64,000 nt of DNA from an uncultured delta proteobacterium (lineage in GTDB: Bacteria; Desulfobacterota; Desulfuromonadia; Geobacterales; DSM-12255): NCBI GenBank assembly GCA_963787125.1, contig CAWBBV010000007.1, positions 416,001-480,000 on the forward strand, given 5' to 3'. Each line of letters begins with the position of its first letter. Position 1 is the stretch's first letter. Positions 1 to 64,000 of the stretch are shown one piece after another. The notes under the pieces are model-generated. The model was not told the DNA's origin, did not search any database, and saw only the letters and a program-made list of their open reading frames with translations. The position numbers and the translations under genes are program-made.

Positions 1-147
1 CACAAACAGGCATCCTGTCAGGTAACAGTTCTGGCAGGAGACCGGGCGGAAATCCGTTTTCAAGCGGCGGAAAAAGGGGTGACGCCGGGACAGGTAGCGG
101 TGCTGTATCGCGGTGATGAGGTGATTGGTGGAGGTTGGATAGACTGA
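1..147 (+). CDS. mnmA: tRNA 2-thiouridine(34) synthase MnmA, 3' end (partial)
   Basis: Frame 1 reads ...IRFQAAEKGVTPGQVAVLYRGDEVIGGGWID*, matching the MnmA C-terminal TPGQ..V.Y...GGG.I motif; its TGA overlaps the next ATG. Confidence 0.85.
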   Translation, partial: HKQASCQVTVLAGDRAEIRFQAAEKGVTPGQVAVLYRGDEVIGGGWID

Positions 148-1460
148 TGAAGAAAGTTGCCATTACTACCCTTGGCTGTAAAACCAACCAGTTTGAATCC
201 GCGGCCATGGGCGAATCTCTGACTAAAACCGGCTACGAAACGGTACCTTTCAACGCGGTCGCTGATATCTATATCATTAATACCTGTTCGGTGACGGCAA
301 AGAGTGATGCGGAATCGAGACGGCTGATCAGGCGCGCAGCCAGGCTCAATCCGGCTTCACAAATAGTGGTGACAGGTTGTTACGCCCAGCTGGCAGCGGC
401 GGAGATCGCCGACCTGCCGAATGTCTCCCTTGTTCTGGGAAACAGTGAGAAAAAGGGATTGGCCTCTTTGCTGGCGGACCTTGACAGCAAAACAAAAATC
501 CGGGTTGCCGATATCGGCATGGTGACGGCGGCTGAAGGGTTGCATCTGGAGAGCTTTGCCGAGCATACCCGGGCATTTTTGCAGGTGCAGAATGGTTGTG
601 ATGCCTTCTGCTCCTACTGCATTGTCCCCTATGCCCGGGGGAGGAGCCGGAGCGTCCCCTTTGACGAGGTGCTGGAAGGTGCTCGAAAATCGGCGTCAGC
701 CGGTTTTGGTGAAGTAGTCCTTACCGGTATCCATCTTGGCGCCTACGGGCTCGATCTGGAGCCAAAGAGGGGTCTTCTTGAGCTGATCCAGAGTATCGCT
801 GCTGATGGTATGGTCAGGCGGTTGCGGGTCGGCTCTGTCGAGCCGAACGAAGTGACAGCGGAATTCATCTCTTTTATGGCAGGTTCGCACATTCTCTGTC
901 CCCATCTGCACCTTCCGCTGCAGAGCGGCTCTGCCGGAGTACTGGCGGCAATGGGGCGCGGCTACGGCCCTGAGTTGATAGCTACGCTGGTCGGGCAGCT
1001 GGTTGCGGCAGTTCCCGATATCGCCGTCGGCTTTGACGTCATTGCCGGTTTCCCCGGCGAGAGCGCAGAAGATCATGCCGCCACTTGCCGGTTGATAGCG
1101 TCGTTGCCGATCGCTTATCTTCATGTTTTCCCCTATTCATCAAGGCCGGGGACCGCAGCAGCCCTGCTGCCGGGGCATCTGAATCCGGCCGTGGTGAAGC
1201 GCCGGTCAGAAGAGCTGCGCACGCTGGGTGATAAAAAGAGACTTGAATTTGCCGGGCGCTTTGTCGGCCGGGATCTGCAAGTGTTGATCCAGGGCGACGG
1301 CAACAGCGGCATTGCGAGGAATTATCTGACGGTAAGACTGGAAGGGCAGACGGCGCAAACTGGCGATGAGATGTCCGTCAGGATCAGCGGAGTCAATCCT
1401 GACGGGAGTTGTTCGGGTCTGCTCCCTGCCGGTAGCCGCACTGAGGGTGCAGCCATTTGA
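147..1460 (+). CDS. mtaB: tRNA (N6-threonylcarbamoyladenosine-C2) methylthiotransferase MtaB
   Basis: UPF0004 N-terminus (TLGCKTNQFES, INTCSVT, VTGCYAQ) plus radical SAM CDAFCSYC with IVPYARG; ATG at 147 is coupled to the mnmA stop. Confidence 0.88.
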   Translation: MKKVAITTLGCKTNQFESAAMGESLTKTGYETVPFNAVADIYIINTCSVTAKSDAESRRLIRRAARLNPASQIVVTGCYAQLAAAEIADLPNVSLVLGNSEKKGLASLLADLDSKTKIRVADIGMVTAAEGLHLESFAEHTRAFLQVQNGCDAFCSYCIVPYARGRSRSVPFDEVLEGARKSASAGFGEVVLTGIHLGAYGLDLEPKRGLLELIQSIAADGMVRRLRVGSVEPNEVTAEFISFMAGSHILCPHLHLPLQSGSAGVLAAMGRGYGPELIATLVGQLVAAVPDIAVGFDVIAGFPGESAEDHAATCRLIASLPIAYLHVFPYSSRPGTAAALLPGHLNPAVVKRRSEELRTLGDKKRLEFAGRFVGRDLQVLIQGDGNSGIARNYLTVRLEGQTAQTGDEMSVRISGVNPDGSCSGLLPAGSRTEGAAI

Positions 1461-1695
1461 GCCCTGCCACCAGCTCAGGGGTCAACTGGATGCAGTCCGG
1501 ATTGATGCTGAAGCGGCGCTTGTAGACCTTGCATGTGCGGGTGACTACGTCTAGATAGCGGCATGGGGTCTGGGTGTAGAAGATGGTGCCGTTGTCGTTT
1601 TCAAACTTTTCAAAACAGCAGAAACCGCACTGGTTGCATTTTGCTTCCCACGCTTCATTCTCAACCGGTTTGTCTATAATATTGATTTTAGGCAT
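1393..1695 (-). CDS. YkgJ-family CxxCxxCC cysteine cluster protein
   Basis: CNQCGFCC...PCRYLD...CKVY..R...DC...WL...CGY pattern. Confidence 0.8.
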   Translation of the reverse strand: MPKINIIDKPVENEAWEAKCNQCGFCCFEKFENDNGTIFYTQTPCRYLDVVTRTCKVYKRRFSINPDCIQLTPELVAGLKWLHPQCGYRQGADPNNSRQD

Positions 1696-1810
1696 CTATA
1701 ATTACGTCCTCAAGCCGGGCAGTTCTGAACTGGCAGGCCATCCTTTCAGGGTTCTATCGTTTAAAATTGCTTCCAATCCGGTTTTTACACCAGGCATAAC
1801 CTTCCTTGAT

Positions 1811-2506
1811 TCAATCTGTTGCGGCACTTCTGCCGATCAATAGTTCAAATGTCCGGCCTTTTCGGGAAAGCTTTACCCTGTCCGGCAGGATCTCATCGAC
1901 TAAAACGCCATTGATAGTTGCTCCGGTGGCTGTTGGCTGCCCGTTGATAATTGCCAGTCTGTCAGCACTGTCCTTGTTCCAGGCGATTCCGGACAGTGTC
2001 AGTGTAGCGTCGCTTGCCACTGTTGCCAGCACAGGGGGGCTCTTCCTCGTGGGCGCTGTCTGCATAGGCTCGCCGGGAGGGGCTGCGCTGCCGGGTAACT
2101 CCAACGGCTCACTTTTAATGGAGACTTTAGCTCTTGGTGGCAACAGCTGCGGCGCAAGCTCTGTTTTCAGACTATTCACGGGGGCAGGTGTAACCGTAGC
2201 GGCTCTGTAATCGCTGCCGGTCGCCAAGGGTGATGGCGGCAAAGTCTGCACAGGGGCAGGCTGGGAAAATGCAGGTAATTCCCTGGGCCGCACAGCTTCT
2301 GTAACTGACGGTTTGCGCATCAGGGCAACAACCAGAATGACAATTATTAAAGCAGCGGCACTGCCGAAAAACCAGATCCAGCGACCGGCAATACCGCTTC
2401 CTGTTGACTGTTTGAGGATGTCACGGGAGACGTTGAGCGTCTTTTCCTCTTGAGAGGGAGACTTCTCATCTTCAAGCTTTTTCAAGGCTTTAAGGATCGA
2501 ACTCAT
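1811..2506 (-). CDS. General secretion pathway protein GspB/ExeB-like
   Basis: MSSILKALKK start, single TM, Pro-rich linker, C-terminal LSGIAW...AIING...V.EI.PD.V domain; coupled to an ExeA gene. Confidence 0.75.
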   Translation of the reverse strand: MSSILKALKKLEDEKSPSQEEKTLNVSRDILKQSTGSGIAGRWIWFFGSAAALIIVILVVALMRKPSVTEAVRPRELPAFSQPAPVQTLPPSPLATGSDYRAATVTPAPVNSLKTELAPQLLPPRAKVSIKSEPLELPGSAAPPGEPMQTAPTRKSPPVLATVASDATLTLSGIAWNKDSADRLAIINGQPTATGATINGVLVDEILPDRVKLSRKGRTFELLIGRSAATD

Positions 2507-3471
2507 GAATTACTCTCCGATTCCCTTGTGAGTTGAGCGGCTTTTCCGGAAACAGGTTTTCCTGGTCCAAGAAGGTGTAATGTTCCCAAAACAACAGCAG
2601 CCAAAAGCAAGGCGGCGAGGATGAATGCAAAAATCATTTTCCGCTGGGAGGGAGTTACTTTTCTGTTTCCCTGGAGTTCGCGGATTGCCGCGGCAGCAAG
2701 CTTGCCACTGATCTCTCCGGTGTCTTCAGTGTAGGCAGTCAGAAGGGCTCTGTCGCAGGCGACATTGATCAGTCTGGGGGAGCCTTTGGAGAAACCGTAA
2801 ATCGCTTTCAAGGCAGCATTTGAAAAGTTTATCCATCCGCCGCCGCCGGCAACTTTTATTCGGTGCCTGATATAGTTGCTGCTGTCTTCAAAATCCATCG
2901 GCAGGAGGTGAAACCTTACCCTTATCCGCTGGGCGAGCTGTCTGAGTTCCGGCTTTGCAAGCAGTTCCTGCAATTCGGGTTGACCGGCAAGAACAATCTG
3001 GATCAGCTTGTCCGATTCGGTCTCCAGGTTAGAGATCAGCCTGACCTGCTCAAGTACCTGCGGCGCCAGGTTCTGTGCTTCGTCAATGACCAGGACTACG
3101 GTTTTACCGGCACGGTTTTCAGCCAGAAGGAACCTGTTCAGCTCCTCAAGGAGGGCGCCGTTTTCCAGCCCTTCATGGAGGATGGCGAATTCCCTGTTGA
3201 TGTTTCTTAAGAGTTCTACTGCAGAGAGGCAGGGGTTGAGGATCAGGGCGCTTTTGTGGCTGCTGTCGTCAAACTGGCCAAGAATTGTCCGCAGGACGGT
3301 AGTCTTGCCGGTGCCGACTTCGCCGGTGAGTTCAATAAATCCGGCATGGTCTTTTATACCGTAAAGAAGGTGGGCAAAAGCCTCCTTGTGCTGTTTGCTC
3401 AAGTAAAGGAAGCGCGGGTTCGGAGTTATGTTGAACGGCTTTTCTCTGAAACCAAAATATTTACAGTACAT
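2503..3471 (-). CDS. ExeA/GspA-family AAA ATPase
   Basis: MY..YFG..EKPF..TP.P start, Walker A GEVGTGKT, Walker B VIDEAQ, GQPEL, G.PRLIN..CDRALL; C-terminal TM. Confidence 0.88.
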   Translation of the reverse strand: MYCKYFGFREKPFNITPNPRFLYLSKQHKEAFAHLLYGIKDHAGFIELTGEVGTGKTTVLRTILGQFDDSSHKSALILNPCLSAVELLRNINREFAILHEGLENGALLEELNRFLLAENRAGKTVVLVIDEAQNLAPQVLEQVRLISNLETESDKLIQIVLAGQPELQELLAKPELRQLAQRIRVRFHLLPMDFEDSSNYIRHRIKVAGGGGWINFSNAALKAIYGFSKGSPRLINVACDRALLTAYTEDTGEISGKLAAAAIRELQGNRKVTPSQRKMIFAFILAALLLAAVVLGTLHLLGPGKPVSGKAAQLTRESESNS

Positions 3472-3481
3472 GGAACTCCTG

Positions 3482-4903
3482 CTATTTAGCCGCTTGGCCT
3501 GCTGGTGGCATAGCCGGTTCAGCAGCAGTTCTTCCTTTTGTTATACTACTGAAAACATCAAGGCCTTTAAGCATCTCCAGTGACCGGGAAAGCTGGTAGT
3601 CATTGGCAGTTTCATCAACAGGCAAGGCCTTTTCAGCTGGTTTTTTGAGTGGTTGCTTCAGCTTGATTTCGGGCTTTACCGGTGCAACAGGTTGCTCTTT
3701 TTCGCCGACGGCTTTGAAGTGACCCTGAATGTCCTTTTCCCGGAGTTCGGGCAGCGGTTCTTCACCCGGTTTTGGTTTTTTGGAAAGATCCTGCTGGGCG
3801 ACAATGACATCAGGGGTGATCCCTTTTGCCTGTATCGAGCGGCCTTTCGGGGTGTAGTAACGCGCTGTGGTAATCTTTAGCCCATAGCCGTCGCGCAGCG
3901 GAATAACAGATTGTACCGAGCCTTTACCGTAGCTCTGGGTCCCCATGATTATGGCTCTGCCATTGTCCTGCAGTGCTCCGGCCAGAATCTCAGAAGCACT
4001 GGCGCTGCCGCCGTTGATGAGAACAACGATGGGATAATGAGGCTCTTTCACCCCTACTTTGGCAAAGTGGCTCATCTTGGCCGCAGGCAGTCGCCCTTTC
4101 ATGGTGACGATGGTGCCGTCATCCTTGCCTTCACCGATGAATCGGTCTGCGACCTGGGATGCAGTGTCCACCAGTCCCCCGGGGTTGTTCCGCAGGTCCA
4201 GCACCAGTCCCTTCAACCCCTCAGGATTTTCCGCATGGAGGTTTTTGAGGGCATTGATGAAATCTTCTCCCGTCCTCTCCTGGAACTGAATGATCCGGAT
4301 ATAGCCGTAGCCCGGGGCAAGCGTTCTGCTCCGCATGCTTTTGGTTTTGATGATGTCACGGACGAGAGGAAAGGCCAGGGAGCGCTTTTCACCTTCCCGG
4401 ATGATGTGGATGGTTACTTTGGTGCCTTTCTCTCCCCGCATCAGCGAGACGGATTTCTGAATGGAAAGACCATTGGTCGGAGTTGAGTCAATTTTCCAGA
4501 TGTGATCGTTGGGCTTTACGCCGGCACGCCAGGCTGGAGTGTCTTCTATGGGAGATATTACCGTCAGTTTGCCATCCTTGATATTGATCTCTATGCCGAG
4601 CCCGCCGAAAGAGCCGGCCATGTTGACTTTCATCTCCTTGTACGGCTCAGGAGTCATGAAGGCACTGTGCGGGTCGAGCTGCGAGAGCATGCCGTCAATA
4701 GCGCCCTGAATAAGCTTCTTGGAGTCGACTTCTTCGACATAACTCTTCTTGACTATGTCCATTACCTCTTTGACGAGTTTAAGCTGGTCTCGTTCAACGG
4801 ATACAGTCCTGTTGACCTTGAGTTCTTTGTAAAAACGGATTCCCATGGCAGTTACAAGTGCCAGGCAGATAATTGACAGGATAACTCTGATAATGATACG
4901 CAT
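3482..4903 (-). CDS. S41 family C-terminal processing protease (CtpA-like)
   Basis: PDZ (FGGLGIEI), DLRNNPGG, catalytic SASASEI and YGKGSVQ, TARYYTP; probable start at the ATG at 4903. Confidence 0.92.
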   Translation of the reverse strand: MRIIIRVILSIICLALVTAMGIRFYKELKVNRTVSVERDQLKLVKEVMDIVKKSYVEEVDSKKLIQGAIDGMLSQLDPHSAFMTPEPYKEMKVNMAGSFGGLGIEINIKDGKLTVISPIEDTPAWRAGVKPNDHIWKIDSTPTNGLSIQKSVSLMRGEKGTKVTIHIIREGEKRSLAFPLVRDIIKTKSMRSRTLAPGYGYIRIIQFQERTGEDFINALKNLHAENPEGLKGLVLDLRNNPGGLVDTASQVADRFIGEGKDDGTIVTMKGRLPAAKMSHFAKVGVKEPHYPIVVLINGGSASASEILAGALQDNGRAIIMGTQSYGKGSVQSVIPLRDGYGLKITTARYYTPKGRSIQAKGITPDVIVAQQDLSKKPKPGEEPLPELREKDIQGHFKAVGEKEQPVAPVKPEIKLKQPLKKPAEKALPVDETANDYQLSRSLEMLKGLDVFSSITKGRTAAEPAMPPAGQAAK

Positions 4904-5099
4904 TAAGGCTCGACACTCCTGGAACAAGTTCTTTGCAATCCTGTAAATTACAGGTTTTGGCAGGCTGCTGTCAATGTTTATGCATGTAGCTGGCTAAGCG
5001 ACCCGGACTGAAATAGGTAGTTCCATATTGATTTTTTGGATAAAGCGCGCGTTTGCTGTTATCATTGCAGGAGTTCAGGCATGAAAAGGGGGCAAAGAG

Positions 5100-6404
5100 T
5101 TGAGTACGGTTATAATTGAGCTGCTGGTAATTGTAATCCTGATATTTGTGAACGGTTTTTTCGCCTGCGCAGAGTTTGCTGTCATCTCCATCCGCAAAAG
5201 CCGGGTCGCCCAGTTGGTAGCTGCCGGTGACAGCCGGGCCGGGATTATTGAGAGCTTGCAGAAAGACCCCCATAAGCTGCTGGCGGTAGCCCAGATCGGC
5301 ATGACAGTTGTCGGGGCGACTGCTTCAGCAATCGGTGGTGTGCTTGCGGTAGAGCACCTTAAACCGATCCTGCAGGGATCATCACTTGAGATTATCCGTA
5401 ACGCATCCGAGCCTCTTGCCGTCTCTTTTGTGGTTTTGATCCTCTCTTATTTTATTCTGGTAATAGGTGAGCTTGCCCCGAAAGCCATCGGTCTCCAGTA
5501 CGCTGATCCTGTGGCACTCTATTTTGCCCGACCACTTGATTTTATGGCACGTTTCGGAATGATTGTTGTCAGTCTACTCTCTCTTTCCAGTCGGGGGGTG
5601 CTGCGTATTTTCGGGATAAACGGCAGGGAACAGGGTTTCATCAGCCGCGAAGAGATTCAGCATATTGTTTCCGAAGGACATGAGGCCGGAGCCTTTACCG
5701 CTGCGGAGAACGAGTATATCAAGAATATTTTCGATTTTACCCATACAACGGTCAGAGAGGTCATGGTGCCGCGCACCAGGGTGGCGGCCATAGATCTCGA
5801 CCATTCAAAAGAGGCTATCTGCAAAACCATTCTGGATAACCAGTATTCAAGGTATCCGGTCTACCGGGAAGATATCGAGCAGGTTACCGGATTTATACAT
5901 GCAAAGGATTTTCTCGGCCAGATGGTCAAGTCGCCGGGTTTTGATGTCCAGTCAATAATCCGGCCGCCTTTTTATGTCCCGGAAGGGAAAAAGGTGAACG
6001 ATCTGCTGAAGGAGATGCAGCGTAAACGAGTCCACATCGCCCTTGTTATTGACGAGTATGGAGGCCTCAGCGGGATGGTTACCACAGAGGATCTGCTGGA
6101 AGAGCTGGTGGGAGAGATTGAGGATGAACATGATGTCGAGGAGCCGTTGCGGATTCAGCAGCTTGAAGGCAATAGCTGGCTGATCGACGCACTCCTTTCC
6201 GTCAGTGATATTGAAGATCTGCTGAATGTGTCGTTTGGTGACGACCCTCCCTTTGACACTGTTGCCGGCATGATCCTGCACAGCTTTGGCCGTTTCCCTG
6301 AAAAGGGTGAAGAAATTGAGTGGGGAGGGTACCGCTTCATTTGTGAGGAAGTGGCAAAGAATTCAATCATCAGGGTCAGAGTCGTGATGATTGCCGAGTC
6401 ATGA
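5100..6404 (+). CDS. Hemolysin/CNNM-family protein (DUF21 + CBS pair + CorC/HlyC)
   Basis: [52 protein letters not shown]. Confidence 0.9.
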
Positions 6405-7325
6405 CCGCTTTTTCTTGTTGCCGAACATTATTGAGGTGATCACCGAAATTGCCAGTACCCCGAAAATAACCCCGAGCGAAAAGTGAATCGGGATTTTGTA
6501 GGGGCTGTGAGCCAGCAGCATCTTTATTCCGACAAAAGCCAGGATAAACGATACCCCCAGCTTCAGATAAGAGAACATCCCCATGACATTTGCCAGTAGA
6601 TAATAGAGCGAACGCAATCCCATGATGGCAAAGGCGTTGGAAGTGTAAACGATCAGCGGGTCTCTGGTGACTGAAAGTACTGCCGGAATGGAATCGACCG
6701 CAAAGATGACATCACTGCTTTCGATGACAACAAGTGCTAAAAAAAGCGGGGTGGCGGCGGTGATGCCGTTGCGGCGGACAAAGAACTTGTCGCCGGATAT
6801 TCTTTTAGTTATGGGCATGAACCGCCTGACGAGCCGTACCGCAAAGTTTTTCTCAGGGTCGATCTCTTCCTCTTTTCCGAAAGCCATTTTAAGCCCGGTA
6901 ACGACGAGGATCCCGCCGAACAGGTAGATTGTCCAGCTGAAGCGCTGAATCAGGTCAATTCCGGCAAGAATGAAAACAGCTCGAAGGATAAGTGCGCCGA
7001 TAATCCCCCACTTGAGTATCTTTGGCTGGTGGCGTTTGCTGATTTTGAAATAGGAGAATATCATTATAAAGACAAAGAGATTGTCCACGGAAAGTGACTG
7101 CTCGATGACATAACCGGCAAGGAATTCAAGTGCTTTATCTTTCCCCAGTTCGATGAAGACCCCTGCATTGAAGGCCAGCGCTAACGAAACCCAGACGGCA
7201 GTCCAGGCGGATGCTTCACGGAAACTGATTTCATGGGTTTTACGGTTGAATACGCCCAGGTCGAGGATAAACATTATGCCGAGGGTCAGGGTGAATCCTG
7301 CCCAGAGTACGGCTTGATTGGTCAA
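6399..7325 (-). CDS. TerC/Alx-family membrane protein
   Basis: EQSLSVDNLFVF, GALILR, DVIFAVDSIPAV, YTSNAFAIMGLRSLY. Confidence 0.92.
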   Translation of the reverse strand: MTNQAVLWAGFTLTLGIMFILDLGVFNRKTHEISFREASAWTAVWVSLALAFNAGVFIELGKDKALEFLAGYVIEQSLSVDNLFVFIMIFSYFKISKRHQPKILKWGIIGALILRAVFILAGIDLIQRFSWTIYLFGGILVVTGLKMAFGKEEEIDPEKNFAVRLVRRFMPITKRISGDKFFVRRNGITAATPLFLALVVIESSDVIFAVDSIPAVLSVTRDPLIVYTSNAFAIMGLRSLYYLLANVMGMFSYLKLGVSFILAFVGIKMLLAHSPYKIPIHFSLGVIFGVLAISVITSIMFGNKKKRS

Positions 7326-7451
7326 AGTGGATCTCCTCGAACGTAAGTTCCTGATGACGATAATTCTGCAGAGCGGGGGCAGAGTCTGGTTGCTTTTAAC
7401 TCTTTGAGCCCGTAAAATATACAGACAAATAGAATCTATGCAAGGCTGTTG

Positions 7452-8303
7452 ATGGCAGATAATTCCGTTGAAAAAAAATTCCTCTACCTGATTGTCTTCT
7501 CACTCCTTATTCATGCCGCCATGTTTGTTGTGCTGCTGAATATGCCGCAAGAGAAGAGATCTCCTCTCACCGAGCCGTTAATGGTTGATCTGGAAGGAAT
7601 TCCAACCCTTGCTCCGCCAAAAACAGCTCCACCTCCGGTAAAAAGGCAGTCTGAGGAGACGCAGCGGGTGGAACGAGAGATAGCACCAAAAGGTGATGAG
7701 TTCAAAGAGAAGCTCATGCCGGGTGGGCAGGCAATCATGAGGCCTGCGCCTACGTCTGCCGAGCCGAAAGGGGAGCCAAACGCTCCTGTTCCCACTCCTG
7801 CTGATTCTGCCGCTCGTGAAAAGTCGCCGCGGGACGAACTTTTTAGGAAACGCGGCAAACCGTCAACTCCGGACAGTGCCATGCTTTATCCCGGAGCAGC
7901 CAGAATGGCGAGCCTTGAAGAGAATTATCGGAAAAAGTATGGTCCGGAGGTAGCTGATGGTGAGACTCGTTTTCTAAATACCGATGATATCCAGTTCGGC
8001 TCATTTCTACGGCGCTTTGAAAACTCGATTTATGGTGTCTGGCGCTATCCAGCCGAAGCTGCAAAAATGGGAATAGAAGGGGTTACGCCGGTAAAGATCA
8101 CCTTCAATCGTCGTGGTGAAATAGTGGCTAAGGAGCTGTTGCAGAGTTCGGGCAGCAAAATCCTTGACAATGAGGTGCTGCGCACCCTTGATCAGGTCGG
8201 GCCGATAGGCAGTTTTCCCCAGGGGTATAAAAAGGAGACGTTTAACCTCATCGCTTTCTTTTATTACGGGATAAAGCAGGGGGCAAGCCGCTCGCTTCGC
8301 TGA
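7452..8303 (+). CDS. TonB-family energy transducer-like protein
   Basis: N-terminal TM with SLLIH, Pro-rich linker, C-terminal YPAEA...GIEG...SSGSKILD TonB_C motif. Confidence 0.78.
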   Translation: MADNSVEKKFLYLIVFSLLIHAAMFVVLLNMPQEKRSPLTEPLMVDLEGIPTLAPPKTAPPPVKRQSEETQRVEREIAPKGDEFKEKLMPGGQAIMRPAPTSAEPKGEPNAPVPTPADSAAREKSPRDELFRKRGKPSTPDSAMLYPGAARMASLEENYRKKYGPEVADGETRFLNTDDIQFGSFLRRFENSIYGVWRYPAEAAKMGIEGVTPVKITFNRRGEIVAKELLQSSGSKILDNEVLRTLDQVGPIGSFPQGYKKETFNLIAFFYYGIKQGASRSLR

Positions 8304-8326
8304 GATGGAAAAGACTGGAGGAGACT

Positions 8327-9169
8327 GTGAGCTATTTTAGTAAAACAAAGGCAGTGTCAGTTTCGATGATGGTAACCCTTTTGGCCGGGTGCGGCAATTT
8401 CGAGTGGTTTCCGCAGAACAGCGCCTTCACTAATCATTCAACCGCTTCATCATCTGTAACACAGCCAGGAACTGTTATGCGGGAGTTACCTTTCCCCGCA
8501 ACAGTAAAATGGGTCAGCGATATCTCTTATGACAAGAGCAATGCGACATTCTGGCTGCTAGCCTGGACAGGGTTGGCGATACCCCCTAATGCCCCCAATG
8601 CTCTGGTCAAGATCAATGCGACGACCGGCGCCTACATAAGTAAGGTTGATGCGAGCAGTTGGCCGTTCACGATCCTTGACGGCAGCACACTTGCCTATGA
8701 CGGGTCATTCTTCTGGATTACCAGCAATGGCAGCAACAGCGGGGTAGTGGCAAGCGAAGTCTACCAGATCAGGTGGGATGGTTCGTATAGCAACACCTAT
8801 CCTTGCCTGTCTACCAGCACCGGGTTCTGCCGGGGGGTTGCGTTTGACGCGGCGACATCCTCGTACTGGACTGCCGGTTCTGACACTGCCAATCTGGTCA
8901 ATTATCAGGTTGCGGGCAGTACGTATTCATCCAGCGTCACGTATTCGAACAACCTTTATTCCGGCGCCAGTGACGTCGCTTTTGATTCCGCAACCAATGA
9001 GGTTTTTGTCGTTAATAACGGGATAGTAAGGGTAAATAAAAGCAGCGGAGCTTATCTCAGCAGCATCCCGTTTACTCTTCCCGGGACGGGGAGAGGGGAT
9101 TGGGATGGAACCTATCTCTGGGTGGTAGATAACAGCTCTAAGTCGATAAAGGCACTTTTTGTGAGATAA
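8327..9169 (+). CDS. Putative lipoprotein with beta-propeller-like repeats
   Basis: Lipobox LLAGC; repeated (L/V)A(Y/F)D...(F/Y)W blades (ISYD, LAYDG, VAFD, WDGTYLWV). Confidence 0.55.
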   Translation: MSYFSKTKAVSVSMMVTLLAGCGNFEWFPQNSAFTNHSTASSSVTQPGTVMRELPFPATVKWVSDISYDKSNATFWLLAWTGLAIPPNAPNALVKINATTGAYISKVDASSWPFTILDGSTLAYDGSFFWITSNGSNSGVVASEVYQIRWDGSYSNTYPCLSTSTGFCRGVAFDAATSSYWTAGSDTANLVNYQVAGSTYSSSVTYSNNLYSGASDVAFDSATNEVFVVNNGIVRVNKSSGAYLSSIPFTLPGTGRGDWDGTYLWVVDNSSKSIKALFVR

Positions 9170-9175
9170 ACCGGT

Positions 9176-11410
9176 TTAAATAGAATAGCCTATCCGGAAC
9201 GCGCCCCAATGTTCTCCATCGATAAAGACGGGGGCGGAGATGTCCCACATCTTCTCTCCCGTGTCGCGGTTATATGTCTGCACGAGGACACCCTCAAGGT
9301 TATGTGCCCCGTTCAACCCAACCGGATCATTGAACATCCGTTTTGTCCGGTTACCAAGCTTGTCTTTTTCTATGTTGCCGGTCAGAGGTTTGCTGAATTT
9401 GGTGTTGTGTGTCGGCAGGTAGCCATTTTTGTCAACCAGGACGGCAAAGACAACCTGATCGTCCAGTTGCAGAAATTTATCAAGGGGTTGCTGGATATTA
9501 AGATCAGTGTAGCTGTCGTATGCTGTATGATATTTTTGCGGGTCAGTCCCCGGAATTGGGATGTAGTTAGTGTCGAACAGTTGAGACCGGGTCAGATGGC
9601 CTTTGGCAAGTGCTGCCGATAATATTTCAACCATTATGGAGGCACCCTCAGCGGCGCTTTTGCAGCCTTTTTCCTGGATCTCATGTTCCAGCAGGTTTCT
9701 CAGCTTCTCTGACAACTCCTTAATGTTGAGAATGGCTAAATCGGTTTCGCCGGTGGTGTCCGCGACTTGATGAGCTGCATCTCTCACTTCATTCATAGTT
9801 TCGGCAATCTGCTGGCAGGCTGAGGTCTGCTGTTTGGTCGAAAGCGTTATCTCTTTTGCAGTCTGGGCGGTTTTTTCAACAACTTTCATGAGTTGCGCAA
9901 ACGATAGATCTACTTTCTCAACCTGCCTGCCCGAGGCTTCAACACCTTTAGAGCCCTCTACTGTCAGTGTGATGGTGTTGTCTGTCGCCAGCCGTATTTC
10001 AGTGATCAACTCTCTGATCTGTCTGGTGGCGTTGACTGTGCGCTCAGCCAAACGTCGTACCTCTTTGGCAACCACGGCAAACCTTTTACCATGCTCACCG
10101 GCACCAGTGGACTCTATGGCGGCATTCAGGGCAAGAAGGTTTGTCTGATCGCTGATGCCGTCAATAATTTCAATAATCCCGCCGATTCGCTGACTGTCTT
10201 CGCCAAGTCGGATCATGCTCTTTGTTATCTCCGCTACCTGCGACTTTAATAATTCCATGCCGTCAATTGCAGCACTTACATCTGCAGAACCGGAAATGCA
10301 GGTATTGTTGGCTTCATCGGCCCAATTCTCCACGAGTCCGGCATTGTTCATTATTTCTCTAGCAGTTATGGCAACTTCGCTGGCTGTTGCTGTGAGTTGC
10401 TGCACTGATGCTGCCAACTCGGTTGTCGACGACGACTGCTGAAAGCTGATTGTCGCTAATTGTTCAGATGAGCCTGCCAACTGGGAAACAGCGTCTTTAA
10501 TTGAGATGAAGAGTAACTTGCTTTTGCCGATCTCCAGTTTCAGGTTTTTCACAATTATTGAGGTCATCCTGTTGAAAGCGGCTGATACTGTGCCGATTTC
10601 ATCGTTACTGAGAACAGGGATCTCTTCTTCAAGTTGGCCGTCTGCAAGTCGTGTTACCGCCGCTGTCAACATATGCAGTGGTTTTATCAAAAGAGAAACT
10701 ACCGCGATGATTGTGAGCGAAGATATGACGAGCATGAGCAGCATCGCGGTAATGATGTGGCTTCTTAACTCGGCAATCCTTTTTTCAGTTTTAGCCATTG
10801 AAAATCCGACCCGAAATGCACCCCAATGTTTATCCTTGACATATACCGGGGCGGAGAAATCCCACATTACCTCACCGGTATCACGCTGATAATCCTGTTT
10901 GAGAAACTCGCCGACGTTTTTTACTGAGGCAAGACCGACAGGGTCATTGAAAATTCTTTTTGAACGGCTGAATGCCTTGTCTTTTTCAATATCACCTGTT
11001 TGTGGCAGTGAAAATTTGGAGTTGTGCGCCGGAGCGTAGCCGTTGCGATCAAGCAGGGCGGCATAAGCAATTTCGTCATCTTTAAGGAATGAGTCTTCTA
11101 TGGCCGGGATAATTTTTTCCAGATAGGCATCGTATTTTGTGTTGAATTTAGGTGGGTTGCTTCCGGGGATTGGAATATAGTTGCTGTCAAGTATCTCCTC
11201 AACTTTGAATTTTCCCTCTGCAACCGCCCTGTTAAGCACAGTCGTCATGCTTGCTGCGCCAGAAATCGCCAGGATACGTCCTTTTGCAAGGATTTCTGCA
11301 CGCATGGTTTCGCTGCGCCAGTTAACAAAATAAACGGTGAACGCAGACATAATAATAATCATGACGATTATAAGTATGCCGACAATTTTTACCGAGAGTT
11401 TTTTCGCCAT
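9176..11410 (-). CDS. Methyl-accepting chemotaxis protein with the same Cache-like domain N-terminal (periplasmic) and C-terminal
   Basis: TM-sensor-TM-HAMP (DEIG...AFNRM), MCP hairpin QTNLLALNAAIE...GEHGKRFAVVAKEVRRLAE; internal domain duplication. Confidence 0.9.
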   Translation of the reverse strand: MAKKLSVKIVGILIIVMIIIMSAFTVYFVNWRSETMRAEILAKGRILAISGAASMTTVLNRAVAEGKFKVEEILDSNYIPIPGSNPPKFNTKYDAYLEKIIPAIEDSFLKDDEIAYAALLDRNGYAPAHNSKFSLPQTGDIEKDKAFSRSKRIFNDPVGLASVKNVGEFLKQDYQRDTGEVMWDFSAPVYVKDKHWGAFRVGFSMAKTEKRIAELRSHIITAMLLMLVISSLTIIAVVSLLIKPLHMLTAAVTRLADGQLEEEIPVLSNDEIGTVSAAFNRMTSIIVKNLKLEIGKSKLLFISIKDAVSQLAGSSEQLATISFQQSSSTTELAASVQQLTATASEVAITAREIMNNAGLVENWADEANNTCISGSADVSAAIDGMELLKSQVAEITKSMIRLGEDSQRIGGIIEIIDGISDQTNLLALNAAIESTGAGEHGKRFAVVAKEVRRLAERTVNATRQIRELITEIRLATDNTITLTVEGSKGVEASGRQVEKVDLSFAQLMKVVEKTAQTAKEITLSTKQQTSACQQIAETMNEVRDAAHQVADTTGETDLAILNIKELSEKLRNLLEHEIQEKGCKSAAEGASIMVEILSAALAKGHLTRSQLFDTNYIPIPGTDPQKYHTAYDSYTDLNIQQPLDKFLQLDDQVVFAVLVDKNGYLPTHNTKFSKPLTGNIEKDKLGNRTKRMFNDPVGLNGAHNLEGVLVQTYNRDTGEKMWDISAPVFIDGEHWGAFRIGYSI

Positions 11411-11668
11411 GTCCCCTCCTGATTGAGAAAAACTGAATTAATGTAGCGCAAAAAGCGACTTGTGTAAATAAAATAGCGTTATACTGTGTTGTGCTTTGCT
11501 GTTGGGCATGTTATATGTTTTTTAATGTTTGCTGGTGCTGTAAATGTAATTACATGATATTGATGTTCTACTTCTAACTGGGGATGCTACGTCAGGTTTG
11601 ATTGCAATAAGTGGTAATAAATTGGCAGCTATGTTATCAGTTGAGCAATAAGGCTAACGGGGAACGTA

Positions 11669-12505
11669 ATGGAACAGGTGAAACAGCTGGGTACGCTGCT
11701 GGTTGAGAAGGATATTATCTCAACCAAAACTCTTGAAAGGGCTCTTGTTCGGCAAAAGGGGAGTGGTAAGAGACTCGGTGTCGTGCTTGAAGAGATGGGC
11801 GTAATAACAGAAGAAGAGCTGGTGGATGCCCTCGGAAAGCAGTTCGGCTTCAAGACGGCCAAGGGTTTCGCCGGCTACTCATTCCCTCACGATATTTTAA
11901 AGCATATTCATGTGGATATGGCGGTTCAAAAACTGATCTTTCCGCTTAAGGTGCACGACGGTATGCTTGCCATTGCGGTTACGGATCCATTCGATCTTGA
12001 CACCTTTGATTTTTTGACGAAAAAGACCGGCATGAAGATTCTGCCGGTTTTGTCAACCAGAGAAGAGATAATGGCGGCAATAACAAACCACTATCTTAAA
12101 GGCAAAAGTGAAGCTTCGGGGCGGAAAAAGGTTTTAGTCGTTGATGACACTAGTACTGTAACTGCAATAATTGCAGCTGCTCTCAGTAAAGAGGGGTATG
12201 CAGTTTTTGAGGCAGGTGATGGTGTTGAAGGTCTCAAGTTGGCGATGGCAGAGAGACCTGACCTTATTATCTGTGACTCAATCATGCCAAGAATGGACGG
12301 ATTTGCCATGATGAGAGCCATCAGGGCAAATCCAGCGACAGCTTCAATCCCTGCCATTCTTTTGACGTCAAAAGCAAGCGGGGAAGATGAACAACGTGCA
12401 TTTGAAGCAGGGTTCCTCGATTTTGTGCCAAAACCGGTCCAGCCAATCAGGATCATTTCAAGGGTAAAGCGGGCTTTTACCCTGATTACGGCCATGAAAA
12501 AGTAA
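11669..12505 (+). CDS. MshEN/GspE_N domain + receiver domain protein
   Basis: QLGTLLV...L.RAL.RQ...RLGVVL...G.I...L..AL..Q tandem motif; REC domain VVDD..ICDSIMP..LTS..KP. Confidence 0.85.
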   Translation: MEQVKQLGTLLVEKDIISTKTLERALVRQKGSGKRLGVVLEEMGVITEEELVDALGKQFGFKTAKGFAGYSFPHDILKHIHVDMAVQKLIFPLKVHDGMLAIAVTDPFDLDTFDFLTKKTGMKILPVLSTREEIMAAITNHYLKGKSEASGRKKVLVVDDTSTVTAIIAAALSKEGYAVFEAGDGVEGLKLAMAERPDLIICDSIMPRMDGFAMMRAIRANPATASIPAILLTSKASGEDEQRAFEAGFLDFVPKPVQPIRIISRVKRAFTLITAMKK

Positions 12506-12508
12506 TTT

Positions 12509-13453
12509 TCAGAACTGAAGATTGGGTCTGAAGACGAAGGTAAAACTGTTATTGTCTTTGTCTCTCAAGCTACCTGAATAACTTCTGTTATTCTGCCAGA
12601 TCATCCCAAAATCAACTTTTAACGCCACCATGTAATCTGTCAGCGGCAGTTTCTTCCCGATTATATACTCCTGCCTCAGAAGATTTCCATCAGCCAGGCC
12701 GAAGTCCCATCTGAAGTCAAAGCTACTGTTCTTGAGCCATGAAAGCGCTGATGAGTTGAAGTCGAGGTTACTCCTTCTCAGTCCCAGATAGGCAACGTCA
12801 GCAATCTCGGGATTTTCGTGGAGTTTTGAGCCCAACCTGAAACTCCAACTCAGCTTTTCATCGCTGAAGTTTCTTTCGCCTTTCATTTTCCACTCTATTT
12901 CAACCAATTTGTCATTTATAAGGACATTGTTCTTGATATGCTGATCTGCAAAGGTGAAGAGATACCCCATATAACCTTTGTTAGAGCCGTTACGGGCTTC
13001 ATCCGGCTTTACAAAAGTGACAACGTCACCGAAAAAAATCGAAAAGGAGTAAGGCTCCTGAAAACCTGCTGTTATCGCAGTAATAAGGTTAAGGTCGTCG
13101 CCAAAGCCGGCGCTGTCGTAAAAGCTGCGATTATTTTTTTTCAGGTATGTTCCGAGTAGCGGCATTGGAAAAAGGCTGGCTTCAAGCAGTACGAATCTGG
13201 GAGTGAGTGAGCCGAGGAAGAGCTTTTTGTAAACAGCCCCTTCATCAGATTCACCTATGTCTGGTATCGCTTTATCGGTAAGGGGAATGTGGAGTCCAAG
13301 GCTGGAGTAATATGCATCCAGCTCTGGAGTCAGTTCCATTTTTGCTTTGCCGGTGTTGACGATAGGTGCTGCCGGAGGGTTTTCGGCTGATAACAGTTTA
13401 AGCGGTGTCAGTAAAGTCAGGACGCATAAAATTGATAAGATGCGGCGGTGCAC
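12509..13453 (-). CDS. Hypothetical exported protein, probable outer-membrane beta-barrel
   Basis: Signal-peptide-like N-terminus, amphipathic strands, C-terminal FTFVFRPNLQF ending in Phe. Confidence 0.55.
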   Translation of the reverse strand: MHRRILSILCVLTLLTPLKLLSAENPPAAPIVNTGKAKMELTPELDAYYSSLGLHIPLTDKAIPDIGESDEGAVYKKLFLGSLTPRFVLLEASLFPMPLLGTYLKKNNRSFYDSAGFGDDLNLITAITAGFQEPYSFSIFFGDVVTFVKPDEARNGSNKGYMGYLFTFADQHIKNNVLINDKLVEIEWKMKGERNFSDEKLSWSFRLGSKLHENPEIADVAYLGLRRSNLDFNSSALSWLKNSSFDFRWDFGLADGNLLRQEYIIGKKLPLTDYMVALKVDFGMIWQNNRSYSGSLRDKDNNSFTFVFRPNLQF

Positions 13454-13620
13454 TTATTTCTCGCCGGACTTCAGGTAGAAATAGATAATCAGCAAAAATG
13501 GAAGCGGCATGAATGCCGCTTCCAGATTCCCTTTGAAAAGTTGCCAGGTTGCGAAGCAGACGAGGCCAATTGTGAAGAGTATGGTTAAAAATGCGGGGAG
13601 TTTTCTTGTTAACATCTAAC

Positions 13621-14691
13621 TTAGTTGTCGTAAGTGAGTTTGCGCTCAAGATCCATTGAATGGGAAAGCCTCTTAGCATCCTCCATAGAGATGATATCCT
13701 GCCGGTAGAGCTGCAACAGATGCTGGTCCAGGGTCTGCATCTGGTAGAGAGACTGCCCGTTTTCAATATGTTTTTCAATCTCCTCGAGTCTGCCTTCGCG
13801 AATGCATGTCTGGATAGTTGTTGTGGATCTCATGATTTCGACTACCGGTAAGATCCTTTCGCCGGTTTTGTCTTTTATAAGCCTTAAGGAGACAACTGCG
13901 ACAAGAATGTCGGCAAGTCGCTGCCGCACAATCTCTTGAGATTCCGGCGGGAAGTTGCCGAGGAGTCTGTTAATTGTTGATACAGCGCTCTGGGTGTGAA
14001 GAGTTGAAAAAACCAGATGTCCTGTCTCGGCAGCTTTTATGCACGAGTCGATGGTCTCCTTGTCTCGCAGTTCGCCAACCATTATGACGTCCGGGTCCAT
14101 TCTGAGCGATGCTTTGAGGGCGGCATTAAAGTCAATAGTGTCAATGCCCACTTCACGCTGGATAATGCAGCTGCGTTGCGATGTGAACAGGAATTCAATA
14201 GGATCTTCTATGGTAATGATGTTGTAAGTCTGGCTTTCGTTCAATAGCCGTATCATTGATGCAAGCGTAGTGGACTTGCCGTTGCCTGTCGGCCCGGTTA
14301 CAAGAATCAGCCCGTTGGGCGCCTTTACGATTTCAGCGAGAATCGGCGGCAGATTAAGCTCTTCAAGTGTACCGATGTGCGGAGGGATGACGCGCATGAT
14401 TATGCCAAAGTTTCCTCGCTGCCTGAAAATGCTGACGCGAAATCTCCCGCCGGTCGGCAGAGCGTAAGAGGCATCGAGCTCCTTCATGTCATTGAGCAGT
14501 TTGCGACCGTTATGTTCCATAACAGTCGTCGCGATGAACTCGGTGTCCTTGGGGGTCAAATTCGGTAGTTTGGAGCGGATAAGCTGACCTCTTCCGCGGA
14601 AGAAAGGGGGATTGTCCACTTCAAAGTGGAGGTCAGAGACTTTTTTCTGAAATGCGATGTCCAGGATTTGATTAAGTATTTTTGCGTCCAT
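13621..14691 (-). CDS. pilT: PilT/PilU-family type IV pilus retraction ATPase
   Basis: SDLH, RFRV, Walker A GPTGNGKSTT, TIEDPIEF, LRMDPDVIMVGELRD, AETGHLVFSTLHT; the AIRNLIRE motif is divergent (TIQTCIRE), so probably a paralog. Confidence 0.85.
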   Translation of the reverse strand: MDAKILNQILDIAFQKKVSDLHFEVDNPPFFRGRGQLIRSKLPNLTPKDTEFIATTVMEHNGRKLLNDMKELDASYALPTGGRFRVSIFRQRGNFGIIMRVIPPHIGTLEELNLPPILAEIVKAPNGLILVTGPTGNGKSTTLASMIRLLNESQTYNIITIEDPIEFLFTSQRSCIIQREVGIDTIDFNAALKASLRMDPDVIMVGELRDKETIDSCIKAAETGHLVFSTLHTQSAVSTINRLLGNFPPESQEIVRQRLADILVAVVSLRLIKDKTGERILPVVEIMRSTTTIQTCIREGRLEEIEKHIENGQSLYQMQTLDQHLLQLYRQDIISMEDAKRLSHSMDLERKLTYDN

Positions 14692-14744
14692 GGGTAGATC
14701 CTTCCCTGTGTTAAAAGTCAGTTGAGCTCAACAGCCTGCAGTTA

Positions 14745-16496
14745 TCAATGCTGAGATTGAAGCATTTTCTCGAATTTTTTTCGGTAAAGCGCGTTTTCAT
14801 ATACAACTCCGGCATGTGCTACGAGTGTCAATATCATGTCAGAATCAACAGCTGTCGGTTGCCTGGAGCCAAAATCTCCATATGTTACTGCCAGAACTCT
14901 GCCCAGGCATTTAAAAGGGACCACTATAAACTGTCTAGTCGTCGGCGGTTCGATTTGACTGTAAATCTTTTCAGCCAGGAGCTGATTGTTGCTTTCTCCC
15001 GAGAAAATAGTTCCACTCGAAACGGCTTGATGCAGCGGAGAGTCACCTTCCAGCGGCATACTGATAGCGAGTGGCTCAATAGTCGCTGAAGTAGAGATGC
15101 TGTCGCAAATCAGTTCGGATCTACGCACCACAAAAGTGACGGCACGAACCATGACAGTGGCTACATATCGGTCGATTACCGCTGTAATTTCATTGAGCTC
15201 TCTCTGCGTAGTCATTTTGCGCATAGCTTCTGTGAAAATATCGGGTAGAGCTGTTCCCATCTTTGCCGGGGAAACTTTCAGGCATTTTTTCACAGTTTCG
15301 AGAAAATAGATCGAGTCTTCTACAAAAGAGTCTTTTCGCAGGATATTGTCAGGCTTCGGAATCGCTGCACGGGCTCCTGAGCGCATTACATCGAGAGTGC
15401 CTCTGTAGTTGCCACTGTTTGTCAGATGAAAAACAGGAAGCCCCGGGTGTTTTTCTAAAATCCTTGAGGTCAAACCGGCCAAGTCCACGAGAGAAGGTTG
15501 TTGCGGCTGGTCGAGAAGTATCACAGGCAGCAGCTGTTTTGAAAGTGACTGATTGATTATAAGGTCGAGGTGATCTTCTTCGTCGGTAGAAAAGGTAAAG
15601 AACCCCTCCTGTTTGCAAGCGGTCATAACGGTGTGACGGATGAATTCAGAGCTGCTGAAAATTATCAGGGCATGGGTTGTTACCTGAGAATGTTCACCAG
15701 TGTCGCCAACAGCGTTAATAACAGTTTTCGAAAGGTAGGAAAAGAGCTGTTCTTGTTGCTCTTGAGGGATATTGTCGAGAGAAGCGCCGGTCTTGTCCCG
15801 GTGAATAATCGTCGGGTCGTGTATCTTGACCGGGGTGAAAAATCCGGGGATCACCTTTTCCAGGTCATCCATAACATCCAGACCAAGATCGTCGATTGAA
15901 ATGATCTGATCGTTGTCAGCTGACGAGGTCTGGTTAAAAGAGTCCTGATGCTCTTCTTCCCGCTGGAATGTATCTTCCATCAACGTGCCGTCACGTTTCT
16001 TTTCATCATAGATGCGCAGGGCATCCATAAGCACATTCTGGGTGTTCAGATTCAAATTCTCAGGGATGTAACGATATTCATCTGAAATTACGGTTGCATC
16101 AACATCAAGCTCAAAAGTCCCTTCAGTCCAGGTGAGCACTTCAACAATTGTCAGCTCGATGAGTGTCTCAAGCCCTTTAAAAGCATCTTCCTTCTTGAGG
16201 TTGCCGCTCTCAATCAACGAAGCAATCAGAGGTATCCTCTCGGCGCCGGCTCGTTTTTGCTCGGCAAGAGTTGCATCAAGGGTCTCGCGGGAGATTTTGT
16301 TCATCTGGACAAGTATCTGGCCGATGCGAACACTATTATTTGAATGATTTGCGCTGACAATGCCGCCATTACTAAAGACGAGCTGACTCTCCCCTTTACT
16401 GCTCTTAAGGCAGAGAGTGCCGGATTTCCTGGTAGCGTGAAGCAGTTGGATTACGTCCACAATGGGGAGATGCTCAAGATCACCGACAAATGACAT
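14745..16496 (-). CDS. DUF4388 domain protein with MshEN-like segment, degenerate receiver-like and GAF-like regions
   Basis: MSFVGDLEHLPIVDVIQLL...KSGTL, RIGQILV...L..Q, W.EG.F, LMDALRIYDE; C-terminal VVP...V.YGD...ENA. Confidence 0.75.
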   Translation of the reverse strand: MSFVGDLEHLPIVDVIQLLHATRKSGTLCLKSSKGESQLVFSNGGIVSANHSNNSVRIGQILVQMNKISRETLDATLAEQKRAGAERIPLIASLIESGNLKKEDAFKGLETLIELTIVEVLTWTEGTFELDVDATVISDEYRYIPENLNLNTQNVLMDALRIYDEKKRDGTLMEDTFQREEEHQDSFNQTSSADNDQIISIDDLGLDVMDDLEKVIPGFFTPVKIHDPTIIHRDKTGASLDNIPQEQQEQLFSYLSKTVINAVGDTGEHSQVTTHALIIFSSSEFIRHTVMTACKQEGFFTFSTDEEDHLDLIINQSLSKQLLPVILLDQPQQPSLVDLAGLTSRILEKHPGLPVFHLTNSGNYRGTLDVMRSGARAAIPKPDNILRKDSFVEDSIYFLETVKKCLKVSPAKMGTALPDIFTEAMRKMTTQRELNEITAVIDRYVATVMVRAVTFVVRRSELICDSISTSATIEPLAISMPLEGDSPLHQAVSSGTIFSGESNNQLLAEKIYSQIEPPTTRQFIVVPFKCLGRVLAVTYGDFGSRQPTAVDSDMILTLVAHAGVVYENALYRKKFEKMLQSQH

Positions 16497-16591
16497 TCGC
16501 TGCAGACCTCTCAATTAGTCTAATTGTTTGCACACTATAGCGCTAACTGTCACTCCGATTCAAGAAGCTTTTCATTATGAGAAAAGAAGAT

Positions 16592-16622
16592 AAAAAAAGC
16601 CCCGAAAAAGTCGGGTCTTTTG
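16592..16622. terminator. Possible stem-loop/terminator
   Basis: aaaaaaagccccga-aaaag-tcgggtcttttt, imperfect hairpin with A/T tails. Confidence 0.35.
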
Positions 16623-16658
16623 TCTGCCAATTATCTGCCGATAGTCAGAATCTAATTA

Positions 16659-18328
16659 GTGTCCATCCGGAAACCCCAGTTTAAGACGTACTGGACCTCC
16701 GGTCGCTGTTGGCAGTCTCTGCTTCGGAAGATTTTGACTACCACGTAACCAGTTTTATCTGCTCTTTCTCAATTTAATGACGCACTACACCCGTCGAGAT
16801 GCTTTTCGCTGCTGCTTTTGCCTTTTTAAGCCGCTTCCAGCTTGATCCGGGCTATGACCTGAAGGTTGTAGGCAAAGATCGAACTCCAGACATAACGTCT
16901 GAATCCTTCCCAACCTTTCCAGGTGCAGCGGTCAAGCCCGAAAGCTCTCTTGAGTGTGGAGATGTTGGCTTCGATACCGGCACGGAAGTTCCGCAACTTC
17001 TTGTACACCCAGGAACTCTTGGCCATGTCGATTACCGATAACCCGCGCTTCTTGGCAAAAACAGCGTCTTTTACGCCAAGGCCTTTTGCTTCCGTCAGGT
17101 TATCCTTCGATGCAAAGCCACCATCAGCACTTACCTGGCGCGGCACCCTGCGGAAGACCCCTTTGTACCGCTCCAGCATAGGGATGTATTGATCCGAGTC
17201 AGCCGGGTTGCCTTTGGCAATCAGGCAGTCAAGGATCAGGTTGGACTTGCCGCCGGTCAGAAATATCTTGTGGCCGAAGTGGGTCTCACGCCTCTTCTTG
17301 ACGATGATGTCGGTGTGGTCCTCAAAGAAGGATGTCACTTTATCTGATGCCGGCACCTTCTCGTTATGGAATACCCGTCGTTCGGTCTGACTGATAACCT
17401 TTTCCAGTAGACCCACTGCCCGTTTCAGCTGTGCGGCAAGATTCATGGCTGCAAGCATGTCACCAAGACCGTTTGCCTGGTACGCCTGCAGAGCCGGAAT
17501 CGCTTTATTGGCATAGCCGACAACCTTGCCCGCGTAGTGCGTCATGTCACGATAGGCCGAGACTCTATCCTCTTGTTTCTTGGCGTTGAGAATCACCATA
17601 AGCCGTTTCTTGACAACACGGCAATGGTCGCAATAGCTGTAGTCAGGACGGGGAGTAAGGGCATGACCCTCCTCAAGCCAACGGGTGATGACCCTGATCC
17701 CATCCCAGAGCAAGGTGGAATCAGAGGGATCATGAATGTTACTTTCGACAACGGTCGAGTCAATCCTGACTTTACGACCGGTTTCTATGCCGGCTTCCAT
17801 GGCATACTGCATGAGGCAGATATGAACTGCCTCCCAGGTCTCTTCGGAAAGCGGCTTGATGTTTTCCTGAAGAGTCGATGACGACGGATACTGTCCCATC
17901 TCCAGTCGGGCAAAGGCACGAAAGGATTTGGAATCTTCAAGATGAAACGCGAGCTCTTCATAAGAGAGGCTGCGAAACTGTTTCAGGACAACGCAGCGCA
18001 GCACCTGTTCTGCGGTCAGTCCCTCCCGGCCGGTATCCTGACGAGACTCTCTTGTCAGGTCGGAGAACACCAGATCAAGCATCTGGGGAGTGGCGTCGAG
18101 AATAGAAGAAATTGCTGCCAACTCTTTACCAATATCGTGACGCATGGTGACAGAGAAAAGGCTCATCTGTCGTGTCAGTTTTTGTCGCATCCGGAGTACC
18201 CCTGAAACCATAATGTGCAATGTTTACAGCTTGTTATGGTTTCAGGATAGCATAAAACGAGATAAAACTGAACCACTTTATGCAAAATATCTTAACAATT
18301 TCATCCGGTTATCTTTCCGGATGGAAAC
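16659..18328 (-). mobile_element. Insertion sequence (ISNCY/IS5-like DDE), about 1670 bp, intact
   Basis: 15-bp terminal IRs GTGTCCATCCGGAAA (16659-16673) and TTTCCGGATGGAAAC (18314-18328), one mismatch; flanked by direct repeats TAATTA (16653-16658, 18329-18334). Confidence 0.88.
16826..18190 (-). CDS. DDE transposase (ISNCY/IS5-like)
   Basis: LSYEELAFHL, RIDSTVVESNI..P.D, FGHK, ADGGFAS, FRAGIEANISTLKR.FGL.RC.WKG; probable start MRQK at 18190. Confidence 0.9.
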   Translation of the reverse strand: MRQKLTRQMSLFSVTMRHDIGKELAAISSILDATPQMLDLVFSDLTRESRQDTGREGLTAEQVLRCVVLKQFRSLSYEELAFHLEDSKSFRAFARLEMGQYPSSSTLQENIKPLSEETWEAVHICLMQYAMEAGIETGRKVRIDSTVVESNIHDPSDSTLLWDGIRVITRWLEEGHALTPRPDYSYCDHCRVVKKRLMVILNAKKQEDRVSAYRDMTHYAGKVVGYANKAIPALQAYQANGLGDMLAAMNLAAQLKRAVGLLEKVISQTERRVFHNEKVPASDKVTSFFEDHTDIIVKKRRETHFGHKIFLTGGKSNLILDCLIAKGNPADSDQYIPMLERYKGVFRRVPRQVSADGGFASKDNLTEAKGLGVKDAVFAKKRGLSVIDMAKSSWVYKKLRNFRAGIEANISTLKRAFGLDRCTWKGWEGFRRYVWSSIFAYNLQVIARIKLEAA

Positions 18329-18556
18329 TAATTATATTTGCTGCCTTGAGATCCGGGGTCAATGGTTGTCCTGCGCCTGCGGATAAGGCTGCTGATGAGG
18401 GTGTGTGATGGGCCTGCTGCAAGTTTATGCTTAATTGCCTGCTTCTGATTAAATTATGTGCAGATCCCTGGCGGTGGCTTAGAGAATTAGCCATGTTTTG
18501 TTTGACCCTGCGTTGATATTATAGCTAACAGCCTTAAAATAAAGGGTTAAATTAAA

Positions 18557-18572
18557 TGGCACGGCTTATGCT
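18557..18572 (+). promoter_or_regulatory. Sigma54 (RpoN) -24/-12 promoter
   Basis: TGGCACGGCTTATGCT = GG-N10-GC, upstream of a nitrogen-assimilation operon. Confidence 0.8.
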
Positions 18573-18594
18573 TATGTTACGAAAACAATTTGAA

Positions 18595-18643
18595 TGCACA
18601 ATGAAGTGCACATGGTTGATGCAAGGATGGCAAAGATGCTGTC
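18595..18643 (+). promoter_or_regulatory. Putative ANTAR-target dual RNA hairpin in the leader
   Basis: tgcac-AATGAA-gtgca and gatggc-AAAGAT-gctgtc; both are hexaloops with A1 and G4. Confidence 0.55.
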
Positions 18644-18738
18644 GAACAGATTAAAAGATTGATTCAACTTTCCTTTGCTGGTGAACTTAAAATTAAATGG
18701 TTCACGGCCACTAAAACTAATTCAGAGGGGTAGATGAC

Positions 18739-19503
18739 ATGAGAAAATTCATAATGATTATGGCTTCAGTATTATTGGTATCAGCTGCAGCAGTAGTAGT
18801 AGCTGAAGACAAGGTGGCGGCAGTTGTTGAAGACAAGGTGACGGGAGATGTATATCTCAATCCGGCCAGCAAGTATGTCTTTCGAGGGCTTGACCTCAGT
18901 CAGAGTAGAGGGGTTATGCAGGGTGGGGTGGATGTCAGCTACAAGAATTTCACCGTTAGCTACTGGAGTAACGAACAAATGTTCAGCGGCTATGCTCCAG
19001 CATCCACCTTTAAAGCAGGTCAGACTACCGAGACCGATATTACATTGAATTACGCCTACACACCGGTTGAGGCTTTGACACTGAATGTTGGCAATACCTA
19101 CTACACCTTGAGCGGGGCACCCAATACGAATGAACTTTATCTGAAGGCAACATTAAACAAGCTCCTTTCGCCGACATTCGCTGTTTATTATGATTGGGAC
19201 AAGAACAGGAACACTGGACTTTTCTATACTGTCTCAGTCGGACATACGGTAGAACTGGCGAAGAACCTTGGTCTAAATGTGGGCGCCCTGGCAAGTTACA
19301 ACATGGAAAACCCTAGTGCATCGGTCGTTAAATATAATAACCTGGACAACTATGAACTGAGTGCCAGCGTTGATTATACAATTACGGACAAATTCAAAAT
19401 CACTCCCAATTATTTGTATTCGAACGCATTTAACTCAGCAGCGAGATTGGGTGGTGTCAAGGACCAGAGCATCGTCGGGCTTAAAGCAGCGTTTGTTTTC
19501 TGA
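18739..19503 (+). CDS. TorF-like putative outer-membrane porin
   Basis: Signal peptide, SKYVFRG.D, QGG.D, E.D...Y, ELY, C-terminal Phe; first gene before glnK-amtB. Confidence 0.75.
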   Translation: MRKFIMIMASVLLVSAAAVVVAEDKVAAVVEDKVTGDVYLNPASKYVFRGLDLSQSRGVMQGGVDVSYKNFTVSYWSNEQMFSGYAPASTFKAGQTTETDITLNYAYTPVEALTLNVGNTYYTLSGAPNTNELYLKATLNKLLSPTFAVYYDWDKNRNTGLFYTVSVGHTVELAKNLGLNVGALASYNMENPSASVVKYNNLDNYELSASVDYTITDKFKITPNYLYSNAFNSAARLGGVKDQSIVGLKAAFVF

Positions 19504-19536
19504 TCGGCAAACGGTTTAAGAATAAACGTGCTGTAA

Positions 19537-19893
<357 letters not shown>

Positions 19894-19948
19894 GGTGATC
19901 CGGTGAATCTGTGAATCCAATCAAATAATAAGTATCACGGAGGATAAT

Positions 19949-21412
19949 ATGAAGTTTAGAGGATTGATTATAAAAGTACTGTTGCTTTCGACCCTGTTGC
20001 TATTGCCCTTGCTGGCTACAGCTGAAGAGTCAAAATCACCGGCAGCTGCACCTGCTGCTGCGACCGAATTGACAGTACCTGCCGTTACGGCTCCGGCTGC
20101 CCTGGCTGCGCCGGCTGAGGCGCCAAAACCAAAGAATGTTGATCCGGTATTAAATACCGGAGATACCGCCTGGATGCTCATTTCCAGCGCACTGGTACTC
20201 TTCATGATCCCGGGACTCGCCTTTTTCTACGGCGGTATGGTGCGGCAGAAGAACGTTCTTTCCACCATGATGCACTCTTTTGTAGCCATGGGGATAGTCG
20301 GGGTGCAGTGGGCTGTAATCGGCTACTCGCTCTCTTTTGGCCCTGATGCATTTATGGGGCTGATCGGTAATACCAGTAAAGCGATGTTAAACGGGCTCAT
20401 CAGTTTTGCCAAAGACGGTTCTCCTGTTTATGCCCTTTTTCAGAATGTGCCGACCGAGCCGGGGGCGATCCCTGAATATGTCTTTGCAATGTTTCAAGGA
20501 ATGTTTGCTATCATCACCGTAGCTCTAATCTCAGGGGCACTTGCCGAGAGAGTCAAATTCTCAGCATACTGCATATTCGTACTGCTCTGGACAACACTGG
20601 TATATGATCCTCTTGCTCACTGGGTCTGGATGAGTGACGGCTGGCTTTTTAAAAAGGGTGCACTTGACTTTGCCGGTGGCACGGTTGTTCACCTCTCCTC
20701 AGGTATTTCAGCGCTTGCGGCACTCATGTTTCTGGGCAAGCGCCACGGATTTCCGACAGAAAGAATGGCGCCACACAGTCTTCCCCTGACCATGCTTGGG
20801 GTCGGGATGCTCTGGTTTGGCTGGTATGGATTTAATGCAGGCTCCGCCATTGTTGGTGCAAACTGCTCTGATGCAGCGGCAGGACTCGCAGGCCTGGCAT
20901 TTACGACTACCACCATCGCACCGGCCGCAGCCGGGTTATCTTGGATGATCGCCGAATGGGTTCATTCCGGCAAGCCCAGTGCACTCGGTTTCGGTTCAGG
21001 CGTTGTGGCCGGTCTTGTTGTAATTACACCTGCCGCTGGTTTTGTTCAGCCTGGAGCCGCCATAATTCTCGGACTGATTGCCGGCGTTGTCTGCTACGGA
21101 GCAGTTCTTCTCAAGGCAAAGCTTAAGTACGACGATTCGCTTGATGCCTTTGGTGTCCATGGGGTAGGCGGTACGACCGGCGCGATACTGACTGGTGTTT
21201 TTGCTACAGTCGGTGCCAAAGGACTTCTTGCCGGTGATGTGAAGCAGTTTGTAACTCAGTTGATCGCGGTCGGTGCGGCAGGAGCTTATGCTTTCGTGGT
21301 CACGATCATTATAGTGTTCCTGCTGAACAAAACGATCGGAATCAGGGTAGAGAAAGAGGATGAAATCATGGGCCTTGATCAAACACAGCACTCCGAGAGT
21401 GGTTATAATTAA
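19949..21412 (+). CDS. amtB: Ammonium transporter
   Basis: PGLAFFYGG, FQGMFA, DFAGGTVVH, LWFGWYGFNAGS, DD.LDAFGVHG, E..GLD...H.E..Y; signal peptide and Ala/Pro linker. Confidence 0.96.
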   Translation: MKFRGLIIKVLLLSTLLLLPLLATAEESKSPAAAPAAATELTVPAVTAPAALAAPAEAPKPKNVDPVLNTGDTAWMLISSALVLFMIPGLAFFYGGMVRQKNVLSTMMHSFVAMGIVGVQWAVIGYSLSFGPDAFMGLIGNTSKAMLNGLISFAKDGSPVYALFQNVPTEPGAIPEYVFAMFQGMFAIITVALISGALAERVKFSAYCIFVLLWTTLVYDPLAHWVWMSDGWLFKKGALDFAGGTVVHLSSGISALAALMFLGKRHGFPTERMAPHSLPLTMLGVGMLWFGWYGFNAGSAIVGANCSDAAAGLAGLAFTTTTIAPAAAGLSWMIAEWVHSGKPSALGFGSGVVAGLVVITPAAGFVQPGAAIILGLIAGVVCYGAVLLKAKLKYDDSLDAFGVHGVGGTTGAILTGVFATVGAKGLLAGDVKQFVTQLIAVGAAGAYAFVVTIIIVFLLNKTIGIRVEKEDEIMGLDQTQHSESGYN

Positions 21413-21441
21413 CTAGCAAGAGCTTATAGACTTATTAATGC

Positions 21442-21485
21442 AAAGGCCGAAGAGTCACGATAGTGAAGCTTCGGCCTTTACTTAT
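21442..21485 (+). terminator. Rho-independent terminator after amtB
   Basis: aaaggccgaag...cttcggccttt stem with inner tcac/gtga, T-rich tail. Confidence 0.7.
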
Positions 21486-21778
21486 GTCAGAGATATAAAA
21501 ATCAAGGTGCCGATTGCACCTTTAAAAATATTGGTGTAAGATTTCAAAAAAAAATGAGCTGCGCGCAGATAAGAACAACAGCGGTGAAATAACGGCGTCA
21601 GTGGCTGAATTCAGTGAAACTGCCGGACTTTTTCCCTTGCTATTTCCACGTTTGCCGAAGGTGCGTAACAGGCGACGCTCGGACAGATTTTAGCCCGCGT
21701 CTTTTTTTCTAATCTTTAGCTATCTTGCACAGACCTTAGCGTTCGCTAATCATTTTCTGTGGGTGTTAGTTGCTTAGA

Positions 21779-21794
21779 TGGCGATGGAATTGCA
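21779..21794 (+). promoter_or_regulatory. Candidate sigma54 promoter for the cytochrome genes
   Basis: TGGCGATGGAATTGCA = TGGC-N7-TTGCA (GG-N10-GC). Confidence 0.45.
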
Positions 21795-22053
21795 TACTTG
21801 TAAAGAGAGGGGCTATTTAACCGTTTTATGGCGTAGTAGTGTATGGCAGACTGCGAGCCCTTACTTAAGTAAAAAGTTGATTAAATTAAGTAGTTTAGAT
21901 CGGTTTCAGTTGTAAACGTTCAGTAAAAAAAACTGGCGGAAATGAAGCCTATCTAGCTATTTTTATTGATGTTTCACGGCATTCAGCTAATTAACGATTA
22001 AGATATCAGTGACAATATATTTGTACTCGTAACCGAGAGGGAGGTAATTGAAG

Positions 22054-25000
22054 ATGGGAAAATTACTCGTGAATAAAATCCGAGAGATAAATCCACTGGC
22101 AAAAAGGGGGACGTTGTTTTTACTGGCGCTCCTTGTCTCCTTCATAAGTATAATCGGCCCTAATACTGCCGAAGCCGCTATCAGTGTGCAGCAAGGCTTT
22201 GTAGCAGGCGCTACTGCATACAATGTAGGCAATACAACCGGTTTTTACAAAGGGACAACTTTTCCGGGGGCTGCTGTAGTCGGAACAATTGCGGTGGGCG
22301 CCGGTAATGACCGGCTGCTTGTTGTTGCGGTGACAACGGGACTATCGGCAGTTGCTACCCAGACCTGCACAGTGACTTACAATGCTGTGAGCATGACGCA
22401 GGCGACTGGCGACGGTGCAACATCTGCCCGGCAGCACTCCTATCTCTTTTATCTTCCTATGGGTTCTTCAGTCTCCGCAGGTGCAGCATACAGGCCGGTA
22501 GTCACTATAACCGGCGGAACTGCTCAGACTGCAGTTGTCACTTCAGCAGTTTATGCCGGTGTTGATCAGACAACGGTTATAAGGCAAGCCAAGAGTTATA
22601 ATGGCGGCACCAGTACAACAACAACAGTCGGGCCTTTTGCAGCGCCGCTGATGGCTATAACCGCCGGCGACAGAGCTGTTGAGGTGGTAAATCTGTACAG
22701 GACGACCAGCGCTACCCCGCGGACGATGACCACCTGGGCAGCCGGTTGGGCAGTAACTGCCGACATGGCTGGTACTTATGCCCCGTACACTCAGGCCAGC
22801 ATTACCACCACCTCTATGAATACTTATATTCGCAGTAATACAACAGTCACGGCCGGCACCAACTCCTCGCATATTTCCAATGGCACAGCGCGTAAATCTA
22901 TGCATGCGATGGTACTGATCCCGACAGGGGTTACGGTAAGCGCCGGTTCTGTTGTACCTAATCAGACGGTATATGCGGGTGATACTGCAAAAGTTGTTAA
23001 TGCCTTTACTCTGGCTGGTTCCGGACCGGTCACTGCGATTACAGTCACCGGTAATGCCAATACGACAGCAGCAAACATTGCGTCAATTAATATATACAGA
23101 AAAGTCGGCTCGAACCTGACAGCGCTTGAAGGCACAGACGTGCTGATCGGTACCGGCTCTTTCCCTTCGCCGGCAACAGTTACAGTAGCTGAGACTGTCT
23201 CTGCTACGACTAATTATATTATTGTCTACAATATTGCCGCTTCAGCCATCGCCAACGGCACTTCTATAACATTCACTGGTGCAGTAACTGCCCTTACTCC
23301 GGCGGCCGCTTCAATTGCCGATACCGGCGAGACACTGACTCTCTATCCGACCACGACTATAGAGACAGGTGTAGAACCACCGGCAGCCAGATTGTGGAAA
23401 TCAAGTGCTGCCACCAATATGGATGCATTTACGTTACAGCATAATGGCGCCGTTACCGATAATGATACTATCTCGCCGGTAACTGTAACCTTGATTCCTC
23501 AGTACATTTCAGGCGGCACCGGTGGCACGATCTCCAAAATAAAACTGATGGAGATTGTCAGCGCCGACGGTCTGACGGTTTATGGTTCTGCCACTGCCGC
23601 AGCAAACGGCGATATCTGGAATATCACGACGCCGGCATTAATTGCTGATTCTACCCTTAAAACATATTACGTGCGAGTATCGACAGCCGACGTAATTACA
23701 CCTTCGCTTAACGATACCTCCGGCACTCCTCAGGGTTATTACACTTTCACCGGGACGATAACTGCCGCAACTCATAACAAGGCGAACAATAAATTAGTTA
23801 TGGGCGACGGCACCAGCCAGACTCTGGAAATTGACCTTGAGAAACCGATTGGGCCGGCATCTGCAACTGCAACTACCGGCACAAGCGGCGGGCAAATTGA
23901 TCTAGTCTGGGATGCTGCTTCTGATTACAGTGGTGGTTCGCTTGACGCAACAGCTCCATTCGTTGTTCGTCGCGATTTCGTAGATCCTGACCCCGGCTGC
24001 AAAAGCGGCACGGCAGTTACACTTACTCCTGCAAATCAAGCTTCTCATAGCATGACCGATACAGGACTGATTGACACGACCCCTACCAGGTATTACTACC
24101 GGGTATGCGCCATGGATGCACTAGGCAATATCAGTGACGGCGCATCGTCATTTGCAAATGCAATGGTAACCAGTGTTTGCAATATACCACCTTCTGTTAC
24201 TCTTGCGTACGAAGACGGGTCTACAACAGCGACTATGCAGTTGATTAAATCGGATACTACAAGTGCTCCATTTAGATTGCAGATAGCAAACAATGACATT
24301 GGTACCTGTCCTGATGTTGCTTTCACCGTCAGCCTGGCAAATGTTGTCGGAAATGATAGTCATTTCACGAAAACTATTGGTGGTCTGTCCTTCCCGGGCC
24401 TGATCACATTAGGTACCGGTGGTGCCGGCGCAAGTACAGGAAAGGCCTTACTTGTACAAGTTTCCGGGATTGAAGCTGCCGGTGCGCAACAACTTGAGAA
24501 GTATACATTCGGAGTTACTGTTACTTCGCCGGGTAACAGTCATGGCGCTGCTATCACGACTCCATCAGTAACCGGTCTCTTGAACGACATGCCCCCGATT
24601 GTTCACAATAGCGCTAACATGGCCAAATACCAGTATGGCAGTTGGGGCCAAACATATACCTGTGCTACTTGTCACTCAAACAGCACAACCAATATCAAGG
24701 GTATTTATCAGATCATCTCTACTCCAATCGGCAGAAGAAATGTTGTTTTTAATAAAACATCATCTGTTGATGCTGACTGGGACGGAGTTTACGGCAATGA
24801 CAAGCGTGCAAATAAGGACGTTTCCAACAGTGTCTGCGAAGTGTGTCATCACCAGACCAGGCAGCACCAGTATAGTGCCAGTAAACCCTTAGCCGGCCCA
24901 GGTGCTAATGAAACATACAATCCTGATCACCACAACAGTCGTGATTGCGTAAAATGCCATACTCATAACACAGCCTTCCGCTCGATATATGGACTTTGTG

Positions 25001-28000
25001 GTGACTGCCACGGTTTCAAGGCAACAGGTTACTCGCCTGTTGACAGAAGTACCATGGTTAAGGATCTTACCAATGCCCTTGGGCCTAATCCGCCGAACTA
25101 CGGCGCTCACGCAAGGCATAATCAGGCAAAGATTACCTGTTCTGCATGTCATAGCAATACCAATCATGGCTTGGCTACAACCGCCTGGTCCGGCAATAAC
25201 TTTCTCGAAATCGACTTTAATACCAGTAAAGACTCCTACACCGGATTCAACCCCAACGCCAGTATCGTCGGTGGTACCTTTGCCGGCACAAATAACCTCA
25301 ACCAGCCTTTCAAATGGTCGTCGAATCTGTCCACAGTCATTACTGCCAGTCCTGATTATAATGCTTCCTGTACCAACTACTGCCACGGAGCCTGGTTAAA
25401 CAACACCGGTTCGAACACAAATCCAATCTGGGTTGGTGGTCCCGCGCAGGCTGCCTGCGGTACCTGCCATAATGCCTCTGCTGAAGTTCCTCCCCAGTCC
25501 GGCAGCCACTTGAAACATGCCTTAAACTCTGGGATCGGTCTTGGTATAGCCTGTAACAAATGCCATGGCAGCTACTCTAACTATAGTACCAGTAACGCTC
25601 ATATCAATGGCAACGTCGAGTGGAATTTGTCGGTTTATCCTGGCGCAACCTACAACGGTGTAGCAGCTGGTTCTACCGGTGCTCAGGCACCAACAGCCAA
25701 CGCCAATTACGGAACATGCAGCACGCTCTACTGCCACAGTAAAGTTCAGGGGGCTGGGGGTGTAGGAAACCCAAGCACATACGCTTCTCCTAAATGGGGT
25801 GACCCAACAACAGCAACTTGCGGCTCATGCCACGCTGCTAATCCGAATAACTCCGGTTCACACTTGAACCATGAGAATGCAGAAGTTGCTTTTGACTGCC
25901 ACGATTGCCATAGCAACGGTGGTACTACCACAGCTCTGAATCACGGTAATGGCAAAATTGATTTCAAGTTCGTTGGCCTTGCTTCAAATACAAAATACAT
26001 GAGTGTTACAACTGCCAGTGGCGGGTTTGTAACACCTGGTTCCGGTTACGGTGTCTGTTCAAGCAGTAACTGTCACGGCCGTTTCAACCGCGCCTGGGGT
26101 ACACCATCTTCCGGTTTGACACTTTGTGAAAAGTGCCACGGCTCAGCAAACTCATCCGTCGGCTTTTATAACACCAGAGGCCCGTTAGGGACACTCAGCG
26201 TCTACTCAGCCGGCGTTGGTGTTCATGATATTCACATCCAGAACCCTAATTCACCAAGAAAAGCGACTTTTGCACGCTTCACATCTTACGCAGCCGGTTA
26301 CAGTTGCAGGCAGTGTCATAATGTGCCGACCGGGCCGTTTACTGCCGGTCATATTGATACACCACTACCTGCTGAAGTTCCTTTCAGTCATGTCAGCTCG
26401 ATAGCCAACAAAGCCAGCACCTTTGGCTACATGTCCACTGCAACTTTTAACAATGCCACAAAAGCTTGTAGTAATGTCTACTGCCACGGTGCAGGGATGA
26501 ACTCCAACAGGAGCACTGGCAAGTATGTTGGCGCTGCTCCGACATTTGTCAAACAGGACCCAAGCTGGAATACACCTTATCTGACCGGTAACAGCGCAAC
26601 AGATTGCACCAAGTGTCACTCATATCCGCCACCGGCGCCTGATCCTACCTATACCCACTTTGGCGCAACTCTGGCTGATTGTGAAACCTGCCATCAGCAT
26701 CTGACTCCGGGCGGACTTGGGTTCAAGAATAAAAAACTGCACGTTGACGGTAAAGTTGATGGTGGCTGTGACTCTTGCCACGGTTATCCGCCGGTCAATA
26801 ATGTTGTCGGTGCTCCGGGCGGACTGGCAACACCGGCGCAAAACGCGCTTGCCGGCGGAGCAGGAGCTCACAATGCCCATATGCTGCTTCCGCAGCTGGC
26901 TGCCGACAAATGCAAGGCCTGTCATAACGGTTATACAACCGACCCAATGGGTAACACCAAACTGGAAATGGGCTTTAACGGGCTTGGCGGTCTGGTGACA
27001 ACCGGTACCTTTACCGGTTATACCAATAGCGTTAACGGGCCAAAATGGCAGATACCATCAAACAGTGCCGGGACTGTGATGGTCAAGTCTAACGTCCAGG
27101 CTGCTGTCTGCTCCAACGTTTACTGCCACGGTGGTGGGTCGTCATCTTCGCCGGTAGTCCGGCCAGCATTGGGTGGCGGAGCTAATACCACTCCAAACTG
27201 GGAAGTCCCTGCCGTCTGCGGCGACTGCCACGGCATTGACGCTGCCAGCGCACCAAGCGGCGGTTCACACCCAAGGCACGCCGTCACAATCTCATCACTT
27301 GTCTGTGACTCCTGTCATGGTGTTACTGCTGTCAACGGCACTCACGTTAACGCCTCAGTCAGCTGGCACCTTGATAGTACACTCATGGGTGCAAATGCCA
27401 CCTACAACGGGATGTCATCCGGATCGCTCCCGGGTCTGGCCCCCCGCGGAAATGTTACAGCCGGCGACGATTACAGAACCTGTAATAATGTTTATTGTCA
27501 CAGTACCATTCAGAGCGGAAACGGCACGGGCGTTCCCACCTACAAGTCGCCACGCTGGGGCACAGATAACGGCACACTCGGCTGTAACGGCTGCCATGCA
27601 AACATGGCGACGGATGCTGTCAATGCAACCGGCAGCCATGTGAAACATGCAAATACCACCTCAGGCATGGGCGTTTCCTGCGGCTACTGTCACCAGGATG
27701 GTGGCGACGGTACGCAGCAGCATGCGGACGGTTCTGTTTTCATAAACTTTACCAGCTATATTGGCGGCACCTACAATGTCAGCGGTGGTACCGCTTTCCT
27801 TACCGGTATTCAGAAGGTCTCCCGTTCGGCTGCCTACAGCACCTGTTCCACCACCTTCTGTCATGGAACAAACCCTTCACCGCAGTGGGGTGTAGCAGGC
27901 ACAAACTGCCAGACCTGTCACTCCGCCAGCGCTGATAAAACACTCAGCCCCGGCTGGTCAGGTCGTCACACTACCCACTATAACTACTCGACTGCGCCGG

Positions 28001-30081
28001 GCACCTACAATGAAACTCTTCTCGATCAGAGCAGCGTTAACAAGTACAGGTTCAACTGTAATCATTGTCACGATACCGACTCCACCAAACACAGTCTCAA
28101 GCCTGCATCTGCAGACAGTGCCGCCCGTATTTTCTTCGGTGCGTCATCAGCAACACCTGCAACAAGCAGCAAACGTGGTATCTATGCAGCCGGAACACCG
28201 ATTGTCGCAACTGACAACGGCTTTAAATTTACATCAGGTTCGTGCAGCACCAGTTACTGTCACTCCAACGGCCGTGGCGGTGCACCTAAGCAAGCGTTCC
28301 TTAACTGGACAACACGTCCATCAGCCGCAGGTGTAAACTGCACCTTCTGTCACGATGGCAAGTCAGCAACTGCAACTCCTTCAACCCTGAGCCCAAGACA
28401 CGACAAGCATATGAATCCACTTGCCACGAACTCGCTTCTGGGTGTTGGTAGTGGTTACAACTGCGTTGACTGCCACGCACAGGTAATTACTAATATAAAC
28501 AACATCTCTATAGCTAACAAGAAACTGCACGTTAATACGACCCTTAACTACTCAGGTGCAAGGGCGTTCAAGTCCGGTTACACTGTCGGCACAGGCAGTT
28601 GTACAACTTACTGCCACTCCAACGGTAACAAGAATGCGACCGGTACGCCTGTCTTCGTCAGTATGACCGGCAGCAAGCGCTGGACCGATGTCGGCACTAT
28701 CACCACCTGTAACAAGTGCCATGGTCGCAGCAACGCCTACGGCTATCCAGATTACGCCAATGGTGGAGCTAATAACGTCAACTCGAACCTGCATTTCGGT
28801 CACATGTCGAGTTTGAGAAGTACTACAGCTTGTTCGGATTGTCACCGTAAGACAGTTGATACGCTGGTAGCTAACAAATTTAGACCATACTCATCACTGC
28901 ACATAAGTGGCGGCGCAAATGTTAACTTCAACAGCGCCAAGGCTTATATCGGTACCAAGGCAACTGTCGTCACAGCCGGCAACCAGGTAACCTGCAGCAC
29001 GGTAGTATGTCATGGACAGGGTGCTCCTGTCTGGGGTGCTTCCACGACTGTTGGCCAGTGTCAGAAGTGCCACGGTTCAAAAGCAACAGCCTTTGGAACC
29101 TTCTCCTCACCACAGGTTGCTCCAGGCTTCGGTACTGACGGTACTGATACCTCCATGGTCAACAAACTGCCGACAGATCCACGAGTCGGCGCGCACCAGC
29201 GACACCTCACCTCCAGTGCCATTTCAGCGCCGATCAAGTGCGGTGAGTGTCACGTAACAGTTACCAGTATCCGATCTGCAAATCATTGGAACTACTCAAC
29301 GGCTACACTGACGTTTGCCGGCAGAGCTGTCCTTAATTCACATTCACCATCTGTATCGCGTACAGCTGGTGTCATGCAGTGTAGCAATGTTTATTGCCAC
29401 ACACTCACAAACAGTACCGGCACTGTTACTGCGCCGTTCTGGAATATGACCGGTATGGTTAAGGAGACCGGAACAACAGTCGCTGAATGTACCAAGTGTC
29501 ACGCCATGCCGCCTCCATCTACGACACACACTGGTAAACTCATCAGCAATTATTCATCGGTTTCGAAGATTTACAGTGTTTGCGGTACATGCCATTACAC
29601 GCTGAGCACCACAGCAACCACTGTTGCCAATGCGTTTACCGATAAAAAGACTCATATTAACGGCGTAGTTGAAGTAATTCTGGTCTGTAACGGTTGCCAC
29701 GACTACGATACAACCAGCAGTGGAACAGCTTGGGGTAAATCAAATTACGGTAGCTTCAATGAAAGTAATGGTGCCCACGTCAAGCATATTGAGTTCTTGA
29801 AATCGCGTAACCCTGGTATGATTCTTGATCCAAATAATGACACTTTTGGCGGCGCGACTTTCTTGGCTATATGCGGGCAATGTCACTCGAGCAACGGCGT
29901 CGCGGATCACAAAACGGATTTGAGTGTGAATTCGCGTAACATCTCCTTGACTGGGCGCGGTTTTGGTCAGGTTAATGGAACTTACAATGGTAACAGCGGT
30001 ACATCGTCTTCAGTTAATCCGAAGTCATGTTCAAATACTGACTGTCATTATAAAACCTCGCCAATCTGGTCTACCTACTAA
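22054..30081 (+). CDS. Giant secreted multiheme c-type cytochrome (Geobacter CxxxxCH/CxxCH type), about 43 heme-type motifs
   Basis: Signal peptide (AEA); about 870-aa heme-free N-terminus with an FN3-like segment; manual count 31 CxxCH, 10 CxxxxCH, 2 CxxxCH; GGAGG spacing favours the ATG at 22054. Confidence 0.92.
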   Translation: MGKLLVNKIREINPLAKRGTLFLLALLVSFISIIGPNTAEAAISVQQGFVAGATAYNVGNTTGFYKGTTFPGAAVVGTIAVGAGNDRLLVVAVTTGLSAVATQTCTVTYNAVSMTQATGDGATSARQHSYLFYLPMGSSVSAGAAYRPVVTITGGTAQTAVVTSAVYAGVDQTTVIRQAKSYNGGTSTTTTVGPFAAPLMAITAGDRAVEVVNLYRTTSATPRTMTTWAAGWAVTADMAGTYAPYTQASITTTSMNTYIRSNTTVTAGTNSSHISNGTARKSMHAMVLIPTGVTVSAGSVVPNQTVYAGDTAKVVNAFTLAGSGPVTAITVTGNANTTAANIASINIYRKVGSNLTALEGTDVLIGTGSFPSPATVTVAETVSATTNYIIVYNIAASAIANGTSITFTGAVTALTPAAASIADTGETLTLYPTTTIETGVEPPAARLWKSSAATNMDAFTLQHNGAVTDNDTISPVTVTLIPQYISGGTGGTISKIKLMEIVSADGLTVYGSATAAANGDIWNITTPALIADSTLKTYYVRVSTADVITPSLNDTSGTPQGYYTFTGTITAATHNKANNKLVMGDGTSQTLEIDLEKPIGPASATATTGTSGGQIDLVWDAASDYSGGSLDATAPFVVRRDFVDPDPGCKSGTAVTLTPANQASHSMTDTGLIDTTPTRYYYRVCAMDALGNISDGASSFANAMVTSVCNIPPSVTLAYEDGSTTATMQLIKSDTTSAPFRLQIANNDIGTCPDVAFTVSLANVVGNDSHFTKTIGGLSFPGLITLGTGGAGASTGKALLVQVSGIEAAGAQQLEKYTFGVTVTSPGNSHGAAITTPSVTGLLNDMPPIVHNSANMAKYQYGSWGQTYTCATCHSNSTTNIKGIYQIISTPIGRRNVVFNKTSSVDADWDGVYGNDKRANKDVSNSVCEVCHHQTRQHQYSASKPLAGPGANETYNPDHHNSRDCVKCHTHNTAFRSIYGLCGDCHGFKATGYSPVDRSTMVKDLTNALGPNPPNYGAHARHNQAKITCSACHSNTNHGLATTAWSGNNFLEIDFNTSKDSYTGFNPNASIVGGTFAGTNNLNQPFKWSSNLSTVITASPDYNASCTNYCHGAWLNNTGSNTNPIWVGGPAQAACGTCHNASAEVPPQSGSHLKHALNSGIGLGIACNKCHGSYSNYSTSNAHINGNVEWNLSVYPGATYNGVAAGSTGAQAPTANANYGTCSTLYCHSKVQGAGGVGNPSTYASPKWGDPTTATCGSCHAANPNNSGSHLNHENAEVAFDCHDCHSNGGTTTALNHGNGKIDFKFVGLASNTKYMSVTTASGGFVTPGSGYGVCSSSNCHGRFNRAWGTPSSGLTLCEKCHGSANSSVGFYNTRGPLGTLSVYSAGVGVHDIHIQNPNSPRKATFARFTSYAAGYSCRQCHNVPTGPFTAGHIDTPLPAEVPFSHVSSIANKASTFGYMSTATFNNATKACSNVYCHGAGMNSNRSTGKYVGAAPTFVKQDPSWNTPYLTGNSATDCTKCHSYPPPAPDPTYTHFGATLADCETCHQHLTPGGLGFKNKKLHVDGKVDGGCDSCHGYPPVNNVVGAPGGLATPAQNALAGGAGAHNAHMLLPQLAADKCKACHNGYTTDPMGNTKLEMGFNGLGGLVTTGTFTGYTNSVNGPKWQIPSNSAGTVMVKSNVQAAVCSNVYCHGGGSSSSPVVRPALGGGANTTPNWEVPAVCGDCHGIDAASAPSGGSHPRHAVTISSLVCDSCHGVTAVNGTHVNASVSWHLDSTLMGANATYNGMSSGSLPGLAPRGNVTAGDDYRTCNNVYCHSTIQSGNGTGVPTYKSPRWGTDNGTLGCNGCHANMATDAVNATGSHVKHANTTSGMGVSCGYCHQDGGDGTQQHADGSVFINFTSYIGGTYNVSGGTAFLTGIQKVSRSAAYSTCSTTFCHGTNPSPQWGVAGTNCQTCHSASADKTLSPGWSGRHTTHYNYSTAPGTYNETLLDQSSVNKYRFNCNHCHDTDSTKHSLKPASADSAARIFFGASSATPATSSKRGIYAAGTPIVATDNGFKFTSGSCSTSYCHSNGRGGAPKQAFLNWTTRPSAAGVNCTFCHDGKSATATPSTLSPRHDKHMNPLATNSLLGVGSGYNCVDCHAQVITNINNISIANKKLHVNTTLNYSGARAFKSGYTVGTGSCTTYCHSNGNKNATGTPVFVSMTGSKRWTDVGTITTCNKCHGRSNAYGYPDYANGGANNVNSNLHFGHMSSLRSTTACSDCHRKTVDTLVANKFRPYSSLHISGGANVNFNSAKAYIGTKATVVTAGNQVTCSTVVCHGQGAPVWGASTTVGQCQKCHGSKATAFGTFSSPQVAPGFGTDGTDTSMVNKLPTDPRVGAHQRHLTSSAISAPIKCGECHVTVTSIRSANHWNYSTATLTFAGRAVLNSHSPSVSRTAGVMQCSNVYCHTLTNSTGTVTAPFWNMTGMVKETGTTVAECTKCHAMPPPSTTHTGKLISNYSSVSKIYSVCGTCHYTLSTTATTVANAFTDKKTHINGVVEVILVCNGCHDYDTTSSGTAWGKSNYGSFNESNGAHVKHIEFLKSRNPGMILDPNNDTFGGATFLAICGQCHSSNGVADHKTDLSVNSRNISLTGRGFGQVNGTYNGNSGTSSSVNPKSCSNTDCHYKTSPIWSTY

Positions 30082-30143
30082 TCGGGGGGAGCGCAAAGAT
30101 GAGACTTTACTTAATGAATGAATATATTCACAGGAGATTTACA

Positions 30144-33100
30144 ATGAAACTAAGAAGCGCTCTCCTTCTTGTAGTGGCTGGAACAGTTTGTGCGCTGAGT
30201 AGCCTACTCAGTCCGCAGCTGGCATCAGCGTCAGTGGATGCCGCCACCCAGTGGCCGTCAATGCCGCCAATTGTCAGTAACGCTGCCGCAGTTGGTAACG
30301 TTTCTGGTAAGTTTACCGCCGGAGCCGGCAATAACAGGCTCTTGCTGGTGGCGGTGGCGACCGAGTATACATCCGGTAATCCGGTAATTGCTGTTGGTGG
30401 AGTGACTTACGGTGGCACGGCGTTGACAAATATAGCCGCGGCGACTAACACCACCGGCCTCAACAAGATCTGGGTAGGCTATCTAGTGCTTGGAACGGCA
30501 ACCGCGAGTTCGACAGCTACCATAGCGGTGACAAACACCGGTACAGCCGGACTAGTTGCTACTTATGTTACAGCAGCTGTTTACAACGGTGTCGATCAGA
30601 CCACACCGATCAGCGGTTCCGGATCTGCTTCAGGGACAACGGCAGCTCTTACTACTACTAACTTTGCCGTGAACGGTATCAACGGCAATAACGGTCTTGG
30701 GGTTTTTATCTCAAACCGTACCAGCTCAACCCTCTCCACCACCGGAACAGCAACCAAGGTCAGGGAATATGTCGGCCTTAATATGACTTTATCTGCAGGT
30801 GCTGAATCAGTTGTCACAAACGCCGCTGATAATGAGACAGTTACTGCGGCTGCAGCAGTTTCAGGGGTTCTTGCCGGTATCGGCCTTAACCCGGTTGCAA
30901 AGGTAGCTACTCTCACAACCTGCGGTGACTGCCACGGCTATCCGCCAAATGATGGCTCAGCCCGTAACGTCCCTCCCGGGCAGTTCCTTGGTTCACACGA
31001 CAAGCACAGCGGTGCAAACGCTAACCAGTATTCATTCCTCTGCACCCAGTGTCACTACAACAATACAACCAACAAGCATCAGCAGGGTTACAAGAACATT
31101 ACCGGCAGCAGTGTGCCTGGCAATGCATACAGCGCAACCGGTGGTAAGAAAGTGGCTGATAGCAATAGCCCGGTTTTCGGTTACTGCAACAACGTCACCT
31201 GTCACAGTAACGGTAGAACAACCCCTCGCCAGTTTGCCACCGGTCTTAACTGGGGAACTGCCGATACCTGTCTCTCTTGTCACGGTGGCCGCAGCAACTC
31301 TACCAACCTGTATGCAAAAAGTACAAACAGCTTTAACCTTTCCACTACCCACGGCCAACATCTGGGCAAATACAGCTACACCCAGATTAACTGTAATATG
31401 TGCCACGGCAAGACAGCATCCAGTGCTACCGCCACCAGTGGTCATACCGCTCTTAAAGACTACTCAGGTGTTGGCTATCATGCCAACGGTTCTAAAACAG
31501 TCCTCTTTACCAATATCGCTTATGGTTCATATACCTCCTACAAGGCAAACAAAACCTGTGTAAACGTTGCTTGTCACGGTGGTAAAACCCGTGGTGTCTG
31601 GAATGAGCAGACTACAGTAAATACCGATAACACCTGCGTTCACTGTCATGGCGCTGCCGGCACTTTAGCTTCAGTTGCCAACAGTGGCTATAACCGTCGC
31701 TTCTTTGCTCCCGGCTGGAAAAAGGTCGGTACCAGCACCGACCAGACCGCCTCCACCAACGACATCAGGGTTGGCGCTCACTTCAAGCACCTTTCCAGTG
31801 CCTACATGAGAAACATAAAGTGTAATGAATGTCACCTGGTACCGCAGACTCCATTTGATGCCGGTCACACTGACACTCCTCGTTATGCCTCGCAGACGCT
31901 CTCTTTTAATCAGGCATCATCTGCTACAATCACAATTGGCGTTACTTCAGGTACTGCAATTTCACGCCTGGCCGCTTTTGGCGGCTATACTAACGGTGTT
32001 CCAGGTAAAGCAGTCACCTGTTCCAGTGTTTACTGTCACGGTAATCGCCTCAAGACCGGCGATACCTCAGGTTCATACAAGAAACCGTATTGGAACTACT
32101 CAGCGATGATCAATTACACTGACCCCGCTAACTCCTGTAACAAATGCCACGGTCTTCCGCCATCAGCCGGTACATCAATAACAACCCATACTGGCAAGAC
32201 TCTTACCGGGGTAAACGCCTGCGCCAACTGTCATGGCTCTGTTGTTAACGCATCTGGTCAGATCATCAATAAAGAGCTTCATATCAATGGTCAGGTTGAT
32301 GTTACCGCCGGTCACGAGTATAGCTTCGGTGGCTGGCGCCACATGCCGGGCGGCATCGGCTCCATCAAGGCTGCCTCACTCACTGATTTCACCGCCTGTA
32401 CCGGCTGTCACTCCGGCACATCCGGCGGCAGCTACCCGGTTGCAAGCCGTGGCCAGGCTTCGCTATTGGTCTGTACGGTCTGTCACATTAACAACCCGAA
32501 CTTCTACACTACGGGCTCCAAAGGCAGTTGCGGAGACTGCCACGGCAGCAATACCGCCGGGTACTATTCAACAGGTCAGCCAGACGGTAACGTCTTTCCG
32601 AACAATAGCGGCAGTCACTCCGCCCACATCGCCCAGGGTTATGCCTGTGCTGATTGTCACAGTGGCCGCGGTACTGGAGTGAAAACTCACGGCAACTACT
32701 CAGGTGTCAAGAAGACTACCTATATGAATATATCGATTGCCTTCAATACCACCAAAACCGGTACGGCAGTCAAATACGTCAACGGTGGCGGTACGCTTGC
32801 TAATACCTCCTGCAACACTTCCTGGTGCCATGGCAGTAAGTCACCTGCCTGGGGTGCGCCGGTTCCTGCCCAGCAATGCGTTCGCTGCCACGGTTCGCAG
32901 ACGCTTTCTTATGCCAATAACTCCTCTGCAACAATCGCCCCTGGTGGCAGTAATATTGATACCAACAGGACTGCCGGCGTAACCAATAGAGGCGGTGTGC
33001 ATCAAGAACACCTCAATGCAACTGATGGCATATCTGCCAAGATAAAATGCGGAGCCTGCCACGCCGGGCTTTCTACCAAGGCAGTTAATCACGCTCAACT

Positions 33101-35585
33101 CGATAACAGAACAACGGCAACAGTTGTTTTTAACGGTCTTGCTGTCGCTAATAGTCATGGAGCAGCTGGGATAGTTCGTACAAGTGGCATAATAACCTGT
33201 AACAACACCTACTGTCATACGGCGAAGAACAATTCCGGTCTCAACATGGCACCTACATGGAATAGTTCAACCTATCTGCCAGCTACCTTGACGGTTGCTG
33301 CTTGTACTCAGTGCCACGCGCTTCCTCCTTCAAGTGTTTCTTCTCACACGGGACTATCCGTAACATCATTCCCGATAGGTACTCAGTGTGGCGCTAATTG
33401 TCACTTGAACCTGAACACCGCAGCCACCACCTACGCTACCATATTTAATGACCCTTCTCAGCACATTGATGGAATTATTCAAGGTGGTGACTGCATAAGC
33501 TGCCACTCGGCTGTACAGGGTGCTCGTGCTCCGGTTGTCGGCCAGTTTGCTTCCCAATCTCACCATATACAGGGTGGCGAAGTGTTAACCAAGGCTTCTT
33601 GCTATAAGTGCCACTGGGAAGCTGATATTAATGGTGACGAAGACCCTGCCTATCATAGTAAAACTTCCGGTAAAGGTGTCAGCCTGGTCGTCTGGAAAGG
33701 TTCTGCTACACGACCAACTGTTGCTTCGGCTGCAACCCTGGTTTCTTACACAGCCAACGGCAGCAGAAGACAAATCCTGAAGCTTAATGATGTTTGTCTC
33801 GGTTGTCATGATTCGACAGTCAGAGCGACACCACCGTTCGGTACTTTCGCAACCGACCAGTACTCACCAGAACCGCGGATGACACCGGTACTTAGCAAGA
33901 CAAGTATTCTTTCCAGGTACTCTAGCACTCGTACTGTGCCTTGGAGTAACTACTCATTTACCAACTCTTCCGGTCAGGTTTCGCAGTACGGCACCAATAC
34001 CAAGAAGAACGTTACCAAAGCTCTTTCCGGCCACGGTAATGCAATCAAAAATCAGTTCCCGAGCTGGAATTCAACAACTGGTGGGTCTGGTGAAGATGAA
34101 GTCTCCGGCGTAAATGTTGATATTGCTGCCAGCCAGACGTTAAGTAAGTATCGTAACGTTCTTTGCTACGACTGCCACAACTCTCACGGCTCTGCTGCAG
34201 TTGGTGTTACCAGTTCCTACTCCAGCGCCACCGGTCGTTACAAAGGTGGATTGCTTAAAACTACTACTAACGGTCAGGGCGGCTATACAAATACTTACAC
34301 GCCTACTGCCAGAACCATCGCCTACAAGAGCTACAGTACACTGACAACACATGCAGCGACCTTCAATGCCGGCGCCAGCATCTGCAACGACTGTCATAAC
34401 ACCGACACTCGCAAGGTTACCTACGCAGGCGGCAGACCTTGGTCCATCCTGACAACCTACAGCTCCACCAAGCCGATTGTCGGTTACTGGAGCACACCAT
34501 ACTTCGATAACTACACATTCAATTCAGTCAAGCGGACTACCTACAAAATGGGTGGTGCACCAGGGACCATTAAAGACCAGCGTAAACCGATGGGCGGTCA
34601 CTACGGCTCCAGCGCCAACCTGGGTAATTACTCCGGTGTATCTCACAGCCAGAACATCAACGGCCTCTGTACTCCATGCCACGATCCGCACGGTGTATCC
34701 AGCGCCATGTCCGTTGTCAACCGTGGTAAATCAGTACCGATGCTCAAAGGCACCTGGGTAACCTCGCCATACCGCGAAGACAAAGCAACACCGGTCGTCA
34801 AACGTGGCGGCGGCAGTAACTTCACCGGTATGCCGGCAATGGGCGCAATGCCTGGTTACAACATTGACCAGAACTCATTGATCAACCTTGCGGCTCCAAC
34901 TGCCGGTGGCGCTGCACAAACAACAACCAAGAGCAATCAAAGGAAGCAGGCATTCACTGTCTTCCCAGGCGCTGCTGGCAACGCCCTTGCGCTGCACACA
35001 GAGAAAGATCCGGATCCGGCAGTTAATGCTGCTGCCAACTTCGCCGGTCTTTGTGTCGGTTGTCACCAGAAAGCGACACTGACCAACTCCACCGTTGCAC
35101 CTGCTGCCAGTAACTGGATGAGCAAAGAGCGGGTTCACCAGTCAGTAGCAGGCTGGGCAGCAACAAGCGGAGTCAATTTGAACGGCACTGTTCATGCTTA
35201 CACCTGCTCCAAGTGCCATGCGCCGCACGTTTCGCGTCTGCCACGGCTCATGATAACCAACTGCCTTGACGTAAGGCATACGAAACAGTCGGTTTCCGGT
35301 GGAGCGATTTCGGCCACAACCGTCGGCACCCCTGGTTTCACCTACGGCAACAACAACCAGAGCTTTGCAACGTCTGGTCGGGGTGCAGGCCGCTTCCCCT
35401 CTGGTGGTTCAAGGTACTCGGGAACACCTGGTTCAGCCCAGAACAACGGGCCGTGGTACTTCCAGACAGTTCAGCCGGCAGGTGTTACTTATCCTTCAAA
35501 CTGCCATAACGGAGTGAACGCAGGCGGCGGAGCAACAACTTACGCTCCAAACTTGCAGATCTGGAACAAAAAAACCCGCTGGTAA
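30144..35585 (+). CDS. Large secreted multiheme c-type cytochrome, about 29 heme-type motifs
   Basis: AGGAG RBS then ATG at 30144; signal peptide (ASA); manual count 23 CxxCH, 5 CxxxxCH, 1 CxxxCH. Confidence 0.92.
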   Translation: MKLRSALLLVVAGTVCALSSLLSPQLASASVDAATQWPSMPPIVSNAAAVGNVSGKFTAGAGNNRLLLVAVATEYTSGNPVIAVGGVTYGGTALTNIAAATNTTGLNKIWVGYLVLGTATASSTATIAVTNTGTAGLVATYVTAAVYNGVDQTTPISGSGSASGTTAALTTTNFAVNGINGNNGLGVFISNRTSSTLSTTGTATKVREYVGLNMTLSAGAESVVTNAADNETVTAAAAVSGVLAGIGLNPVAKVATLTTCGDCHGYPPNDGSARNVPPGQFLGSHDKHSGANANQYSFLCTQCHYNNTTNKHQQGYKNITGSSVPGNAYSATGGKKVADSNSPVFGYCNNVTCHSNGRTTPRQFATGLNWGTADTCLSCHGGRSNSTNLYAKSTNSFNLSTTHGQHLGKYSYTQINCNMCHGKTASSATATSGHTALKDYSGVGYHANGSKTVLFTNIAYGSYTSYKANKTCVNVACHGGKTRGVWNEQTTVNTDNTCVHCHGAAGTLASVANSGYNRRFFAPGWKKVGTSTDQTASTNDIRVGAHFKHLSSAYMRNIKCNECHLVPQTPFDAGHTDTPRYASQTLSFNQASSATITIGVTSGTAISRLAAFGGYTNGVPGKAVTCSSVYCHGNRLKTGDTSGSYKKPYWNYSAMINYTDPANSCNKCHGLPPSAGTSITTHTGKTLTGVNACANCHGSVVNASGQIINKELHINGQVDVTAGHEYSFGGWRHMPGGIGSIKAASLTDFTACTGCHSGTSGGSYPVASRGQASLLVCTVCHINNPNFYTTGSKGSCGDCHGSNTAGYYSTGQPDGNVFPNNSGSHSAHIAQGYACADCHSGRGTGVKTHGNYSGVKKTTYMNISIAFNTTKTGTAVKYVNGGGTLANTSCNTSWCHGSKSPAWGAPVPAQQCVRCHGSQTLSYANNSSATIAPGGSNIDTNRTAGVTNRGGVHQEHLNATDGISAKIKCGACHAGLSTKAVNHAQLDNRTTATVVFNGLAVANSHGAAGIVRTSGIITCNNTYCHTAKNNSGLNMAPTWNSSTYLPATLTVAACTQCHALPPSSVSSHTGLSVTSFPIGTQCGANCHLNLNTAATTYATIFNDPSQHIDGIIQGGDCISCHSAVQGARAPVVGQFASQSHHIQGGEVLTKASCYKCHWEADINGDEDPAYHSKTSGKGVSLVVWKGSATRPTVASAATLVSYTANGSRRQILKLNDVCLGCHDSTVRATPPFGTFATDQYSPEPRMTPVLSKTSILSRYSSTRTVPWSNYSFTNSSGQVSQYGTNTKKNVTKALSGHGNAIKNQFPSWNSTTGGSGEDEVSGVNVDIAASQTLSKYRNVLCYDCHNSHGSAAVGVTSSYSSATGRYKGGLLKTTTNGQGGYTNTYTPTARTIAYKSYSTLTTHAATFNAGASICNDCHNTDTRKVTYAGGRPWSILTTYSSTKPIVGYWSTPYFDNYTFNSVKRTTYKMGGAPGTIKDQRKPMGGHYGSSANLGNYSGVSHSQNINGLCTPCHDPHGVSSAMSVVNRGKSVPMLKGTWVTSPYREDKATPVVKRGGGSNFTGMPAMGAMPGYNIDQNSLINLAAPTAGGAAQTTTKSNQRKQAFTVFPGAAGNALALHTEKDPDPAVNAAANFAGLCVGCHQKATLTNSTVAPAASNWMSKERVHQSVAGWAATSGVNLNGTVHAYTCSKCHAPHVSRLPRLMITNCLDVRHTKQSVSGGAISATTVGTPGFTYGNNNQSFATSGRGAGRFPSGGSRYSGTPGSAQNNGPWYFQTVQPAGVTYPSNCHNGVNAGGGATTYAPNLQIWNKKTRW

Positions 35586-35593
35586 CAGCAAAT

Positions 35594-35618
35594 GGCGGGG
35601 ATCATCGCGATCCCCGCC
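35594..35618. other. Strong stem-loop without a + strand U-tract
   Basis: ggcggggatc-atcgc-gatccccgcc followed by taaaaa; may stabilise mRNA rather than terminate it. Confidence 0.6.
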
Positions 35619-35667
35619 TAAAAATAAGCATGATAAGTCTGGTAAATAATAAAAGGAGGTGCCTGCA

Positions 35668-35727
35668 ATGAAAAAGAGCTACGTTACACCGAAAATCACA
35701 GGTAGTGCAGTTGTTCATCCTTGCTAA
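35668..35727 (+). CDS. 19-aa peptide MKKSYVTPKITGSAVVHPC, putative RiPP-like precursor
   Basis: AAGGAGGT RBS 7 nt before the ATG; YxxP leader-like motif; C-terminal His-Pro-Cys; flanked by a hairpin and a terminator; below the ORF-track size cutoff. Confidence 0.7.
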   Translation: MKKSYVTPKITGSAVVHPC

Positions 35728-35749
35728 CACAACCGCATAAATTATGATG

Positions 35750-35783
35750 AAAATGGGGTCGTGCTTGCGACCCCATTTTTTTT
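35750..35783 (+). terminator. Rho-independent terminator
   Basis: aaaatggggtcg-tgcttg-cgaccccatttttttt. Confidence 0.85.
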
Positions 35784-35863
35784 ACCCTCTTTTCTATTGA
35801 CTGCCCCCATTGTTACAATTACTCTTGAAAAATTAAAATATATGCAAGGTCCCGAAATCAAGC

Positions 35864-36769
35864 ATGAAACTGATCATCCAGATACCATGTTTCAACGAGG
35901 AAAATACCCTTCCGCCCACTCTGGCTGCACTTCCCCGCAGAGTGGAGGGTTTCGATATTGTTGAATGGCTGGTTATTGACGACGGCAGCAGTGATCGAAC
36001 TGCAGAAATTGCTAAAAAACATGGTGTTGATCATATAGTCAGACTGGAGAAGAACAGTGGCCTGGCCGCTGCCTTCATGGCCGGAATAAAATTTTCCCTT
36101 GCCAGGGGAGCAGATATAATCGTCAATACGGATGCTGATAATCAATACAATGCCGCCGATATACCCCTCCTAATTGAACCGATTTTGGCCGGTAAAACCG
36201 GTTTTGTAATCGGCCTCAGGCCTGTCTATGAAATCAAAGAGATCCCTTTACTGATAAAGTTTTTGCATAAAGCAGGGAGTATTGCAGTCATGAAGGCAAG
36301 TGGGACAACTGTCACTGATCCTCCAAGCGGCTTCAGGGCTTTCTCTCGTGAAGTAGCCGAAAATCTGCGTGTTTACAACAGGTATACCTATACTCTGGAA
36401 ACGATAATTCAAGCCGGCAACCGGGGGCTACAGATCGAGACTGTCAAGATTAGAGTCAATATGGAGAAGCTTAGACCCTCCCGGCTTATGTCCTCGCCTT
36501 ACAGCTATGTTCTCAAGTCTTCACTAATAATCCTGCGCAGCCTGCTGCGCTATAACCCGTTGCGTTTCATACTTCTTTTTTGTTTGCCGCTGCTTATTAC
36601 TGCGGCTTTCGCCTCTATCTACATTTATTTCTGGCAGAGCGATTTTTTGGCCGTTACAGTTTTATCGGTTGCGGCTGGAGCGCTGCTTTTCCTCTCGATC
36701 GTCTCATTACCGGTTATTTTCTCCTGTGGAGATTATGCTGAAAACAGTGCCGCTGGAGGGACTCGTTAA
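35864..36769 (+). CDS. Glycosyltransferase family 2 (polyprenol-phosphate GT-like)
   Basis: IIQIPCFNEE, IDDGSSD, NTDADNQY, D..SGFRA; C-terminal TMs. Confidence 0.88.
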   Translation: MKLIIQIPCFNEENTLPPTLAALPRRVEGFDIVEWLVIDDGSSDRTAEIAKKHGVDHIVRLEKNSGLAAAFMAGIKFSLARGADIIVNTDADNQYNAADIPLLIEPILAGKTGFVIGLRPVYEIKEIPLLIKFLHKAGSIAVMKASGTTVTDPPSGFRAFSREVAENLRVYNRYTYTLETIIQAGNRGLQIETVKIRVNMEKLRPSRLMSSPYSYVLKSSLIILRSLLRYNPLRFILLFCLPLLITAAFASIYIYFWQSDFLAVTVLSVAAGALLFLSIVSLPVIFSCGDYAENSAAGGTR

Positions 36770-37410
36770 TGGAGCTGCTGCAGGCGATAATGACGCGCCG
36801 GAGCGCACGCCGTTACGCCGCTGCCGTCCCTCCGGGGGAAATCTGCGAACTGCTCGAACTGGCCGCATCTGCGCCATCAGCCTGCAACAGGCGCGGGTGG
36901 AGATGCATACTGGTGCAAAATCGGGAGGCTATGAGGTGGCTCTACAGGCAGGGAGGCTCAGCTGTCTTTCAGACCGCAGGACAGGCGCTGCTTGTCTGCT
37001 ATGAGGCTCAAACAGAAAACAGTGAATGGGACGATAACATTCAGAGCGCAGCTGCGTTCATAGCCTATTTCCAGCTGCTTGCCCATGACCGCGGCATAGG
37101 TTCCTGCTGGATATGTCACCTCCCCCCGAAAAGAGAGGTGAGTGAATATTTTAAAATACCTCCGGCGTATACACCGGTAGCAGTTGTAACTTTCGGCGAG
37201 TATCAAAAAGAATACTCTGACCTGGTGAGAGGGAATAAGAAGCCCGTTCCTCTTTTCATTGACCGTTGGTCTTTTGATGCAGGCGAAATAGATGGTTTGA
37301 AATCAGCGTCACAACCCCGTAAACTGTTACGTAAACTTTATTACGCACTTCCGTTAAGGCGTTGGCTGAGGGGATGGGCGGGGCGTTATGAAAAGAAATT
37401 CGATGAATAA
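36769..37410 (+). CDS. Nitroreductase-family flavoprotein
   Basis: I.TRRS.RRY, APSACN...W, L.A...GIGSCWI. Confidence 0.85.
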   Translation: MELLQAIMTRRSARRYAAAVPPGEICELLELAASAPSACNRRGWRCILVQNREAMRWLYRQGGSAVFQTAGQALLVCYEAQTENSEWDDNIQSAAAFIAYFQLLAHDRGIGSCWICHLPPKREVSEYFKIPPAYTPVAVVTFGEYQKEYSDLVRGNKKPVPLFIDRWSFDAGEIDGLKSASQPRKLLRKLYYALPLRRWLRGWAGRYEKKFDE

Positions 37411-39055
37411 GGGGTACTATTGCCAAAGCGAGCCGCAGCTTGAGGAAGGACTCAAACGATTTCTGCTAAGGAGCGTGCCGAGGATTCTTACCCAGCTTGA
37501 CAGGGATCCCGATTCGCCAACGTTCGGCTGTTTTGACCGTGATTTCTGGCACTACCGGATTCGCGATTTTTCTTCCATCGTGCTGCAGCAGGGGGCACTG
37601 GTTCTCCAGACGCTGCACAACTATCCGGATAGTGATAACCCGCTCTACAAAAATCCGCAAACTCTTTCCTGGATAGATGCCTGCCTGTCTTTCTGGGCCA
37701 CTCAGCAGCTGCCTTCCGGCGCATTCAATGAATATTACCCCAATGAAGAGGGCTTTCCGCCGACTGCCTTTTCTCTTTACGCCGTTGCGTTGATCTTTAA
37801 AGAGCGAGGCTTTCCTGAAGCAATGCCTGCGGTCCTGCATACTGTGCGTAAAGCTGCTGACTGGCTTCTCTCAATTCAGGAGAGTCAGGCTCTCAATCAG
37901 GAGGCAGTCGCTCTTGCCGCCCTTGTACTCTCTTCACGGATTCCGTCGGTAAATATTGATATGGTGAAGCTGGAAAAGAGGCTCGAAGTTTTGTTTGCTG
38001 CCCAATCTGCAGAAGGCTGGTTCCCAGAGTATGGTGGGGCAGATAGCGGCTACCTTTCGGTGACACTTGACGCGCTTGCAGTGTATTTTGATCTGACCGG
38101 TGATCCAAGAGCCGAAATTGCGATGAACAGAGCTTTGGAATTTATCAGCCAGTTGATCTCGGTCTCCGGGACAACTCCGGTGATGATTAATTCCAGAAAT
38201 ACCGATTACATTGCACCCTACGGACTTATCAGGATGGCTGCGAGTAGTCCGCTTGCCAGAAGCGTTGTGGAGGCGCTTTTCAGTACAACCGAAAATCCGG
38301 CCCACTTCCTGAACGCCACTGATGACAGATATCTTTGCCACTATATCTACCACTCCTGTTTTCGCGGCCTGGAACAGTTGTCTCGAATGACAGTTCAAAA
38401 AGCGGCTCTCCCCTGTGAAGAGGGGAGTGACAGATATTACCCTGATGCCGGCATTCATACTCTCCATATTCCAGAGTGCAGATCGATATATATTGCGGCT
38501 CGCAAGGGTGGAGTCTATTACCTCTATAATACTGAAGGAATCGTCTCTGCCGATTACGGCTGGCGTTATAAGGATGGTAAGGGGAGGGTGGCGCTGACTC
38601 ACTGGCAGCATCCGGAAAACCTTGCTGTTTGCAGTCAAAAAGCCGCCTCAATAGATATTGAGGCAAGCGGGGTAGTTTCAATTCATGGCTGGCCTGACTC
38701 GACACCTCTGCGGCATGGAGCACTGAGAGTGCTCAGTTATTTTTTAGGGAAAGGGATCATTGTCTGGCTGAAAAAAGTAATGATTTTCAAGGCCGAGAGC
38801 TATGGTTTAAATTACAGCCGCAAAATCAGGGTTACGGAGTCAGGGATTTACTGTAGCGACAGATTTAGTGGGGCAGGCATCCGGAACTTTAATCCGGTTC
38901 CGGCTCCCGCATACTCTCTGCGCCATGTAGCAAGCGCTGCAAATTTCAACAGGGAAGAGCTTGCCGGTTCGGCAGGCGTCAAGAGAACATTTGCACACAC
39001 TGCCGAAAGTCTTACTATCACCAGCACCATTGATTTTACGGAGATGCTGGGATGA
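37403..39055 (+). CDS. Hypothetical protein (possible alpha/alpha-toroid, lyase/epimerase-like)
   Basis: Long coupled ORF with repeated Q...G.F.EY motifs (QLPSGAFNEY, QSAEGWFPEYGG.D.GY); function not recognised. Confidence 0.6.
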   Translation: MNKGYYCQSEPQLEEGLKRFLLRSVPRILTQLDRDPDSPTFGCFDRDFWHYRIRDFSSIVLQQGALVLQTLHNYPDSDNPLYKNPQTLSWIDACLSFWATQQLPSGAFNEYYPNEEGFPPTAFSLYAVALIFKERGFPEAMPAVLHTVRKAADWLLSIQESQALNQEAVALAALVLSSRIPSVNIDMVKLEKRLEVLFAAQSAEGWFPEYGGADSGYLSVTLDALAVYFDLTGDPRAEIAMNRALEFISQLISVSGTTPVMINSRNTDYIAPYGLIRMAASSPLARSVVEALFSTTENPAHFLNATDDRYLCHYIYHSCFRGLEQLSRMTVQKAALPCEEGSDRYYPDAGIHTLHIPECRSIYIAARKGGVYYLYNTEGIVSADYGWRYKDGKGRVALTHWQHPENLAVCSQKAASIDIEASGVVSIHGWPDSTPLRHGALRVLSYFLGKGIIVWLKKVMIFKAESYGLNYSRKIRVTESGIYCSDRFSGAGIRNFNPVPAPAYSLRHVASAANFNREELAGSAGVKRTFAHTAESLTITSTIDFTEMLG

Positions 39056-40176
39056 AAAGAGTTTTTTCCATTGCCGTTGTGCTGTCGGTACTGGTTGCAC
39101 AAACCGTTGTTGCGGTCGATAAGCCTTCGACAAGGTTTGCGCCTCCATCTGGTGCATTTATCAATGACCGCGAAATTAAGATAAAAACCAGCAATGAGGC
39201 TATGAAAAAGCGGAGGGAAATAATTCGCTACATCTGGGGAGGGGATGCTCTGCCGAAAGATAGGCTCCCCTCCGCTGTTGAGCGTGGTTCCATGAAGCCG
39301 GATAATCTCAAGAATCTGGAACGGGTAGATACTCTCCATATCTCGATGGATGCAGGGGTAAAGGGTCTTTCCCATCTCTTTCTCCCGAAAATGAACAAAA
39401 ACAACCGGGCTGTCATCCTGCATCTTGGCCATACAGACGGCTGTACCTTTAATGACAATCTGCCCGGAGAGCCTGATATCGGCATGAGGAGGACAATCAA
39501 TGCCCTTCTTACCGCTGGTTTCGCTGTCCTTGGGGTCTATATGCCCCAGGTTACTCCTGAGGAGTGCAGGTGGGAGCATGACAGGCTGTTTAGACTGAAA
39601 ACGTCCGGGAGTCCGCTGAAATTTTTTCTGGAGCCGACTCTGGCGAGTCTTAATTACCTGCAGAAGGCTTATCCGCAGTACAGGGATTTTTCCATGACAG
39701 GTCTTTCCGGCGGTGGTTGGACAACGACTCTGTATGCGGCAATTGATCCGCGGATAAAACTCAGCATCCCTGTTGCCGGGAGCCTGCCGCTCTATCTCTG
39801 TCATGAGGGGTACGGACATGACGTGGAGCAGCGATTGGACTCATTCTACAAAATGGCAGGCTATCTTGATCTTTATCTGCTCGGTGCCTATGGTGAAGGG
39901 CGTAAACAGATCCAGATGCTGAACCGTCATGATGATTGCTGCTTCGGCGAGAATCAGCATGACCGGCGACTGACCGGCATGCCGTTCGAACCGTCTTTGC
40001 GCGAATATGAAGCAAGAGTGAAGAGAGCACTGGGAATGCTTGGTGCAGGTTCTTTCCAGATTGTCATTGACGAAAAGGCCGACGGGCACAAGATATCGCC
40101 ACAGGCCCTGCAGAGTGTGATTCTCCCGGCGCTTGGTCAGGGCAACGTCTCGGCAGTTGTGCGGAAATCAAAATGA
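39052..40176 (+). CDS. Exported alpha/beta-hydrolase-like protein
   Basis: Signal peptide; nucleophile elbow GLSGGG followed by AAIDPRI; late Asp and His candidates. Confidence 0.65.
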   Translation: MKRVFSIAVVLSVLVAQTVVAVDKPSTRFAPPSGAFINDREIKIKTSNEAMKKRREIIRYIWGGDALPKDRLPSAVERGSMKPDNLKNLERVDTLHISMDAGVKGLSHLFLPKMNKNNRAVILHLGHTDGCTFNDNLPGEPDIGMRRTINALLTAGFAVLGVYMPQVTPEECRWEHDRLFRLKTSGSPLKFFLEPTLASLNYLQKAYPQYRDFSMTGLSGGGWTTTLYAAIDPRIKLSIPVAGSLPLYLCHEGYGHDVEQRLDSFYKMAGYLDLYLLGAYGEGRKQIQMLNRHDDCCFGENQHDRRLTGMPFEPSLREYEARVKRALGMLGAGSFQIVIDEKADGHKISPQALQSVILPALGQGNVSAVVRKSK

Positions 40177-40391
40177 AGATCAAAAGTGTTCCCGTTTCAT
40201 TTGCCGATCAAAGGCTTTATCCGCGGCTGCTGGTCATGGTGCGGCTGTTGTCCCTCGCAAAACTGTCAATCGTCCATCTTCGCTTTATGGATTTTACTGT
40301 CACTATCGGCAGGGCCGGCTACCTGCTCTGGAAGGTCGTGATTGTCGGACTATGGCAGAGACGGATGCAGCGTTTGAGTAGGGAAGTGTAA
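40173..40391 (+). CDS. Small hypothetical protein
   Basis: ATGA-coupled ORF filling the gap before asnB; no motif recognised. Confidence 0.3.
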   Translation: MKIKSVPVSFADQRLYPRLLVMVRLLSLAKLSIVHLRFMDFTVTIGRAGYLLWKVVIVGLWQRRMQRLSREV

Positions 40392-40393
40392 CG

Positions 40394-42280
40394 ATGTGCG
40401 GAGTTGTCGGGATATTCTCCCCTGCAGAGCGGGAGAGACTCTGGCCGGAAACGGCACTACAGTCAATGCTCCAGCGGGTAAGGCACCGGGGCCCGGATGG
40501 CGAGGGGAGCTACTCTGAACCAGGACTATCTCTGGGGCATGCCCGGTTGGCCGTACTCGACATTTCAGTGGCCGGTCAGCAGCCGATGTTTTCAGCTGAC
40601 AGACGCTTTGTGCTCAGCTTTAACGGCGAAATTTACAATTTTCAGGAGTTGAGAGCGCAGCTTGAAGGGTTGGGGTGCCATTTCATCTCCAGATCCGATA
40701 CAGAGGTGCTGCTGGCGGCATGGAGCCAGTGGGGTGAAGCGTCTCTCGACAAGCTTGAAGGGATATTTGCTTTCGCTCTTTTTGATCGGGAGTCGAGGTC
40801 ACTGTATCTTGTTCGTGATCATCTCGGAGTAAAACCGCTTTTTTACCAGCAAAATGTTGGGACGTTTTTTTTCGCCTCGGAACTGCAGGCGCTTTTCAGT
40901 GGAATCAACCCAGTGCCTGATCCTGATGCTGAAGATCTGGACACCTACTTCACCTTCAATTATCTCCCCGCTCCCCGTACCGGGCTTGCAGGGGTAAAAC
41001 AGCTTGAGCCGGGCAGTCTGCTCAGGATGGATGCCGGTGGCCTCAGTGTAAGACCTTACTGGTCGCCTCCCTACCGGGAAAAGCTTATCCCCTGGAGTTT
41101 GGCAACGGTTGACCGCTTCAGAGAGATTCTCTTCAAGTCGGTCAAAAGTCAATTGGTGTCTGATGTTCCCCTTGGGGTATTCCTTTCAGGAGGGCTTGAT
41201 TCCTATGCGGTGGCGCTGGCAGCCGCTGCAACCGGTGAATTGCCGAAAGCATACACAATCGGTTTTGCTGAACATAAGTTTGATGAGAGGCCTGAAGCCG
41301 CCGAATATGCGGCGTATCTCGGAATAGCGCAGGCGAAAATGCAATTTGAATGGAGCGAGTCGGCCATTGAAAAAACGCTTGCTTCCATGGGAGAGCTGCT
41401 CGCGGATGCCTCCTGCTTTCCGCTGTATCAGCTTGCGGCTTTTGCGAGGAAAGAGGTGACTGTCATACTCGCAGGTGACGGGGCTGATGAGCTTCTGGCC
41501 GGTTACGGCACATATATGGCGAGCGATTTGACCCCTTTTGCACGGATGCTCCCAGCTGCTGCACGTTCAATGCTCAGGCGTGGAGTAGGATTTCTACCTT
41601 CCGGCAATGAACGTTACGGCAGGAGGATGGTTCTTGAGAGGTTTCTGGACGCAGCTGATGAAGGTGAGAAGCGTGATCATGCTTCTTTTCGAAGGATATT
41701 CAGCAACAGCCTGAAACAGAGGCTATACAATCAGGAGTTTCTCAAGGAAGCGGCTGCATTCGATCCGGTAGGCGAGTATGCCGATTTCATGAGCAGGATA
41801 CCTTCTGGCAGGTCTTACCTTTCTGCAAGACAGCACGCTGATCTTTTCTTCCATCTGCCGAGTATTCTGGCCAAGGTAGACAGGATGAGCATGGCTCACG
41901 GACTTGAAGTGCGGGTGCCTCTCCTCTCAAAAGAGATTGTAGAGTTCTGTATCAATCTTGATGACGAGGCAAAGCGAACTCTTTTTTCAGGAAAGAGGAT
42001 AATGAAGTCCGCGCTCTCGGGGCAGATACCGCCATCGGCATTGAAAAGGCGAAAAGCCGGATTTCTGCCGCCGGTTGACCGGTGGTTCCGGGCTGAGCCA
42101 ATGAACAAAGTTTTCGGCGATTATCTGCAGACCGCAAGAAGTTTCCTGCCGACGCTGCATTGGGATGAGGTGGAGCGTTTCTGGCAGGATCATAAACGTG
42201 GAGAGGTCGAGGGTGGGTTCGTGCTTCTTGGTATCTTGCAGTATATCAACTGGAGCATAATGCTGAGAAAAAAGCTATGA
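40394..42280 (+). CDS. asnB: Asparagine synthase (glutamine-hydrolysing)-like amidotransferase
   Basis: MCG N-terminal nucleophile, HRGPD, FNGEIYN, RDHLGVKPL, LSGGLDS, GDGADELLAGY, KVDRMSMAHGLEVRVP. Confidence 0.9.
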   Translation: MCGVVGIFSPAERERLWPETALQSMLQRVRHRGPDGEGSYSEPGLSLGHARLAVLDISVAGQQPMFSADRRFVLSFNGEIYNFQELRAQLEGLGCHFISRSDTEVLLAAWSQWGEASLDKLEGIFAFALFDRESRSLYLVRDHLGVKPLFYQQNVGTFFFASELQALFSGINPVPDPDAEDLDTYFTFNYLPAPRTGLAGVKQLEPGSLLRMDAGGLSVRPYWSPPYREKLIPWSLATVDRFREILFKSVKSQLVSDVPLGVFLSGGLDSYAVALAAAATGELPKAYTIGFAEHKFDERPEAAEYAAYLGIAQAKMQFEWSESAIEKTLASMGELLADASCFPLYQLAAFARKEVTVILAGDGADELLAGYGTYMASDLTPFARMLPAAARSMLRRGVGFLPSGNERYGRRMVLERFLDAADEGEKRDHASFRRIFSNSLKQRLYNQEFLKEAAAFDPVGEYADFMSRIPSGRSYLSARQHADLFFHLPSILAKVDRMSMAHGLEVRVPLLSKEIVEFCINLDDEAKRTLFSGKRIMKSALSGQIPPSALKRRKAGFLPPVDRWFRAEPMNKVFGDYLQTARSFLPTLHWDEVERFWQDHKRGEVEGGFVLLGILQYINWSIMLRKKL

Positions 42281-42357
42281 TGCGTTTCCTGTTGATGCCA
42301 AAGTGAATTTGCCTCGCAACCCATGAACCGACTGATATCGTATTTATCGCTGGAGTT

Positions 42358-43611
42358 TTGATGCTTAAGAAAATAATTAATTTTAGGGCTAATAACGAGA
42401 GGCCGCCTGGTAACAGGTTTGAAACGATTGGCTTTGCATACAGCAAATTTGCGGTGCTGTTGCTTAATACGCTCTTAATAATTGTTTTCTTGAATATATT
42501 TGCCTGGCTAGGGATTGCATTGTGGAATGGAGTGGAAAATGAAGATATTATCCAGAGGCTTCATGCGACCCCCCCAGTATCCATGAAAAAAACAGCTGAC
42601 CTCCATCAAGTTTACCCTGAATATAGTTCTGAGCAGATCGGCAATCTCTTGAATGAAACCTGGTCACGGCCGTATGTTTTTGAATCCTTTACCCAGTTTA
42701 AAGAGAGTCCCTATACGGGTGAGTTCGTTAATGTTTCAAATAATGGCTATCGAGAAACAGCAACCCATAAACCCTGGCCGCCAAATAATGGCGCCATCAA
42801 TGTTTTTTTATTCGGTGGATCTACAATGTTTGGTTATGGCGTCGCTGATAATCAGACGGTCAGTTCCTACCTTGAAGAGTATCTGGACCGGAATTTTCCA
42901 TCAGCTTCAATCAGAGTCTATAATTTCGGTCGAGGAGGCTATTATTCATCTCAAGAAGTCGTGTTGTTTATCCGATTGCTTTCTGAAAAGCATATTCCGA
43001 ATCTGGCGATTTTTGTTGATGGTTTGAATGAATTTGCATTTCCTGGGGATAAGCCCTTTTATTCGGATGAATTCAATGCATTTGTAGAGTTGGGTTACAC
43101 TGGACAGGATGCAAAAATGATAATCAATAACATGCTGGTTGATTATTTGCCGGCATACAGGCTTGGCGATGCTATCAAGACTTACGCTGATAAGCACAAT
43201 AACTTTGACAAGAAACTTCCGTATGAAAAGATTTCCGACAAAGACATCGCCAGAGTGATCAGTAAATATATCAATAACAAAAAGATCATTGAAGCCGTTG
43301 CAACCAATTATAATATCAAGACGTTATTTGTATGGCAGCCGGTTCCCACTTATAAATATGATCTGAAATATCATCCATTTATTCCCCAGGGGTTCGGCAC
43401 ACATACCAATTCGAAATATGGATATCCTGAGATGAAGGAATATTTAGACGAGTATCCACCCAATAATAACTTTGTCTGGGCTGCTGATCTGCAAAAAGAT
43501 TATAAAGAGCCTTTGTACGTGGATAAGGTTCACTATAGTCCGAAAATGTCTAAAATCCTGGCTGAATATATCGGTGATTCAATAAAACAGAAAAAAATAA
43601 TTATTCCGTAA
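42358..43611 (+). CDS. Membrane-anchored SGNH/GDSL hydrolase-like protein
   Basis: N-terminal TM; FGGSTMFG block I, NFG, DGLNE, WQP, D.VHY; visibly AT-rich. Confidence 0.75.
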   Translation: MMLKKIINFRANNERPPGNRFETIGFAYSKFAVLLLNTLLIIVFLNIFAWLGIALWNGVENEDIIQRLHATPPVSMKKTADLHQVYPEYSSEQIGNLLNETWSRPYVFESFTQFKESPYTGEFVNVSNNGYRETATHKPWPPNNGAINVFLFGGSTMFGYGVADNQTVSSYLEEYLDRNFPSASIRVYNFGRGGYYSSQEVVLFIRLLSEKHIPNLAIFVDGLNEFAFPGDKPFYSDEFNAFVELGYTGQDAKMIINNMLVDYLPAYRLGDAIKTYADKHNNFDKKLPYEKISDKDIARVISKYINNKKIIEAVATNYNIKTLFVWQPVPTYKYDLKYHPFIPQGFGTHTNSKYGYPEMKEYLDEYPPNNNFVWAADLQKDYKEPLYVDKVHYSPKMSKILAEYIGDSIKQKKIIIP

Positions 43612-43709
43612 TGAAGCTCAGATCCCTTATGTCCTTTTAAGGGTAGCGGCATACAACCTGAATAAAACTGAATGCCTCTTTTCATCTAAGGCATATAAGG
43701 CATAAGAAT

Positions 43710-45569
43710 ATGTATATTCTTGGTATTTCCGCTTACTATCATGACTCAGCAGCCGTACTTATAAAAGATGACGAGATTCTTGCTGCCGTCCAGGAAGAGC
43801 GGTTTACCCGCCTGAAGCACGATGCCGGGTTCCCGGCTAATGCCATAAAATACTGTCTTGTCCATGCCGGAATCTCTCTTGCCGACATTGCTGCGGTGGT
43901 GTTTTATGACAAACCTTTCCTCAAGTTTGAACGGCTCCTTGAGACTTACTATGCTTTTGCCCCGAAAGGGCTTTGTTCTTTTATTGCATCAATGCCGGCC
44001 TGGATCAAAGAGAAATTGTTCCTGAAAAGGCTGCTCCTGCGGGAGTTGGCAAGCATTGAAGTGGTCGAGCCCGCAAAGATCAAGCTGCTATTTACTGAAC
44101 ATCACTTTTCCCATGCGGCCAGTGCATTTTTCCCGTCACCATTTGCTGAAGCCGCCATACTGACTATCGATGGTGTCGGAGAGTGGGCAACTGCTTCAAT
44201 TTGCCACGGGCAAGGGAACAGTATCAAAATCTGCAAAGAGCTGACATTTCCCCACTCCGTAGGGCTTCTGTATTCTGCTTTTACCTATTATCTCGGATTC
44301 AAGGTTAATTCCGGCGAATACAAACTGATGGGTCTGGCGCCATATGGGGATCTTCATTCCGAGAGGGTTGCTCAATATGTACAGCTCATTAGGGACAGGC
44401 TTGTCAAGATTTGCGAAGATGGCTCGATCTGGCTTGACCAGGATTACTTCGATTATGCAGTCGGCTTCAGGATGACCAGTAATGAGAAATGGGAGAGACT
44501 TTTCGGGTTTCCACCTCGTAAACCTGAAGCAGAAATTGATCCTGCGCACTGCGATCTGGCTCTTGCCATTCAGTTGGTGACCGAAGAGATCATAATCAAA
44601 ATGGCCGGAGAAGCAAAGAGGATTACCGGCGCCAGCAAGCTCTGTCTGGCGGGCGGAGTAGCGCTTAATTGCGTGGCGAACGGGAAGCTGTTGCGCAGCG
44701 GGATTTTTGATGAGATCTGGATACAACCGGCGGCTGGCGATGCCGGTGCTGCATTGGGAGCAGCTCTGGCTGCCAGGCACATTTTTTTTGAAAAAGAGCG
44801 TTTCACTGACGAAATAAATGATCGTATGCAAGGTTCATTGTTGGGACCTGAGTATTCTGGTCTGGATATCATGCGGATGGTCAGAAAATATGATGCTGTC
44901 ACGTCATATTACGAAAGTTTCGAAGAAATATGCTGTATTACCGCAGAAAAAATTGCCGAAGGGAGCGTGATCGGTTGGTTCCAGTCGCGGATGGAGTGGG
45001 GGCCGCGAGCGCTGGGGAACCGGAGTATCATTGGTGATGCTCGCAGTCCTGAAATGCAGCGCAAGCTTAACCTCAAGATTAAATTCCGGGAAGGTTTCCG
45101 CCCCTTTGCCCCCTCGGTTTTGCTGGAGGATGCTTCTGAGTATTTTGAAATTCGCGTTGCTTCACCCTATATGCTGCTTGTTGCGGATGTTGCAGCGAGG
45201 CACCGCAACCAGGCTGTGGTAGGCAACTCAGAAAAGATGATGGATAAGCTGTATCAGGTTCGTTCTGATATCCCTGCGGTAACACATGTTGATTATTCGG
45301 CTCGAATCCAGTCGGTAGACCGCGAGACTCATCCATCCTATTGGAAGCTAATCACTGCTTTTAAGGAGAAGACCGGCTGCAGTGTGATTGTCAATACCAG
45401 CTTTAATGTACGAGGTGAACCAATTGTCATGACTCCAGAGGACGCATACAGGTGTTTCATGCGAACCGAAATCGACTTTCTCGTGTTGGGAAATTTTATC
45501 TTTGAAAAGAGAGAACAGCCTCGGCTGAGAGAAGGTGCTGACTGGCGTGAAAATTACAAACTTGATTGA
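43710..45569 (+). CDS. Carbamoyltransferase (NodU/CmcH/SxtI family)
   Basis: ILGIS.YYHDS, EERF.R.KH, HH.SHAAS, GEYKLMGLAPYG, GGVALNC, GPRALGNRS, FRPFAP, NTSFNVRGEP. Confidence 0.93.
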   Translation: MYILGISAYYHDSAAVLIKDDEILAAVQEERFTRLKHDAGFPANAIKYCLVHAGISLADIAAVVFYDKPFLKFERLLETYYAFAPKGLCSFIASMPAWIKEKLFLKRLLLRELASIEVVEPAKIKLLFTEHHFSHAASAFFPSPFAEAAILTIDGVGEWATASICHGQGNSIKICKELTFPHSVGLLYSAFTYYLGFKVNSGEYKLMGLAPYGDLHSERVAQYVQLIRDRLVKICEDGSIWLDQDYFDYAVGFRMTSNEKWERLFGFPPRKPEAEIDPAHCDLALAIQLVTEEIIIKMAGEAKRITGASKLCLAGGVALNCVANGKLLRSGIFDEIWIQPAAGDAGAALGAALAARHIFFEKERFTDEINDRMQGSLLGPEYSGLDIMRMVRKYDAVTSYYESFEEICCITAEKIAEGSVIGWFQSRMEWGPRALGNRSIIGDARSPEMQRKLNLKIKFREGFRPFAPSVLLEDASEYFEIRVASPYMLLVADVAARHRNQAVVGNSEKMMDKLYQVRSDIPAVTHVDYSARIQSVDRETHPSYWKLITAFKEKTGCSVIVNTSFNVRGEPIVMTPEDAYRCFMRTEIDFLVLGNFIFEKREQPRLREGADWRENYKLD

Positions 45570-45585
45570 AGGCGGGTGGTTTTCT

Positions 45586-45735
45586 ATGAGTTTTCTGTCT
45601 GAATTATACGTATTCCTGATGGAAAGGAAAAAATGGTGGCTTATCCCAACCATCATAATATTGCTATTGCTGGCGATATTGATAGTTTTTGTAAGCGGAA
45701 CGGCAGTCTCGCCATTTATCTATACGCTGTTCTAG
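45586..45735 (+). CDS. DUF5989/SxtK-like small membrane protein
   Basis: MSFLSELYVFLMERKKWWLIP...SPFIYTLF, the characteristic RKKWWL.P/PFIYTLF signature. Confidence 0.8.
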   Translation: MSFLSELYVFLMERKKWWLIPTIIILLLLAILIVFVSGTAVSPFIYTLF

Positions 45736-45744
45736 GAGGGACCG

Positions 45745-46125
45745 ATGAAGGTTGTGGCAAAGTCGGTCAGGCAAATTGAACTGGAGACCATGGGAGTAAT
45801 TTCTATGGTTTCCCTGTTTATCGGAATAGTTGCTGAGAGTAACGCATTTTTATATACAGCCCTTTTCTTGCAGTTGATTGGACTGTTCGTCCCACCGGTT
45901 TCACGGCTTTGTACAAGTTTATGGTTGAAGCTTGCTGAGAAAATTGGTTGGTTCAACACCAGAATATTGCTGGTGTTGATTTATTGTCTGGTACTTACCC
46001 CACTGGCCTTTTTGTGCCGCTTGTTAGGGAAAGGCTCCCTAAAGCTGAAAAACAGGGGTAAGGGGTCAATGTATTTCGAACGGGATCATGTCTATTCAAA
46101 GGTTGATTTTTTCAAACAATGGTAA
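45745..46125 (+). CDS. SxtJ-like membrane protein
   Basis: W.KLAE.IGW.NTRILL.LIY..VLTP....RL.GK pattern; GGAGG RBS; follows carbamoyltransferase and DUF5989. Confidence 0.72.
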   Translation: MKVVAKSVRQIELETMGVISMVSLFIGIVAESNAFLYTALFLQLIGLFVPPVSRLCTSLWLKLAEKIGWFNTRILLVLIYCLVLTPLAFLCRLLGKGSLKLKNRGKGSMYFERDHVYSKVDFFKQW

Positions 46126-46177
46126 GAGGGACAAATATTCAAAATCCAGATTTATAGCCACTTATTACTTGTAAGAG

Positions 46178-46642
46178 TTGAGGCGACTGATGAAGATTTG
46201 AGCCGTGCCGGAGCCAAAATGGTTCAATTGAATGGAATTTGGTTTTTACAATAGGATATAATAGATACTGAATTTGCTTGCATGTATTGACTGCCGGTCA
46301 AGCAGACTGATTTTGGATGAAATGTCCGCAGAAATCAGATGTCAGGATTGCTCAAGCATATTCAAGATAGTTAATGGCATCCCCTCGTTTGTGTCGACTG
46401 GATTGATGAATTTCAGCGAAATTTCTCCCGCCGGTTGACCGCTGGTTCCGGAGTAAGCCATGAACATAGTGTTCGGCGATTATCTGCCGACAGCAAGGGG
46501 GTCTCTACCAACACTGTATTGGGCAGAGGTGGAGCGCTTCTGGCACGAGCATCAGCAGAATAGAGTCGAAGGTGGTTTCGTGCTGCTTGGGATTCTGCAG
46601 TACATCAATTGGAGTTTGAAGTGTCGGCTCCTTCATGGATGA
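46178..46642 (+). pseudogene. Chimeric remnant: TPR-protein 3' end + methyltransferase 5' end + asnB 3' end
   Basis: 46178-46240 resembles 48235-48297; 46274-46428 encodes LACIDCRSSRL...CQDC..IFKIVN.IPSFV like 48336-48485; 46421-46642 resembles asnB 42061-42280. Confidence 0.85.
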
Positions 46643-46674
46643 TGAAAATAAATTTTACCTTAACAGGATCATCG

Positions 46675-48297
46675 ATGCAGTCTGAATATAAGGTTTTTAT
46701 GACTGCAGCTCTGCCGGCAGGTATAATCTGTTTTCTGATATATTTAAAGGCGCTTTCCTGTGGCTTTGTTCATTGGGATGACACTGATTTTATACTAAAA
46801 AACCTTGTTATAAGGCAATTTGACAGCAATTTATTTGCCTGGTCTTTTACGACTATTGCCCCGTTCAGTGGCATCTGGATCCCTGCTACCTGGATCTCCT
46901 TTGCTGTGGATTATCATTTCTGGGGGCTGAATCCTGTCGGCTATCATCTGACGAATATCCTTCTACATGCAGTCAATGTAACAATACTGGTTCTGATAGC
47001 CGAACATCTTTGCCGCAGAACTTTTCTTATAGATTCAACTCCGGTATGGGTTGCTAATATCGCATTGTTATTGGCAGGGCTAATATTCGGAATACATCCA
47101 CTCCGCGTCGAGTCGGTTGCCTGGGTGACTGAGAGAAAAGATGTTCTGAATGGGATATTCACTTTCAGCGCTCTGCTTTTCTATCTGCAGTATGTCCAGA
47201 AGAAAGAAGTCGGCATGCAAGGCGCTGCTATTCGCAACTACATATTCTCCCTGCTCTGTTTCCTGTTCTCCCTTATGGCAAAACCGGTTAGTGTTGTTCT
47301 TCCGGTCATGCTGCTTGTTGTTGACTGGTACCCTCTGGACAGGCTTAATAAAACCTGTCTCAAGGCGGTTCTCCGGGAAAAAGTACCCTATTTTCTTATT
47401 GCGTCAATTGTGACGTTAACGACATTGTATATTGCCTCTGGCAAAGAAGGTTTGCTGGTTTCTTTGACCAACTTTCCTCCTTTTGAGAGGATTATAGTTT
47501 CGGGCAACGCATTGTTCGAGTATTTTAGGCTAATGTTGATGCCTGTCGGAATAATTCAATACGATCCTTTACCGCCACAAATATCTTACTCATACTTGGG
47601 CAAATGTTTCATTGTTATCGTTGTTGTTGTTGCAGTTTTTCTGAGAAGATCCCGGATTATGATTGCATCCATTCTCTGCTTTCTGCTGCCGCTTCTTCCT
47701 ACCCTCGCTTTATTCCAGAATAATGACCATGCCTATGCTTCCCGCTATACATATCTTCCCTCGGCATTGCCAAGCATTGCCATTGCAGCAGCAATTGTAT
47801 TGACCTGCAGAACTATGACCGTATCTTGGAGAGGGATTACACGTTGGATCCTTGTAGTCCTGACCAGCACAACTATCGTTTTCTATGCTTTTATGACGGT
47901 AAAACTTATAGGCGTCTGGAGAGATACCGGGACATTCTGGTCACGGATTATAGAGGTACAACCGATGGGGAGGGCATACCAAGAGCGTGGACTATACTAT
48001 TTCAACATCAAGAAGTTTGATCTGGCGATTGCAGATTTTACAAAGGCTATAGAGATTGCCTTTGGCCTTGGTATGTATGACAGGTATAATCTGAATGCTT
48101 TCCGGGGGGAAGCGTTCATGAAGTCAGGGAAATATGAGCAGGCAGTGAGAGATTTTACCTTTGCCATTTCCGTAGCTCCCAGACCGGTATACTATTATCA
48201 CCGTGGGCTTGCTCTTAAAGCTTCGGGCAAAATTGAGGCGTCGGATGAAGATTTCAGGCGTGCTGGAGCTGAAAAAGGTTCGATAGAATGGTATTAA
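46675..48297 (+). CDS. TMTC-like GT-C membrane protein with C-terminal TPR
   Basis: FVHWDD, W.P..W.S.A.DY..WGLNP.GYHLTN..LH, HPLRVESVAWVTERKD, K.....LP, RYTYLP, W.D...W, TPR helices; start uncertain (46639 or 46675). Confidence 0.8.
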   Translation: MQSEYKVFMTAALPAGIICFLIYLKALSCGFVHWDDTDFILKNLVIRQFDSNLFAWSFTTIAPFSGIWIPATWISFAVDYHFWGLNPVGYHLTNILLHAVNVTILVLIAEHLCRRTFLIDSTPVWVANIALLLAGLIFGIHPLRVESVAWVTERKDVLNGIFTFSALLFYLQYVQKKEVGMQGAAIRNYIFSLLCFLFSLMAKPVSVVLPVMLLVVDWYPLDRLNKTCLKAVLREKVPYFLIASIVTLTTLYIASGKEGLLVSLTNFPPFERIIVSGNALFEYFRLMLMPVGIIQYDPLPPQISYSYLGKCFIVIVVVVAVFLRRSRIMIASILCFLLPLLPTLALFQNNDHAYASRYTYLPSALPSIAIAAAIVLTCRTMTVSWRGITRWILVVLTSTTIVFYAFMTVKLIGVWRDTGTFWSRIIEVQPMGRAYQERGLYYFNIKKFDLAIADFTKAIEIAFGLGMYDRYNLNAFRGEAFMKSGKYEQAVRDFTFAISVAPRPVYYYHRGLALKASGKIEASDEDFRRAGAEKGSIEWY

Positions 48298-49160
48298 CTT
48301 GCCGCAGTGAGTGGATAAATTTGATCATCGATAAGCTCGCTTGTATTGACTGCCGGTCAAGTCGCTTGAAATTAGATGAATTGTCTGGAGAACTAAGATG
48401 TCAGGATTGTGACGGCATATTCAAGATTGTTAATAACATTCCCTCTTTTGTAGCGGCTGAGTTGATGCACTGCAGTGAAGTTCCTCTTCTTGAACGCGAA
48501 AAGTTTCTAGAAATGAAGAAAACAGCCTATTCAGGCGGTTCTTTTGTAGGCCGGATGTACAACCATTATCACCGCTATGCAGCGCAGAAACGGATTGAGT
48601 TGAGCGAGAAGCGGCTTACGGTAGATATCGGCTTCGGGGTCGGTGAGCACTATCCGTTCATCACGGAAAAAGAGAAAGTTGCCGGAGCGTTCATCGGCGT
48701 AGATCTAGACCGGTTCAAGCTGGAGCATTTTTGCTCGCTCCACCCCGACATACCGGTGCTGCAGGCGAGCGCATTCAGGCTGCCGTTTGCTGCCGATAGT
48801 GTCGCTGTGGTGCAGTTGCTGGCAACGCTTGAGCATTTCCCCCCGGACGAGATAACCGGCCTGCTTGATGAAGCTCTGAGGATACTGCAGCCCTGGGGGG
48901 CCCTGATCGTCTGTTATCCGGCAGAAGGCGGGCTGCTGCTGGGGCTCTGCCAGAGAGTAATGCACGCTTACCTTAAGAGGCGGACAGGTTTTGACCTTGA
49001 CCAGGGGGCGATCCACAGGCATCTCACCGGTGCAGGGGAGATAAGGGCTATCCTGGGTGGGCGCAAAGAGCTTGAGCGACAGGAGAGCAGTTTCTATCCT
49101 TTCTGGATCAGGTCAGTCAATCTTTCGCTGTTTGTAAACGAGATCTACAGGAAAAGGTGA
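48288..49160 (+). CDS. Class I SAM-dependent methyltransferase with Trm112-like Zn-finger N-terminus
   Basis: LACIDC...LRC.DC...F.I.NNIP; VDIGFGVG motif I, GVD, LPF..DS, TLEH, RIL.PWG; true start probably near 48321. Confidence 0.8.
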   Translation: MVLTCRSEWINLIIDKLACIDCRSSRLKLDELSGELRCQDCDGIFKIVNNIPSFVAAELMHCSEVPLLEREKFLEMKKTAYSGGSFVGRMYNHYHRYAAQKRIELSEKRLTVDIGFGVGEHYPFITEKEKVAGAFIGVDLDRFKLEHFCSLHPDIPVLQASAFRLPFAADSVAVVQLLATLEHFPPDEITGLLDEALRILQPWGALIVCYPAEGGLLLGLCQRVMHAYLKRRTGFDLDQGAIHRHLTGAGEIRAILGGRKELERQESSFYPFWIRSVNLSLFVNEIYRKR

Positions 49161-50188
49161 CAGGGGTGCGGTTTCAGCATTACATTCAAAAGCTCGACCT
49201 CTTTCTGACCCTGCTGCTTAAGGGGCGGCTTTCCTGGCGCAAGCTGCGTAATTTTTTAGCCAATGCCACTGCCTACAGGAAGCTTGTCGAGGTGTCAGGC
49301 ACGGCGCCGGCTGTTGTCCTCTTCGATGTCTCCAACCGTTGCAACCTGCACTGCAGAACATGCCGCAGGTCGACAACCGATATCGTCGATCTCTCCGGGC
49401 AGACGGAGAAACCTGTGAAGCTCGGTGACATGGCCCTTGACGGGTATTTGCGAATAATCGATAGCCTTTCTAAGGATATGCTCCTGGCGACCCTTTATGT
49501 TTCCGGCGAACCGCTTCTGAACAGGGAGATTGTGGCGATGGTCGCGCACACCTCCCAAAAGAGAGTTGCTTCGATGCTTTCAACCAACGGGATGCTGCTG
49601 GACGACTCGCTCTCAACCAGCCTCCTTGAAGCCGGTCTTGATTATCTGAAAGTGGCAGTAAGCGGGTTCACCCAGGACGTCTACGGGATCTATCATCTGG
49701 GCGGAGATGTCGCCAGGGTTCTGGAGAACGTAGCGAAATTCGAGCGGATTCGTAGACAGATCGGCAAACGCTGCCTGGTGGTGATTGATTATATCCTTTT
49801 CGAACATAACCGGCATCAGGCGGACGACATCAGGCGTTTCTGCCGCGAAAACGGCATCAGATTCTCGCTTCGCTATGGTCGGACGCTTGAGGGTTCTGAG
49901 TTGCAGAGCCCCGCTGAGAGCAAGCCGCACTATCAACCTAAAACCGGGCCGTGCGACTGGCTCTGGAAGATTATGGTGTTCTGTGCGGACGGCAGGTCTG
50001 TCCCCTGCTGCCAGTTTGCCACCTGTGCCGAGTCCCCTTTTGTGATGGGAGTCGGCGGCGAAGCTGCTGCAACGATTTGGAACGGCACTGCTTACAGGGA
50101 GCTGCGCAGAGTTCACGCAGCAAGCGGGCGCAAGGGACTACCGCTTTGTGACGGCTGCTTTTATTCAGGCATTGATTTCCAGAGTTGA
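49157..50188 (+). CDS. Radical SAM protein with SPASM/twitch domain
   Basis: CNLHCRTC, GEPLL, STNG; C-terminal C..LW...DG...PCC...IWN...C..C. Confidence 0.88.
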   Translation: MTGVRFQHYIQKLDLFLTLLLKGRLSWRKLRNFLANATAYRKLVEVSGTAPAVVLFDVSNRCNLHCRTCRRSTTDIVDLSGQTEKPVKLGDMALDGYLRIIDSLSKDMLLATLYVSGEPLLNREIVAMVAHTSQKRVASMLSTNGMLLDDSLSTSLLEAGLDYLKVAVSGFTQDVYGIYHLGGDVARVLENVAKFERIRRQIGKRCLVVIDYILFEHNRHQADDIRRFCRENGIRFSLRYGRTLEGSELQSPAESKPHYQPKTGPCDWLWKIMVFCADGRSVPCCQFATCAESPFVMGVGGEAAATIWNGTAYRELRRVHAASGRKGLPLCDGCFYSGIDFQS

Positions 50189-52233
50189 TAATGAAAGATT
50201 GGTTCGTCAAATACAGGGTTGAATTTCTCCTTGCGCTGCTGACTCTCGTCATGCTGACAGTAATGGAGTGGAGTCATCCCTATTTCTTTCTACAGGATGA
50301 CAACAGGACCTATCATCTGCCCTACTACGTTCACAACCTGAAAGCGCTTCTGGGTGGTGAGCTCCCTTTTTTTAATTTTAACCAGTATCTTGGCACCCCT
50401 GTCAGCTTCCTTTCTGCGCCGTTCTATCCGATTAACTATATAGCCCTGCTCATCAGCAGGCTCCTTCTCGGTCACTATTTCGGTGCCATGGAGTTTATTG
50501 CCGTTTTTTATCTGACGGTGGCAGCGGTCGGGTTTTACCGTTTCAGCAGGAGTTTTGGCTTGGAAGAGCTGAGCTGCTGTTTTGGCTCAATTGCCTGGGT
50601 ATTTTCACCGTTTGTCATAACAATCGGCAACTCGTGGATTCATACTTTGGGGTTTGCTGCCTATCTCCCGTGGTTACTTCTCTATTCAAGCAGGCAGATT
50701 GGCGAGTTCAGCAGCAAAGACGTCATGTTGCTTCTCTTTTTCAGGCTAATGGCGATTCTGCTCGGTTATCCGCAGTGGTTTCTCTATACGGCTTTCTTCG
50801 AGCTGATTATTCTGGCCACTTTCCTGTTCAAGCAAGCCGGTAATAAATGGAAAGGGTTTAGCAGCGTTGCATTCCGGTATCTAGGCAACTATCTGGCGCT
50901 TCTGCTTGTATCACTCCCTTTTCTGCTGCAACTCGTCAGGGAGTCAAGTCTCTCTTTTGCAAGAAAGAAGGTTCTTGCCTGGGAGGAGTACACACTGTAC
51001 AGCTACCGAATCGGTGACTGGCTTAACGGACTTTTGGCCCCATTCAGGGATAATGGTAACCATTTTTTCGGCGAACTGAATTTTGTTTCGCATATCGGCT
51101 ATGTAACAGTTTTACTTGCACTTGTTGCGCTGTACATATCTAAAAAAAGTGAATTCCGGCGAGAGATTCTTCTCTTTGCACTGCTCTCGCTTTTTTCATT
51201 TTTCTGGTCAGCAGATATAATTATTACGAAAATCTTCTACTGCCTCCATTTCTTCAACAGGCTGAGATATCCGTTCAAACTGCAGTTTTTCACCAGTTTC
51301 TTTCTGGTGACCCTGGCAACCTTCGGATTCAATTATTTTGCAGCATGGCTCAGGGGAAAGTACCGCAGCGGCGCACTCATTATGCTGTTAACCATCCTGT
51401 TGTTGCATAGTCTTAACTTCCTGGTCCTTTACACTTTGCTGCCGCAGCGGATGCTGTCAAACCATCTTGACAAGCCTCCATTCACCGAACAGCTCAAGGA
51501 TCGTCTGGCCGAGGGCAGGATCGTAAGTGCCGGTCAGGATGTTGTCTGGGACGGGGAACGGGTTGTGCCCGGAAACACAGTTCCGACACTGGGGTACAAT
51601 TTTGCGATGCTGTGGGGTCTACACCATTTTGGCGGGTACGAAGCGCTCCTTTCCCAGAAGAATTTCACTACCTCCATGGAGCTGGTAAATAATTCAATCT
51701 TTAATGTTGATTCCGGCAAACCCCTTGATTTCAGTGTTGACGTGCCGTTGAATTACTTGAGGAAGTGGGGCGTCAAGTGGTACGTGGTAAACAGCGCAAT
51801 ACCCATTAAGGGGACTGACGGTCTTGAACTGGTGCATAGTGACCCGTATAGAAACGTTCTCTATGATCCGACGGGAAGACCTTTTGTGTACTGGTCTGAC
51901 GATGTGAAAACCACTCTGCCCGAGGTTCGCTTCCGGTCAAATTCCGTGGAGATATCGACACAAAGGAGCAGTGCAGGTTTGCTGACGGTCAACGTCCTGT
52001 ACAATAGTTTGTTCCGCGGATATCTGGACGGCAATGAGGTTGCGGTGGCAGAGACGGAAGACGGGCAGATGTCCGTGGTAGTCCCGCCGGGAGCACACAA
52101 AATCCGCATCGAGTATGTCGATAACAGCTTCAGCAAAGGGTTGCTGGTCTCCTTGACGCTTTTTCTCTGCGCATCTGTTGTATGGGGCGTAACAAGATTC
52201 AGAAAAACCGCCAGTGCAACGGATCGGCAGTGA
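50185..52233 (+). CDS. YfhO-like polytopic membrane protein (GT-C-like)
   Basis: QDD loop, GELP.FN..Q..G.P....FYP, many TMs, LRYP, GGY, C-terminal A..DG..V....VP.G.H.I..Y plus TM. Confidence 0.7.
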   Translation: MIMKDWFVKYRVEFLLALLTLVMLTVMEWSHPYFFLQDDNRTYHLPYYVHNLKALLGGELPFFNFNQYLGTPVSFLSAPFYPINYIALLISRLLLGHYFGAMEFIAVFYLTVAAVGFYRFSRSFGLEELSCCFGSIAWVFSPFVITIGNSWIHTLGFAAYLPWLLLYSSRQIGEFSSKDVMLLLFFRLMAILLGYPQWFLYTAFFELIILATFLFKQAGNKWKGFSSVAFRYLGNYLALLLVSLPFLLQLVRESSLSFARKKVLAWEEYTLYSYRIGDWLNGLLAPFRDNGNHFFGELNFVSHIGYVTVLLALVALYISKKSEFRREILLFALLSLFSFFWSADIIITKIFYCLHFFNRLRYPFKLQFFTSFFLVTLATFGFNYFAAWLRGKYRSGALIMLLTILLLHSLNFLVLYTLLPQRMLSNHLDKPPFTEQLKDRLAEGRIVSAGQDVVWDGERVVPGNTVPTLGYNFAMLWGLHHFGGYEALLSQKNFTTSMELVNNSIFNVDSGKPLDFSVDVPLNYLRKWGVKWYVVNSAIPIKGTDGLELVHSDPYRNVLYDPTGRPFVYWSDDVKTTLPEVRFRSNSVEISTQRSSAGLLTVNVLYNSLFRGYLDGNEVAVAETEDGQMSVVVPPGAHKIRIEYVDNSFSKGLLVSLTLFLCASVVWGVTRFRKTASATDRQ

Positions 52234-52296
52234 AGGTAATCGTGCAACAGAGAACTCAGTTATGTTGATTGAGTATGTTGAAAGGGAATAATAGCA

Positions 52297-53922
52297 GTGA
52301 AATATTTTACAGCAGGTGAGGGCAGGGCAGTAATGATCGCTGCGGCGAGCGCTTTTCTGCTTACATTTCTGGTCTATTCACGCGCGCTCTTCTGCGGTTT
52401 TGTCAACCTGGATGACCCGATATTCATTCTGAATAATCCTTTTATCAGGAATCTGGACAGCGCTCTCCTCACCTTTGCCTTTACCTCCCGCACGCTTGAT
52501 ATCTGGATGCCGCTGACCTGGCTCTCATTCGCCCTTGATTATCATTTCTGGGCACTGAACCCGTTTGGTTATCACCTGACCAATGTTATGCTTCACGCTG
52601 CCAACAGTTCGCTGGTAGCCTTAATGTCAGCGCGACTTCTCAGTCATTCGCACGTTTCCGACAACAGTGACAGTTCCTCATCGACACTGCTCTCATGGCG
52701 TTTGTTAGTCCCGCTGCTGGCAGCGCTGCTCTTTTCACTGCATCCTCTTCGGGTTGAGTCAGTAGCCTGGGTGACCGAACGCAAAGATGTACTGAACGGA
52801 TTTTTTACTCTGCTTTCCCTGCTATGTTATCTTCGTTTTTCAGCTAAGGGGAAAGGAGGCGATTATTTCTTTTCTCTGGTGTTCTTCGCGCTATCACTTA
52901 TGTCAAAACCGGTGAGTGTCGTGCTCCCGCTGGTTTTCCTGCTGCTTGACTATTACCCTCTCTCCGGAAACTCGACAAAAAGTTTTGCAACTCTGCTGAA
53001 AGGCAAAATTCCTTTTCTTGCGCTCTCAGCGGCGGCAGCGCTTATGACACTCTTTATGTTCAGCCAGAGACAGATGCTGATCGGCTTTGCAAAGTTATCG
53101 CTACTCGACAGAATTCTTCTTTCCGGCAATGCTACGTTTGAGTACCTGAAGATGGTGCTCTTCCCGGTCGGGATTCTGCCCTTTTACGAAATGCCGGACA
53201 TAATTGGGGGGGAACAGTTACTTAAAACGTTGCTGATCTCAATCTTTTTTATCGTTGCCCTGGTGTCGGCCCGGAAAAGACCCTGGTTTTTTACAGGTGC
53301 ACTCTGTTTTCTCCTGCCGCTTCTGCCCGTGCTCTCCTTTTTCCAGAACAACGACGTTGCCTATGCGGCCCGCTACACGTATCTCCCTTCGATTGCTCCG
53401 GCGTTGATTGCTGCTTCCGGATTCGCTGCCGGCCATGATAAAATACGACAAATCTCTGTCAGCTTACGTTTGCTGCCATCAGCCTTCGCATTGAGCCTGC
53501 TGCTTCTTTATTCTGCGGTTACTCCCCGGTTGATAGCAGTCTGGCAGAACACGGAAACCCTCTGGACCAGGGTGATAAAACTTGATCCATCTACCCCGAA
53601 ATACATGGACAGAGGCGTTTACTATATCATCAACAACAGACCCGGGGATGCGTACCGTGATTTTTCAGCCGCCATAGAGCGGCTGGCAAAAAAAGGCAAA
53701 AAGCCTGATCACAATGCATATGCATTCCGTGGCGTTGCTCTTATGGATCTGGAGGACTATGAAAACGCAGAGAAGGATTTTGATGCAGCCCTGGCGCTAA
53801 AACCTCACCCGACATATTTTTTTTACCGGGGATTAGCGCTGCAAGCTCTGGGGAAGAGTCAGGAAGCTGCAATTAATTTTGAACTGGCAGGGCCGAATCC
53901 TCCTGCCATAGACACCTTTTAG
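52297..53922 (+). CDS. TMTC-like GT-C membrane protein with C-terminal TPR (paralog of 46675-48297)
   Basis: FVNLDD, W.PLTWLS.ALDY.FW.LNPFGYHLTN, HPLRVESVAWVTERKD, RYTYLP, TPR. Confidence 0.8.
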   Translation: MKYFTAGEGRAVMIAAASAFLLTFLVYSRALFCGFVNLDDPIFILNNPFIRNLDSALLTFAFTSRTLDIWMPLTWLSFALDYHFWALNPFGYHLTNVMLHAANSSLVALMSARLLSHSHVSDNSDSSSSTLLSWRLLVPLLAALLFSLHPLRVESVAWVTERKDVLNGFFTLLSLLCYLRFSAKGKGGDYFFSLVFFALSLMSKPVSVVLPLVFLLLDYYPLSGNSTKSFATLLKGKIPFLALSAAAALMTLFMFSQRQMLIGFAKLSLLDRILLSGNATFEYLKMVLFPVGILPFYEMPDIIGGEQLLKTLLISIFFIVALVSARKRPWFFTGALCFLLPLLPVLSFFQNNDVAYAARYTYLPSIAPALIAASGFAAGHDKIRQISVSLRLLPSAFALSLLLLYSAVTPRLIAVWQNTETLWTRVIKLDPSTPKYMDRGVYYIINNRPGDAYRDFSAAIERLAKKGKKPDHNAYAFRGVALMDLEDYENAEKDFDAALALKPHPTYFFYRGLALQALGKSQEAAINFELAGPNPPAIDTF

Positions 53923-53970
53923 CTGGTGATGACAGGATTGAATACGCGTTAGACAAGTTTACTCAAAATA

Positions 53971-54345
53971 GTGTCGACAGCAGCGAGTGCAGAGTTTTCG
54001 CAAGAGGTTCTCCGCCGGGGGTATCGCTTCAAGTTGGATTTTCGCGGCAGTGTGAACAGCGTCACATGGGAGTCGCTCGATCATGCCGGGAGGGCAGGTT
54101 GCCGGATGATCTCCTTCGGGGTTGAAACCTGCAGCGACACCTGCAGCGACACCTGCAGCGACACCTGCAGCGACACCTGCAGCGACACCTGCAGCGACAC
54201 CTGCAGCGACACCTGCAGCGACACCTGCAGCGACGAGGGGTTGCGTCTCTTGCGCAAAGATACTACTATTGCCTAGATGAGACAGGTCTTCAGTTGGTGC
54301 CGGTCTCTGTGGATACTACTATCGCGGACTTCTTGATCGGTCTGT
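53971..54345 (+). pseudogene. Fragment of a radical SAM gene (B12-binding class-like)
   Basis: AGC..ISFGVET.S.EGL.LLRK..T, an in-frame TAG, then RQVF.WCR and a shifted TIADFLIGL; no CxxxCxxC. Confidence 0.6.
54127..54234 (+). repeat. Perfect tandem repeat (ACCTGCAGCGAC)x9
   Basis: 108 bp, encodes (TCSD)9. Confidence 0.97.
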
Positions 54346-54388
54346 CTTGCTGCTATGCTGGTGTTTGGGAGAAGGTAATGAGTACACC

Positions 54389-54720
54389 TTTGTTTTCGAT
54401 AATGAGGCGTATCGTCGGGCAATCAGGCTTTTAATGAAACGGATGCGGGAAGGGGGGCTGATTGTTTTCAGTTATCAGTATCTCAAGCGGCTGCTTCAGT
54501 GGGAAGATTACAGCAAATATGTGTCGCCTGAGAGAAAAGGGCTTACCCGCTGGCCTGTAGCCTCTATTGCAATGTTGATACAAACGGTTCTGTTTACCCC
54601 TGTCCGGGACGGTCGGTGTTGTTCTGGTGAAAAATTTCCTCGTTATCGGCTTCAAGGGTGCGTTAGACAATAGAGGTAAGGCGGAGTGCAATTCATGCAT
54701 TGCCTCCTGTTTCACAGAGT
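54389..54720 (+). pseudogene. Degenerate copy of the 3' half of the radical SAM gene at 60992-62035, interrupted by an IS
   Basis: DNEAYRRAIRLL...SYQYLKRLLQWEDYSKYVSPERKGLT versus DNEEYRQAIRHLL...SYQYLKRLLQWDDYSTYVSPDRKGLT; frameshifts; homology resumes at 56543-56560. Confidence 0.85.
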
Positions 54721-56542
54721 CGTTGTGTCAAACTTCTTGACATGTCTTTTTGCTTTTCAGTTCTAATTTCAATGCATTACCAATCAAAGTCTTGCCTCCC
54801 CCCGTGATTCTGGTTAAGAATGCCAGTTATGGAGGGCTAGCTCATGTCGTACCTATCCAAAACTGCCCGGTTTGTTGTCTGGATTTGCTCCAAGTTTACA
54901 AAGACCGAGATTGAACAGATCGTCGTCGGGTTGTCAGATGTCCTCGAAAATCGTAATCCTGAAGTTAAGCCAAAGGACGATTTCAAAGAGAAACATCCGA
55001 ACTACAGAAACTTTATTGTCGATCCCAAGCCGCCACTGACTGAGCCCCCAAAGTTTAAAAAAAAGACCTCGATCAAAAAGACTACCGGCAACTCCTGATT
55101 GAGTACGAAACACTTCACGGAAAGTCTCTTGCTCCGGTCAAGCTCCGGGCGGGTTCATCACCGGTTCCAGTGCATGTCACCTGTCCCTGCTGCGGAGCGC
55201 CAAATACTTATCTCTACTTCAACGACGGAAAGAAGCGCTCTCAAGTTCTCTGCAAGGTTTGCTCTCAACTCTTCCAACTCCAACAGCGCTTCAGAACCAA
55301 CAGAAAGTCAAAGCTCTTCTGTCCCCATTGCGGGCTGGCTCTCTTCAGGTGGAAGTCGCAAAAGGAAGTGACCATCCACAAGTGCCCAAATGATAACTGT
55401 CCTCACCGTATCCAGGCGCTTGCCAAGCTCAATAAAGCCGAGAAAGAGCTGATGAAAAAGAAAAGTTCTCAGTTCAAAATCAACTACCAGTACCGCGAAT
55501 ATCACTACAAACCGGAAGAGTTGGAACTCTCTTCTCCGGACAAACCGCCGGTCGAACTGGCGAGAATCCATAACAGCGAAAACGTGCTTGGCCTGATTCT
55601 GACTTTCTATGTTTCATTCGCCGTTCCGGCCAGAAAAACTGCTCAAATCCTGCGCGAAGTCTTCTGTATCAAGGTTTCTCATCAGACAGTTCTCAATTAT
55701 GCCGCTGGCGCCGCCTGGCACTGCCACCGATTCAATCTCAAGCATAAAGGCCATATCGATAATATCTCTGCAGGTGATGAGACCTACATCAAGATCCTGG
55801 GCAAGCACCATTATGTCTTCTTTTTTATCTCGGCAAAGAACCTGAAAATCTCCGCCTATCACGTGGCCGATAACAGGGGCACTCAGCCTGCCATTATCGC
55901 TATGAATGAAGCCATCAGGACTGCTTCTGCCGATCAGCAAATAACCCTTGTCAGCGACGGAAACCCTTCTTATCCAGCTGGCATTCATTTCATCAATGCC
56001 CAGACTGATGATTCCCAGACGATTCAGCACAAAAAGGTTATTGGCCTCCAAAACCTTGATGCCGAGTCCGAAGAGTACAGATCCTTCAAGCAGCTCGTTG
56101 AGCGGCTCAACAGAACCTTCAAGTATCATGTAAGGCCAGCAGCAGGATTCAACAGCACAAACGGTGCGGTATCTTTAACTACGCTGTTTGTGACCCACTA
56201 CAACTTCCTCAGGCCTCACATGTCGCTAAAATATCTACCACCGGTGCCTTTGCAGGAGTTGAAGGCACTGCCGACCATTCAGGCTAGATGGACCAAGATC
56301 CTCTCGCTAGCTGCCTGACTTCCCGTCTTCAAAGATCAATTTACTGATTGTTGTTTTAATCTGACCAACTATCTCACGTGCCTGGTCACAGAGTGGCTTG
56401 CCCAAAATTCAAGCCAGTAACCACAAAGTAGTGAAGTCACAGTCTGGACAGACTCGGAAAAGATGCAGATGAAGGGCATCGTTTACTTTCGAGTACTTTC
56501 CATTTCAATATCCCGGCTTTTCATGAAACTTTTGACACTATC
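54721..56542 (+). mobile_element. IS6-like insertion sequence, about 1822 bp
   Basis: 8-bp direct repeats CACAGAGT (54713-54720, 56543-56550); imperfect IRs cgttGTGTCAAA / TTTGACACtatc. Confidence 0.85.
54844..56318 (+). CDS. Transposase (DDE, IS6/IS240-like, Zn-finger), probably OrfA-OrfB joined by a -1 frameshift
   Basis: OrfA 54844-55098; A_AAA_AAG at 55059-55065; -1 frame open from there into the 55170-56318 ORF; GDETYIK, SDG.PSY, ERLNRTFK. Confidence 0.8.
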
Positions 56543-56657
56543 CACAGAGTACAATTTCATCCCGAACTCAGGAATATCGGTTTACTGATGCTGACCGCCT
56601 GGGATGCTGGGATTGGATTGAAGGGGTAAAGCTGATAGTTGTAATATCAGATAAGGT

Positions 56658-57692
56658 GTGTCAGTGAAATCTTTAACAGCAAACGGTAAGTCTGATAAGC
56701 CATTCATCTCGGTTATTATTCCGTTTTACAATTCTGAAGCCACATTGCCTCTCTGTCTCGCTCATTTGACCAGATCAGGTTATCTCAGTTATGAAATATT
56801 GGCTGTGGATGACTGTTCTTGCGATAATTCCCGGGAGGTGGCCCAGGCCTGTCCCAGGGTCAGACTGATCCGACAGCCCCGGAATTCCGGTGCGGCCTCG
56901 GCCAGAAACCGCGGTGCAGAGGAAGCCAGGGGGGATATACTGTTGTTCATGGACTCGGATATTCTGGTGGAGCCTGACAGTCTCTTCAAGGTGGTAAAAT
57001 GCCTGGAGAACAGCCGGATAGACGGAGTGGTGGGTCTGCTCGGTCCCCGGATGCAATTTCATAACTTTTCAAGCAATTACAAGAACCTGTATATGCACTA
57101 TACCTATAGCATCCTGCCGTACCGGGTGGCAGTATTCTACAGCAGTTTTGCTGCAATACGGCGGGAGGTGTTTCAGCAGATGGGTGGGTTCGACGGCAGA
57201 TATAAAAGGGCGACTATTGAGGATATCGAGGTCGGACAGCGGATCGTCGGCCAGGGTTATGAACTGGTTATGCCAAAGGACCTGCAGGTGGAGCACCTGC
57301 GCTATTATTCGTTCAGGGGGTTGCTGAAAACAGGCTGTTCCCGGGCGGCCGGTATCGCCAAAATCAGGCTCCGACAAAATTTCAGATGTAAGGCAATATC
57401 TACTTACCAGACCAGTCCAGCCTCCTTCAGATTCGGTATTGTCCTGTCTTTTCTGCTGGCATTCAGTCTGCTGACCTGGTTGATTCAACCGGAGATCCGG
57501 TTATTCATTCTAGCGCTGTTTTTTTATCTAGTGCTGATAATGTTCAATTGGCGATTTCTTGTTTTTCTCGGGAGAGCCAGGGGCACAGGATTTTTTTTCC
57601 GCAGTTGTCTGGCAATGCCGCTCGATATGTTTTCCCATGGTTTGGGCGTTATCCATGGTGTGGCAAGCTATGCCAGAGGGAATAAGTTCTGA
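56658..57692 (+). CDS. Glycosyltransferase family 2
   Basis: SVIIPFYN, VDDCS.D, ARNRGA, F.DSD, GGFD, IED.E; C-terminal TMs. Confidence 0.88.
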   Translation: MSVKSLTANGKSDKPFISVIIPFYNSEATLPLCLAHLTRSGYLSYEILAVDDCSCDNSREVAQACPRVRLIRQPRNSGAASARNRGAEEARGDILLFMDSDILVEPDSLFKVVKCLENSRIDGVVGLLGPRMQFHNFSSNYKNLYMHYTYSILPYRVAVFYSSFAAIRREVFQQMGGFDGRYKRATIEDIEVGQRIVGQGYELVMPKDLQVEHLRYYSFRGLLKTGCSRAAGIAKIRLRQNFRCKAISTYQTSPASFRFGIVLSFLLAFSLLTWLIQPEIRLFILALFFYLVLIMFNWRFLVFLGRARGTGFFFRSCLAMPLDMFSHGLGVIHGVASYARGNKF

Positions 57693-57769
57693 TGCCTCAC
57701 AAAAGTTCAAGATAACAATGCGTTGAATGTAATGCCTGATTAGAAGCAGAGTACATACGAGGTCGGTAA

Positions 57770-58894
57770 ATGGGCTACCTGGATTACGTGAAGTATGGCA
57801 AGCGACTGCTAATAAAACAGGGCAGCCCATTGTACGTCGTTTTCTTTATCACCACCAAATGCAATGCCAGATGCAAGCATTGTCTTCTCGGGAATCAGGC
57901 TGTTGCTACCACAAATGATCTAAGCATTGACGAAATTGAAAAGATATCGGCCAGTATGGACGATTTTCTGTTTTTGCTACCAACCGGTGGAGAGCCTTTT
58001 ATTCGTACCGATATTGCCGAGATTGTGCATATCTTCCACAAAAACAACAGGATACGCAATGTTGTGATCCCGACTAACGGTTCATTGACCGACAGGGTTC
58101 TGGGAAATGTGGAAAAGATACTGCAACAGAACCCCAAACTGACAGTCGGTATCGATATTTCGATAGATGGTCTAGGTGAGTTGCATGACCAGATACGCGG
58201 TGTGCCGGGTTTATTTGACACGGCCGTTACTACGTATAGGGAGTTGCGCAAACTGGCGAAGCGCTACCCGCAACTTAATGTTAATGTTGAATCGACGGTT
58301 TCCAGTTACAATCAGGATGGTTTACCGGAGCTGTACAATTTTCTGGTAAATGAACTGGGTGTCTCAACCATATTTACCCTGTTGACCCGCGGCAAGCCGA
58401 AAGATCCGGCGAGCATTTTTGTTGATGTCGCCAAGTATGAGGCTTACGCCGCCAGGCTGGAAAATGATATTAAAAATAACGTGCTTACCGGTTACAATAA
58501 TTTCCCTTTTTGCGATGTCATTAACGCCAAGCGTATTGTCCGTAACCAGGTAATCGCCCGGACTGCGAAAGAAAACCGCTATATGCTGCCATGCTATGCC
58601 GGCAGACTGGGAACGGCTATTTTCAGCAACGGCGAGGTGTACCCCTGTGAGCTGTTGACAGATCATAAACTGGGTAACCTCCGGGAGTGTAATTATGACT
58701 TTAAAGAACTCTGGTCCAGCCCCAAAGCCGTTGAAGCCCGTAAATTTATCTGCGAGAGCAAATGTTTTTGCACGTATGAATGTTTTATGACCTTAAACAT
58801 CTTGTTCAACCTCAAGATGTGGCCCCAATTATTTAAGGAATGGGCAGCGCTGAAGTTGGCTAAATCCGGCAAGTATTCAGGCCGACTTTCATAA
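57770..58894 (+). CDS. Radical SAM/SPASM protein
   Basis: CNARCKHC, TGGEPF.R, TNG, SIDG...HD.IRG, CYAG...GEVYPC, C.CTYEC. Confidence 0.9.
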   Translation: MGYLDYVKYGKRLLIKQGSPLYVVFFITTKCNARCKHCLLGNQAVATTNDLSIDEIEKISASMDDFLFLLPTGGEPFIRTDIAEIVHIFHKNNRIRNVVIPTNGSLTDRVLGNVEKILQQNPKLTVGIDISIDGLGELHDQIRGVPGLFDTAVTTYRELRKLAKRYPQLNVNVESTVSSYNQDGLPELYNFLVNELGVSTIFTLLTRGKPKDPASIFVDVAKYEAYAARLENDIKNNVLTGYNNFPFCDVINAKRIVRNQVIARTAKENRYMLPCYAGRLGTAIFSNGEVYPCELLTDHKLGNLRECNYDFKELWSSPKAVEARKFICESKCFCTYECFMTLNILFNLKMWPQLFKEWAALKLAKSGKYSGRLS

Positions 58895-58932
58895 GTTCAG
58901 TTATCACTGGCCGCTCACAATGGCAGGAATGC

Positions 58933-60930
58933 ATGGCAATTAATCCCGATAGAAACGATAACAGTAGGTCTCATCAGAATACATCATGCCTTATGAGCCG
59001 TTTTTCACTGGCAGTATCTCTTTCGGTCGTAACAATTATCTGTTTTTTCCTGATTCGTACGGTTTCAGAATACGACGTCTGGTTTCATCTCACCCTTGGT
59101 AGAGATATCCTCTGTAAAGCTGCCGTGCCGGTAATAGACAGTTTCAGTCTGCTTAACTTCGGCAGGCCCTATATTGATTCCCAATGGCTGTTTCAGGTCG
59201 TAATTGCTGCTGGTTATGCCCTCATAGGAGTTTATTGGCTTCAGGTCGTCCAGGTCGGACTGTGGGGCCTGGCGTTTTATTTCGTTTATCGTGCCACCTG
59301 TCAATGGACCTCGTCGGCAGGTTCCTTCCTCTTGCTGCTGTTGACTGCAATTGCCTGTGAAAACCGCTTCACCGTGAGACCGGAACTTGTCAGCATACTG
59401 ATGCTGGCTCTCTTTTACTGGCGGCTGCAACAGGGGCGATATCGCACCCTGAAAGAAATTTTACTCCTGGCTGCTCTGCAGGTTGTCTGGACAAATTCCC
59501 ACACTATGTTTATCATCGGTCCGTGTCTTGTCGGCTGTTATTTTGTGGCTTCGATTTTGAGAGGTTTGCAGGGCAAAGAGTATGCTGATACTCGCATGCT
59601 GGGACTGCTAACTGCTTCAACTGCCTTTGCCTGCATTCTAACCCCTTATGGCTGGAACATCATCGGCCATTCTCTGTCGCTTGTCGCTGCGGTTTCGCCT
59701 GATACTTTCCAGGGAGGACCTTCAGCATTGAAGTCGCCATTCAGCGGCATCGTCGAAATGCAGTCACCCTTTTCAACAGTAAATCGTACAACAATTGCAT
59801 TCTGGTTCTATCTGCTGCTCATGGTGGCATACCTGTGCAGCTTTGCAGTTCTGCTGGCGAAGCAGAGGATGGACCTGCCAATCGCCCGGACGCTGGTGGT
59901 GCTTGCAATGCTGGCAATATCCGTCAATGCAAACCGCAATATGCCGCTCTTTGCCCTGGTTGCGGCCCCACTGACTGCTGAATATCTGTCTTTAGCCGGA
60001 TCGTTGCTCCGTCGGCGGGTATGGAGCGGCATTCTTGTTTTTGCCCTGGCTGTTGCCGGATTGATGTTGTCTCCTCGAATAGCGCTCAATGAGTTGACCT
60101 ATGTGAAGCACCGCTTCGGCGCAGGAATATCCGGCGACTTTGTGCCGCTGGGGCTGCCGCTTTTTCTCGATAGGCTCGGCTTTACCGGACCGGTTTTCAA
60201 TTCGGCAACTCTTGGCGGATATTATTCCTTCCATGGCTATCCCGCCCGTATTCCTTTCCATGACGGGCGCTTCAATGCATATCAGCCTGCCGACCTTCTC
60301 AGGGTGAAGTCAATAGTGGGTCAGGGTAGCGTTGAACTCAGGAAGTGGCGTGATTTTTCAGCAGAGTATGATTTTAAAGGGATACTTCTTGAACATGATT
60401 CAGTGGAAGCAGCGGGACTGCTGCCGCTTTTGCCCGGTGAACCGCTCTGGCGGCTGGTCTACCTGGATAACGCCGCATCTTTTTGGCTCCGCACCGATCA
60501 AAAGAACCTCCCGACCCGCTTTGATGGTGAACAGGCGGCAAAATTGGCGCTAAATTCGGATTACTTCTCGGTGAGACAACTGGACATCTTTTTTGAAAAG
60601 ACCGGCATGTTTGCAGAGCAGAGGCTCATGCTGCTTGAACAGGCAACCGGAAATAGAAATGATTTGTATCTTCTGCAAATACTCGGTAATTTACAGCTGA
60701 AAACAGGTGCCATTGATAAAGCGGAACAAACTTTCAAAAGACTTCTTGCCATTGAGCCTAGGTCCAGAACCAACCTCAACTCACTGGCGCAGACAGCTTT
60801 AGTGAAGGGCAATGCGGATGCAGCTGAAGAGTGTGTCCTGCAGGCGCTCAAATATTATCCTGCTGATCCGCTGCTATTAGAAAATCTTGCCTTGATTCGC
60901 TCCGTCAGGGTGAAAAACACTCAGCAGTAA
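58933..60930 (+). CDS. Polytopic membrane protein (GT-C-like) with C-terminal TPR
   Basis: D.WFHL.LGR, WLFQV, RPE, W.NSH, PYG, E..SP, GGY...DGR; TPR tail. Confidence 0.7.
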   Translation: MAINPDRNDNSRSHQNTSCLMSRFSLAVSLSVVTIICFFLIRTVSEYDVWFHLTLGRDILCKAAVPVIDSFSLLNFGRPYIDSQWLFQVVIAAGYALIGVYWLQVVQVGLWGLAFYFVYRATCQWTSSAGSFLLLLLTAIACENRFTVRPELVSILMLALFYWRLQQGRYRTLKEILLLAALQVVWTNSHTMFIIGPCLVGCYFVASILRGLQGKEYADTRMLGLLTASTAFACILTPYGWNIIGHSLSLVAAVSPDTFQGGPSALKSPFSGIVEMQSPFSTVNRTTIAFWFYLLLMVAYLCSFAVLLAKQRMDLPIARTLVVLAMLAISVNANRNMPLFALVAAPLTAEYLSLAGSLLRRRVWSGILVFALAVAGLMLSPRIALNELTYVKHRFGAGISGDFVPLGLPLFLDRLGFTGPVFNSATLGGYYSFHGYPARIPFHDGRFNAYQPADLLRVKSIVGQGSVELRKWRDFSAEYDFKGILLEHDSVEAAGLLPLLPGEPLWRLVYLDNAASFWLRTDQKNLPTRFDGEQAAKLALNSDYFSVRQLDIFFEKTGMFAEQRLMLLEQATGNRNDLYLLQILGNLQLKTGAIDKAEQTFKRLLAIEPRSRTNLNSLAQTALVKGNADAAEECVLQALKYYPADPLLLENLALIRSVRVKNTQQ

Positions 60931-60991
60931 TTGACTGTAATGAACTGAAAACGTGCTGAAATAAAAAAAGTTAGCCAGACAGGATTAATGT

Positions 60992-62035
60992 ATGCGAGTA
61001 AAGAAACTGCTGAATATGGGGATGGCATCACTCAAGGCCAATCTTACCGGTGCAAAAACTCCGCTCAATGTAATGATATCTGTTACCAATCGCTGTCCGG
61101 CCCGGTGCAGTTACTGCAATATTCCGAACCGGCAGCAGCGGGAGATGACGACGGAGGAGATAATCCGTCTTTTTGACGAATTGAAACTGCTGGGAACCCA
61201 GCGGATCGCCCTCTGGGGGGGGGAACCGCTGATTCGTGACGATATCGGCGATCTCATCGAATATGCCAAGAAAAAGTGCGGTTTTTTTGTCAGCATCGAT
61301 ACGAACGGCTATCTCTTGCCGCAGAAGATAGCGCTGCTTGATCCGGTTGATGTTGTGGTGATAAGCTTTGACGGGCCGAAGGATGTGCACGACGAGAATC
61401 GTGAGCCGGGAAGTTACGAGAAAGTTATGGAGGCTCTGCGGGTCGCCTGCCGGACTCACAATGTTTTTACGATAACTGTCCTGACGAACAGAAATGTCGG
61501 CCATATCGATTTTATCCTCGAAAAAGCCCGAGAGCTCGGTTTTTCATGCACCTTTCAGCTGCCGCATCACACCAAGACTCTTGCTTCAGATAATGTGCAG
61601 ACGTTTGTTTCGGATAACGAGGAGTATCGCCAGGCAATCAGGCATCTGCTCAAACGTAAGCGGGAGGGGTGGCCGATTGTCTCCAGCTATCAGTATCTTA
61701 AGCGCCTTCTACAGTGGGATGACTACAGTACCTACGTATCGCCTGACAGAAAAGGGCTCACCTGCTGGGCCGGCAGCCTCTACTGCAATGTTGATACGGA
61801 TGGTTCAGTGTATCCCTGCTCCGGTACGGTCGGAGTCGTGCCGGCAAAGAACTTCCTTGATATCGGCTTCAAGGAAGCCTTTGCCGGCATCAGTAAGCCT
61901 GAGTGCAACTCCTGTATCGCTTCCTGTTTTACAGAATACAACTTCATGCACTCCTTCCAGTTGCAGGTTATCTGGAACTGGCTCGGTTATACGAAAAAAA
62001 GGGCCGTTCCTGCCACGGTGAAGCGCGTTGAATAA
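60992..62035 (+). CDS. Radical SAM/SPASM protein
   Basis: CPARCSYC, GGEPLIR, TNG, SFDG, CWAG...DGSVYPC, CNSC...C. Confidence 0.9.
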   Translation: MRVKKLLNMGMASLKANLTGAKTPLNVMISVTNRCPARCSYCNIPNRQQREMTTEEIIRLFDELKLLGTQRIALWGGEPLIRDDIGDLIEYAKKKCGFFVSIDTNGYLLPQKIALLDPVDVVVISFDGPKDVHDENREPGSYEKVMEALRVACRTHNVFTITVLTNRNVGHIDFILEKARELGFSCTFQLPHHTKTLASDNVQTFVSDNEEYRQAIRHLLKRKREGWPIVSSYQYLKRLLQWDDYSTYVSPDRKGLTCWAGSLYCNVDTDGSVYPCSGTVGVVPAKNFLDIGFKEAFAGISKPECNSCIASCFTEYNFMHSFQLQVIWNWLGYTKKRAVPATVKRVE

Positions 62036-63353
62036 GCAAAGGATTGTCATAGCAGGAGCCGGAATTGCCGGGCTCACCCTTGCCTATGAACTGTGCAAGG
62101 CAGGCCGGGATGTCACGGTAATTGAAAAAGAAAACGTGGTCGGCGGGCTGGCGAGAAGTTTCACCTATAAGAACGGCTATACCTTTGATGCAGGCCCGCA
62201 CCGGTTCTACACGGAGTTGCCGGCAGTTTTACAGCTGATTCATGAAGTGCTCGAAGAAGATATTCTGACCATGCCACGAAAAAGCGGTGTGCGGATGTTT
62301 GACCGTTATTTCGAGTGGCCGCTGGGTTTCATGGACCTTTTTCGGATGCCGCTGCGCGATTGTCTTGCGGTGGCTGTTGATATGTTCATGAAGAAGAGGC
62401 GGGAGGGGGAGAGTTTTGAAGATTACATTCTCTCCGCTTATGGCAAAACACTTTATGAGATTTTTTTCAAACCATACACAGAAAAGTTCCTTGGCTTGCC
62501 TTGCGGTGACATATCCAAACATTGGGCTTTAACCGGGATAGATCGGGCCGTTATCGACAGCAGCATCAAGGTGAACAATCTCTATTCTCTGGCGAGGTCT
62601 TTTTTTTCTCCCCAGCCGCCATTGCAGTTTATCTACCCCGAAAGCGGCGGCATAGGGGTTTTTTCAGAAAAACTGCGGAAAAAGATCCAGATGCTTGGCG
62701 GCAGAGTTATTCTTGGTGAGGCAGTTTCAGGGGTCAGCTGCAACAGCGATGGCTGTATTAGCAAAGTAACGGCAGACGGGGTTGATTATAACTGTGACAC
62801 GCTGGTCTGGAGTGCGCCCATTCCCGAGCTGACAGCGCTTCTTGGTGTTGCAGCGCCGGCACTGTCTTACCTCAGTCTGGTAATCTACAACTTTATGATT
62901 GCCGCAGTAATCAAGCCAACCTATCAGTGGTGCTACTTTGGCGCGGAAGATGTGCCGTTTAATCGCATATCCTATCCGACGCTGTTCAATCCGGCGTTGG
63001 CGCCTGCCGGTGAGGTCGGAATATGTGTCGAAGTTACCTGCCGAAAAGGTGAGGCTGTCTGGCAGAACCCTGAAACCATGACAGAACGGATTGTCGAGAG
63101 CATGATAGCGAACGGGGTGATCAGATCGAAGGAGGAGATCTGCGGTTGTCGAATCGAGAGAGTCGGCGGGGCATATCCGATCTATACCCTTGATTATGCC
63201 GAGAAACTCGATATTTCCCTGGCACTGCTTCATCAGTTCACGGGTCTTGAGCTGCTGGGTCGCACCGGCAGATTCTGGTACAACAATATGGATCACTCCA
63301 TCGAGGATGCCCTTGAGTTATCACTAAAACTTAACAGCAGTGAAAGTGAATGA
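62028..63353 (+). CDS. FAD-dependent oxidoreductase (HemY/UDP-galactopyranose mutase-like fold)
   Basis: GAGIAGL..A, E....VGG, FD.GPHRF, F..YTEK, AYP.Y, GR.G.F.YNNMDHS. Confidence 0.82.
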   Translation: MNKQRIVIAGAGIAGLTLAYELCKAGRDVTVIEKENVVGGLARSFTYKNGYTFDAGPHRFYTELPAVLQLIHEVLEEDILTMPRKSGVRMFDRYFEWPLGFMDLFRMPLRDCLAVAVDMFMKKRREGESFEDYILSAYGKTLYEIFFKPYTEKFLGLPCGDISKHWALTGIDRAVIDSSIKVNNLYSLARSFFSPQPPLQFIYPESGGIGVFSEKLRKKIQMLGGRVILGEAVSGVSCNSDGCISKVTADGVDYNCDTLVWSAPIPELTALLGVAAPALSYLSLVIYNFMIAAVIKPTYQWCYFGAEDVPFNRISYPTLFNPALAPAGEVGICVEVTCRKGEAVWQNPETMTERIVESMIANGVIRSKEEICGCRIERVGGAYPIYTLDYAEKLDISLALLHQFTGLELLGRTGRFWYNNMDHSIEDALELSLKLNSSESE

Positions 63354-64000
63354 AACAGCTGAACCGGGCCAAGCTTGCTATTCTTCTGACTGTTTCGCTT
63401 ATTGCCGCTAGCCTGCTCTTTCGTGCCTTTGCCGTAACCCCTTTTACGTTGGTGCTTCAGCTCAAAAGCATGGAGAAGGGTAAACGCGAGATAGTTGCAC
63501 TAGCGCAGAGTGGCGAATCGCTTTATATCCCGTTTGAGATAGGGGGGGATAGCGGCGAGTCCGCTGTCTACACTCTTGAACTCCCCGGAAAACAGCTGAA
63601 AAATATTATAATCCCTCCACTGGCATCACCCGGACGTTATGAAATCGAGCGGATCACTCTGGGGAACCCTTCAATAAGTTATCGCTGGGACGACTCAACA
63701 GCATGCCGCAGCCGCACCAGCTCTCAACCAGTCGGTTTCTACACCCCCTGTACTCAAGGCTCTCCGCTAGTAAGCTCTTTGAACGAAACAATAACCATTG
63801 CAGAAATTCCTTTGACAGGTGTTGTCAAGAGTCTCACCTACCGTTTGATAGTTTCTATTTTTGGCGGCGTTTTCATCTTTTGGGCAGGTGTTTACCTTTT
63901 GCGGTCCACTGCTGACGGAATTTCAAGGTCGGCAGTTTATGTTGAACGGGCAGGTTGGCTGCTTCTCATCTGTCTCTATCTTTACCAACTCTCGATGCTC
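63350..64000 (+). CDS. Hypothetical membrane protein (runs off the window end)
   Basis: ATGA-coupled start MKQLNRAKLAILLTVSLIAASLLF...; frame appears to stay open to the window end, with further hydrophobic segments. Confidence 0.6.
   Translation, partial: MKQLNRAKLAILLTVSLIAASLLFRAFAVTPFTLVLQLKSMEKGKREIVALAQSGESLYIPFEIGGDSGESAVYTLELPGKQLKNIIIPPLASPGRYEIERITLGNPSISYRWDDSTACRSRTSSQPVGFYTPCTQGSPLVSSLNETITIAEIPLTGVVKSLTYRLIVSIFGGVFIFWAGVYLLRSTADGISRSAVYVERAGWLLLICLYLYQLSML

Follow-up and report, generated by a model that had tools for sequence, protein, structure and literature searches.

A VHPC-tailed peptide gene behind two giant multiheme cytochromes is probably a precursor gene of the GeoRSP radical SAM system

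Introduction

Peptide pathways in which a radical SAM enzyme depends on an RRE are already known as a kind, and several of them bear on the locus described here. Mycofactocin, whose system comprises the precursor MftA, the PqqD-like protein MftB and the radical SAM enzyme MftC, is a cofactor and not an antibiotic; the PQQ system likewise combines a small peptide (PqqA), a PqqD chaperone and a radical SAM/SPASM enzyme (PqqE). MftC, AhbD, NirJ and BlsE carry out oxidative decarboxylation, PqqE and SkfB cross-link peptides, and the radical SAM/SPASM enzymes of the sactipeptides and ranthipeptides form thioethers from Cys to carbon. Lasso peptides require an Asp or Glu at core position 7–9 for the isopeptide ring, and their core has at least about 14 residues. 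GeoRSP (TIGR04302, TIGR04303, and TIGR04304) is a named but uncharacterized cassette, an enzyme trio without a characterized function that is found in metal-reducing Geobacter-type bacteria and, according to the present data, in Thermodesulfovibrionia-type genomes of a second phylum, and for which NCBIfam names three proteins and holds no model of a substrate peptide. To our knowledge, no GeoRSP substrate has been published.

Here, we describe a 19-codon gene in the window, by which we mean the whole stretch of 64,000 nucleotides that was analyzed. The open reading frame (ORF) is a real gene, and its product is one of a widespread group of very small peptides whose last residues are Val-His-Pro-Cys (VHPC). 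This family co-occurs with the GeoRSP cassette and is often linked to it, and comparison of sequences makes the encoded peptide most likely the ribosomal precursor, that is, the substrate, of the GeoRSP system, to which it would be a new part. The probable substrate family, the VHPC tail, the multi-copy layout dispersed behind giant cytochromes and the spread into a second phylum are all new.

Results

A peptide gene at the end of a giant cytochrome unit

The peptide gene follows two giant cytochrome genes on the same strand, and the features of the unit are as follows.

22048..30081, + strand: giant multiheme c-type cytochrome of 2677 aa, first gene of the unit (Pfam Cytochrome_C7 and GSu_C4xC__C2xCH), with 31 CxxCH and 10 CxxxxCH motifs
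30099..35585, + strand: second giant multiheme cytochrome, of 1828 aa (NCBIfam TIGR01904, 78.7 bits; Pfam cytochrome families), with 23 CxxCH and 5 CxxxxCH motifs
35594..35618, + strand: GC-rich intergenic hairpin between the cytochrome stop and the peptide gene, from folding and sequence
35653..35660, + strand: Shine-Dalgarno (SD) sequence AAGGAGGT, of the consensus type, 7 nt before the ATG
35668..35727, + strand: 19-codon peptide gene MKKSYVTPKITGSAVVHPC plus TAA, probable GeoRSP precursor, from sequence and family match
35754..35783, + strand: intrinsic terminator with an 8-bp GC-rich stem, a 6-nt loop and eight T, from folding

The original prediction had proposed a hidden peptide gene with a near-perfect ribosome-binding site, an upstream hairpin devoid of a U tract and a strong terminator, and all of these are present in the sequence. 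The ORF runs from the ATG at 35668 to a TAA stop at 35725–35727, and an AGGAGG-type site equivalent to AAGGAGGT precedes nearly all members of the family. The upstream hairpin (dG −22.3 kcal/mol, z −3.7; 0 of 200 shuffles were as good) is immediately followed by UAAAAAUAAG, so that it has no U tract. Because of this, co-transcription of the peptide gene with the giant cytochromes is plausible, and the hairpin may serve in transcription pausing, as a processing site or in mRNA stabilization. The terminator, with its stem at 35754–35775 and the eight T at 35776–35783 (dG −22.1 kcal/mol, z −5.3; 0 of 200 shuffles as good), was found by folding and was not reported on the + strand by a simple terminator scan, probably because A-T pairs lengthen the stem into the T run. 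Stable hairpins also lie 3' of most other copies of the family, and their sequences are unrelated to each other.

Past the terminator, a long same-strand cluster (35864–63353) has the look of a surface-glycan or protein-glycosylation island and not of a RiPP cluster. It encodes GT2 glycosyltransferases, a nitroreductase, an asparagine-synthase-type amidotransferase, a GDSL esterase-like protein and a NodU-like carbamoyltransferase, together with TPR/PMT_2 and YfhO-like membrane proteins, a methyltransferase, an amine oxidase and three radical SAM genes, and it is interrupted by a DDE transposase (55170–56318). The three radical SAM genes had been pointed out in the original prediction and are indeed present downstream in the window, two of them with a SPASM domain, as assigned by domain matches.

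49157–50185, same strand as the peptide gene: radical SAM gene with a SPASM domain
57770–58891, same strand as the peptide gene: radical SAM gene with a SPASM domain
60992–62032, same strand as the peptide gene: radical SAM gene with the radical SAM domain only

The peptide family is conserved and under purifying selection

A DNA search of 41 related genomes gave matches in 10, and those outside the closest relatives spanned only query bases 85–168, which correspond to the SD sequence and the ORF up to its stop. At all 11 distinct loci read, the ORF was exactly 19 codons long, stood behind an AGGAGG-type site and was followed by a hairpin of differing sequence. An ORF with an SD sequence could arise by chance, but the conservation of both could not, and the ORF is therefore a real gene. 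The family consensus is M-K-K-x-Y-V-x-P-[KR]-[VI]-V-G-S-A-x-V-H-P-C-stop, with a length of 19–20 aa. Conservation of YxxP and of a terminal HPC had been put forward as a check, and the Y, the P and the last four residues, VHPC, were invariant in an alignment of 20 sequences. Profile matches to the peptide were found in 66 of 239 genomes of its own order, with 1–7 copies each, and in 20 of 401 genomes sampled from its own phylum. A sample of a second phylum, the records of which are labeled Nitrospirae, Nitrospirota or Thermodesulfovibrionia, gave matches in 13 of 151 genomes.

The variation within the family has the pattern of a coding sequence. Among 49 distinct DNA versions encoding 34 distinct peptides, collected with a pattern that demanded the VHPC ending, the summed entropies at the first, second and third codon positions were 8.3, 7.6, and 23.1, and the NG86 dN/dS was about 0.16 (538 of 1176 pairs usable). 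Profile matches that were read under a less strict pattern all had the VHPC ending as well. Two to four synonymous codons are used for each of the invariant V, H, P and C, and all three stop codons (TGA, TAA, and TAG) end ORFs of the family. These data demonstrate that purifying selection acts on the amino-acid sequence of the peptide. A reading of the TGA after the Cys codon as selenocysteine was ruled out, because TAA (15) and TAG (1) also close the ORF.

The peptide is absent from the catalogues and the literature searched. A Pfam scan of the peptide gave no match, and a scan of the whole of NCBIfam (E ≤ 0.1) gave nothing above a curated cut-off. The only match in that library was to the leader positions of the lasso model lasso_cyano (13.3 bits against a cut-off of 33, E 0.06), which is consistent with the earlier proposal that the N-terminal half may resemble a leader recognized by PqqD or RRE domains. 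None of six natural 20-aa members of the family occurred among about 15 billion predicted proteins. In view of this absence from the protein collection and the curated families, the gene would be missed by annotation-based screens, despite its up to seven copies per genome. Nothing on the peptide or on GeoRSP was found among the papers listed in searches of the literature outside subscription journals, and the Geobacter passages of the 2011 mycofactocin paper (PMC3023750) do not treat a GeoRSP/VHPC peptide system.

A complete GeoRSP cassette lies on another contig of the genome

No PqqD domain was found on the contig of the window, which bears out the earlier remark that none was to be seen near the peptide. 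The whole genome has two, both on other contigs: one is in a GeoRSP cassette on contig C5 and the other in a lasso cluster on contig C20. A scan with the GeoRSP models, which had been suggested as a check, placed TIGR04302, TIGR04303 and TIGR04304 all above their cut-offs in this genome, and the cassette is complete at C5:3–2523.

C5:3–344: cupin, first gene of the cassette on the contig
C5:334–657: PqqD-family peptide chaperone (TIGR04302, 145.9 bits; cut-off 100)
C5:668–1648: radical SAM/SPASM enzyme (TIGR04303, 582 bits; cut-off 400)
C5:1648–2523: SPASM-only protein (TIGR04304, 300.8 bits; cut-off 300)

This cassette is the probable maturase of the window peptide, as judged from its models and from the distribution of the two partners described below. 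The copy in the window was the only match to the peptide found in this genome. A second copy was sought in front of the NosD-like gene at C10:4169–6595, the place that it occupies in other genomes, and none was there. The GeoRSP cluster is apparently split here by an assembly gap (C10:2669–8095 and C5:1–9000), with the NosD-like gene of C10 running toward the contig start and C5 starting with the cupin, PqqD, radical SAM and SPASM genes. The lasso cluster, with its PqqD protein (B1), B2 protein and ABC exporter, occupies C20:4097–7294.

Peptide and enzyme occur together

The original prediction had named beforehand, as a finding that would count against it, the lack of a co-occurring PqqD and radical SAM/SPASM partner, and such a partner was found in all three samples of genomes. 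Within the order (239 genomes), 61 genomes had both the peptide and the TIGR04303 enzyme, with the overlap counted by hand, while 5 had the peptide only, 6 the enzyme only and 167 neither. The corresponding numbers were 18, 2, 4, and 377 in the sample of 401 genomes from the same phylum and 12, 1, 0, and 138 in the sample of 151 genomes from the second phylum. Fisher p values were 1e-43 for the order and 2e-25 for the same-phylum sample, both of them overstated by the kinship of the genomes, because related genomes are not independent. More telling than these values is the coincidence of peptide and enzyme, in presence and in absence alike, within genera that are split for the trait (g7, 2/4; g15, 4/9; g23, 1/24; g16, 5/6; and also g1). 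Moreover, all of five genomes of another phylum that were chosen solely for having the enzyme held the peptide, in one to five copies.

The match between the two is imperfect. Four of the five peptide-only genomes of the order are 66–81% complete. Two genomes that are both 97% complete, G178 and G541, have the peptide and no enzyme above the cut-off; in G541, the peptide stands in the context of a ResA-like thiol-disulfide oxidoreductase and a glycosyltransferase. In the six enzyme-only genomes, no peptide-like ORF was present near the enzyme gene, and in four of these genomes the enzyme gene lies on a contig of less than 12 kb; in G154 and G192, which carry the enzyme on long contigs, no peptide was found in the genome or near the enzyme. 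GeoRSP-type radical SAM genes with 61–71% identity were observed in the second phylum (loci L088, L090, L092, L103, L105–L108, L111, and L113). Since these GeoRSP genes stand in Nitrospirae, Nitrospirota and Thermodesulfovibrionia records, the system is not confined to relatives of Geobacter, despite its name.

Position of the peptide gene relative to the cassette and other genes

Adjacency, as would be sought for a GeoRSP substrate, was found in some lineages, where the peptide gene comes directly behind the radical SAM gene. In eight genomes of other families, the enzyme gene is followed on its own strand, after 33–145 nt, by the peptide gene. In the five of these that were read on the DNA, the order is, in full or in part, PhnD-like binding protein, TPR, YedE, NosD-like, PqqD, radical SAM, peptide. 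A different arrangement was seen in 22 genomes of the order (hand count), where a copy precedes the enzyme gene by 5.7–8.9 kb and shares its strand. These copies head a conserved cluster, in which a cytochrome is followed by the peptide and by a NosD-like beta-helix protein of 833–874 aa, then by an Ig-like/DUF4198 protein, OpuAC-like and ResB-like proteins and a permease of the Ni/Co-efflux or ArsP type, and at the end by a cupin or TPR/NosD-like proteins, the PqqD, radical SAM and SPASM genes, a PhnD-like binding protein and YedE. Among the genes of the clusters read, none for a leader peptidase was seen. Among 31 species-representative loci, only 5 had a copy within 10 kb of the enzyme gene, and thus the linkage is often genome-wide and not local, as it is in the present genome.

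Beyond the cassette, the neighborhoods of the peptide share a few themes. Out of 33 peptide loci read, 12 had a multiheme cytochrome directly upstream on the same strand, counting two (L003 and L011) with 116-aa fragments that have no heme motif and no Pfam match and were assigned by their tail alone. The C-terminal tail of the second cytochrome of the window, ...SNCHN...GG...WNKKTRW, is common to cytochromes that precede peptide copies elsewhere, and 10 of the 12 end in the shared form ...NCHN...GG...WN..W. Eight of the 33 loci had another large protein of the surface type directly upstream (fn3, LamG, glycine-rich, DUF2341 or DUF1349). Among the other 13 are copies that adjoin a BchE-like B12 radical SAM gene with CbiQ/CbiO, precede CbiM, follow IscU, follow two rhodaneses and are themselves followed by YedE, or precede an AhbD-like radical SAM/SPASM gene. 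The themes of these neighborhoods are heme proteins, metals, and sulfur or selenium. The constant neighbors of the cassette, namely the YedE sulfur/selenium transporter, the PhnD-like and NosD-like proteins and the metal permeases, point to a role in handling sulfur, selenium or metal.

Comparison with described systems

One described system that the locus resembles is mycofactocin, with which it shares a very short precursor, an invariant extreme C-terminus that is the likely site of the chemistry, a separate PqqD-type chaperone and a related radical SAM/SPASM enzyme. The MftC model ranked second to fourth among the matches of GeoRSP-type enzymes, with 160–216 bits (best 216.4; this genome 171.7), all below the TIGR03962 cut-off of 265. 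Unlike mycofactocin, however, the VHPC precursor is multi-copy and dispersed, and no MftD, MftE or MftF homologues were seen in the clusters read. An identity with MftA was considered and rejected, as the tail is VHPC instead of Gly-Val-Tyr (GVY) and the enzyme falls under the cut-off for MftC. The PQQ system is built from the same three kinds of component (small peptide, PqqD chaperone and radical SAM/SPASM enzyme), whereas the VHPC peptide has no Glu...Tyr pair, no PqqB or PqqC genes were seen, and the PqqE model scored 135.6 against a cut-off of 381.

The leader type K-K-x-Y-x-x-P-x-[LIV] is shared with lasso peptides, and the GeoRSP PqqD protein weakly matches the lasso RRE TbiB1 (E 0.008). 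In contrast to lasso precursors, the VHPC peptide contains neither an acidic residue nor a ring-forming core, and no B2 or C enzymes are adjacent. As for sactipeptides and ranthipeptides, a Cys-bearing core and a radical SAM/SPASM enzyme are common to both, and by analogy a single thioether formed from Cys19 is possible. The VHPC peptide differs in having only one Cys, at the very end, and the PapB, StsB, AlbA and SkfB models gave 72–127 bits on the GeoRSP enzyme against cut-offs of 300–850.

Alternative explanations

The peptide might instead be a genuine small protein that works in its unmodified form, for example with the His-Pro-Cys tail as a carrier or chaperone for metal, sulfur or selenium, and that merely shares a module with GeoRSP. 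Copies do adjoin genes for the CbiM/CbiQ/CbiO cobalt-nickel transporter, IscU, rhodaneses and YedE; permeases of the Ni/Co-efflux and ArsP types and NosD-like proteins belong to the clusters; the peptidase expected for a leader was not met there; and the two fairly complete genomes G178 and G541 carry the peptide without the enzyme. Yet the gene directly behind PqqD and the radical SAM/SPASM gene in eight genomes has the standard layout of an enzyme and its substrate, and the N-terminal half is leader-like, so that we regard an unmodified protein as unlikely, although it is the strongest of the rival readings. We know of no role for a PqqD-family chaperone besides presenting a peptide. Far less probable is the reading that takes the conserved element for an RNA feature of the 3' UTR or the ORF for a product of chance. 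The element does sit between two stable hairpins at the end of an operon, but its variation is concentrated at third codon positions, its length and frame are kept across two phyla, and the start codon, SD sequence and stop are always there while the flanking hairpins vary in sequence. This codon pattern in particular disfavors an RNA-only reading, which we consider barely credible.

Two further alternatives keep the peptide as a modified precursor and assign it to other enzymes. The first assigns the peptide, as substrate, to one of the three radical SAM enzymes of the window, whose genes follow 13–26 kb downstream on its own strand and contig and in two cases encode a SPASM domain. All three, however, score far below every NCBIfam cut-off, their genes stand among glycosyltransferases, TPR/PMT-like membrane proteins, a methyltransferase and a transposase, and no PqqD gene shares their contig. 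Relatives of the gene at 57770–58891, the only one of the three that was profiled, were found (E ≤ 1e-60) in 3 of the 239 genomes of the order, whereas the peptide occurs in 66 of them. Thus, these scores, context and distribution speak against the suggestion that the maturase might be found among the radical SAM/SPASM genes of the window, and this assignment is very improbable, only marginally less so than the RNA reading. According to the other, the lasso cluster on C20 would have the peptide as its precursor. Besides the weak match to the lasso-model leader, the genome has the lasso PqqD protein (B1), the B2 protein and an ABC exporter, and the window contains an asparagine-synthase homologue at 40394–42280. 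The latter, though, is an ordinary glutamine-hydrolyzing asparagine synthase (408.8 bits; cut-off 267.1) that stays far below the cut-off of the lasso cyclase (210 vs. 525), and at most about eight or nine residues, too few for a lasso core, follow the leader-like part. Neither the window peptide nor any family member read has an Asp or Glu, and because of this missing acidic residue a lasso precursor is excluded; we hold it to be the least probable of the alternatives, with virtually no weight.

Discussion

The preferred reading, a precursor matured by GeoRSP, suggests a simple course of events. The PqqD chaperone would grip the basic N-terminal half, MKKxY-x-x-P-[KR]-[VI], in the manner of other RRE-dependent pathways; the pattern K-K-x-Y-x-x-P-x-[VI] of this half is the motif bound by lasso RREs. 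The chaperone would then offer the short tail, G-S-A-x-V-H-P-C (in the original prediction, a putative core of about GSAVVHPC), to the radical SAM enzyme for modification of the C-terminal end, and the product would be a small compound bearing a thiol and an imidazole. After its own model, the GeoRSP enzyme best matches AhbD, NirJ2 and MftC, and the closest solved structures are PqqE (6c8v, E 3e-21), BlsE and SkfB. Because these closest characterized relatives carry out such chemistry, we favor, if the peptide is indeed the substrate, an oxidative decarboxylation and/or a cross-link at the terminal Cys, with a confidence that falls somewhat short of even; a simple thioether and the insertion of sulfur or selenium are the alternatives. 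As the sole precursor gene of this genome lies at the 3' end of the giant cytochrome operon, the peptide would be made when the cytochromes are made.

The place of the peptide gene behind giant cytochromes, together with the sulfur/selenium and metal genes round the cassette, suggests a cofactor or metal ligand derived from the peptide. In its widest form, this idea would have GeoRSP mature the VHPC peptides into a small cofactor or ligand carrying sulfur, selenium or metal, the production of which is wired to the giant extracellular cytochromes and other large surface proteins behind whose genes the precursor copies lie, and we offer it only tentatively, as a rather unlikely case overall. If true, it would provide metal-respiring anaerobes with a counterpart of mycofactocin or PQQ and add a hitherto unseen component to extracellular electron transfer. 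A concrete candidate substrate of 19–20 aa makes the orphan GeoRSP system testable at the bench with three or four genes and a synthetic peptide.

Several individual loci show further arrangements of the family and its neighbors. The tail pattern ...YGSNCHN(A/S)xxAGG...WN(K/N)(K/R)xxW-stop, with a lone Cys-His, was seen in the window (35440–35585) and at L002, L004–L007, L012, L016, and L021, and many of the non-heme proteins upstream of other copies have a Cys among their last five residues (...GNCP, ...NTCQ, ...NVCR, ...DVCPP, and ...QVCN). In genus g16, copies lie inside cobalt/nickel ECF transporter operons (L023, L026, and L027), with one copy between a BchE-like B12 radical SAM gene and CbiQ/CbiO and another directly upstream of CbiM. 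At L035 (G024:C1:1165710–1168766), a copy precedes an AhbD-like radical SAM/SPASM gene by about 170 nt, with a terminator-like hairpin between them, and the radical SAM/SPASM gene reaches 449.6 bits with the heme b synthase model (cut-off 500). Finally, L077 (G335:C145:5001–11004) contains three tandem peptide genes, MKKTVY[VL]KPKVVGTSSVHPC, within 2.4 kb, each with its own SD sequence and hairpin.
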